Both the position numbers and the translations under genes were made by a program. A stretch of DNA of 64,000 nt. Origin: Eledone cirrhosa (lineage: Eukaryota). Under the pieces are notes generated by a model that was not told the DNA's origin, searched no databases, and worked only from the letters and a program-made list of their open reading frames with translations. The stretch spans positions 310,372,001 to 310,436,000 of the forward strand of contig OZ024743.1 in assembly GCA_964016885.1 (NCBI GenBank), given 5' to 3'. This document shows positions 1 to 64,000 of the stretch, piece by piece; position 1 is the first letter of the stretch, and each line of letters starts with the position of its first letter.

Positions 1-559
1 TAACTTTTAAACAGGGGTCAGGGCTGGCATATGCGTATTTAGTGCCGTAACCTTGCCCTGCAATGCACGCCCCCGTTTAACATTTACGCTCTATCAACTT
101 ACAGTTTGGCAAACTGAAAAACCTCTCAACACTGCTTGCTCTAGACATAATAAGAAAATTACTATCATTGTATTTTCCACTATATGACCTACAACCTTCC
201 ACATCAAATCATGTTACTGTTGATAACACCAGAAAACCCTATACCACAGCCCTGCTATTTAGGAAGGATGTTTACAAATTAATTTCATGATCTCAAAAAA
301 CTATTTTATATATATATATAATACAAATATATATAAAACTATGACCCTTTATGGTTCCCCATTGACTTTCACGTTTTAGGCGACTGTCATGTCAACCAAA
401 TATTATCACCACTCTTGACATTGACATTGGTATTTAACTAAATAGAGATAAAAATCCAGTATAGCCTTCCACATACCCGTTTATCTATTCCACTTTTATC
501 AATATATATATTTCAATTATGCTTTGAATAGGCACATAACAGCTTATGGTGTAGGGAAG

Positions 560-866
560 TATATGTATGTGTGGAACCGTAACGCCTCAAGGAATAATAG
601 GGGCGGCATTTTTAGTGATTTTAAAACCCGGTGGTCTGAACACAAGATTTCTTCCAGAGAAGGATAGAGAGTAAGAGAATTGAAGTGAGAAAGTTATGCA
701 GACGCACAATCGACACCAGTACTAGGCTAGTACATTTTATCGACCTCGAATGGGAGAAACTCAAAGTTGACCTCGGTGGGATTGGAACTCAGAGAGTGAA
801 GAGCAGAAACAAATAACACAAAGCACTCTATTCCATGTTCGAACGATTCTGATAATTCACCGCCTT
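560..866 (-). mobile_element. Older tRNA-derived SINE, long-tail subfamily
   Basis: The minus strand reads GGCGGTGAA...GAGTTCCAATCCC (B-box-like), then a GGTCGATAAAATGTACTAG central block and a tail shared with 4850-5122 and 7520-7824 (gatttcttccag...gtgagaaag). Confidence 0.75.
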
Positions 867-1058
867 TTAGGAAATTATATACAATTGTAAAAATTTGAGT
901 ACAACTCTTGTTCTTATTTTATCGACGATTCCGAAGATAGGAAATGGTTATGTTGATATCGATTGAATTTGAAATCACAGTATAGGCTTTTGAGGAAGCA
1001 GTAGTTTAATGTTGGCGTATTATTGTAAGGATGTTTTGGAGTTATTATTATACGACGA

Positions 1059-1250
1059 GGCGGTGGATTGGCAGTATCGGTAGTGTGTCGGACGCCATGC
1101 TTTCCAGCATAGTTACGTCCCTTAACGATCTGAGTTCAAATCCCGCCGAGGTTGACTTTGCCTTTCATCCTTACGGGGTCGATAAAATAAAGTATCAGTA
1201 ATGCACTGGGTAATTGCTGGCCTTGTGCCAAAAGTGGAAACAATTATTAT
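1059..1250 (+). mobile_element. Young ~190 bp tRNA-derived SINE (Meta-like central domain) with 15-bp TSD
   Basis: Head GGCGGTGGATTGGCAGTATCGGTAG, B-box GAGTTCAAATCCC, central GCCTTTCATCCTTACGGGGTCGATAAAATAAAGTA, tail GAAACAATTATT. TSD attattatacgacga at 1044-1058 and 1243-1257. Confidence 0.9.
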
Positions 1251-1294
1251 ACGACGATATTGGTTATGTTTGCCTGCATTTGAATGGAATTTTA

Positions 1295-1577
1295 CATAGA
1301 CAGACACTATATACTACATATACAATTTTATATAGACACAATTTTATATTTACACAATCTTATATCGACGTAATTTTATATAGACACAATTGTATATAGA
1401 ACCAATTCTATACAAACACAATTTTATATATATACACAATTTTATACAGACAATTTTATATATACACAATTTTACGTAAACACAATTTTATATAAATACA
1501 ATTTTATACAGATAATTTTAAATAGTCACAACTTTATATAGATACAATTTATATATACACACTTTTATATAAACACA
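1295..1577. repeat. ~16-18 bp minisatellite (tatagacacaattttata)n
   Basis: About 15 degenerate tandem copies of cacaattttata. Confidence 0.85.
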
Positions 1578-1775
1578 AAGCCACGCAATTTGAGGAGGCT
1601 CCCAATTGATTAATTTTACACCAGTATGTGATCGGTACTAATGTTATCGATCCTGGATGGATAAACCCTAACGGTCACGAAAACAAGATTCGAACTTCCA
1701 CTGTAAATGCTCGCAACTAAACATTAAAGGACATTTTTCCTGAATGTTTGAGTGATACAGCTAGTCTACTGCGAT
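1575..1775 (-). mobile_element. Degenerate SINE copy
   Basis: Weak match to the SINE consensus (cacaaagcc..., ggtact...ttatcgatcc, gattcgaact). Confidence 0.5.
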
Positions 1776-2117
1776 TGCCCACGATGAAATATTAATCAAA
1801 CATATTAATAAAACCTACATATTCGTGGAATTATCAGTCTAGGAAGCTCACAGTAACTAAACACTTCAGAGTATTTATGCTGAAAAGCTGAATATGTAGA
1901 CAGCTGCTGCTTTTGAAAATGAAACTGGCCATTAAATTGACATACAATTGTCTTTTGTTAATGAGTTGTACAACATAAATTTAACTAGACTACCGGTTAT
2001 TTGTTAAGATGCAGGGCGGTAGAATATCATCTCCCGAGAAAACCATACGAAGATGTTCATAAATATTTATTTTCGTAGTTATTAACAAAGCGACATTCCA
2101 GATGAATGCATTGATAT

Positions 2118-2310
2118 AATAATTGTTTCTATGTTAGGCACAAGGCCAGCAATTACCCAGTGCATTACTGTTACTTTATCTTATCGACCCCGTAAGGGTG
2201 AAAGGCAAAGTTAACCTTGGTGGGATTTGAACTCAGAATGGCAAGGGCCGTAACTCTATACGTCAAAGCACGGCGTCCGACCCTCTACCAATACTGCCAA
2301 TCCACCGCCC
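2118..2310 (-). mobile_element. Young SINE with 18-bp TSD
   Basis: Reverse complement of the 1059 element. TSD atgcattgatataataat at 2106-2123 and 2313-2330. Confidence 0.9.
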
Positions 2311-2989
2311 TCATGCATTGATATAATAATATTATCAAATTTGTAGATATGTTATCTAGATTATATAACTTCCCTCTGTCATAAAACTGCACAATATATA
2401 CAATTGTATATTTTGACATGACAAAACTTGAGACAGCTGTTGTGGCAAAATAACTAAATATTTGTTTAAAACTAATACTTGTCTATAGTTTTTGTTGCGT
2501 TCATTTGGCGAAAATGTTGTGAAGATCATTGATAATTTAATACAAAAGAAAACCTTCTCACAGGGACTACATTAGAAGAGCGTTGACACATCATCCAAGA
2601 GACAGTTAAACATATGTTTGGGGTTCCACTTCAAACAGTGTAACAGATCGGAGATAGTAGTTCCATGGTGATGTGCTAAAGACAGTGTTAGAGGGAGTCA
2701 GAGAGAGACAGAAAAATATATAGAGAGAAATACGGAGAAGAAAGAGAGAGGAGAATTTCTTTCTAGACAGTATCAATATCAATATTTTTATTTGTAAAGC
2801 ATATGGTATTCCGGTGGATATTATATTAAAATTAATTACAAAGTTGTTCAAAATATATTTTAAGATACATATTATTCGAATATTTCTTTATGCATTAAAA
2901 CAGTGTAGATCGTTAAGAATAAACGGGATAACACTCAAAATGGAGGATTTGCTTTCCACAATATCGTATTGTTTAAGTTGACTCTAATA

Positions 2990-3180
2990 TTGATTTTCAA
3001 TTTGGAGAAGAGGCAATGGTGGCTAAATCAAGCTCATGACTTGATTGGTACTTTATTTTATCGGCCACACGTGAAGGGGATGTAAAGTTGACCTCGGAGG
3101 GTTTTGAATTTAGAAAGTATAGAGGAAAATACTGCAAAGTATACTATCCGCTGCTCTACTAATTCTTCTAATCCACCGCT
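2990..3180 (-). mobile_element. Degenerate SINE copy
   Basis: ggtactttattttatcgg...aaagttgacctcggagggttttgaa...atccaccgc. Confidence 0.65.
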
Positions 3181-4032
3181 CTTTGGATTCTAATATTACG
3201 TCTATGAACTCCGATACCTTGCTTTTTATATGCTTCTAAAAACGGAATCCAATCATATCGGAATCCAATCATATCGGAATCTTATTATAGAACAACAAAA
3301 TATTAAAACAATCTAACATTAAAATTAATGGTATAGATTGATACAAAGGTTAAATTAATGGTATAGGTTAGCAGAAAGGTTAAAGTAATGGTATAGATTA
3401 ATAGACAGCATAAAACACCACTGTATTAACATATGTACTCAGGGAGCAAGGAAGAAAAAATACACATATTTTCATTTGTGATTTTATACATCAAAACAAT
3501 ATAAAAATTCAAAAGAAAACCACAGATATTTATTACATTCCAACATCAATAATTACATATATCTTGCAGGATGTTTTAGCTTTAGTGGAAGATCAGAGGT
3601 GATTATCTGGATTCCGCGTTAGGAGCATTACTTTATTGAATCCATACTTTAATACATTGAAAGAATAAAATAATTCTAAAATAAATTATTTATTACATTT
3701 TTAAAGCCACTTACATTCTATTTATACAGGGAGTAATATAGTTGGACTCTTAAACAGATTGTAAAAACACTTCAGTAAATTTGAAATTGAAGATTAATTC
3801 GTTTTAAGTTTCGAGGTTTCCAAATACCCATTAGCAGTTGTGTCTGTAAGATAGCAAACAACGTGTAAAGATGGTGAAAACTAAAATGAAAACAAAAGTG
3901 TCATTATTTTAATGTATTAGCCCAAAATTTTATCTTTAATACAAATGTATGTGATGTAGCAAAGTGGGCGAAATATTGACTATATTATCAATTTCTATAT
4001 ATTTAGTGTGTTGTTATCTTTAATGCATGCGA

Positions 4033-4230
4033 AGGCGCGTGGCCTGGTGGCAAGGTTATTAGACGTACGGTGGTAATGTCGTGAGTTTGATTCCTGGACT
4101 GGGTTGTATGTTGTGTTCTTGAGAAAAACACTTCAGTTCACGTTCCTCCAGTATACCCAGCAGAAAATGAGTACCGGCATAGACTGACTTAAACTTTCTA
4201 TAGACTGGCATCCCATCCAGAGGAGAGAGA
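4033..4230 (+). mobile_element. Second SINE family (tRNA head + gtgttcttgagcaa...cact conserved domain)
   Basis: GGCGCGTGGCCTGGTGG head, GAGTTTGATTCC B-box, then gtgttcttgag and gactggcatcccatccag. Related to 36151-36394 and 44628-44915. Confidence 0.7.
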
Positions 4231-4849
4231 CTTTATTTTTGATGAATTAGGCCACCATATTTGGTTTAGAGCATAATGTTAGTGAATCTGGGAAGATATA
4301 AAGCAAATTTATCGCAAGAATATGCTAACTCAAAATAGTTTTCATCTTGTTTTCATTATCTATTTACATTGTGTACGTAATCTGTACGCGTTCTTGTCCA
4401 AACTCTTCGGTATTTTACAATGCGTATATAGAACACAACCCATTGGAAGCACTCTACTAAACTGTGGACGTGAAAAATCAAAACGGGATCATCAATGATT
4501 GTGAGGTCAATCATTTTTAGTAACTTTCAATGATTAAATTGAAAGCTCTTCATGATTAGCAGTATGCAAAAGTATTTTCTTGATATGTACAATGATTGTG
4601 AGTTTATGATGTTAAAGGAAGGAAGATTGATCCAACACTATTGGAAAATATTTATAGGTATTGAATTATATGCAGATTGAAGAGAAAAATCTTTTAAAAA
4701 TTTATATAATCTATTGGACGCTACGAAATATCATATACGAGTATTTCAGAATATTTAGGTAATTTACGATAGACCAAACCAATCTTCTCATTGTCACGTT
4801 ACTTCTGAATGAGTCCTAGAAGCGTCGTATTGATATACAGTGTTTCTAG

Positions 4850-5122
4850 GGCATTTCAAACCCGGTGGAGCCCATCAGATCACCAGGTCTGAATACAGCA
4901 GATTTCTTCCAGAGAAGGATAGAAAGTGAGAGAATGGAAGTGAGAAAGAGGTATAGAGGAAGAACCAATCCCAGTACTAGACTGATACATTTTTTTATCG
5001 ACCTCGAATGGTTGATATGCAAAGTGGACTACAACGGGATAACAATTTAGAGAGAAGAGTGCAAGAACAAATACCGCAAAGCATTCTATTCGACATTCTA
5101 ACGATTCTGCCAATTTGCCGCC
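4850..5122 (-). mobile_element. Older SINE, long-tail subfamily
   Basis: Colinear with 560-866 and 7520-7824. Confidence 0.75.
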
Positions 5123-5439
5123 CGATTTTCATATATGGATATGTAATTGTTATTGTTTTTACAACTAATGACATGGCAAACACGAGTGATTATAACATTT
5201 TTCCTTTTCAAAGTGAATAAGGCCCTGTGGTTTCTAAATAGATATCTCTCGGTTATTTTTAGCTGCACTTGTGTCGGAAATGTTACATAAAAATAATGGG
5301 CATTACCTACACGGAACACAAAACAACTAAAGCAATTGCACGACACTCAAGCAATATACAGTCAACTACATTGACCTGCTAATCACCGAACAGTAAAGAT
5401 AACTGAGAGGATATGGTCAAGTGGCAAGATCTGATGGAT

Positions 5440-6210
5440 TGACCAAGACTATCTACCAGGGAAAATAAATGAGAGGAAGAAAAGGGTGATAACATTACGG
5501 AATGGACGTCTAATGACTTCGTCAGAACCCGAGTCCTAGATAAAGGTGGGGATGGATGAAGGTCATACAATGCTCCATTCCGTATCCCCACATTAGTCTT
5601 GATGGGATGTTGGAGGATAAAAGCAGTACACTGTTCAACGCTCCTGTGTCACACGACAGTTAAGGAGGAGTGAAGGATAAAGGTAGAACAATGATCCAGT
5701 TTATAGTGCCTCGCGTACCTTGAAAGTGAATGGGTGAAGGTGGTACAGAGCTTCTTCTGCTGCGTCAAAGCATTCTTGAAGGAGATGGTGGATGATGAAA
5801 CTGGTACACTGCTCCACTATACAGCGCGACATGAGTCTTGAGTGGTGTTGGTGGGAGATGAAGGTGGTATACTGCTCTCTTCTGCAGCCCCACATGAGTA
5901 TTGAGGGGGTGATGGTGGAGGATGAATTTGGTACACTGTTCCACACTACAGCGCCACACAAGTCTTGAGAAGGGATGGTGGAGAAAGAAGGTGTTACACT
6001 GCTCCATTCCGCAGTGTCACATGGTCATTGAGGGTGAGGTGGTACGCAGCTTCATTTTCCTTTCCCACACGAGTCTGAAGGGTTGATGCTAGAGGAGGAA
6101 GGCCATACATTATTCTACTCTTCAGCTCCACAACAACCTCTAGAGGGGGGAGGAGATGAAAGTGGTATACTGCTCAACTCTGCTCCCCTTCCCTACTAGT
6201 CTTGAGGGTT
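5440..6210. repeat. GC-richer ~60 bp minisatellite, about 12 degenerate copies
   Basis: Recurring unit gagtcttgag...tggtggaggatgaaggtggtacactgctccactacagcgccacac at ~60 bp spacing. Confidence 0.85.
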
Positions 6211-6344
6211 ACACGATCAGTAAAATAACGGTAACCATAGTAATATAGTAAATGAATATTTGTCCACTTAAAAAGTTAAACCAAATAGATTACATGAATA
6301 CATACTTACTTGCAAACAACAGCAGTTATCAGTTGATTGAACAA

Positions 6345-6452
6345 CTTCTTCTTTTTTCGTTTTCTTCATCTCTTCTTCTTCTTCTTCCTCTTCTTCTTCG
6401 TCGTCGTCTTCTCCCCCCTCCTCCTCCTCTTCATCATCATCATCATCATCCT
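6345..6452. repeat. Compound (CTT)n/(CGT)n/(CCT)n/(CAT)n microsatellite
   Basis: Direct reading. Confidence 0.9.
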
Positions 6453-6966
6453 CATGCTCCTCTGTGAAGGCTGCTGTTGCTACATTTTTGTCAGGAATAA
6501 TTTCGTCTTGAGTGTCACTTATACCTGCTTCATATCAAATAACTAGTTCTCAACTTTCAAATAACGATCCTATTATCTGCACTTAAATTATTTTCTCACA
6601 ACTTTACAAGCATAGCTATTCAATATTTATCGAGTGTGTTATAGTATTTTCTTTGAAATATACCTGTCGCTATATAGTCACTTCTGGCAGTATCTTTACA
6701 CGAATCTAATAATGTTTTCAGCAAAAGCAAAACACTTCGAACTGCTTAATTGAAACCATATATAGTTGATGGAACTTTAGCAAATGTTAACAAATATAAG
6801 TTAATGCTGATAAACATATAGTGTATATGGACATGCAAGTCTCTACAAATATCTCTGTCGTATTAATGACAAAAATATGTTCTCCTTAAGACATCTGACA
6901 CACACAGACACACATACAGGTACACACACAGGCACATCCACATGTATATAAACAATTAGCTATGCA

Positions 6967-7014
<48 letters not shown>

Positions 7015-7204
7015 CGTGTGTGTGTAAAGAAGTGTTCTAGCAGTCGAAATGTACGGTAACGTTATATCTGAACACATAGAGAGTAACCGAGACTGCACCA
7101 ATGTGTATATAAATAATATAAATATACACATGTTTAATATGTAGCCATGTAAACATACCAGAAAATACGAATTTCCCTGTAAATTGTGAAAATTATAAAT
7201 AACT

Positions 7205-7246
7205 TTAATCGATTTTCGAGCCTACTTGGACCCTCATCAGGAGGCG
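7205..7246 (-). ncRNA. Degenerate type-I hammerhead ribozyme motif (PLE pLTR-like)
   Basis: The minus strand reads CUGAUGA-GGGUC-caagua-GGCUC-GAAA-AUCGAU-UA. Stem II pairs and the stem III loop is palindromic, but stem I does not pair. Confidence 0.45.
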
Positions 7247-7519
7247 TGTATATCACACAGACAACCACAAGGAAACATCCATTTTATGGTTTTATACATC
7301 CATTCAGTCTTAGTAGTTCAGAATAATACTGAGAGCAAATAATTATAAAATTCCTCAGCTAAGTGTTTCATAATTCAATAAATTGGCGAGGTAGTTGACC
7401 GAACAATTGTTATAAACATCGTCGAAACCGACGAAGATTAATTGAATGTTTAACATCGTTATTGAATTGGATTACTTTTAATAGTCTCAGCCAGTATATT
7501 AAAGATAGTGGGTAGTGTG

Positions 7520-7824
7520 GTCCCGTAACTAAAGAGGGAATCGTAGGGCACCGTATTGACATTCCTTTCTTGGGGAATTGTTAAGCCTAGTCGAGCCCAT
7601 CTTTTCTCCAGCTCTGAATACAGCAGATTTCTTCCAGGGAAATATTGACAGTGAGGGAGAGAAAGTGAGAAAGAGATATACAGCAGGAAACCTCCCAGTA
7701 CTGAATTGCTACCTTTTTTATCGACCTTGACAGGGAGAAAGGAAAGGTTGACCTCAGTGGGATTTTAACTCAGAGAACAGAGAATTCTAACCGACGTTCC
7801 AACGATTCTGCTAATTCACTGCCC
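7520..7824 (-). mobile_element. Older SINE, long-tail subfamily
   Basis: Colinear with 560-866 and 4850-5122. Confidence 0.75.
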
Positions 7825-8369
7825 AATATTAAAGGTAGTGTATGGGAAACTCCAGGGCAGTCTTTTATATCACATAGTAATTTATTTCGAGCCGTAGGCA
7901 ATGGTATAAAAATAAAAATACCCTACTAAGCTAAATTACCTTTAACAATATAGATAATGAGAAATATCCCCTGTGTAGCTAATGGATCAACAAGTGATAT
8001 GGCTGATATAATTATTTTAATATCTATTATTGATGTGTAATATTACATTAATTTTGACCGGGCCCTGATTTCTGTAACAATCTTGCTTACCCTAATTGAT
8101 ATTATTCGTAGAAAGAGATATGAAATGACACCGATCGCTATTTGGCATATTATATCAAACTCTCCTCAATAAGAATTAAGCATTATTCTATGTATATATT
8201 CTTAGTGTAATGTTTTCTTAATCGTACACAGGACATTCAATGTATGATAGATTTGTAAAATCAATAGAGTGCCTGGATAACATATATTGTACTATTCCAA
8301 ATAGGACCACAATGTTGACACTTTCTTGGCCGACCACACCACTGCCTACCACACTGATTAGCACTAGGG

Positions 8370-8960
8370 TCTTACCTTAAATTTATTAAGAACAATTCCC
8401 GACTGCCAAATTGTGCGGTGTGTCTGCAACATCCTATCCAGCTGACGCTTTGTTTTGAAGATCAGCGACAGACAGACCAGCAGAATGTACCACCTTCCTA
8501 ATGGTGTCCATGAAGCTCTCGGTATTATCACTCATGTTCTTCAACATGTACATCAGTGACACACCCCAAACAGCATCACGACAATATGGCTACACATATG
8601 TTCCTGTCCCTCTCCTCTTCGATAGTATTTTATCTAATGTAGAGAGTATACTAAAAGCACATATGACCTTCTTGACAACATATTTCAAGACCTGGATATT
8701 GACGCTTAGGATGGTAAAGCCAACTGCAGGGGCGTTCTTCAATATCAAGGAGGCAAAACCTCAGCTCACCATCAATCGAGATGGTACATTTCTCTCAGAG
8801 AACACCATACCGGCCTCTCTCGGAGTGAATTCAGACCAACAGCTCACTTACTGATCTACAGACAGCACGTAGAAACCTTACGCGGTAAGGTGTCCACAAG
8901 GAACACCTGTCCACGCCGCTTGGCAGGCTCATCAACATGGAGTGATTGCAGAGCCTAGGA
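8370..8960 (+). pseudogene. Non-LTR RT fragment, Ingi/Vingi (I-group)-like
   Basis: ORF 8501-8854 contains FNMYISDTPQTASRQYGY (decayed YADD region), LTTYFKTW and LGVNSDQQLTY, followed by a KVSTRN...LAG..W-like segment. Confidence 0.7.
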
Positions 8961-9579
8961 TATGTCCTGTAATTGCTGTCTTATACGTAACAAAGAAGTA
9001 CCAGCTTTATACTATCTACCACATAATAGAATACATTCCCGTCCGAAGTTTATGGAAGGTGCTTAAGTTAGAACTCTCTGTGCACAGAGGCAAAGCTTTA
9101 TTGTATTAATAAACTAGTAACTCAAATATATTTTTTGGAAAAAAGTAAGTCAAGAGAGATGCCTTTATTCGAGAATGTTGAGCTACAATGTCTATTTAAA
9201 ATATAATGAAGTAAACACTTCAGTAAGAAGTACAAGGCTATTTAGTATTCTTAAACTATAAAGAAAATTCATATGTAACAAAATTAAATTGACGAAAAAA
9301 AAAAGATACTAATGTCTTTGGACTTTATATCTCTTTCTCACTTCCAAAATCTTATTCTCTATCCTTCTTTTGAAGAAATCCGTTGTATCCAGACCTGGAG
9401 AGGAGATGGGCGCCATCAGGTTCAGAAAATTCCCTAGAAACGGCACACCTACGACTCACAGAGGAGTTACGGGACAATTCTTGCATGTAATGGTTTTTAA
9501 CGTAATTTAAAACATTGGAAGTCTTTTTCATTACAATAGTGGTATGGAAATTAGACACAACGCCAGAAACGTTTTGTTG

Positions 9580-9750
9580 GAGTAAGAGAAAGGCGATAAA
9601 ATCTTTAAAAGTACTTATGTGGTAATTTATTGAAGTTGGGTGGGTGAAAATCAAATCTAACCTCCGCTGGATTTGAACGTGGTGCTTAAAGAGCCGGAAC
9701 AAATACTGCTGGGCATTTATTTTCTTCGACGCTCAGTCTATTCGACCAAT
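9580..9750 (-). mobile_element. Degenerate SINE copy
   Basis: taacctccgctggatttgaac...gagccggaacaaatactgc matches the SINE head on the minus strand. Confidence 0.5.
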
Positions 9751-10246
9751 CGATAGAGAACATGGAATTGAGGTTATCAAGTATTTCTTTGTTTCATATT
9801 CAATTATAAGGAAGCTACCGTGCACGCTAATGCCATCATGTGTATCTTGCTATTTATATAAGCTTAATTTCACAAACTATTTCTATATGATAATGGAATA
9901 CGCATCGATAATACCAAATGGGACGAAAGAAAATAACCAGCCAAAGGGAATATTCTCTATGCTAAATACAAATACGGTAGTGCATCACATATGTAGTATA
10001 ATAGGTAATTGAAAAACGTCAATCCACTGAGATTATCCAAGCAACTAGTGGAGAAAGTTTCAACTAGGGGTGTTGAACATTTAGAAATAACAAGCAGCAA
10101 GATAAATATCTAAAGATTAGGTGTTCGAAACAATGAAGTCTGGAGAATATATCGATTTTAAATCCATCAGGTGAAAGCGACAAACACAGGTTTGAATAAC
10201 ATATATAAACATTCAGGCCATAATAACAATACCATTATTATATATT

Positions 10247-10612
10247 GGCAGTATCGGTAGAGGGTCGGACGCCATGCTTTCCAGCATAGTTACGTCCCTT
10301 TACGATCTGAGTTCAAATCCCGCCGAGGTTGACTTTTCCTTTCATCCTTACGGGGTCGATAAAATAAAGTACCAGTAATGAACTGGTGATTGCTGGCCTT
10401 GTGCCTAAAGTAGAAACAATTATTATATATTATTAGGGCGGTGGATAGGCAGTATCGGTAGAGGGTCGGACGCCCTGCTTTCCAGCATAATTACGTCCTT
10501 TTACGATCTGAGTTCAAATCCTTGCCTTTCATCCTTACGGGGTCGATAAAATAAAGTACCAGTAATGCACTGGGTATTTGCTGGCCTTGTGTCTAAAGTA
10601 GAAACAATTATT
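10247..10612 (+). mobile_element. Two tandem young SINEs (10247-10424, 10437-10612)
   Basis: Both match the consensus. The target attattatatatt occurs at 10234-10246 and 10419-10431, and a third time split by the Helitron (10607-10617 + 11447-11448). Confidence 0.9.
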
Positions 10613-10617
10613 ATATA

Positions 10618-11446
10618 CTAGCAGTAAAGCCCGGCGTTGCTCGGGGTCGCTCAGTAGCTGTGTTAAAGTTACAATGTTAAGTTTCTTTCTTGGCTTAAAA
10701 ACTGTAGTGTCTACTGTGCAGACTTGCATGTGGTGTTTTTGATTAATATTCCCTCAACCAACAATATGCCTTATGAAGTTAAGAAAACATAACGATAACC
10801 CGAATGTTATAACAAAAGAGGATGCTGGGGATAGAAACTGCACTGGTTATTTATTAACAAAGATCGAAAATGTAAACACTGCAACGCAGAGAAAAACATT
10901 AGCGTAACCAAATTATCAGTTATGTCTGTCTGCACGCCTATATCACCTCTCTGCACGACTGTCTGTCTGCACGCCTAACGAAATTTACAGATACATATAT
11001 TTTAAATAAACTTATATAATTTTTGCTTTTTTTTTACGAAATATTTGCTTGTTTTACGTAGTCTTTAAATAGACTTGTTTTCAAGTAAAAATATTGTTTT
11101 AAAAGGCTTTTAAATGGAAATGAAGCAAAACGGAAGCTTAGTGTTCGAACGTATTGTGTTAATGTCATTTTAAACGCTGAGAAAGCCAGCGTAATTTTTT
11201 ACGTAAGACGCTCAATGTAAACAGAACAAAGGGAAATAACTGATAACTTACGCTCAAAAATCGATACATTATATTCGATTTCGTCACATAGGATGGGTCA
11301 ATTTGAAATTTTTTTTTTCCGATGTCTTCGCTAGGGCTCAATGTACAAGTCTAGTAATTTCGGTGCAATTCCGTGAGAGATTCTAAGAGGAGATGTGTGC
11401 CAAAAATCGATAGACAGACAGACAACCACAGTTTTATATATATAGA
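10618..11446 (-). mobile_element. Non-autonomous Helitron (~830 bp)
   Basis: The minus strand starts A|TCTATATATATAAAA...(TGTC)n and ends CCCGAGCAACGCCGGG (hairpin) + 8 nt + CTAG|T. A|T insertion with no TSD matches canonical Helitron termini. Confidence 0.8.
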
Positions 11447-11448
11447 TT

Positions 11449-11991
11449 AATTGTTTCTACTTTTGGCACAAGGCCAGCAATTATCCCAGTGTATTACTGG
11501 TACTTTATTTTATCGACCTCGTAAGGATGAAAGGCAAAGTTAACCTCGGAGGGATTTGAACTCAGAATGGCAAGGGACGTAACTCTATGCGTCAAAGCAT
11601 GGCGTCCGACCCTCTACCAATACTGTTCAAATGATTTCTACTATAGGCACAAGGCCAACAATTTTGGGGTAAGGGAAAGTCGATTAAATTGATCCCAGTG
11701 CTAACTAGTACTTTATTTTATCGACCCCGTAAGGATGAAAGGCAAAGCTAACATCGGTGGGATTTGAACTCGAAACGTAAAGGGCCTTATATTATATAAT
11801 AATTGTTTCTACTTTTGGCACAAGGCCACCAATTACCCCAGTACATTACTGGTGCTTTATTTTATCGACCCCGTAATGGTGAAATGCAAAGTTAACCTAA
11901 GAGGGATTTGAAATTAGAATGTAAATGGCCATAACTCAATGCTACGGAGCATGGTATATGTCGCTCTACCGACACTGCCAATCCACCGTCC
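11449..11991 (-). mobile_element. Three tandem SINE copies (11449-11625, 11633-11787, 11798-11991)
   Basis: Repeated tttctac..ggcacaaggcc...ttttatcgacc..gtaa.g.tgaaa.gcaaag blocks. The first two are 5'-truncated. Confidence 0.88.
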
Positions 11992-12124
11992 TTATAATAT
12001 ACTAGCAGAAAAACCGCCTCGTCGCTTTTCTGCTAGCATATGGAGTGTGCATATTGGTATTATACGCCAATATATATGCATATAGATATATGTAAATTGA
12101 AAAGTAAATTGACAATATCTTCTT

Positions 12125-12292
12125 CTTCACCCACTTATTTCTGAGAGGGTCGTGGAGGCAGAGTCCTTCTCAAACACTCCTTTTGCAATTCTTGCACTTA
12201 ATTCAGCCTCCTGCATTCCATCACTCCTGAACACGGCCCGAGATAGTCGAAGTTCTCTAACTGCTTCAATAGAACTCCATTCACATGTATAT
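12125..12292 (-). pseudogene. RTE-like RT C-terminal fragment
   Basis: Frameshifted VNGVLLKQLENFDYLG / AVFRSDGMQEAELSARIAK, matching the typical F.YLG...D....EI..RI.KA pattern. Confidence 0.6.
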
Positions 12293-12479
12293 AAATTTGA
12301 GGGACTTCTGTCCACCCGTCCATCACACAATGTGTATATGTGTTTGTGTGAATGTATGTGTGTGTAAAAGGAAGGAAAGGGATACACACATATATATGTC
12401 TAACTTAAAAATAGTGACACACACGTATCTCCAATTTAGGAGCGCCGACAAACTCACGCGTGCGCACATACACACGCTT

Positions 12480-13190
12480 AAGAGCTTTGCCCCGGGCAAA
12501 CATCCCCTCAGTTTTGGAACCGTCTGGGTTGTCCAGAATTGATGGGAAAAGACTTGATGGTCTTAATCTGTGCTCCTGGTCAAGAGGCAGTTGCTTCATC
12601 TAGGACGTAACAGTTACAGACTATTTTGCTTCTTCCCACATCCTGGATGCAGCGTCAGGGCGAGAGCTACAGCATCCGCAGCTGACGGAACAAAATCCTA
12701 AAATACCCTCTACTGTCAGCTAACTACATTATCCAGCCTGTAGCATTCGAAACGTTTGGAGGAGTCGGGCTACTGGCAGCGAGGTTCTTATCTTCACTGG
12801 CGTCTCGCCAAGCAGAGGTAACTGGTGATGCTCGTGAGGGCACTTGGTTGTTCCAACACCTCAGCCTTGCCATAACCCCAGGTAACGCTGCGAACGTGCT
12901 GGTTTGCCTCGAAAATTATTAGAGATGTTTTTTCAGTGCTCCTCGCTATATTGCTATCTTTTGCTCTGGTAGCGGCTCCGTTTCCCACTCTTTTGCCTGC
13001 TTTTTGTTCTATGTGGTCTAAGATGTATCTATTACGTTCTTGTGTATCTTTTCGCTTACTTTTTTTCCTTTCTCTTTCCTTTCTATATATTATATTTGTT
13101 TGTGTTTTCGTTCTGTAACCATTATATTAAATGGATTATACAAATGAGTTTTAAAAAAAGAGTTAAACTGTGTTTTTAATAAATAAATAA
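12480..13190 (+). pseudogene. CRE-clade non-LTR retrotransposon 3' end (RLE domain + 3'UTR)
   Basis: Translates with stops and shifts to [22 protein letters not shown]...IIQPVAFETFGGVG, TGDAREGTWLFQHLSLAI..GNAANV. AATAAA repeats near 13178-13190. Confidence 0.75.
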
Positions 13191-13239
13191 AAAGTGCTTT
13201 TACTCTCCCATTTCCAATTCATCAAACGCTAGCATGACT

Positions 13240-13420
13240 GTATGTGTGTGTTTGTGTAAATGTATATGCGTGAATGTGAGTTTGTGTAAATGTATGTGTG
13301 AATGTGTGTTTGTATAAATGTATATGTGTGAATGTGTCTTTGTGTAAATGTATATGTGATTGTATGTATGTGTTTGTGTGAAAGTATGTGTATGTGTGTG
13401 ACTATGTCCGTGAGCGTGTA
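13240..13420. repeat. TG-rich ~26-28 bp tandem repeat
   Basis: Repeats of tgtgtttgtgtaaatgtatatgtg. Confidence 0.75.
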
Positions 13421-13748
13421 TTTTTGTTAGTTTGTGTTTGCGCAGTTATAGTTATATACTCATACATATAGATGTATGTGCATATACACAGACATACGCT
13501 TCAGCGTGTTGAAAATCATAATCACTATCTATCTGCATCTCTCTTATCACACACTCTCTCTTTCTAAATATATGGTAGTTGAAATGGTGGTGGTGGCGGC
13601 GATATACCGGAAGTGTAGAAATTTGAAAATTTTGAAAAGAAGTAAATTTTAATAAGCAATAAAATTATTTATATTAAATTTAATCAAAAGTTACGAAATT
13701 TAGTACATAAATTATTTAATATTAATTCATTATTTATTCAAAGTAATT

Positions 13749-14006
<258 letters not shown>

Positions 14007-14088
14007 CATATATATATATATAAATATATATATATATACATATATATATATACATATATATATATACATATATATATATACATATATA

Positions 14089-14338
<250 letters not shown>

Positions 14339-14437
14339 CATACATATATATACATATACATATATATATATATATATATATACATATAGATATATATATA
14401 TACATATACATATAGATATATATATATATACATATAC

Positions 14438-14909
<472 letters not shown>

Positions 14910-14920
14910 GTATATATATA

Positions 14921-16222
<1,302 letters not shown>

Positions 16223-16223
16223 G

Positions 16224-16281
<58 letters not shown>

Positions 16282-16287
16282 TGTATA

Positions 16288-16347
<60 letters not shown>

Positions 16348-16359
16348 TATATATATATG

Positions 16360-16451
<92 letters not shown>

Positions 16452-16463
16452 GTATATTATATA

Positions 16464-16513
<50 letters not shown>

Positions 16514-16518
16514 TACAT

Positions 16519-16552
<34 letters not shown>

Positions 16553-16609
16553 ACATATATTATATAATATATACATATATATATATAATATATACATATA
16601 TATATATAC

Positions 16610-16724
<115 letters not shown>

Positions 16725-16757
16725 TATATACATATATATATATACATATATATATAC

Positions 16758-16919
<162 letters not shown>

Positions 16920-17026
16920 ATATACATATATATATATACATTATATATATATATATATATATACATATATATATACTATATATATATATATATATATATA
17001 CATATATATCTATACGTATTATATAC

Positions 17027-17073
<47 letters not shown>

Positions 17074-17094
17074 TATATACATATATATATTATA

Positions 17095-17203
<109 letters not shown>

Positions 17204-17226
17204 CATATATATGTATATATATATAC

Positions 17227-17513
<287 letters not shown>

Positions 17514-17592
17514 CATATATATATATGTATATATATACATATATATATACATATATATATATGTATATATATATACATATATATACATATAC

Positions 17593-17735
<143 letters not shown>

Positions 17736-17774
17736 TATATATACATATATATATATATACATATATATAATACA

Positions 17775-17814
<40 letters not shown>

Positions 17815-17815
17815 T

Positions 17816-17874
<59 letters not shown>

Positions 17875-17877
<3 letters not shown>

Positions 17878-18273
17878 TTAAAACAATGAAATAAAAAATC
17901 AAGTCATTAGAGATATACTTCACTGCTTTACGATCGTTTCTAGATGATGATAATACATTGTAGCTATACTCCGTTATTGATCCATGTAAGTTTAGTTACA
18001 AAATATCAGATAAAGAGGATATTTACTTATATGCATATCACCAGCTGTTTTCAAAGGCCAAGTGATATGCATGTAAGTAAATATTCATTGCTTTTGAAAA
18101 CAGCTGGTGATATGCATGTAATTAAACATTCTCTTTATTTGATATTTTGTAACTAACCTTACATAGATCAATAACGGAGTATTGCTACAATGTATTATCA
18201 TCATCTAGAAACGATCGTAAAGCAGTGAAGTATATCTCTAATGACTTGATTTTTTTATTTCATTGTTTTAACT

Positions 18274-18274
<1 letters not shown>
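17875..18274. repeat. ~400 bp fold-back cassette, copy 1 (arms ~180 bp)
   Basis: aagttaaaacaatgaaat... pairs with ...atttcattgttttaactt. The spacer holds an extra gtgatatgcatgtaagtaaatattc. Confidence 0.92.
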
Positions 18275-18311
<37 letters not shown>

Positions 18312-18330
18312 ATATGTATATATATATATG

Positions 18331-18383
<53 letters not shown>

Positions 18384-18413
18384 GTATATGTATATATATG
18401 TATATATATATAC

Positions 18414-18537
<124 letters not shown>

Positions 18538-18538
18538 G

Positions 18539-18569
<31 letters not shown>

Positions 18570-18586
18570 TATATATTATGTATATA

Positions 18587-18640
<54 letters not shown>

Positions 18641-18734
18641 CATAATAATATTATATATGTATATATATACATATATATATATGTATATATATATACATAT
18701 ATATATACATATATATATATACATATATATATAC

Positions 18735-18832
<98 letters not shown>

Positions 18833-18891
18833 GTATATATATATACATATATATATATGTATATATATATACATATATATATATGTATATA

Positions 18892-18947
<56 letters not shown>

Positions 18948-18982
18948 CATATATATATATGTATATATATATACATATATAC

Positions 18983-19145
<163 letters not shown>

Positions 19146-19206
19146 CATATATATATATATAAATATATATATATATACATATATATATATACATATATAT
19201 ATATAC

Positions 19207-19359
<153 letters not shown>

Positions 19360-19370
19360 CATATATATAG

Positions 19371-19478
<108 letters not shown>

Positions 19479-19569
19479 CATACATATATATACATATACA
19501 TATATATATATATATATATACATATAGATATATATATATACATATAGATATATATATATATACATATAC

Positions 19570-19932
<363 letters not shown>

Positions 19933-19952
19933 TAATATATATATATGTATAT

Positions 19953-21354
<1,402 letters not shown>

Positions 21355-21355
21355 G

Positions 21356-21639
<284 letters not shown>

Positions 21640-21644
21640 TACAT

Positions 21645-21693
<49 letters not shown>

Positions 21694-21736
21694 ATATATA
21701 CATATATATATATAATATATACATATATATATATAC

Positions 21737-21855
<119 letters not shown>

Positions 21856-21888
21856 TATATACATATATATATATACATATATATATAC

Positions 21889-22050
<162 letters not shown>

Positions 22051-22056
22051 ATATAC

Positions 22057-22139
<83 letters not shown>

Positions 22140-22160
22140 TATCTATACGTATATATATAC

Positions 22161-22337
<177 letters not shown>

Positions 22338-22360
22338 CATATATATGTATATATATATAC

Positions 22361-22415
<55 letters not shown>

Positions 22416-22435
22416 ATATACATATATATATATAT

Positions 22436-22658
<223 letters not shown>

Positions 22659-22737
22659 CATATATATATATGTATATATATACATATATATATACATATA
22701 TATATATGTATATATATATACATATATATACATATAC

Positions 22738-22874
<137 letters not shown>

Positions 22875-22899
22875 TATATATACATATATATATATATAC

Positions 22900-23529
<630 letters not shown>

Positions 23530-23559
23530 GTATATGTATATATATGTATATATATATAC

Positions 23560-23656
<97 letters not shown>

Positions 23657-23685
23657 ATATATATATATATATGTATATATATATG

Positions 23686-23791
<106 letters not shown>

Positions 23792-23881
23792 CATATATAT
23801 ATATGTATATATATATACATATATATATGTATATATATATACATATATATATACATATATATATATACATATATATATATA

Positions 23882-23977
<96 letters not shown>

Positions 23978-24107
23978 GTATATATATATACATATATATA
24001 TATGTATATATATATACATATATATATATGTATATATATATACATATATATATACATATATATATATACATATATATATACATATATATATATATACATA
24101 TATTATA

Positions 24108-24177
<70 letters not shown>

Positions 24178-24184
24178 TATATAC

Positions 24185-24235
<51 letters not shown>

Positions 24236-24238
24236 TAC

Positions 24239-24345
<107 letters not shown>

Positions 24346-24373
24346 CATATATATACATATATATCTATACATA

Positions 24374-24408
<35 letters not shown>

Positions 24409-24415
24409 CTATACA

Positions 24416-24535
<120 letters not shown>

Positions 24536-24592
24536 CATATATATTTTATATATAATACATATATATATGTATATATATATACATATATATAC

Positions 24593-24653
<61 letters not shown>

Positions 24654-24654
24654 C

Positions 24655-24705
<51 letters not shown>

Positions 24706-24706
24706 C

Positions 24707-24773
<67 letters not shown>

Positions 24774-24774
24774 C

Positions 24775-24825
<51 letters not shown>

Positions 24826-24826
24826 C

Positions 24827-24881
<55 letters not shown>

Positions 24882-24882
24882 C

Positions 24883-24933
<51 letters not shown>

Positions 24934-24934
24934 C

Positions 24935-25640
<706 letters not shown>

Positions 25641-25707
25641 CATATATATCATAATCTACATAACTAAGCACATTTCTCTTCTCCTGATTAGCTTACTTGC
25701 TTTTTAT

Positions 25708-25875
<168 letters not shown>

Positions 25876-27013
25876 CAATTATATATATATATATACTCCT
25901 ACGCATATGTATCTTCATCCTATAAACTTTAGAGTAATATCCCTCCTCGACTACACCTTGAAATTAGGCGTCGCTATATTTTACCATCTCATCAAATAAT
26001 CTTAATACACGTATATTTTCAATATAGTCTCCTTACCAATGTTACGTTCAATATTTTTATTTTGATTCATTATTATTCTTATTTTATTTAATCTGCTTAC
26101 GACGGCAATTGCTTATAAAAAAAAAAAAAATTTAATCCATTAAAATGTTCATTTCAAGGTTAAAAACAAAGATAAAAGAAGTTTTCACGATTAATCATCG
26201 TAATTAACCCATGTTTGAAGTTGATAAATTTAAATCATGCAATAAAGTTAAAACAAGGTTTTAAAAATGAGATTTCACTAAAGAAAAAGTTGCTTTTTTT
26301 AGTAGATACTGAAAATAATAAATAAATTTATTGATATATATTTGTATGTATTGATTAAACCTGAATTTGATATATAGCTCTGCTAACATTTAGTAGAGCT
26401 GTTTTATTGGACTACCACTTCAAGGCCATTTTTAGCTGTTATAATGCTTTCCTATCTTTCAATGTTGAGAATTATTTGACACTATGTGTATCTAGTCATT
26501 TAAACAAGAACGAAAGTTCTTTTTGTACTTCGATGTACTTTTACCAATATTGGTTATTGATTATTTGCATATTTTCCCCTGATCCATGAAACATGCCTGC
26601 TTAGGAATAGAATTATTTATTACTACCCAATTGTAAGTGTATTCACTTACAGATTTAATTATTTGCAATTGTTATTTAGAATTCTAAATTTAACATCGAT
26701 AGAAGTACTTTTCCTGGCTATTCTTTTCACTATACATAAATGCACAGTATGATAGCTATTTTGCAATAATACTTTGATATATATTTTTTTCAGGTATCGT
26801 TTAAATTTGTTATTAACCATGGTGGAAATTTGTATTTGTAACTAATTGTATCAAATCATTTCATTTCGCTGTTGCGTTGCTGGGTATTTTTTAAATTGAT
26901 TGTGAAGTTCTTTTGCCTTTGCCTTATTGAGCTCTTTTTTTCCTGCTTCATGTATTTTTTATGCTGATCTTTATGAGTTTCTTCTTTTTAACTTATTTGT
27001 CAAAGCTAAAAAC

Positions 27014-28295
27014 ATGTCAGAAGTCAAAAGCCCTTGAATTTACAGAATAAATCTCAAAAGAATTTGTATTAACTCAAAAGTTTCAGAGCAGTCAGTTGAT
27101 GTCAAATTTGATAAAAGGCATTTTGTTGAGCCGCATAGAAGGAGCAAAAGAAAAAAAAATCAAAACTATCTTAAAAAGACTACTAAAATTGCACCACCAT
27201 CTATCAAATCATTTGTTTTTGCCGAAAACGAAAATCGTTGGGTACAATAATGACCAAAGCGTTTCTTGAGGCCGACATTCCTCTGCCCAAGTTCACTAAT
27301 CGAAGTTTGACAGGTCTCTATCAATTCTATCCATAAACCACTGCCCTTTCAATCTACGTGCCGAAAATATTTGACATTCAAACACGGTTGAAAATGGCAA
27401 GAGCTGCCTGGCCGATCAAATATATGTTTTAATCGTTGATGAGATACATGATGAAAAAAAGGCTAATTTACTTATTGTTTCAGCTAAAAATCCTCAAGAA
27501 AAAAAACCTGCCACTCGAATCAGCTCTAACAGCCACAGTCATCTCTCAGATAATAGATGATTCGTTTAGTAGTATGGTGGTTCCAAGAGAACATTCTCTC
27601 CTGCTATTGTCTATTGCTTCCCGGTATATGGTAGCTGCTGGAGAAATATTGCATGTTATGAATCCTACGGTCTTCTGTATAACCTGTTTCTACCACAAAC
27701 TGAAAAATTGTGCTATAAGAGTAAAGGATTTCTAGCCTACATTCAATTGTATAATGGCCAAACACCGTCAAGAATAATTAAAAACAATCAGATAACCCCC
27801 TCAGCCAATTGTGCCCAGGTGGGGTAGCTGGTTAGTTGCCTGCAATTACTATGCCAAGAAAATTATAGAAGTTACAGAAGTTGTACAGAACTTTGAGGAG
27901 AAAGGCACTTTGGTGGAGAGACCGAAAGATGTGGTGCAAAATCCTGAGATCAGGACTAACCTCACCCAAATTTCTTGAAACTATTTGCAGTTGAAACGTA
28001 AATTTTGAACGCCTCGAACATCTACGATCCTTACAAAAATCTTCGAAGAATTAGAATTCAACGAAGACCAATGTTGATTTACTTTGATTTTAGATTCAAT
28101 AAACACCAAATCAATTCGATTATTCAAGTAATGAACCCCAAAGTTTTACCAGCGGAATAATCGGATCTGAGATAATGTCTAGCGACATCAGTTGCTGTAG
28201 GAAACAGTTTTTCTATGCTAAAAAAATCCTTGCAAAAGATAGAAATTTTGGGCGTACAAATATATATATATATATCACATTGTACTATAATAAAT
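27014..28295 (+). pseudogene. Decayed hAT-like DNA transposase (CGGBP1/DUF659-like)
   Basis: Fragments DKRHFVEPHRRSK (BED-like), KAFLEADIPLPK, LIVDE, LLLSIASRYMVAAG..CITCFYHKLKNCAIRVK, PIVPRWGSWL..CNYYA, TSVAVGNSFSML..DRNF, with many stops and frameshifts. TIRs were not located. Confidence 0.8.
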
Positions 28296-28355
28296 TTCCA
28301 CAATAGTTATTTTTGAAATTGTTATGATAATATATAAAAATCAAAACTGGTTTTT

Positions 28356-28529
28356 AATAATAACTGTTTCTACTTTTGGCACAAGGCCAGCAAAACCCAG
28401 TGCATTACTGGTACTTTATTTTATCGAACCCGTAAGGATGGAAGGCAAAGTTAATCTCGGGGGATTTGAACATAGAATGGCAAGGACCGCAACTCTATGC
28501 ATCAAATAGTATCCGACCCTCTACCGATA
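28356..28529 (-). mobile_element. Young SINE
   Basis: Consensus match on the reverse strand. Confidence 0.85.
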
Positions 28530-28771
28530 ATAATAAAGTTGCTAAAAATAAAGCTGTCTGACACCACCCTTACAGGTATGAGAACGTAAAGTGTTGAGAT
28601 ATACAATGACTCCTGAGTAATGGTCGGGGTGGTGTCTCCTAGTGTTGGTTGGGGTGTCACCTAGAAAGGAAAAAGAGGTGCAGTGGGAGGGAAAGGAGTA
28701 GGGGAGTACGAAAAGAGTAACGTTAGCAGTCAGCAAAGTATCATGTTAAAACAAGCAATATTATTTATTTT

Positions 28772-28960
28772 TTGGCAGTATCCTTAGAGGGTCGGACGCC
28801 ATGGTTTGCAGCCTGGAGTTACAGGCCTTTACGATCTGAGTTCAAATTCCGCAAAGGGTAACTTTGCCTTTCATCCTTACGGGGTCGATAAAATAAAGTA
28901 CCAGTAATGCACTGGGATGATTGCTGGCCTTGTGCCAAAAGTAGAAACTATTATTATTAT
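28772..28960 (+). mobile_element. Young SINE with (ATT)n tail
   Basis: Consensus match. Tail gtagaaactattattattatt. Confidence 0.88.
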
Positions 28961-29010
28961 TTTTTTTTTTTTGCAATTCAGCATAAATTTGTAAGGGTTA
29001 AAATTATAAT

Positions 29011-29212
29011 CTCACCTCTGATTTTGTGTGAATACCTCCAGTATCTTTATATATTTAGTACATTCCAACAACGTGGTATTCTGCGTTATTCAGCCTAAAA
29101 TCAGTTTAGGATGAATAACGAACCAATGAGAGGAGACCACAGAATACAACGTTGTTGGCATGTGCTAGATATATCAAGATACTGCAGATATTCGCACAAA
29201 ATCAGAGGTGAG
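29011..29212. repeat. Imperfect inverted repeat (arms ~72 bp)
   Basis: ctcacctctgattttgtg...tattctg pairs with cagaata...gcacaaaatcagaggtgag. Confidence 0.8.
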
Positions 29213-29401
29213 CTTACATACTGAGACATAGCTGAGGATCTTTCGATTCCAGATTCAGGTTCGATAAATAATAGATCGTTCCTCGAGCTGATCGACAGTG
29301 AAACATATGTTATATGTTATTAAATATGTTATGATGCAACGCTGATTCTTTGTTCCTTTATTTTTATACTACATATACATATATATATACATATATATAT
29401 A

Positions 29402-31470
29402 TAGACTATCAAAGTTCTTTCGTCACACATCTGCGACATCATCAGTTGAACTTTTATGTTTCCTCCCGTTGTATTGTATAGTTTACGCCATTTTAATTTT
29501 ATTTATTTATTTCTTCTTGTCTCTGTCTCTGCGCATGCGTTTGCGTGTGTGTTTAATGCTTGGTCTGTGTGTGGTCGCGTTTGGGTGTATGTGTTTTTGT
29601 TTTTGTATTCTATCTTTGTTCACTAGTGTGTGTTTATATGTGTTTGCTGTTATTGTACTTCTGTATATATTTATTTAATTTGGTATTGTTTGTTTGGGTA
29701 AAGTTGTTGTTGTTATTCCATTCGTTCTTTCTGTTCAACTTCGGTCTTCTTAGTTCTATCTCAGTTGCTTCTCTGATTTGTCAGGAGTCATTTCTATACT
29801 TGGATATTATTTTAATTTCTATGTTGTCTATATTACTGTCATCTCGTTGTCTGGTGTCTTCATATAGTACAGAACCGTTTTTGTGTCCTTTTAGTTCCCC
29901 CCCAGTGTTGGTCTATTCTTTCTCCTATGCTTCGAGCTGTCTCACCTATGTATGTCGTTGTCATGTTTCTGCAAGTACCCTCTGTACATCTTATGCTATG
30001 GACTACATTTCTAGTTTTACAATTTATCTGGGGCTTCATTCTACATATAACACGTTTCTTATTCGTACAGTGGGTTTTCTTAAAGGGGTATGTCTTGCTG
30101 ATCTGGGATTGTATGGTAGTTCCTGGCTTTTCTACCACTTTAATCTTTAGATGGGTCTTTCTTAGGGTTTTTCTATATTGCTTAGCTAATTTCGCTCCAG
30201 GGGTAGCATCCTCGAACATGACACTCTGGTATCTCTGGTTGTAGTAGCATGAAGTGGATTTCCCTATCTTATGTTTAGTCCTATCTAAGCTATTCCATGA
30301 TTTGCTCCTGTATAAAGGGCAAAGTCCATGAGGGTCTTATATTTCTCAGTGGCTCCTTTGTATACTCTGATTCTGTCTCTTTGGTTGTAGCCAGAGAACT
30401 GCATGCGATTGATGAAGTGTTGGATGTGTCTTTCCATTTCAGTTGGGTCGCACATGCGTGACACATTATTCATCAATCTTACCAAGTCTGCGATCAGAAT
30501 ATCAAAGTTAGCAGTATTGGACATTGCTGAGATTTTGAGTATCAGGTATTTGGAGGCCATGGGTTTATCATAGGGTGAGTGGATAATTTCGGCCATCTCG
30601 TCTATTGTGTTTATTCAGAGTTCCGTGTCTAGTACTGGTAGTCAATTGTTAGGGTGTTTGGAAGGGTAGTCAACGGTTACAGTTATACTCTGGTGTATGG
30701 AGTTAGCTATCTGCTGGATGCTTTCCATTGTGCTATTTTCTGTTTCATGTTTATTAGTACTCTCTTGTGGGGGTGTTCTTATTACTATATTAATATCGTC
30801 TACGTAACGAGAGTACATGACGTGGTGTATAGAGTTCTTTTCAAGGAGTTCTCTGAGTCACCTATCCCACAATACCATAAATAGATTGGCAACACCACCA
30901 GCTATGCTGACGCCAATGGCTGCTCCCTCATTCTGGGTGTAGATCTTTTCATTAAACTTAAAATTATGGCCCTTTGGAGTAGTTTTATTACTAGCCGTGT
31001 GCGACTATTTTTCTCAGCTGATAATTGTTTTGGGGTGTCCGTATGGCTTTGGTCCATCCATTCCATCTTCCTATCGGAATCTTTTTAGACATTGAGGTTA
31101 TGGTGGGGGGTGGGGTCTACCCCTTATAGGTCTACTGGGGAAGAAACTGCTAAGGTCATGATTATCTAGGTATTCGGTGTCATAAGTTAGTCTAAGTTGG
31201 TGGCCCAGTTCATCTGTGTCGACGTCGCAGAACTCCACTTCACTCTCATTGATTATTTCCACATATTTTTCCACAGCAAAATCAATGGTAATGGATGGGT
31301 ACAGTGATTGCCTATTATGCAGTTAGTTAGGTTGTTGTTGTTGCATTCATTGATTCTGCTGAAGAGATCCTCTGTGCTGTCACATATATCTGGGCACATC
31401 TTCATTATGGGGCGTATAACCAGAGAGAGGAAGTAGGAGATCCTGTAGTTGGTAGCAATATTTTTCATAT
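29402..31470 (-). mobile_element. Penelope-like retroelement relic (RT + C-terminal GIY-YIG), 5'-truncated, between (TA)n tracts
   Basis: RT motifs [36 protein letters not shown] (~30790-30816), PVLD and YDKPMAS. GIY-YIG NVVHSIRC...TYIGETARSIGERIDQH (29860-30219). Confidence 0.88.
29408..29452 (-). ncRNA. Hammerhead ribozyme motif in the PLE pLTR
   Basis: UUCAA-CUGAUGA-U-GUCGCA-gaug-UGUGAC-GAAA-GAAC-UU-UGA, with a 6-bp stem II, on the same strand as and 3' of the PLE ORF. The cleavage-site region is imperfect. Confidence 0.65.
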
Positions 31471-31490
31471 AAAAAAACCTTGCAAACCAA

Positions 31491-31545
<55 letters not shown>

Positions 31546-31560
31546 GTGTGTGTGTATATT

Positions 31561-31647
<87 letters not shown>

Positions 31648-31653
31648 AGTGTA

Positions 31654-32808
<1,155 letters not shown>

Positions 32809-32834
32809 TATATATATATATATATACATATATA

Positions 32835-33510
32835 ATGGAAAAATTTGAACAGGAACAAAACAGAGAGGAAGTACAACGAATGTTTATTAATTTCACGCTC
32901 TGGAGAGTGGGGTGGTGGTGGGGAACGACGTTTCGGGCATAAGCCCTTCCTCAGGTGAGAAGTGTGTGGGAACAGAGTTCAAATGGTGTGTAGGGGAGTG
33001 GTGGAGAGACATATAGCGAAAGGAAATGGTGCGAATGAAATTAAAAATAAAAATAAAAATAAAGCATGATCAAAATACATGGAATGAAATAAAATTAAAT
33101 ATAAAAGCATGATCAAAATAAACTGAAATTAAAAGGGGGGTAAAACAGGTGGTGGAAGGGTGTGGGGTGTGTAGGGGTGGTGGCGGGTGGAGTGGGGAGA
33201 GGGAGACGGCGTGTTCGAGCGGAGAGGGCTGAAGGTGGTGTGTGTGTGTATGTGAAAGTAAGGGTTGGGGGAAGAACGGGGTTGCATGTTCAGGAAGAGG
33301 TGTGTGTGTGTGGGTTGGGGTGGGGTGGCGGGTTGTAGGTCAGAGTGTCTGTGCGTGTGTGGATAGAGGGGTTGGGGGAGAGGAATCAGGAGGCTGAGGG
33401 TGTAAATATGTGGTGGAAAGCACGTGTGTGTGGGGTTTAAGCGTGTTGTGGGTGTAGGTGGCGTGTGGAGAAAAAAATGTTTTGGGGTGTGTGTGTGGGT
33501 GAGTTATATA
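32835..33510 (-). mobile_element. PLE 3'/pLTR fragment
   Basis: C/A-rich minus strand followed by a hammerhead motif and AATAAA (rc of 32883-32888), between (TA)n tracts. Confidence 0.55.
32925..32957 (-). ncRNA. Minimal hammerhead motif
   Basis: AC-CUGAGGA-A-GGGC-uuau-GCCC-GAAA-CG-UC-GU, the typical minimal (dimer-type) PLE hammerhead. Stem I is only 2 bp. Confidence 0.7.
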
Positions 33511-33609
<99 letters not shown>

Positions 33610-33611
33610 AG

Positions 33612-34533
33612 TGGTTACACAACAGTTAGTTCACCATACCGAGAACAATTTGTTCACCTTAGCGGATCCTGAGCTCGTAATGGACATGGTTATACAGAAC
33701 AACAAGGACAACCGTACGAAGGCGCATCCGCAGAAACGATCACTTCACACAGGCAAAACTAAAATGTCTGCGAGAGGTGTAAGGGAGATAACTGCGAAAG
33801 TCCGAAAAGTTTCTAGTTGATTAGAAAATTAGGATGTTGTTGTAATTTAATCCGGAGCTTTGTAGTTACGTAAGAGGTGTTTCGAGAGGTGTGGATAACG
33901 TGTGTAGAATTCCAATCTCGTGTTTAGGCAATCGCTATTCTATAATCTCTTTAGAATATTTATTCGTTCATCGATACATACTCCACACGACGGATTTCCC
34001 GTTGCGTATGGTTTGGGCTAAGTGATGGTTTTCCATTGAATGAAGTAGTCTATACTTGAGTCCCTGGGGGACCATACGTGGCTCGCGAGTTTCGTGGATG
34101 AACGTCTTTCCGGGTACCTAAAGGTACCTGGTGGTTCAGGAAGCGTTCCTTAAATCGGCCCTCCGCCTTACCCACATAGGATTTGACCTCTTGTGGTTGA
34201 TTTGGTCGGTTGGAAGTGACCACCGCTTCATAAACTACAGCGAGTGTGTTGCATTGCTGTTGAAGGGGACAAGCTTCGCAGTTATCTCCCTTACACCTCT
34301 AGCACGCATTTTAGTATTGTCTGTGTGAAGTGATCGTTTCTGGGCATGCGCGTTCGTACGGTTGTCCTTCCTGTTCCGTATAACCATATCCATTACGAGG
34401 TGAGGATCCGCTAATGTGAAATAATTTTTCTCGGTATGGTGAACTAACTGTTGTGTAACCATTTCTACCTAACTCGTCCCATGGACTGAGTGCTCTACCA
34501 CTACGGTACGGATATTACCTTCCGGTGTTCTAC

Positions 34534-34537
<4 letters not shown>
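33612..34537 (-). mobile_element. PLE relic with GIY-YIG endonuclease (Naiad-like pattern) framed by ~190 bp inverted repeats
   Basis: The minus strand gives RCKGDNCEACPLQQQCNTLAVVYEAVV...KSYVGKAEGRFKERFLNH and CGVCIDERINIL..LNTRLEFYTRYPH. IR arms 33612-33798 / 34273-34461. Confidence 0.8.
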
Positions 34538-34577
<40 letters not shown>

Positions 34578-34582
<5 letters not shown>

Positions 34583-35320
34583 AAATTGAGGTTGGTAATG
34601 GCACATGGAATATATAAGAGACATATATATAATTATACTAGAATAAACAACCAAATTCTTGAAAAAATATTTATTTGTTTATAATTGTTTGAAAGGACAA
34701 AATCACAATTTGATCCATAAGATCGAGACTGGGCCACTACCAGTATCGCGAGGAGCACTTGGAAAGCTTTCTAATGATTTCTGGCCTCAAAACTCATTAG
34801 TCCTTTAATATTTAAACCGGCCATATCAGCCAGAATTCTCTCACCTGTTTCGGCTCAAACTGGCCGTAGCTGGTCACATATAGGAATCTTAATGGTATTT
34901 TCTTTATTCTCTCATACTTTCAATTGTGTCCGTGTCTTTCCCTGTACGGTGTGCAGGGAAAGACACGGACACAATTGAAAGTATGAGAGAATAAAGAAAA
35001 TACCATTAAGATTCCTATATGTGACCAGCTACGGCCAGTTTGAGCCGAAACAGGTGAGAGAATTCTGGCTGATATGGCCGGTTTAAATATTAAAGGACTA
35101 ATGAGTTTTGAGGCCAGAAATCATTAGAAAGCTTTCCAAGTGCTCCTCGCGATACTGGTAGTGGCCCAGTCTCGATCTTATGGATCAAATTGTGATTTTG
35201 TCCTTTCAAACAATTATAAACAAATAAATATTTTTTCAAGAATTTGGTTGTTTATTCTAGTATAATTATATATATGTCTCTTATATATTCCATGTGCCAT
35301 TACCAACCTCAATTTTCTCT
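34578..35320. repeat. Essentially perfect 743-bp palindrome (arms ~367 bp, 9-nt spacer)
   Basis: Centre at 34949 (ccctg-tacggtgtg-caggg). No arm mismatches seen by eye. Confidence 0.93.
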
Positions 35321-35351
35321 ATAACCTTCGTTTTGTGTAGAAAATTACACT

Positions 35352-35400
<49 letters not shown>

Positions 35401-35401
<1 letters not shown>

Positions 35402-35588
35402 GTTATTCCGGGTTGAATCGGAGGTAACCACAGTAAGTAAGGTACTCAATACATAGCAGAGTATAACAGTTTTAATATAGATGAGATTCTACAGGACTAG
35501 AACTGTTTCATTCATTTGAAATCATCAGGAATCACTGATTCCTGATGATTTCAAATGAATGAAACAGTTCTAGTCCTGTAGAATCTCA

Positions 35589-35595
<7 letters not shown>
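35401..35595. mobile_element. Perfect 121-bp palindrome (35475-35595) carrying back-to-back hammerhead-like cores, plus tail
   Basis: Centre 35535. GAUUC-CUGAUGA-UUUCAAAUGAAU-GAAAC-AGUUCUA-GUC-CUGUA-GAAUC. Minus-strand tail ttgagtacc...tggttacc. Confidence 0.7.
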
Positions 35596-35653
<58 letters not shown>

Positions 35654-36150
35654 TGCTATTTATCATACACGCATGATCATATAGTTACATCTCATATTTA
35701 TCCTAAAGAGGTATTAATATGAGCTTCTTTGTTATTAGCCCGATTATGTACAGCTGCCAGTGATGGCTTAAATTTTCTTGACAAATCTATTATTCAAATT
35801 TGGTATTATAAGAATTCATTTTGAAGCCCCATCTATCAATTTCAACAGAACGTATTCGAAAATGTATATGTATCTCGTGTATCGTTTTGGTTTGACTCAA
35901 TGTGAAGCAATTCTGGAGGCAATTGTTACAATGGGGGCTCAAACAAATCGTGTAATATCTAGCTTCATGGAAGCCACCCGAATGTATAAATATCAGTAGA
36001 CTAAATTCAGCGTAAATGCAAATTTAATATGCCATAAAATATATATACTTCCGGAACTAACCTTCATATAACTACACAAATCTTAACACACTGTACCATA
36101 TAACACCGCATTAGCAAGATATGTTTCAAAAGTACACAACAGCACTATGA

Positions 36151-36394
36151 AAAAAAGTAAAGTCTGTCCCGAGCCCGGAGACTGATCAGGCCAGTGCTTA
36201 TTCCCTTTTCCGTGGCGTGAAGCGAATGAGAGTACAAGACTCTCCCTTAGACATGACGCCAGTCTATCGCAGGGTTAAACCCTAGCTATTGCTGATACAC
36301 ATTTTCAGCTAAGTATACACAACCCAGTACAGGAATCGAACCCATGACATTACGGTCCTAAGTCCAACATACTTACTACTAGGCCACGTCGCTC
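36151..36394 (-). mobile_element. Second-family SINE with 8-bp TSD
   Basis: tRNA head (GTGGCCTAGTAG..GGTTCGATTCC) and gactggcgtc...tcgcttcacgccacggaaa. TSD cactatga at 36143-36150 and 36395-36402. Confidence 0.8.
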
Positions 36395-36884
36395 CACTAT
36401 GACATTAAATTAAAGATGATAGCCTTTCCCCTAATAATGCATGTTTTTCTCATAATCTGCCCAGTAGTAGGACATAGTTTTAGATATTTTCTGCTACATG
36501 ATTACAGGATGTTAAGAGTTAAATGTTAGGTTGAGTCAGAATGGTTTTATTGCTTATGTATTTTAAGCCGATAAAGATGACAACGGAACAGAAGTAAGTC
36601 GTTTCCATGAAGCCGATGTTGATCTTCAAGATTGTAGAAAGAATTTAGTGCCTACTGTATAAGAATAGTTATTCCAGAATGCTGACACAGAGAAATAGTT
36701 ACCAGTATGATAACAAAAAGAAAATGATATTGCAATAAGTTTCAAATAATTAATAACATAAATAATTCACTCATGACATAACTGCAGTTTAGTGTACTTC
36801 TACACCGAATTTGTTACGCGAGAACTTTCTTAAAGGCACATGTTTTAATTGAATATTTTTGGAAGGTGCAGATTAAGATAAGAA

Positions 36885-37000
36885 GGTGGTGGATTGTGGC
36901 ATTTGTTCTGGCTCTTTACATTCTGAGTTCAAATTCTGCCAATGTTAACTTTAACTTTTATCGTTCGTGAGTCGATAAAATAAAGTACCAGTTAAATAGT
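36885..37000 (+). mobile_element. Partial degenerate SINE
   Basis: ctgagttcaaattctgcc...gtcgataaaataaagtaccag. Confidence 0.7.
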
Positions 37001-37080
37001 AATTGATGTTCAGTAAAGAGAAGTGTTGTTACGTGAGATTGTTAGCAAATATGTAGGATGTTTTCATTTAGGCATGATCT

Positions 37081-37119
<39 letters not shown>

Positions 37120-37634
37120 TTCTCCGCCTCTCTCTATCTCCCCCTCTCATTTTCTCGCTCTCTCTCTCTCCCTCTCATACATATGTTACCAATAATTCAA
37201 TGTGGGATGAACATTGTACTTTATATAGATTTAGAAGTAACTCAGAACTGAAGTACAGAAACTATAGCAGCTTTCGTCATGTTATAGTTATATGACTGCC
37301 ATTTCAATTAACTAGATATCGTGTACCTTATACTTGATAACAAATATTATGGTTTAACACGGTTTTTAGCAAGCAGGAAGAATGTATTTTGTAAGAGTGT
37401 TTTCTTGATAAACGTAGTGCTTATATTTAGGAACAGCTGTAAAAGAAGTATGCAGAATATTTCGATTTGTAGATTCATAGAAGCAGTGGAATTTTAAAAT
37501 ATAATAATTATTTTGAATATCCATAAATATATGATTGCGTGTGAGGAGTTAACCAAGAAAGAATGGATAGCATGTGCATAAAAACATGTGTGGTTTGAAG
37601 TGACAGTGAATAGGTTGTTAATAGGAGAAGGATG

Positions 37635-38007
37635 AGGCTAGGGTAATAATTGTTTCTTATATAGGCACAAGGCCAGCAATTTTGGGGGAGAGGAAAGTCG
37701 ATTAAATCGATCCCAGTGCGTGACTGGTACTTTATTTTATCGACCCCGTAAGGATGAAAGGCAAAATTAACCTCGGCAGGATTTGAACTCAAATCATAAA
37801 GGGTCATAACTCTTTGCTGCAAAGCATGGCGTCCGACCTTCTACCGATACTGCCAATCCACCGCCCTAGGCTACGGTAATAATTGTTTCTACTTTTGGCA
37901 CAATGCCAGCAATTATCCCAGTGTATTACTGGTACTTTATTTTATCGACCCCGTAAGGATGAAAGGCAAAGTTAACCTCGGCGGGATTTGAAGGCTAGGG
38001 TAATAAT
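37635..38007 (-). mobile_element. Two SINEs (full 37645-37866; 5'-truncated 37878-37991) separated and flanked by a triplicated 16-bp target
   Basis: aggcta(g/c)ggtaataat at 37635-37650, 37868-37883 and 37992-38007. Confidence 0.9.
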
Positions 38008-39814
38008 ATCTTGTGTTCGCTTAAGTTAGAAGATATGTTTCAGTGAGAGACCCATTGACACACTGCAGAAACGTTCTAATCCAGAGTGTTCATAAACGAA
38101 TATTTTTGTACAAGTGTTTCACATGAAACACGATGAAAAGGTTTTTCCGATGCCATAGGTTTTCACAGAAATTAACGAAGACAAGAAATTGTTGGTGTGT
38201 AGGGCAAAATATATGAATTCTGCGGAGATATGATGTATGTGCGTGTATATATGTGGGTGGGAGTTGTTTGTACATGTATCTGTATATCTGAGAGGGGCTA
38301 AATTTATATATGTATTTGTATGTTAATATATTTCGAAAGCTAACTGTTTTTTCAAAATAAATTAAGGAAACTCGTTGTGTGTGTTAGGATGGAGAGTGAA
38401 TGCGATGAAATAATTACCGTCATATGCATGTCTGTTATGAGATGTTGAAACTAATAAAGAAATCCATCTTAGTCAGATATTTGTAATTAAGTCTCTTCTT
38501 ATGAGTGTATGTGTTTCTATATATCTCCCAACAAATAATTCCAACGAGATCACATGGATCACCCTTCAAAGAGCTGCTCCTCACTCGACAGGAATTCGCA
38601 ACTATGAAAACATGCTTAATTACGAGGACCGACTTTTGCTACCGATGTTCACAGGTAATAAAATTTATCCTACATAATTGTACGAAACCTGGACAACATT
38701 TGAACAGCCACATTCCACAATATTGTACTCTGAGCTTACCTCTACGCGTCATTATATATCTTCCTCTTCAATAATATCTTTCTAACACACACACACAAAC
38801 AAAGTCAAAATTAGCTGCATTTCTACGAAGCTCTAACCTCTAGAATATCTATCTAGCACCCAGGAAACATTTTAGGTAAATACTCCTTTTTATCTCTCCA
38901 GCCAACATAATAAATTCACCAATCCTAAACACGATCAATGTCTTATTATCTTTACAAAAGTCTAATTAAGTGTTGCCCTCCCTCTCTAACTGAAAACTAC
39001 ATTCCCTTCCCTTTTATAGGAACTCTCTAGTAATCATAGCAACAACCATAACAAAGGAGACAATCTGTGGAAATAATTCCCCAGAGTAACGCGAGTAATT
39101 GACAGATCAAAATAGTTGAATAAATCGGGTAAAGTACTCATAGACACTGAAAAGGTGGTCAGACGATTTATTTAACAATTATTTATAGTTATCTGCATTG
39201 TGGTGATTACGTTTTCATATATTCTAATTGCTGATACATATATATACATATATATAATGCGTATAATGCAATAAAATAATTACATCTGCATTAACATTAT
39301 TTCCTAAATGGAAACTCCATCACCATAATACTGAAGGTATACGACTGACGTGGAGTGGTTTTTAATTGCTTAAACAGGATTATATTTGAGGTCTTACAAC
39401 GTAACCTTCACGAATAAACACCCTAATTATCTGCATTATGGTTAAATATGGCTGTGTATGTGGGTATCTATAAATCTATATTTTCTTAGGCTCTCTGTGT
39501 CCTTTCCCAATCGTTTCTCACCCCATCTTGCTAGTACTTTTTGATGATAGAGAGAAAGTTTCCCGGAGTAGCATATTTGCATTTCAATAGCCAGCTCTGT
39601 GTAATTAATTAGCCTTTCAGTTCGCTTTTGCAATATATTATACTAATTTGGTATTACTAAGGCAATAATTATTCATGCTATCTACACTCTTCTCAAAGGG
39701 AATGTTACCAGACTTATCACACACTAATTGGTGATTTGTTAGTGAACTAGAAATCCTTTGCATTTCTACATTATCATTCTATACGATATAACATTTTTTA
39801 TAATGCAAAGTACT

Positions 39815-40145
39815 GGATGGACTGAATCGTTAGAGAATATTTAGTTCACCTCTTGTGTTCTGGGTTCTAATCATACCCAGGTCAACTTTAACTTTCATCT
39901 ATTCAGGTGTCGATAAAATTATGTACCATAAATTTACTAATACATATTACCACATAGTATTTTAGGGCAGTGAATTGGCAGAATAATTTGAACGTCGGTG
40001 AAAATGCATCACAGTGTATAGTTGCAGCTCTTTGCGTTCCGAGTTCAAATCTCGTTAAGACCAATTTTGATTTTCATCCTCTCCAGTATCCATAAAACAT
40101 AGTAGCCGTCAAGTACTGGGTTCGATTTAATCGACTTTCAGCTAC
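39815..40145 (+). mobile_element. Two degenerate SINE copies
   Basis: B-box and gtcgataaaa central-block remnants at ~39860-39930 and ~39965-40140. Confidence 0.6.
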
Positions 40146-40510
40146 CTCAAATATAAATAATTATTTTCTCTTATCTGAGTCGTACCAATTAGGTACAATG
40201 TAGCTGCGCTTTTAATCAATTTCCTCAACCAAATTTGGATTACTTTTGTTTGGGTCAGTTTATTTGGAACTTACTAAAAAAGGATATAGTTTATATAACT
40301 TCAATATCTTGTTCCTTAAATAGAGAAGACGCAACATTTTTTCAATAGTCTCTGCTTTCAAGCAGACATACATACTGTGAAAAAATGTCAAAAGTGTTCA
40401 ATTTTAGAGAAAGAAAAGTGATATAGGAGGTGCTAGCGATTCGTTGATAGATGTTGCATGATTGGAAGTAAATGTGATTTAATTCCAACATTTTTCACAA
40501 ATGTTTTTAG

Positions 40511-40858
40511 TACCAACATCAACACTAACAATGAGGATGGTGATTTCTCCATCAGTTTCTACGATGGACATTCAGGTTTTCGATCAACTGAATTTCCAAC
40601 TAATGAATTAACTTTAGAAGGGTGGAGTATTTCGTAGGTATGTGTGCCGTTGATGTAATTCTCAAGCCGAATCAGCGTGGGAAAATTTGTCACAAAATAG
40701 GACTTTTGTATAACAATTACAATCCATCCAATGGGCTTCCATGTAATTTTTCTTTTGACCCATGCTATAATAAAGACACATGCCCACGGCTTCCATGTAG
40801 TTTTTCTTTTGATCCATGCTATAGTAAAGACACTTGCCACCCAGTCGGATCAGTCTAA
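40511..40858 (+). pseudogene. Candidate terminal exon of a Cys-rich extracellular protein (one frameshift)
   Basis: tttttag acceptor, then TNINTNNEDGDFSISFYDGHSGFRSTEFPTNELTLEG / EYFVGMCAVDV...CHKIG..., with an in-frame 54-bp duplication encoding LPC.FSFDPCY.KDTC x2. Confidence 0.4.
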
Positions 40859-41377
40859 AGACATAATGTTTGAGAAACGAACTTCTTAATCCCTTCAGTC
40901 ATGCTGTGTTCGCTCAACAGCAGTACAACCTTGACCAACACCACAACTGCTAGTAACTATAATATGATATGCAAGCAACAACAACAACAACATCAATAAC
41001 TTAAAAACCAAAGCAAATACCACCACTACTACCCTTAACAACAACAAATCATTTAAAGACGTTAAACATCGAATTTCATAATATAACACGTTGGTCTTAA
41101 CAAAATACTGAGATCAATAATTCAGAAATCTGATAGTGTATGACGTCGGGAGAAAACATTGTTCTTTTCTATTATCGTCAAAATAACAGTTTTTCAACGT
41201 ATACATTTATTGGTCCATATAACAGTTGAGACTATTTTGAAAAATTGATTTAGTGCCATTTGTCTTTACTATAGAAGATTATAGATGACACTGTTGACAA
41301 TGTAAATTATTCTCAGTATGGAATACAACCAGTCATTAAGTATTTTTTTTATTGAATTTTGTCATACATACATATGT

Positions 41378-41467
<90 letters not shown>

Positions 41468-41468
<1 letters not shown>

Positions 41469-41929
41469 CGATAAATTAACGGAGCCATAGACTCTCGCTA
41501 TTCCCTGACATTAATGTGCTCAAAGGAGAAGGAATCCCTAGCCCTTTATAATACAATATGTAGAAAAGACAACACACTAGAGAGAGAGAGAGAGATAGTG
41601 CGTTATCAGTCAAACAGGGAAAAACCACCAGTGTATGGAATCTATAGCCCATGGAATGCAAAGTAGACCCACAATAATTAAAAGTATAAATCACAGTGCA
41701 AATACGTACCTTGATAACCATCTAACACACACGTACAAATCCGAAAGGATCTGTTTCACCAACTAATTTGTTGACAGAAATGATTAGCCTATGGTTCCTC
41801 AGACAACACTAAAAGAATATTTGCCTTCTATGGGCTATAGATTCCATACACTGGTGGTTTTTCCCTGTTTGACTGATAACGCACTATCTCTCTCTCTGGT
41901 GTGTTGTCTTTTCTACATATTGTATTATA
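41468..41929. mobile_element. Fold-back cassette (arms 41547-41662 / 41820-41929) + tail, between (TA)n tracts
   Basis: Near-perfect inverted arms. Minus-strand ttgagcac at 41516-41523. Confidence 0.65.
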
Positions 41930-41994
41930 TATATAGAGAGAGAGATATAGATATAGAGAGAGAGGGAGAGAGTGTGGGGAGAGAGAGAGAGAGT

Positions 41995-42356
41995 GAGAGA
42001 GAAGGTGAAATTAGAAATAGCACTGCAAATATATTGAAGGGTCCATTTTTCTTTTTTTCCTTTCTTTGGCATTATTGAAAAAATAACAGGGACAATTCTT
42101 TTAAAAATCTTTAATTTCTAGTTTTTAATCCTTATTAATTCTTTTTAATTGTAATACTCAACGTATGATAAGATACATTTTACTAATACATAGAAACAGG
42201 TAATACTTTATATAATTTATATACATTATAAAACTCTTTTTAAAAGAATTGTCCCTCTCATTTTTCCAATAATGCCACTTTGACAAAGAAAGGAAAAAAA
42301 AGAAAAATGGACCCTTAAATATATTTTCAGTGCTATTTGCAATTTCAACTTCTCTC
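41995..42356. repeat. Imperfect inverted repeat (arms ~110-120 bp), MITE/foldback-like
   Basis: gaaatt..aaatagcactg...gggacaattcttttaaaaa pairs with tttttaaaagaattgtccc...cagtgctattt..aatttc. Confidence 0.75.
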
Positions 42357-42942
42357 TATAACCCTTGTTTTGTATAGAACTTTACTTTTCTTTTCAATAT
42401 ATATATATATCAAGCATAAAAATGACAATATATTTCGCCATTGTATTGTGTCGTTTGAGCTAAACCTGAAACATCATGTTGAAATATATTGGGTAAAAGA
42501 TTACATTCTTTTGTTTTATTTGTTATCATTTGCCCTTTATATATTTATACTGGATTGTACCGGCTTATCAGTCATTTATCAAAAATAATAATACATTAAC
42601 AAAAATATTACACTAATTTTTAGAATATATTATTTAGAAAACATTGAATGATTTGAAATTGTTTTATCATGATATGTATAGTACAACTGCGAATTACAAA
42701 AGGATATACTTGGCTTCCATCATTATTTAGCAGTGTATTTTTCCTATCATATTTACGTACATGTTTAATGGGGTGACAACAAACGCCTAACAAAACAATC
42801 ATATGGAAAGATTTTTATGCATGCAAAAAGAATTTGGTGCGACTGGGCCGAATATTAATATTACGAACAGTCCCAGTGATACACATACTGCAATTGCAAA
42901 AAACGACAAATACACTACTCACATACACACATAGACAAAAAG

Positions 42943-42997
<55 letters not shown>

Positions 42998-43036
42998 GGT
43001 GCGTGTCTGCCAAACGAGAGTAGCCCTGTACCTCAG

Positions 43037-43428
43037 ACACCATGGTTTGCAGCATAGAGATATAGCCCTTTTACGTTCTGAGTTCAAATCCCGCCAGGTT
43101 AACTTTGCCTTTCATCCTCACTGGGTCGATAAAATAAAGCACCAGTAATGCACTGGGGTAATTTCTGGCCTTGTGCCAATAGTAGAAACAATTATTATGT
43201 TACATATAGGGCGGTGTTTTGGCAGTATCGGTAGAGAGTCAGACGCCATGCTTTAAAGCATATAGTTACGAACCTTTACGTTCTGAGTTCAAATCCCGCC
43301 GAGGTTAGCTTTGACTTCATACTTATGGGGGGTCGATGAAATAAAACACCAGTAACATAGTGGAGTCGATTATATTACTTTTCCCTCAAATTGTTCGCCT
43401 TGTGCTTAAATCATAAATCCTTATTATG
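43037..43428 (+). mobile_element. Two tandem SINEs (43037-43198, 43209-43428)
   Basis: Consensus matches. Both end in ttattatgtta. Confidence 0.85.
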
Positions 43429-43845
43429 TTAGATAAACAAATGATTTTCTACATAAAGCTGTCAGACAAAAGTGAGAGAGAAGAAACGTAATTAGCATGG
43501 GAACTGCAAGACAGACAGAGACATTTTTGTTCCTTCCAAATCGCAATTGCAACCAATTTCCACCGAAACGTGGCATGAGATCAAAACTGGACCAGCGAGG
43601 CGATATGGCCGCTCTATGTATGTTGCTTTAAAGAGATTAACTTCGTTAATGTATCTCGCACAACAATATATAGATTAATCGTATATCATTTGGGTCTAAG
43701 AATTTGGTTCCAACTATGTTCATGGTAAACGATATCAATGATGTCAATTTTGCCTTTCATTTAGTCAATATAATCTCTTTTCCCCTTAACACAAATTGCT
43801 GACATTGTCCCTAAATTAGAAATTAATATTATATCTTGATTTCAT

Positions 43846-43944
43846 ATAACTTTGCCTTTCATCCTTACGGGGTCGATAAAATAAAGTACCAGTAATACAC
43901 TGGGTAATTGTTGGCCTTGTGCCAAAAGTAGAAACAATTATTGT
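43846..43944 (+). mobile_element. 5'-truncated young SINE
   Basis: taactttgcctttcatccttacggggtcg...gtagaaacaattatt. Confidence 0.85.
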
Positions 43945-44627
43945 ATGATTTGTAAACTCGTTGACTGTGTTTTATAATTTATATCAAATTATGATATTTA
44001 TGGAATAACGTCCTTGACCCTACTCTCGTTTCGTATAATTTCTTTTGACCACACGCATAATTTAATAGCCTCTTTCGCCCACGTATAGCGTTTTATTTGA
44101 ATGCATAGTAGATTCTTATGGTTAGTAAAGAAAATACTTTTATCATTGTAACTGTTGTTGTATAATTTTGTATTTTGATATGACCTGACGTGTCTTCCGC
44201 TCGCTCCTCCGTGCCATGGGGTTTTATCAAATACAATTACGTGGAAGAACATATTCAATGTGAAACTTCTAATAAGAACGATGAAAAATTAATTGTTTGC
44301 ACTAAGTATTTCATTTTGACAGTGTTTGTTTTTACCACACGCATACAAACAATATGATTACTTCATTTAAAATTTCCTGGAGTAATTCGAGTAATAAAGT
44401 AGGTTTCTACAGATAGCAAAGACCATAAAAAAACATTTATTTAATAACAAGAAGCAGGTAATGTTTATCTTGCAGAAAATAATATAATTTTGAACAATTT
44501 AAGCGAAATTTAATACTGATAATATCATCAACAATAATAGAGGGAATGAACTATTTGCATATTTTTCACTAAGGAATGTCAATGCACAGAAAGCTCAAAT
44601 TTAGAAGCAAGGAAATGTTTTTCAGCC

Positions 44628-44915
44628 TCGCATGTGATCTAGTGTTGAGGGTGTTGATCGTACGATCATAATGTCGTGCGTTCAATTCCTGGACTGCGTT
44701 GTGCGTTTTGTTCTTGAGCAAACACACTACATTTCACGTTGAAACATTATAGACAGTTGAAAATGAGGATGAGCAATAGCTGAGGGTTTAGACTCGCAAT
44801 GGACTGGCATCCTGTCCTGTCCTGGGGAGAGTCCTGTGCTCTCGGTCGCTTCAGGCCACAGAAATTGGGTTAATCACCGGCCTGATGATTATCTAAGGCG
44901 TTAGACTTTAATTTT
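44628..44915 (+). mobile_element. Second-family SINE
   Basis: gttcaattcc B-box, gttcttgagcaaaacact, gactggcatcctgtcc, ctcggtcgcttca. Confidence 0.7.
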
Positions 44916-45280
44916 CACTGAAGATGTCTCCAAAATAACGGATCTTAGATATGTTGTATCTAAAAGGAAGATCACGGGAATGCGGTATAACTGCGTGGCA
45001 AAAGACATCTATAATTCAGATCTTTCATGTTCAGTGAAAGAAAATAACTTATCTCGAAGAAGATACTGTCATCTCGAACAATATACGGTCATTTTTATGC
45101 CCTCGAGAGAAAAATTACGGACAGGTTTGACTGATATGTAGGATAGCATCTCTTCCATGGATTGAGGAACCATATGTGTTCAATTCAAACCGAATGAGGA
45201 GGTGAACGCGAGCCAAACTGTTGCATAAGTATTCAATTAATAAACAATATTTTATCATTATAAGAATTATTATTATTATT

Positions 45281-48200
45281 ACAGTTGCATTTATCTTGCT
45301 TTATGTACATACGAGTTATCACCAAGTCACAACCAATGACCTGAAGAGACAACAAGGTCCGCCATGTTCAAGAAAGAACATACCTACACACACATGCATC
45401 TTTAGGTGTTTAGACTTGTGATGTACTTATATTGACAGAATCTTCCTTAATATATGGGCAGTTCCCATTAGTACTATCTTTTGTATTTCTCCTATACGCG
45501 GGTTTCCTGGGATTTGCGATAAGTAATCATTAGCCCCCTAGGTATCATTCCTAGATCGCTTACAACCACTGGTATTGTCTTAGTTCTCAATTTCTATCTC
45601 CAGGTCCTTATACTTGCTCAATTTTTCAAATGTTTTTATAGATACATTCTTGTCTATTGGAACGGACATATCAATTAGCAGGCATACCCTCTTTTGAAAG
45701 TCCTTCAATATTATATCATCTCTATTTGCATCTATTTTTCGGTCTGTTTGGATGCTAAACTTCCACAAGATTGAGATGTGATCTTTTACAAGTACGGGAG
45801 GTGGTTGATGCTCCCACCAATTCTTTTGATGGGGCAGGTCAAAATGCTTACACATTATCCAATGTATGTATTGTGCAGCTCTGTCATGCATGTTTAGGTA
45901 TTCGGTTGGAGCTATAGGACTGCACATTGAAATTATATGATCAATGGTCTCTGGTCGTTTTTTGCATACACGGCATAATGGGTTGTATCCATTTTTTATT
46001 ATGTTGGCTTGGTAACTTTTTGTTGGCAGACATTGATCTTGTGCTGATATAATTAGTTCTTCAGTCTCCGATTTTAGTCCAGAGCATGCCAACCACTGAT
46101 GGGTTAAAGGTTTGTCAACATCAGGATTGTTAGCTCTTTCTGGGTATTTTCCATACAGAGGCTTTTCTTGCCATTTCTTAGCCAGTTTCTGTAGCAGTTC
46201 TATCTTTGCAGTTACTTTTACCTGCCTTGCTTTTTCTGTGTTTTTCATTTCAGCAGTAAATGGAACTTCTGAAATTTGTAGTCCATTACTGTATCTTTGT
46301 GCATCTTTTGTAATGGAGTATGATCTTTTGATGCTTTCGTGTTTCAAAACGAGTTTGATCATCCAATTATGTGATTCCCTTAGATATGTAGATAATCCAA
46401 TTGTTGTAGTTTTTAACGCAATATCTAACTGGATTAACCCACGACCTCTTTCTTTCCCAGGGAGATCTATTCTATCTGTATCTGCCTTAGGGTGATGCAC
46501 TCTGTGCATGGTTAAGAATTTTCTAATTTTTTTATCGAGCCTACGGATCTCTGTGTTTGACCAGTTGATGACATTGTAACTGTAGGTTACTACTGGTATG
46601 GCAAGCGTGTTTATGGTATCGATCCTATTCCTTACATTCAATTCCGTTCTTAAGATTGCTCTTACTCTGCGGTAACATTCCTTCCTTATCCTTTCCCTCA
46701 TTGTCGAGTTCTTGATTCCGTCTCCTTCACAAACACCTAGAGATTTGTAAGTTTCCTCTTGATCAAGTTCTCTTATCACATTCCCCCGATCAAGATTAAT
46801 GTCTGAACTTTTCAGCAGCTTTCCTCTGGTTAACGTTACTTTGGCGCATTTATCTAGTCCAAACTCCATTTTAATGTCATCACTGAACTGCTCCACAGTG
46901 GATAATAGCCCCTGCAATTGTTCATCATTTTTGGCAAATAGTTTCAGGTCATCCATGTAGAACATGTGATTAATGGTTTTGTCATAGACTTTATATCCAT
47001 GTTTTGTTTCATTGAGCATTTTACTTAATGGTATAAGTGCGATGCAGAATAAAAGCGGTGATAAAGAGACACCCTGAAAAATTCCACAATTAATATTAAC
47101 TTCCCCAGCTTCCAGTGATTTCTTTTCACAACTCAAAAGGAGTCTCGTTTTCCATGTCTTCATACTGAATGACAGGAACCTCCTGACAACGAGAGATATT
47201 TTGAAAATCTCTAAACATTTTTCAATCCAACTGAGTGGCAAACTATCGAATGGATTGTTATAAATCTATCCAAGCAATTGATAGATTTTTGTGTCTATTA
47301 TGACAATCTTCCAGTATCATTTTGTTAACCAAAAGCTGATCTTTACAGCCATATGAGCCAGGTTTACACTCTTTCTGCTCATTGGGAAATAGATCATTTG
47401 TTATCATATGTATATTCAGTTAGGATTGATGTTAAAATTTTATACATTGTGGTCAAGCAAGTTATCGGTCTGTAATTTTTGGGATTGTTTGTCTGATCAT
47501 TCTTCGGAAGTAGGAATGTAATGCCGTTAAATAGCCATGATGGTATCTTTTCTGGCTCCTTAACTATTTCATTGTAAAGTTGGGCTAACAGCTCACGAGA
47601 CTCTGTATTATTTTGTCTTTTCCTGGGGATTTCCATTTGCTGGTTTTTCTAAGAGCCAACCGCAACTTTTCAACTGTTATATTTTCCCATGTTTGTTCCT
47701 CTAACTGAGCTGTATCATTCATTTGTCTGTCTATCCATGGGGTATGTATATTATGAACTTTTACTTCGGCCCAGATCTTTTCCCAGAATTCTTGCACTTC
47801 TTCCTTGGTTGGTATTGATTTAGCAGTTATTGTTGACTTATCAATTTTTCTGTAGAAGTTTCTTTGGTTGTTTTTGAACATATTATTGTCCTTATAGAAT
47901 CTAGTTCGTTTTTCAAAGAATATTATACGAGCAGCTTTGGCCGACACTTTTTGCTTGATTATTTCTATCAGCATGTCTATGTCACTTGTTGATTTTATAC
48001 TGTATTTTTTTTTCAATTTTCTAAGTTTAGTTTGTTTAACATGTTCACCTACTTTGAAGTTTGTTAACATGTCTATGTCAGATCGGAGAAGGTTTATCTG
48101 GCGATTGATGTTCTTTGCCAAGTAGGTTTCTTGTGGGAATTCCTTTGTTTTTTTCATTTTCACTCCACATAAGTGAGTGGTGACTTTAGCCGATGCATAA

Positions 48201-49190
48201 TAGAGATGATTTAGATCAGTAATGTTTAGTTTGTTTGTGATGATAATGTTTTTGAGAATGATGTTAGTCTTGTGTATTATCTTTTGGTTCTGTTTGGAGT
48301 TCTAGATCCTAGGGAGAGTGCCTGGTTCCCCCATGTCAGATTCTTTCATTTTCATCCATTCGATCATAATTTCATTTTTCAAGTTGACAGGTTCATTCTC
48401 ATTTATTTCTTTATCATTTACGATCTCGTTGTTTTCATTTTGAATTTCATCTTGAGCATGTACTCCCTCCACGTTTGTGATCCTTTCTTTAATTTGTTCT
48501 ACTGTCAGTGATTCCGCCACAACCCTGGGATTCGAAGTGTTACAATTTACCTTGGTTTCACTGACACATGTTTCATTTTCCCTTTGCTGACTTTGTGCTA
48601 ATTGCTTGATCTGATCAATTTCTATATCAGTTAGTAACTTTTTTTTAACAATATTTCTTCCTATATTGGCTAGTTTGTTAATGTCAACGTAGCCTCTGTT
48701 TTCGGGATGTTTCTTTTTCCAGTTGATATATGTCTGTTCTGTATTCGATCTATTTGATGGGTAGTACATGGCAATGTAGAAAGCCTCAAGGACTTTTTAT
48801 TGTCTTCCCTTGACCATTTTTCTCTCTTTTTCTTTGGATTTCTTGGTGGTGAGCATGGAGGGCCAACAGTAGGAGTATTCCGGTTATGGGAGGTCTCCAG
48901 CTCCGAATTGATGGGAAGGTTTGAACCATTAACTGATTTTTCGACGCCAGTCTGGTTCCTCTCTGAGGGACGCGGCCCTTTTTGAGCCGGGTGACGGCCG
49001 ATCCGGTATGAGATTTTATCATTTGACATTGACTTTATCTTGTTGCGTGTTATCCTTAACCGCCAAGGGGTAATCATTTCGTGTTACCACTCCTAGGACG
49101 AGTGTCAACCAAGACTAGATTGGTCGTCCTCCCCTAGAGACATGGCTATTTCCTGCCGGCCGCCATACCGGTATTTCTTGGTCACGGATT
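45281..49190 (-). mobile_element. R4/Dong-type RLE non-LTR retrotransposon, family A, apparently full length but disrupted
   Basis: 3' end abuts (ATT)n. Single frameshifted ORF with RT, CCHC and RLE domains, and a GC-rich 5'UTR at ~49030-49190. Confidence 0.92.
45427..49029 (-). pseudogene. Family A polyprotein (N-terminal region, RT, CCHC finger, RLE), with frameshifts and stops
   Basis: WKSPGKDKI, NYRPITCL, GIFQGVSLSPLLF, HMFYMDDLKL, CRVC..ETIDHIISMC, D..LIDMSVP..KLSKY, and terminal LMGTAHILRKILSI*. Confidence 0.9.
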
Positions 49191-49199
49191 CTTTTGTTT

Positions 49200-50145
49200 T
49201 TTTTTGTTTTTTAAATTCTTATTATCATGAGTGGTTCCTTAATGTGAGCATTGCGTGGCTTAAGATTGAAATTATTATTAATAATATAATATACTTTTTG
49301 TTGAAGTTGCCTGTTGTTGTTGTTGGCTATGTCGGTGGTGGTGCTGGGGCTTTTTCTATTGTTGGTGGAAGCAAGGGGGAAGCAAGCAGTGCCATAGTCG
49401 TTAACGTTTGACCGGGTCACTAAGTCAGTCTATTTATATCTTTTGCTAGCCTCTCCCTTGTCTAGTGATACCGCCACCTTCCCCTTTCTTAAGTTAATAG
49501 AAGGTAGTGGGGTAGTAATGGTGGCGGTGGTGATGGGATAGTGGTAGCAATGATGGAGTGGTGGCGGCGGTGACTGTAGGTATGGCGTTGTTGCTACTTA
49601 CTTCTTTTGAATAGACTGTAGCTAGTATGCGTGACATTGATCTGTATATATATGCGGTTTGTCGCCTATGTTTAATATATATTTTGACATATTTGCTTAA
49701 TATTTGAATTAAACATTTTGAGAAAACATGAGATACAATAATAGTAATTATTATTATTATGCTGGGATTGGTGGTGGTGGTGGTTAAATTACCGTTATCT
49801 GGCTGTTGTATTTAATGTACACGGAGGGGTGGTGGGATAGGTAGCGTATCTAGGTTGTGGTGGTGGTGAAATTGCTGTTATTTGGCAGTTGTATATAGTG
49901 TAGACAGAGGGGGTTTTCTTCCAATTATAACCATTTTCTTTTTTTAATATGATATTTATAATACAAAATTGAATATTTAAGCGATATAACAGGATATTAT
50001 AGGTCATCATTTCCTGAGGATTATACCTGGTGTTTTATGTCACATTTGTACTAAGAATTGTTATATCACAATTGTTTTAAATATGTTAAAAATCAAAAAC
50101 TTACGGGAGCGATTCCATAACACTATATCCACCACGTGCGTCTAC
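49200..50145 (-). mobile_element. Possible 5' portion of another Tx1/L1-like element
   Basis: The minus strand begins GTAGACGCACGTGG...GCTCCCGTAAG, loosely like the Tx1 5' ends GCGACCTACGTAG...GCTCCGCAAAG, next to (AAG)/(AAT)n, with Thr/Pro/Asn-rich low-complexity frames. Confidence 0.35.
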
Positions 50146-50157
50146 TTCTTCTTCTTC

Positions 50158-50207
<50 letters not shown>

Positions 50208-50209
<2 letters not shown>

Positions 50210-51470
50210 AGTTGCATTTATCTTGCTTTATGTTCATACGAGTTATCACCAAGTCACAACCAGTGACCTCAAGAGACAACAAGGTCCGCCATGTTCAAGA
50301 AAGAACATAATATTCACACATGCATCTTTAGTGTTTAGACTTGTGATGTACTTATATTGACAGAATCTTCCTTAGTATATGGGCAGTTCCCATTAGTACT
50401 ATCTTTTCTATTTCTCCTATACGCGGGTTTCCTGGGATTTGCGATAAGTAATCATTAGACCCCTTAGGAATCATTCCCAGAGCGCCTACAACCACTGGTA
50501 TTGTTTTAGTTCTCAATTTCCACATTTTTCCAATTTCTATCTCCAGGTCCTTATACTTGCTCAATTTTTCAAATGTTTTTATAGATACATTCTTGTCTAT
50601 TGGAACAGACATATCAATTAGCAAGCATACCCTCTTTTGAAAGTCCTTCAATATTATATCAGGTCTATTTGCATCTATTTTTCGGTCTGTTTGGATGCTA
50701 AACTTCCACAAGATTGAGATGTAATCTTTTTCAAGTATGGGAGGTGGTTGATGCTCCCACCAATTCTTTTGATGGGGCAGGTCAAAATGCTTACACATTA
50801 TCCAATGTATGTATTGTGCAGCTCTGTCATGTCTGTTTAGGTATTCGGTTGGAGCTATAGGACTGCACATTGAAATTATATGATCAATGGTCTCTGGTTG
50901 TTTTTTGCATACACGGCATAATGGGCTGCACCCATTTTTTATTATGTTGGCTTGGTAACTTTTTGTTGGCAGACACTGATCTTGTGCCGATATAATCAGT
51001 CCTTCAGTCTCCGATTTTAGTCCAGAGGATGCCAACCACTGATGGGTTAAAGGTTTGTCAACATCAGGATTGTTAGCTCGCTCTGGGTATTTTCCATACA
51101 GAGGCTTTTCTTGCCATTTCTTAGCCAGTTTCTGTAGCAGTTCTTTCTTTGCAGTTACTTTTACCTGCTTTGCTTTTTCTGTGTTTTCCATTTCAGCAGT
51201 AAATGGGACTTCTGAAATTTGTAGTCCATTACTGTATCTTTGTGCATCTTTTGTAATGGAATATGATCTTTTGATGCTTTCGTGTTTCAAAACGAGTTTG
51301 ATCATCCAATCATGTGATTCCCTTAGATATGTAGATAATCCAATTGTTGCAGTTTTCAACGCAATGTCTAACTGGATTAACCCACGTCCTCCTTCTTTCC
51401 TAGGGAGATATATTCTATCTATATCTGCCTTAGGGTGATGCATTCTGTGCATGGTTAAGAATTTTCGAAT

Positions 51471-51472
<2 letters not shown>
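50208..51472 (-). mobile_element. Family A copy 2, 5'-truncated, flanked by (ATT)n
   Basis: Open ORF 50352-51452 with CCHC and RPDIILKD...LIDMSVP. Same 3' end acagttgcatttatc. Confidence 0.95.
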
Positions 51473-51507
<35 letters not shown>

Positions 51508-51508
<1 letters not shown>

Positions 51509-51821
51509 TGCATTTATCTTGCTTTATGTTTATACGAGTTATCACCAAGTCACAACCAGTGACCTCAAGAGACATCAAGGTCCGCCATGTTCAAGAAAGA
51601 ACATACATACTCACGAATGCATCTTTAGTGTTTAGACTTGTGATGTACTTATATTGACAGAATCTTCCTTAGTATATGGGCAGTTCCCATTAGTACTATC
51701 TTTTGTATTTCTCCTATACGCGGGTTTCCTGGGATTTGCGATAAGTAATCATTAGACCCCTTAGGTATCATTCCCAGAGCGCCTACAACCACTGGTATTG
51801 TGTTAGTTCTCAACTTCCACA

Positions 51822-51822
<1 letters not shown>
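51508..51822 (-). mobile_element. Family A copy 3, ~315 bp 3' stub, flanked by (ATT)n
   Basis: MWKLRTNTIPVVVGALG...ILSI* plus 3'UTR. Confidence 0.95.
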
Positions 51823-51891
<69 letters not shown>

Positions 51892-51893
<2 letters not shown>

Positions 51894-52835
51894 AGTTGCA
51901 TTTATCTTGCTTTATGTTTATACGAGTTATCACCAAGTCACAACCAGTGACCTCAAGAGACAACAAGGTCCGCCATGTTCAAGAAAGAACACACATATTC
52001 ACACATGCATCCTTAGTGTTTAGACTTGTGATGTACTTATATTGACAGGATCTTCCTTAGTATATGGGCAGTTCCCATTAGTACTATCTTTTGTATTTCT
52101 CCTATACGCGGGTTTCCTGGGATTTGCGATAAGTAGTCGTTAGACCCCTTAGGTATCATTCCCAGAGCGCCTACAACCACTGGTATTGTTTTAGTTCTCA
52201 ATTTCCACATTTTTCCAATTTCTATCTCCAGGTCCTTATACTTGCTCAATTTTTCAAATGTTTTTATAGATACATTCTTGTCTATTGGAACAGACATATC
52301 AATTAGCAGGCATACCCTCCTTTGAAAGTCCTTCAATATTATATCAGGTCTATTTGCATCTATTTTTCGGTCTGTTTGGATGCTAAAGTTCCACAAGATT
52401 GAGATGTGATCTTTTTCAAGTATGGGAGGTGGTTGATGCTCCCACCAATTCTTTTGATGGGGCAGGTCAAAATGCTTACACATTATCCAATGTATGTATT
52501 GTGCAGCTCTGTCATGCCTGTTTAGGTATTCGGTTGGAGCTATAGGACTGCACATTGAAATTATATGGTCAATGGTCTCTGGTTGTTTTTTGCATACACG
52601 GCATAATGGGCTGCACCCATTTTTTATTATGTTGGCTTGGTAATTTTTTGTTGGCAGACACTGATCTTGTGCGGATATAATCAGTCCTTCAGTCTCCGAT
52701 TTCAGTCCAGAGGATGCCAACCACTGATGGGTTAAAGTTTTGTCAACATCAGGATTGTTAGCTCGCTCTGGGTATTTTCCATACAGAGGCTTTTCTTGCC
52801 ATTTCTTAGCCAGTTTCTGTAGCAGTTCTTTCTTT
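51892..52835 (-). mobile_element. Family A copy 4, 5'-truncated, flanked by (ATT)n
   Basis: ORF 52037-52720 (CCHC + RLE). Same 3' end. Confidence 0.95.
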
Positions 52836-52864
52836 ATTATTATTATTATTATTATTATTCTTTC

Positions 52865-52915
<51 letters not shown>

Positions 52916-53124
52916 GGCGACCTACGTAGGAAATCGTATTATCATGAGCTCCGCAAAGGTTTGTTATTTCCGTTTGTTTAAAAATTGCCATTTATGGAAA
53001 ATGTTATTGTAAACTGTTTATAAGCACACATACATTGTTTTCCGAAAAGGACACCCAAAAAGATTGGGGCCTTGTGCCCAAAATTTTAACTTTTATTATT
53101 ATCCAAAAATTTATTTGAAAAAAA

Positions 53125-55097
53125 ATGGCTAATTCCCCTCTGCACGAAGCAGCTGAAAGCCTTCCTCACAAAATAACACCTCACACCGACACCACCATTG
53201 TAAATGTTACTACGTTTGCCAACACAAAAAAAAATATAAGCAGTAGCAATATTTTAAATTTGTCTCAGGCAGACATTCATTTCCCGCCATTACCAATGAC
53301 TGCAGGTGTTAAAGCCTCCACCACCACCACCACCGCGACAACAGAAACAAAAGAAGAAAAAGTTAAATTAACTCGTGATGTCGAAATGAAATCAAGCAAA
53401 ATGGACTCTTCCCCACCAAAGACGACTGACGCCACCACCACCACAACTGAAAATAAAATTAATATTAACGATAGCAACAACAACAACAATGACATTATAA
53501 AACCGACCCTCAGTTTCGCCATCGTAGCAAAACAATTCGAAGCGTTCACGGTAACTCAAGAAGATTTAGAAAATGCCAAACAAATGGTAAAGAAAGATGG
53601 GTACAGGGTCAGCCTCACCCCCCCCCCCCCCCTCGCCACACATAATAAAATGGAGCATCGGCGCCTGTGCACCGTGTCGTATAGAACAATAAATGTAAAA
53701 TCGCGCCGAGTGGAACGGGCATCCGAGTCCCAAATCCAAAAAGCTTTGGGACATGTGTGGGCAAGAAAAACCCACATCAGACGTGGGCAAAAGTATGGAA
53801 CCGTGGATGTGTTCTTTGAAACACCAGAGGAGGCTAGAGAACACTCCATGGCCCCATTAAAAAGTGACGACTTCACACTCGTCCCAAGCTATTGTGGCCA
53901 GGGACTCGTAAAGCTCAGGGTGACCCATGTTCCACCGGCCATCGAAATTCCCTGGCTAATAGCGGCTGTCATCGCCGGCATCGAGGCCAACACGAAAATA
54001 ATAACAATAGCAAAAGAAAAGCAGGAAAACTGGTCCGGATCTGGGATGGAGCTCCTGATCCAAGCGGACCAAAAAAGCATTGAGGAGATCCCAGAGGTAA
54101 TAGACCTCACTGACGGCAGCCACCTCACGGTAATTGTCGAGGGCAGAAGACCTAGGTGTGTCGTTTGTGGTGAAGGAACCCACCTAAGGGCTTTCTGCCC
54201 TCAGGCTAAAAGGTTGAGGCCACCTCTCCTACCCACCCCAGTGACACAACCATCAACACCACCAGTAGCAGAGATGCCAGCAACAACTGTAGCAGCAACA
54301 ACAGAAGCAACTATAACAGCAACAACCCCAGCAACAGTAGCAAAACCAACACCACTACCACCACCAGCAAAACCAACACCACCACCACCCAACGCTTCAG
54401 AACTAGCACCAGCGCCTACACCATCCACCACACCACAACCAAAACTAACGGCTGTGGAGGATTTTCCACTCCCCGGCCTATCACAACTGGAGACAGATTG
54501 TGACGACGAGGAGTGGGAAACGATATCCGGAAAAAAAAAAGAAACCAAAAAAGAAAAAATTCGCTTCCTTCCCCCTCCAAAAACAAAATACAGAGGGAAA
54601 CAAATAAACTAAGAAACAAAAAAGTTAGGACAGATATGCCACCATCCACACCAGCATCACCAACCCCATCAACCCAAACACCAACACCATCACCATCATT
54701 AACTCCAACACCACCATCACCTACACCACAAAAGTCACCAAAATGCGAAACAGAAACAAACCCACAACAAACGCAAACAAAACAAAACAACCAAAACGAT
54801 ACACACTACACAGCATTAAATTTGAACAACAAGCAATTATTGCACTACATCCAACACAACACCAGCATCACAGAAAAAGACTACACAACAACCCCAAAAT
54901 TCACACCACCTCCACACATACAAATCACTCGCATCACACAGAAAACGTACATGACACTAAAACAAAAATTCCCCAAAGACATCGGAGACTTCCGACAAGC
55001 ACTCTCCAGGAGGATTTATAAGGACATCCTTCCTGAGGAGGCCACAAGCAGTGAAAAGGATGGAAAAACCGTCCTTCCCCTACGAGAAGTAAGGTAA
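53125..55097 (+). CDS. Tx1-type ORF1 (nucleic-acid-binding protein, CCHC knuckle); frameshift in the A-run ~54531-54560
   Basis: CVVCGEGTHLRAFC (CX2CX4HX4C) and a Pro/Thr-rich tail. ORFs 53125-54612 and 54513-55097 overlap across poly-A. Confidence 0.8.
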
Positions 55098-55131
55098 GTG
55101 GTCTTTCCCATCTTTTCCACTCCTTTTCAAC

Positions 55132-58100
55132 ATGACCTCACTCAGAATAGGCAGCATAAATGCGCGTGGCTTGGGGTCGTCATGGAAGCAGGGCCACCTG
55201 CTCAACGACCTCAGGTCACTAAACATAGATGTAGTGGCCATCAGCGAGACCAGAATCTCCGAAGCACAGGCTTTCGCACCGATCTTCGGCGGCTACGATG
55301 TGTACGCATCTCCCAGCCGTCCGGGATCGGGGGGAGGAGTTGCTGTGCTTTTTCGGAGAGGTTTGGATCTTGCCATACGGGCCATCTTCCTGGACCCAGA
55401 AGGTAAGTTGGTGGTGCTGGACGTGACCAGCGGAGACGGGCAAGCTTTCAGGTTAGTGGCCGTCTATGCCCCGACAGGAGCAGGGCGGCCTGATTTCTTC
55501 CGGCGTCTGGAGACCTTTCTTGGAACGTCCCGCTCTTTAGTGTTAGTGGGCGACTGGAACGGGATCTTAGATGCACGCTGGGATTGTGTGGGATTAGTGG
55601 ATAGGGAAGGAGGGTGCAAGAGTCTCACCAACCTGCTCAGACGTTTTGAACTGTCTGACAGGTACCGAATGGATTTCCCGAATGTACCAATGTGGACTTG
55701 GACAAATCGCATAGGGTCATCCAGATCATATCTAGATAGAGTATTTTGTAGGGAAATAGATAGGTCTAGCATAGGCTGTCCACAATTCAAGATAGTCAGC
55801 TACACGGACCACAAATTCGTGATAAGTGTGCTTGACTTAGATAGGCTTCATAGACGAAGACCCGGCTACTGGAAGCTAAACGCGTCCTTATCAGCGCGCA
55901 AGGCCTACAGAGACCGGATTAGCGAACTAGTTAAGCGGGCGTTGACGGGGGCCATCGTCAACAACAAGTGGTGGTTTGCTCTGAAAAGAGCAATTAGAAT
56001 AGAGTCCATTAGGTTTAGTAAGACTTTAGCAATAGAGAAAAATAGAGCAGAGGGAGAATTAGTTAGAAAATTAGATGAGGCGCTTAGCAAAGGCATCGCG
56101 ACCGACGTACTTGCGGCGAAATTGGCCCTTGAACAATTCTTCAATGCAAAGCACGAAGGCTGCGTTGTCAGAGCTAGGGTGCGTGCTCTCAGACACGAGG
56201 GGACGAAAGCCGTTCAATGGGCCCGAGTGGCGGAGGCGCGTCGTGGCAACAAAGCCACGATCCTGTCTTTGGTGGACCACGACGGGCGCATGCTACTCGA
56301 TCCCGGGCAAATGTGTGAAGCTTTCCAGCGACACTTCGCTCAACTGTTCGGGGGCAGTGGCGGGCCGGATCGAGGGATGGACTTTAGTGTCTACCTCGAC
56401 GGACTGCCGCGGCTTTCGGCCACTGGGGCGGAGTGTTGCGAAAAGCCAATAACAACCGCTGAAGTACGGGATGCAATGACTAGTTGCACAAGGGGTAAAT
56501 CGCCTGGTTTGGATGGTCTGCCCTATGAACTTTACGTACAAATGCCAAACTTGTTCGGAGGCCTCTTGGCGGACGTCTACTGCAACTGGCAACAGAACGG
56601 GAGAATTCCCAGCTCTGTGAGCCGAGGAGCGGTGGCGCTGCTGAGAAAGGATCCGAACAAGGGGGATAACATAGATAATGTTAGGCCCATAACTCTGCTA
56701 AACACAGAGTTCAAGATTTTGGCCAAAGTGCTAGCAAAGAGGTTGGCGCTTGTCGTTGATGGTCTGGTGGGAGAGGCACAGACATGCGCCATTCCCGACA
56801 GATCCCTCCACGACAACCTCCACCTCATGCGATACATCGTAGAAAGGGGAGCTAGGGAACCTGGCACGGGTGGGTCTTTGATCAATTTAGATCAGTCGAA
56901 AGCCTTCGATAGGGTCGACCATCGTTACCTAACGGCAGTCCTGAGGGCGGCTGGCTTTGGGCCCGTCTTCAGAGGCTGGATCGCTGCCATGCACAGCGAC
57001 ATCTGCTCTGTAGTGAGAGTGAACGGTCACCTTTCGGAACCGTTCAACATCATGCGCTCGGTCCGCCAAGGATGTCCCCTCTCGTCCCTATTGTACGTAT
57101 TGACTCTCGAGCCATTACTGCACAAACTGGAGACGTTGAGGGGGGTCCCGCGCGAACTAGGATGCGGAAGATCCGTGTCAGCATATGCCGACGATGTCAC
57201 CGTAGTGGTGTCGAACGCCAAACACATCGAGGCGATCGGCACTACACTAAGAGAATACGAAGCGGTGACAGGAGCAATGATCAACCAGGAAAAGTCAGTG
57301 GGCCTGCAGCTCGGCACCTGGAGAGGCAGGTCCATGCCGTCCAACAGCGTCGTCGGGCGCTGGACGGACGGACCGGTTAAATTGCTAGGGGTCTGGTTCG
57401 GTCCAGACCTCCAGACGGACAAAGACTGGGACGAGGTGACGAGCAGGGTGGCTTCTCTCACCCAGAAATGGGCCGAGAGGAAGCTATCCCTGAAAGGTCG
57501 AGCGGAGGTGGCGAATGCGTACATCGCATCCGTCATCTACTACCGCCTGACCGTCGTACCTTGTCCTAAGCCCCGCCTGACTGCGCTGGAGCGTTTGCTC
57601 TTTCGCTTCTTGTGGAAGGGACGCGCTCCGATGGTCAGGCGGTCCATCTGCTGTCAACACCCGCTACGTGGAGGGCTGGGCATGCCGTGGCTGATGATGC
57701 GCAGACACGCGCTCAGGCTACGACATCTCCACCTCTTCCTCGACGGTGATCAGGTGTGGTCGCCGTTTGCAAGACACGTTTTTCCCCAGCTCGTCTCCTT
57801 GACGGAGCTGCAGTCCTGGGTCAAGCGAAGACCGAGAGGGAGCGCTTGGAAACTGGAATGTCTTCAGCCGCTCACAGCCCTCGACCAATCGGGCAATGTG
57901 ATCGGTGGAAACTCCACCTTGGCTTTCTATAGGGGATTAGTGGAGGGGAAGAGCGACGACGTACTTGGAGAAACTCTAGGCGTCGACGAAAATCAACTAG
58001 CCAATCTCTTCGGAAGGACTTTCGGGCCGGGGCATATGGACAACTTCCAGAAATCCCTGGCCTGGCAGTGCTACCGAGGAGCTTTGCCAGTTCGGGATAA

Positions 58101-58550
58101 ACTCTACAGGCATGGAGGTGCCGTCAGCCGGGATATCGGAGATGCGCGCAGGGCGACGAAACCGTACTGCACGCACTCGTCCAGTGTCCGAGCATTGCTG
58201 ACTTGTGGGTTTATGTCGAACACCTGCTGTCACGTGTAGGACCTATCCAGCTATCAGCTGAGTCCATCGTGAGGATTGCCCCGCCCCCTTCCTTTAGCCT
58301 GGAAGGGCAGGCAGTTTTTATCTGTCTGGTGGCCATGGCGAAAGAGATAGTATGGTGGACACGTTTGAAAGGGCTGAAGACGAGCACTTACCTCTTCGGT
58401 GATACCCTGATTAACTTTTTCAAATTTCATTTGAAAAGGAAAATCAGGGTAGAGAGGGAAGTGCTCTCTTCCCAGCATTTTGTTGAAAGATGGGTGAGAG
58501 AAGCAAGTATGGCCCGAATGAATGGGCCTTCTCTGAGTATGTGTCTGTAA
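55132..58550 (+). CDS. Tx1-type ORF2: APE endonuclease + reverse transcriptase + C-terminal zinc finger; one frameshift ~58135
   Basis: SINARG, ISET, VYAP, GDWN, YLDR, TDH, YWKLN; KSPGLDG, RPITLLN, DQSKAFDRVDH, RQGCPLS, SAYADD; the shifted frame gives RC.QGDETVLHALVQC. Confidence 0.92.
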
Positions 58551-58792
58551 ATTAAAGGTGGAAAACTGGGAGAGGGCACTTGCCCTGGTGGTCAGGGCCA
58601 CTGTGGTCTTTTAATGGGCTTTCTCCACAAATGTCCCTCGGAAGTCTCCCCCCTATTGGGGAATTTTTCTTTGTTATTTTAATTCAACCTCTGTTTTTTT
58701 ACACGCAGAAATGCCCATTTGTACCGTCCTGTATTGCCCTGTACTGTCCTTAATGTCTACTTTATGTGAACCCTTGTGGTTAATAAAGAAAA

Positions 58793-58835
<43 letters not shown>

Positions 58836-58838
58836 GTT

Positions 58839-61761
58839 CTTTGAGTCTCAGTCATTGATGTTAGTTAACTGGAAAGTTTGTTGAAATGAATATCAAGCCA
58901 CTACCTGCAACCTCGGATATTCTGGACGTATCGGAGGGTTCTTGCTGTTCCCAGCAAGCATGCCGTTTGAAGCGTTCCAAAAAGCGTACCGGAGCCAATT
59001 TTCTTTAACCATCCCTGGAAACATTTTGAGATAGTACCTAGTGCGCCTATGACAATCGGGACCACTTTGACTTCATGGCAGTTCCAAATCCTTTTTACCT
59101 CCCACGTTAAGTCCTGTTACCGGTTAATTTTCTCCCTCTCCTTCTCTTGCACTCTCGTGTCGAATGGGCAGGCCACATTCACGATCTTTTTTCCTTGTCC
59201 AAAACCACCAGGTCAGGTCTATTGTATTCCAGTTTCTTGTCCGTCTGTATCCTAAAATCCCACAGCACCTTCACCTGATCGTTTTCTATCACCAACTCTG
59301 GCTTATGCTCATACCATTTCTCAGAATGTGGTAAATTGTTTACTTTGCATAGGTGCCAGTGGATCACCCTGCCCATCACATCATGTCTCCAGCCCTTATA
59401 GTGAGCCCGGGCAAGGTGCTTACACTCGGATACAATGTGAGCCACAGTCTCCTCTCTATCTCCACAGATCCTGCACAGTGTGCTAGCCTCCTCCTTGTAA
59501 ATATGGTTTTTACAACCACTTCGTTTTGAGGGCCTGCTCTTGCGCAGCCATTAGCATTCCTTCTGTAGCCTTTTTAAGGTCTCCTCTTTTCAACCAGTTC
59601 CATGTCTGTGGATCTCTGAATTCAGTTTTCTCAAAGAAGGTACTATGAAGGGATTTTTCATGAAGCCTTATCTTTCTCCTCATTGTTATTTCCTCCTTGG
59701 ACATCCCCTGGTCTATTGTCCTCTCCATCAGTACAATTCTGAGCATTGGCTCCTTACTATCAGTCACGTATTTGTGTAGGTTGTTTTCCTCCATCTGAAC
59801 ACAGTCCTCTGTACTGATAAGACCTCTTCCACCTTCAGATCTCCTTAAGTAGAGTCTATCGACATCACTCCTCTTGTGGAACATGTTGTAGATAGTCAAT
59901 AGCTTCCTAGTCTTCCTATCCATTTCTTTTTGTTCAGCAACATTCCATCTCAGAATTCCCGCACTGTACCTAATAATAGACACAGCTCGGGAATTTACTG
60001 CACTTATGGCATTCGTACTGTTCAGATGTGACTTTAATACGCTCCTTACTCTCCGAATTTATTCAGATCTTATCAATTCCTTCATTTTTTTTTTGTTCTT
60101 GATGTCATCAGCCTCCAGAACACCCAAATACTTGCATCCTTCTTCAGTGTCAATTTCCTTTATCATCTCACATGTTGGTACCTGGATTCCGTTGCTTCTG
60201 CTCAATTTACTCCTCTTCATCACAAGGACTCCACACTTACTAATACCAAATTGCATACATATATCATTGCTGAAAATACGGACAGTGTCAACAAGCACAT
60301 CCAACTCCTCTCACTCTTCCCGAAGAGCTTAAGATCGTCCATGAAGAGAAGGTGATTAATGGTAAGCTCTCCCTTTCCCAACTTGTATCCTGCTCTCACT
60401 TTTCGCAGTATAATGGTCAGGGGCATCAGGGCAAGGACAAACAACAGAGGGGACAGACTATCTCCCTGGAAGATACCTCTCTTGATCGTCACGCCTCCCA
60501 AGGATTCTCCAGCTGATGTTAACTCTGTTTTCCAGGACTTCATACTTTGCCCAACAACTGTCTGATGTTATCTGCCACCTTGAAGATCTCTAGGCTTTTG
60601 GTGATCCAAGAATGAGGCACATGTCAAATGCCTTGTTGTAGTCTATCCATGGCAAGACCAGTGTGTCTCCTCTTGCAATTCCTCATTACTATCTTATCAA
60701 TAAGTAACTGGTCCTTTGTACCACGGGACTTCTTTCGGCATCCTTTCTGTTCGTCCTTAACAAGTTGTTTGTGTGGAGGTGATGGTAGATTTCCTCAGAC
60801 ATAATGCTTGTCAACAGTTTCCACATTACGGACAGACATGTGATAGGTCTATAGTTGGTAACATCATTACCCTTGATTCGGTCTTTCATTACCAGAACTG
60901 TGGAACCTTTTGACAACCACTCTGGTACCTCACCTGACATCAAGCAGGCATTAAACATGGTTGTCAGTTTCGGGTGGAGGGATGTTATATGTTTAATCCA
61001 ATAGCCCTGCACACCATCTGGGCCTGGTGATTTCCAGTTGGTTAGTTTTTTGGCCTGCCCCTTAAGAGTTTCAACTGTGATACTCAAATCAGTCTGTTGG
61101 TGTGCCTGTTCAATAATCTCCTTTTGTACTGTCTCAATCCACACTGCCTGGTCATTATGTTTAACATCCTGCTCCCATATTCCTCTCCAGAGTGTCTTAG
61201 TTTGCTCCGCCTCAGGGATCAAGCCGTTGCCTCTTTCTTTCCCTTCAAGCTGTCCAAACAGCATCTTCTGGTTGTTGTCAAACATGCGGTTCTGTCTATA
61301 CTTACTGACTCTGCTCTCGTATCGCCTAATTTTTGCACTCTTTGCTACAATGCGTTGCTTCAGATCAGATCCTCTATGATAATATTTAGATTTTTCCTCC
61401 TAGTTTTGTACTTTATTTCCAGTCTATTTTTAGTGTCTATGCTATTTAGTGTCCCATTCAGTAGGGACTCAAGCTTTCCAATGTCATTTCTCATTTCCCT
61501 GATTTGACCATTCAGTCGTTTCTTCCCCCAACGTTCTGATCTTTGTTGTTTGTTGTTTCCTCTCGCTTTTATGCCAAGTAATTTCCTCACCACATTTGCT
61601 GTTGCTTTGAGGATATTGTTGCACTGGTGAAGGCTCCTCGCCTCAAGGTATGGGATGACTTTGTTTACCTTAGCTGTTGTTTCTTTTAACTTTTTCCTGT
61701 CTACAAATCTTAGGTACATAGGTTTCCCACTATCATTGTTCAATTCATCTACCACTAAGTT
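58839..61761 (-). mobile_element. R4/Dong-type RLE retrotransposon, family B copy 1 (5'-truncated, frameshifted), flanked by (ATT)n
   Basis: WKSPGPDGVQGYW, NYRPITCL, GIFQGDSLSPLLF, HLLFMDDLKLF, CRIC..ETVAHIVSEC, RPDLVV, LLGTARTLR. Confidence 0.92.
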
Positions 61762-61790
61762 TATTATTATTATTATTATAATTGTTATTA

Positions 61791-63019
61791 CTCTTTGAGT
61801 CTCAGTCATTGATGTTAGTTAACTGGAAAGTTTGTTGAAATGAATATCAAGCCACTACCTGCAGCCTCAGATATTCAGGACGTATCGGAGGGTTCTTGCT
61901 GTTCCCAGCAAGCATGCCTTTTGAAGCGTTCCAAAAAGCGTGGAGGGGCCAATTTTCTTTAACCATCCCTGGAAACTTTTTGAGATAGTCCCTAGTGCGC
62001 CTATGACAATCGGGATCACTTTGACTTCATGGCAGTTCCAAATCCTTTTTACCTCCCACTTTAAGTCCTGGTTCGGTTAATTTTCTCCCTCTCCTTCTCT
62101 TGCACTCTCGTGTCGAATGGGCAGGCCACATCCACAATCAGGCACGATCTTTTTTCTTTGTCCAAAACCACCAGGTCAGGTCTATTGTGTTCCAGTTTCT
62201 TGTCCGTCTGTATCCTAAAATCCCACAGCACCTTCACCTGATCGTTTTCTATCACCGCATCTGGCTTATGCTCATACCACTTCTCAGAATGTGGTAAATT
62301 GTTTTCTTTGCATAGGTGCCAGTGGATCACCCTGCCCATCACATCATGTCTCCAGCCCTTATAGTGAGCCTGGGCTAGGTGTTTACACTCGGATACAATG
62401 TGAGCCACAGTCTCCTCTCTCTCTCCACAGATCCTGCACAGTGTAGCCTTTTTAAGGTCTCCTCTTTTCAACCAGTTCCATGTCTGTGGATCTCTAAATT
62501 CAGTTTTCTCAAAGAAGGTACTATGAAGGGATTTTTTCTTGAAGGCTGCTCTTTCTCCTTGATGTTTTTTCCTCCTTGGACATCCCCTGGCCTATTGTCC
62601 CCTCCTTCAGTACAGTTCTAAGCATTGGCTCCTTACTATCAGTCACGTATTTGTGTAGGTTGTTTTTCTCCATCTGAACACAGTCCTCTATGCTGATAAG
62701 ACGTCTTCCACCTTCAGATCTCCTTAAGTAGAGTCTATCGACATCACTCCTCTTGTGGAACATATTGTAGATAGTCAATAGCTTCCTAGTCTTCCTATCC
62801 ATTTCTTTTTGTTCAGCAACATTCCATCTCAGAATTCCCGCACTGTACCTAATAATAGACACAGCTCGGGAATTTACTGCACTTATGGCATTCCTACTGT
62901 TCAGGTGTGACTTTAATACGCTCCTTACTCTCCGAAGGTATTAAGTTCTTATCAATTCCTTCATTTTTTTGTTCTTGATGTCATCAGCCTCCAGAACGCC
63001 CAAATACTTGTATCCTTCC

Positions 63020-63020
<1 letters not shown>
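61791..63020 (-). mobile_element. Family B copy 2, 5'-truncated, with internal ~85 bp deletion
   Basis: Colinear with 58839-60140. RPDLVV..LIVDVACPFD. Flanked by (ATT)n. Confidence 0.92.
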
Positions 63021-63070
<50 letters not shown>

Positions 63071-64000
63071 GTGCGACCTACGTAGTAAATTGTATCATCG
63101 GGAGCTCCGCAAAGGTTTGTTATTTTCAGTTGTTCAAAATTACCATTCATGGGAAATTTTATTGTTAACTGTATATAAGTGCACATACATTGTTATCTGA
63201 AAAGGACACCCAAAAAGATTGGGGCCTTGAGCCCAAAATTCAAACTTTTTATAATTATCAAACAAAAAAAGATTTTCTTTGAAAAATCATGGCCGACTCA
63301 GTAGCTGAGAACCTTCCTCACAAAATAACACCTCACACCGACACCACCATTGTAAATATTACTACGTTTGCCAACACTAAAAATATAAGCAGTAGCAATA
63401 TTATAAATTTGTCTCAGGCAGACATTCATTTCCCGCCATTACCAATGAATGCAGGTGTTAAAGCCGCCACCACCACCACCACCACCACCGCGACAACAGA
63501 AACAAAAGAAAAAAATAAATTAACTCGTGATATCGAAATGAATTCAACCAAAATGAACTCTTCCACACCGAACACCACTGACGCCACCACCACCACAACT
63601 GAAACTAAAATTGATAATAACAAAAATAACGATAACAACAACAGCAACAATGACATTAAGAAAACCACCCTGAGTTTTGCCAGAGTAGCAAAACAGTGTG
63701 AAGCATTTCAGGTAAGTCAGGAGGAATTAGAAAAAGCCAAAAAATGGTAAAGAAAGATGGGTACAGGGTCAGCCTCAAACCCCACCTAATAAAATGGAGC
63801 ATCGGCGCCTATGCACCGTGTCTTATCGAACAATTAATATAAAATCGCGCCGAGTGGAACGGGCATCCGAGTCCCAAATCCAAAAAGCTTTGGGACATGT
63901 GTGGGCCAAAAAGAAAACCCACATCAGACGTGGGCAGAAGTATGGAACCGTAGACGTGTTCTTTGAAACACCACAGGAGGCTAGAGAACACTCTATGGCC
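63071..64000 (+). mobile_element. Tx1-type LINE copy 2, 5' end (runs off the window)
   Basis: GTGCGACCTACGTAG follows (ATT)n. ORF 63289-63750 is homologous to ORF1 (LPHKITPHTDTTIVN.TTFANTK). Confidence 0.92.

Follow-up and report, generated by a model that had tools for sequence, protein, structure and literature searches.

Opposed APE and RLE LINEs along (ATT)n microsatellites of Eledone cirrhosa

Described systems and their relation to the present locus

TRAS and SART are both APE elements of the R1 clade. They insert in opposite directions into (TTAGG)n, where the TRAS1 endonuclease nicks a T-A step and a few repeat units suffice (PMC7265360). Dong, of the R4 clade, targets (TAA)n and is described from B. 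mori, A. gambiae and B. glabrata (PMC3812793), and in Octopus vulgaris Dong-R4 is among the LINE groups with recent activity (PMC13282606, Table 1). Among the Tx1 families, Kibi targets (TC)n, Koshi targets (TTC)n and crocodilian elements target (TTCC)n or (TTTC)n; SINEU is paired with Tx1-Mar by a common target and forms tandem copies with the duplication between them (PMC4494074). Both Keno (APE, Tx1) and Utopia (RLE) reside in U2 snRNA genes (PMC4640811). The tandem arrays of R1 in Drosophila 28S rDNA arise by insertion of copies into the target duplication of an earlier copy, and truncated R1 ends show 5' microhomologies and upstream deletions (PMC2718515).

Each ingredient of the system found here has a precedent in Dong, Koshi, TRAS/SART, Keno/Utopia or the R1 arrays, and a literature search returned no paper on their combination. 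The locus lies in a stretch of 64,000 nucleotides of Eledone cirrhosa DNA (hereafter the window) and consists of LINEs joined in series at (ATT)n runs, which we call a train. Its RLE families, A and B, resemble Dong in their single ORF with RT, CCHC finger and PD..D..K nuclease and in sitting in (TAA)n. Unlike Dong, as far as published descriptions allow the comparison, two families with 35% amino-acid identity share the target here, and they share it with APE elements. The APE family T resembles Kibi, Koshi and the crocodilian Tx1 families in its two ORFs, its APE, the microsatellite on both sides and its fixed direction; it differs from these in its invertebrate host and in its (ATT)n target, which is absent from the Tx1 targets given in the available text of PMC4494074. 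As with TRAS and SART, families are opposed in one simple repeat (139 APE-RLE neighbour counts opposite and none the same, where one junction may score from both sides), whereas TRAS and SART occupy telomeres and both carry APE, and the elements here have unrelated nucleases and a dispersed target. Keno and Utopia likewise represent APE and RLE lineages on the same target in parallel, but their identical 3' flanks indicate the same direction, in a low-copy gene, in contrast to the opposite directions and mixed trains seen here. The R1 arrays are similar to the growth proposed below, in which new copies land in a predecessor's target duplication, but comprise one family in one direction at one locus type. 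The counterpart of SINEU is a SINE with a putatively tRNA-like head and a short Tx1-like 3' motif, which makes up 1.8% of a 400 kb sample.

Composition of the train

The preliminary description placed eight elements in series with (ATT)n at their boundaries, namely four of family A and two of family B on the minus strand and two Tx1-type elements on the plus strand. All eight LINEs were confirmed, strands included, as six RLE (R2-type) and two APE (L1/Tx1-type) elements with eight (ATT)n junctions. The left edge is (ATT)5 at 45266..45280, the 3' flank of A1, and unique flank extends to 45251 in a read-derived contig. A1 (45281..~50144, minus strand, RVT_1 4e-16) is a full-length family A element with a 5' UTR of ~1.1 kb, the ORF of which is broken by stops and frameshifts. 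The spacer between its 5' end and the 3' end of A2 (50145..50208) is (CTT)5 followed by (ATT)17, with the (ATT)n starting at 50158. Three 5'-truncated minus-strand copies of family A follow: A2 (50209..51470), which retains the CCHC finger and PD..D..K nuclease motif, A3 (51508..51821) and A4 (51893..52833), which has 99.9% identity to copies at two other loci (L274 and L262). A2 and A3 are separated by a (TTA)6 G (TAT)6 run (51471..51507) and A3 and A4 by (TAT)23 (51822..51892).

The 5' ends of A4 and T1 meet head-to-head across an interrupted (TTA)~27 run (52834..52915). T1 (52916..58793, plus strand) is a full-length two-ORF APE LINE of L1/Tx1 type (Exo_endo_phos 8.9e-14, RVT_1 3.1e-28); its ORF1 (53119-55097) contains a CCHC knuckle and is split by a frameshift, and its ORF2 (55093-~58547), with APE, RT and CCHC, is frameshifted near 58236. 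Across (ATT)14 (58794..58835), T1 and B1 adjoin tail-to-tail. B1 (58836..61760) and B2 (~61791..63019) are 5'-truncated family B elements on the minus strand, separated by (TTA)6 and degenerate units (61761..61790), and B2 has an internal deletion of ~82 bp relative to B1. A (TAT)17 run (63020..63070) forms a second head-to-head junction, between B2 and T2, a plus-strand Tx1-type copy with 91.7% identity to T1 that begins at 63071 and continues past the window end (64000) to ~66,710. Because the A4/T1 and B2/T2 junctions are head-to-head, their runs are the 3' tail of neither neighbour.

Past the window, T2 joins a second Tx1-type family, U (~66,710 to ~72,636, then (ATT)13), without a 3' end and without an ATT run. 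Accordingly, the ATT flanks ascribed to both Tx1 elements hold on both sides for T1 and on the 5' side only for T2. The ~19 kb first delimited is real but is the window part of a train that ends at ~72,675 (window-equivalent) and measures ~27.4 kb, with nine LINEs; the three families originally distinguished (A, B and T) become four with U, and at other loci the SINE joins them. No LINE lies inside another LINE within the window, as had been stated, and three short runs, (ATT)3-4 at 49271, 49747 and 53093, belong to the 5' UTRs of elements and are not junctions. Nearest-copy identities of 93.4% for U, 95.0% for A1, 99.1% for T1 and 99.9% for A4 indicate that one train holds copies of different ages. 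An Rfam search over 44.5-64 kb gave no ribozyme and no tRNA. The window also carries an (AT)n tract, which dominates the whole-window repeat search.

Translations of A and B show a single ORF with RT followed by a CCHC finger and a PD..D..K nuclease, with an RVT_1 match and no Exo_endo_phos, and the best solved relatives are R2 proteins (E 1.2e-9). By their encoded domains, A and B are RLE (R2-group) non-LTR retrotransposons. They sit in (TAA)n in the sense direction, as expected of Dong. R4 elements are not known to carry N-terminal CCHH fingers, and none was seen by eye in the intact 1216-aa ORF of a family A copy at locus L274, the N-terminus of which gave no zinc-finger Pfam match. R2 carries such fingers (PMC7650587). 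Family T has two ORFs, and the N-terminal APE, RT and C-terminal CCHC of its ORF2 constitute an L1-group layout; the best solved relative is human L1 ORF2p (E 2.5e-50), with R2 at 2.8e-20, and copies with an intact 1152-aa ORF2 are present in the genome. The ORF1 of the Tx1 clade typically has a CCHC knuckle, which is also found in T. The names R4/Dong and Tx1 are putative assignments that follow domain architecture, not phylogenetic placement beside reference elements. Of 2935 homologues, the 120 listed included no sequence named as R4 or Dong; a further set of 54 homologues held no named Tx1 element, and neither kind appeared among the Atlas matches.

Flanking repeats and polarity across the genome

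Across the genome, ATTATTATT precedes 453 of the 487 exact T 5' starts, in keeping with the target-specific insertion of Tx1 elements, and by-eye reading placed 29/29 U 5' ends on ATT and 17/20 full-length A 5' ends on AAT. For the latter we used the by-eye figure because an offset in the reference, together with (AAG)n spacers, raised the run-less share in a scripted tally (16/32). With window-derived loci removed, the 3' ends adjoin AAT in 46/46 A and 76/83 B copies and ATT in 39/40 T copies, and the truncated 5' ends adjoin AAT in 34/49 A and 69/94 B copies and ATT in 10/24 T copies. Truncated RLE 5' ends follow (AAT)n in 103/143 cases and an ATT-only run in 0/143, and the opposite run alone was found at none of the tallied A, B and T ends. 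Roughly a quarter to a half of the truncated 5' junctions are run-less (A 14/49, B 24/94, T 14/24). In random draws, a run of at least 3 units ended within 12 bp of the position in 140 (ATT) and 129 (AAT) of 40,000 cases, a background of ~0.35% per strand. Where the upstream side has no tail on the same strand, 5' ends still lie on the repeat in 18/32 A, 43/65 B and 25/25 full-length T cases, and B 5' ends with no annotated neighbour do so in 17/27. Most of these loci are top-scoring matches, which biases the sample to young copies.

The excess of 5' flanks over the background, together with the opposite polarity of APE and RLE elements, indicates that the repeat is a target and not merely a tail; a reading of the runs as tails only was rejected because the repeat also occurs at truncated and head-to-head 5' junctions. 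The perfect run upstream of T has at least 6 units in 67/70 cases, whereas 83/100 genomic runs have only 3-5, and 12 of 24 runs of at least 5 units touch a LINE in an evenly spaced 400 kb sample. A search without a chance control gave no informative target duplication in the four LINE families (T 0/23, U 0/2, A 0/20, B 0/46), and no empty allele was seen. Microhomology of at least 2 bases at truncated 5' junctions is a weak signal measured against single-copy references (A 8/13 and B 13/39, with 26% and 20% expected).

Orientation relative to ATT is non-random, and the flanks at both ends bear out the earlier claim that families with unrelated nucleases converge on one repeat. The polarity, which had been called strictly opposite, is so in all 139 APE-RLE counts; of the 123 counts between RLE elements, 119 are head-to-tail and 4 opposite, and Tx1-like ends stand beside AAT at two loci (L151 and L279), so that the polarity is near-strict but not absolute. 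An opposite T adjoins the 5' end of A in 25 counts and that of B in 19. The 3' phase is fixed per family: T, U and the SINE are followed by ATT and B by AAT, and A is compatible. Other loci carry trains 30 kb and 44 kb long, and the window train is unexceptional within a class that occurs throughout the genome.

The SINE, with a reference copy of ~185 nt at 1059..1243 (plus strand), outside this train, joins trains at other loci in Tx1 polarity. Its target, phase and polarity are those of the Tx1 families. The match of its tail is short; of 13,826 null windows, 21 scored as high against U and 442 against T, and there was no match to A or B (3041 and 9160 null windows as high). Box-like A and B motifs were read in its head by eye only, and Rfam gave no tRNA or ribozyme match in the SINE. 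Of 54 full-length copies, 24 show informative duplications in a search without a chance control; these measure 9-20 bp with a mode of 17, and 19 of 23 begin with ATTAT, which suggests how targets may regenerate.

Proposed mechanism and alternatives

Throughout this genome one microsatellite is occupied in fixed directions, along AAT by A and B and along ATT by T, U and the SINE. Trains probably grow because each insertion leaves repeat on both flanks, which later elements would target again. From the geometry of target-primed reverse transcription, the (ATT)n strand would be the primer for A and B and the (AAT)n strand for T, U and the SINE, and the junction phase would put the first nick of each class at the one TpA step in a repeat unit, with the two classes on different strands. 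The Tx1 machinery may duplicate ~12-20 bp of target (4-6 ATT units), a length borrowed from the SINE because no LINE yielded an informative duplication. More tentatively, though quite conceivably, these elements may form a guild in which four or more LINE families, bearing two unrelated nucleases, and a very abundant Tx1-driven SINE cut the same (ATT)n TpA step from opposite strands and provide mutual landing sites. Dispersed microsatellites would thereby become self-extending mixed trains, which would hold several percent of the 3-Gb genome and occupy approximately half of its longer ATT runs.

A rather doubtful alternative keeps the same targeting and growth but lets (UAA)n or (AUU)n at the end of the RNA (3') set the polarity by pairing with the primer strand, with the nucleases nicking either strand. 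The fixed 3' phase of each family agrees with such pairing, as does the reported annealing of the SART1Bm 3' UTR to its target (PMC7265360), and sequence data alone do not separate it from nick specificity. However, SINEs at GTTATG, ATTAAA, ATTAAT and ATCATT sites have target directly 3' of the element with no ATT tail added, and the specificity of SART and TRAS is described as shifting with an endonuclease domain swap (PMC7265360).

R2-type RT is capable of template jumping. The same-direction chains (A2-A3-A4 and B1-B2) could be single-event concatemers made in this way, with the runs as copied RNA tails, and the 119 head-to-tail counts fit this reading. We consider it improbable, because head-to-head junctions with a run, of which there are two in the window and 25 and 19 A-T and B-T counts, are impossible under it, and the window copies are 2-6.5% apart with different nearest relatives; template jumping may lie behind single junctions. 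Unequal crossing-over at the runs, or tandem duplication, is very unlikely as the main origin of trains. Six full-length A units at C2:353.61-353.64 Mb are 99.8-99.9% identical with near-identical spacers, and tandem duplication does extend some long arrays, but truncation points, families and ages differ among the window copies. It was ruled out as the general mechanism, since it fits that sub-array and not the mixed trains, and keeps a secondary role: unequal crossing-over likely lengthens some trains later. A misassembly joined at ATT runs is hardly credible. At the window locus, a repeat-skipping search gave no contig or RAD-seq read across a run, but false joins would not reproduce, at hundreds of loci, the phase and polarity proper to each family. 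Moreover, raw RAD-seq reads from other individuals carry TTATTATT after truncated B ends (156 reads at 62051 in X18) and pass from one B copy into another via an ATT run (6 reads in X16 and 3 in X18).

The preferred reading, targeted insertion from opposite strands, extends the APE/RLE target convergence of Keno and Utopia to elements of opposite polarity in a dispersed microsatellite, and it adds an apparent (ATT)n-targeting Tx1 lineage. Because intact copies of both classes exist, one oligonucleotide substrate could tell strand choice by the nuclease from that by the RNA tail. TE hotspots have been reported in cephalopod genomes (PMC13282606), and the trains offer a possible mechanism for the clustering of young LINEs in a cephalopod genome, as well as a candidate partner for its dominant SINE. 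For (AAT)n markers in such genomes, the flanks would often be multicopy.

Composition of the train and its LINE families

The train begins at window position 45,266 with (ATT)5 and continues with A1, (CTT)5(ATT)17, A2, a run of the repeat, A3, (TAT)23, A4, another run, T1, (ATT)14, B1, a run, B2, (TAT)17 and T2. The A and B copies lie on the minus strand and the T copies on the plus strand. The series of eight LINEs with ATT boundaries in the window, as given in the preliminary description, is confirmed. Beyond the window, T2 ends abruptly at ~66,710 and abuts a fourth family, U, without an intervening run. U terminates in (ATT)13 at ~72,675, also beyond the window, and the whole train comprises nine LINEs in ~27.4 kb. 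The window (C4:310,372,001-310,436,000) belongs to a 3.0-Gb assembly; junction types like those of this train are present in raw reads of other individuals, and the locus itself is not bridged by reads. Judged by nearest-relative identity, for which search depth differed between families, the copies in the window are unequal in age. A4 and T1, which are nearest to their relatives, are central, and the most diverged copies (A1, T2 and U) lie at the edges, an arrangement that would be expected if trains grow by repeated insertion into their interior.

A and B encode an RT, a CCHC finger and a PD..D..K motif, and their closest solved relatives are R2 proteins. Segments of the 5' terminus and 5' UTR are similar between A and B (L124-L153, L189, L201) despite a protein identity of 35%. 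T contains ORF1 and an ORF2 with APE-RT-CCHC, whose nearest solved relative is human L1 ORF2p. The host is probably an octopod cephalopod, judging from a 66% match between part of T ORF2, a short one, and an Octopus sinensis protein, and from the described prominence of Dong-R4, L1-Tx1 and SINEs in O. vulgaris (PMC13282606). U is a second Tx1-type family (81% to T). Based on architecture and target, A and B would belong to the R4 clade and T and U to the Tx1 clade. An uninterrupted family A ORF of 1216 aa (L274:1994-5641) and a T ORF2 open over 1152 aa (L291, L294-L297) indicate that both classes were recently active. In the T 5' UTR (window 53,060-53,101), a motif like the SINE/Tx1 3' end precedes a short TTA run, suggestive of the capture of a short upstream element into the 5' end; L216/L301 carry a SINE insertion at this site. 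In L003, L015, L197 and L123 (window-equivalent ~90,300-90,350), ATT runs lead into yet another element end, starting GAATGCCATGG, which is likely a further Tx1-type family within trains.

Elsewhere in the window, an 11-kb degenerate (AT)n tract (13,830-25,079) contains islands that recur at intervals of ~5.1 kb (14,974-16,053 and 20,101-21,179, 99.4%) and palindromic 400-bp islands near 17,875, 23,022 and 25,079. Inverted-repeat pairs at 32,516-32,803 and 33,608-34,465 (78 bp at 97%, 191 bp at 90%), beside (AT)n(AG)n runs, are possibly MITE-like.

The ATT repeat at insertion junctions

The genome was searched with the ends of each family (up to 30 loci per family end), and 40 evenly spaced 10-kb stretches (400 kb) served as background. 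The junction tally covered loci L001-L283, excluding seven window-derived loci; fragments of at least 86-88% identity were retained and duplicate junction sequences removed. Truncated 5' ends entered the tally only when their fragment ran through to the 3' end or up to the edge of the locus. The 3' ends adjoined AAT in A (46/46) and B (76/83) and ATT in T (39/40), against a background run frequency of ~0.35% per strand. Since target DNA is what adjoins an element at a truncated 5' end, the runs found there identify the (ATT)n/(AAT)n repeat as the insertion target: AAT was present at 34 of 49 such ends in A and 69 of 94 in B (one each with both runs), and ATT at 10 of 24 in T. None of these ends carried the opposite run alone, and the remainder were run-less. 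Where the upstream neighbour was not a same-strand tail, the repeat was still present at A (18/32), B (43/65) and full-length T (25/25). ATT also adjoined 29 of 29 U 5' ends, and AAT 17 of 20 full-length A 5' ends. In an exact-match count over the whole genome, 453 of 487 T 5' starts directly followed ATTATTATT, which, with the truncated A and B ends, bears out the earlier proposal that the repeat is a target and not only an element-added tail. Upstream deletions like those reported for R1 and R2 (PMC2718515) could account for the truncated junctions that lack a run and for the T2/U joint.

The (AAT)n run is often succeeded by an (AAG)n run, in many cases immediately before an A or B 5' end (window 50,145-50,159; L042, L112, L133, L155, L174, L194); among the (AAG)5+ runs in the loci examined, 23 of 34 followed an AAT run.

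Polarity, priming and the SINE

Among neighbours within 200 bp, where one junction may count from both sides, APE-RLE pairs were opposite in 139 counts and the same in none, RLE-RLE pairs were the same in 119 and opposite in four, and APE-APE pairs were the same in all 29. The opposite polarity of the two nuclease classes, previously called strict, is better described as near-strict, given exceptions at L151 and L279. Under the established TPRT geometry, the (ATT)n strand would serve as primer for A and B, and the (AAT)n strand for T, U and the SINE. The 3' phases are fixed (a terminal C followed by ATT in T and U and by AAT in B; the phase of A is ambiguous, though compatible). They would put the two first nicks at the TpA step that occurs once in each unit, provided that RNA and primer do not overlap; the TRAS1 endonuclease likewise nicks a T-A step (PMC7265360). 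The strand may be picked either by the nuclease or by RNA-primer pairing.

The abundant SINE (~185 nt, tRNA-like boxes) covers 1.8% of the 400-kb sample, with window copies at 1059-1243, ~10,250-10,420, ~28,780-28,950 and ~43,030-43,195 among many. It is oriented opposite to A/B in 92 counts against 11 and the same as T/U in 19 against 3, and its 3' end motif resembles those of U and T with modest significance. It is a candidate Tx1-dependent SINE, for which T and U may supply the machinery. Its duplications (informative in 24/54) measure 9-20 bp with a mode of 17, mostly start with ATTAT and include insertions into bodies of known elements. The (AAT)4 in the A 5' UTR was interrupted four times by the SINE and never by A, B, T or U LINEs in 36 copies.

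Target duplications are unreadable inside a pure repeat, and informative ones numbered 0 in 91 LINE copies with both ends visible; the SINE provides indirect evidence on how targets are regenerated. If it does use T/U machinery, T insertion would duplicate 4-6 ATT units. Consistent with such a duplication, 67 of 70 T copies are preceded by a perfect run of at least six units, whereas 83 of 100 genomic runs have 3-5 units; the floor would be no different if recognition required six units.

Trains across the genome

Another such LINE lies within 200 bp of the 3' end in A (33/46), B (59/83) and T (31/40), compared with 1.9% of random points, and this train is a typical example of a genome-wide class. 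A simple geometric reading of the 70-75% continuation rate gives ~6-10% for trains of nine or more, an estimate of our own from a sample biased toward young copies. The same polarity holds in a 44-kb train at C2:353.60 Mb and in one of at least 30 kb at C1:37.11 Mb. Within the C2 train (C2:353,611,500-353,641,000; L285-L288), six full-length A units with a period of ~4,911 bp are 99.8-99.9% identical, which points to a later, recent tandem duplication. Among 24 background runs of at least five units, 12 touch a LINE, two a SINE and 10 neither.

Published accounts describe Dong in (TAA)n (PMC3812793), Kibi in (TC)n, Koshi in (TTC)n and a Tx1-driven SINE (PMC4494074), opposite directions of TRAS and SART (PMC7265360), target convergence of Keno and Utopia (PMC4640811) and R1 arrays arising through target duplications (PMC2718515). 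In the portions of the literature covered, including cephalopod repeat papers, we found no report of mixed opposed trains or of an ATT-targeting Tx1 family; prior annotation may nevertheless exist. With the qualifications noted, the earlier interpretation is supported, and opposed mixed ATT trains are a real, genome-wide and mechanistically testable variant of known microsatellite targeting.
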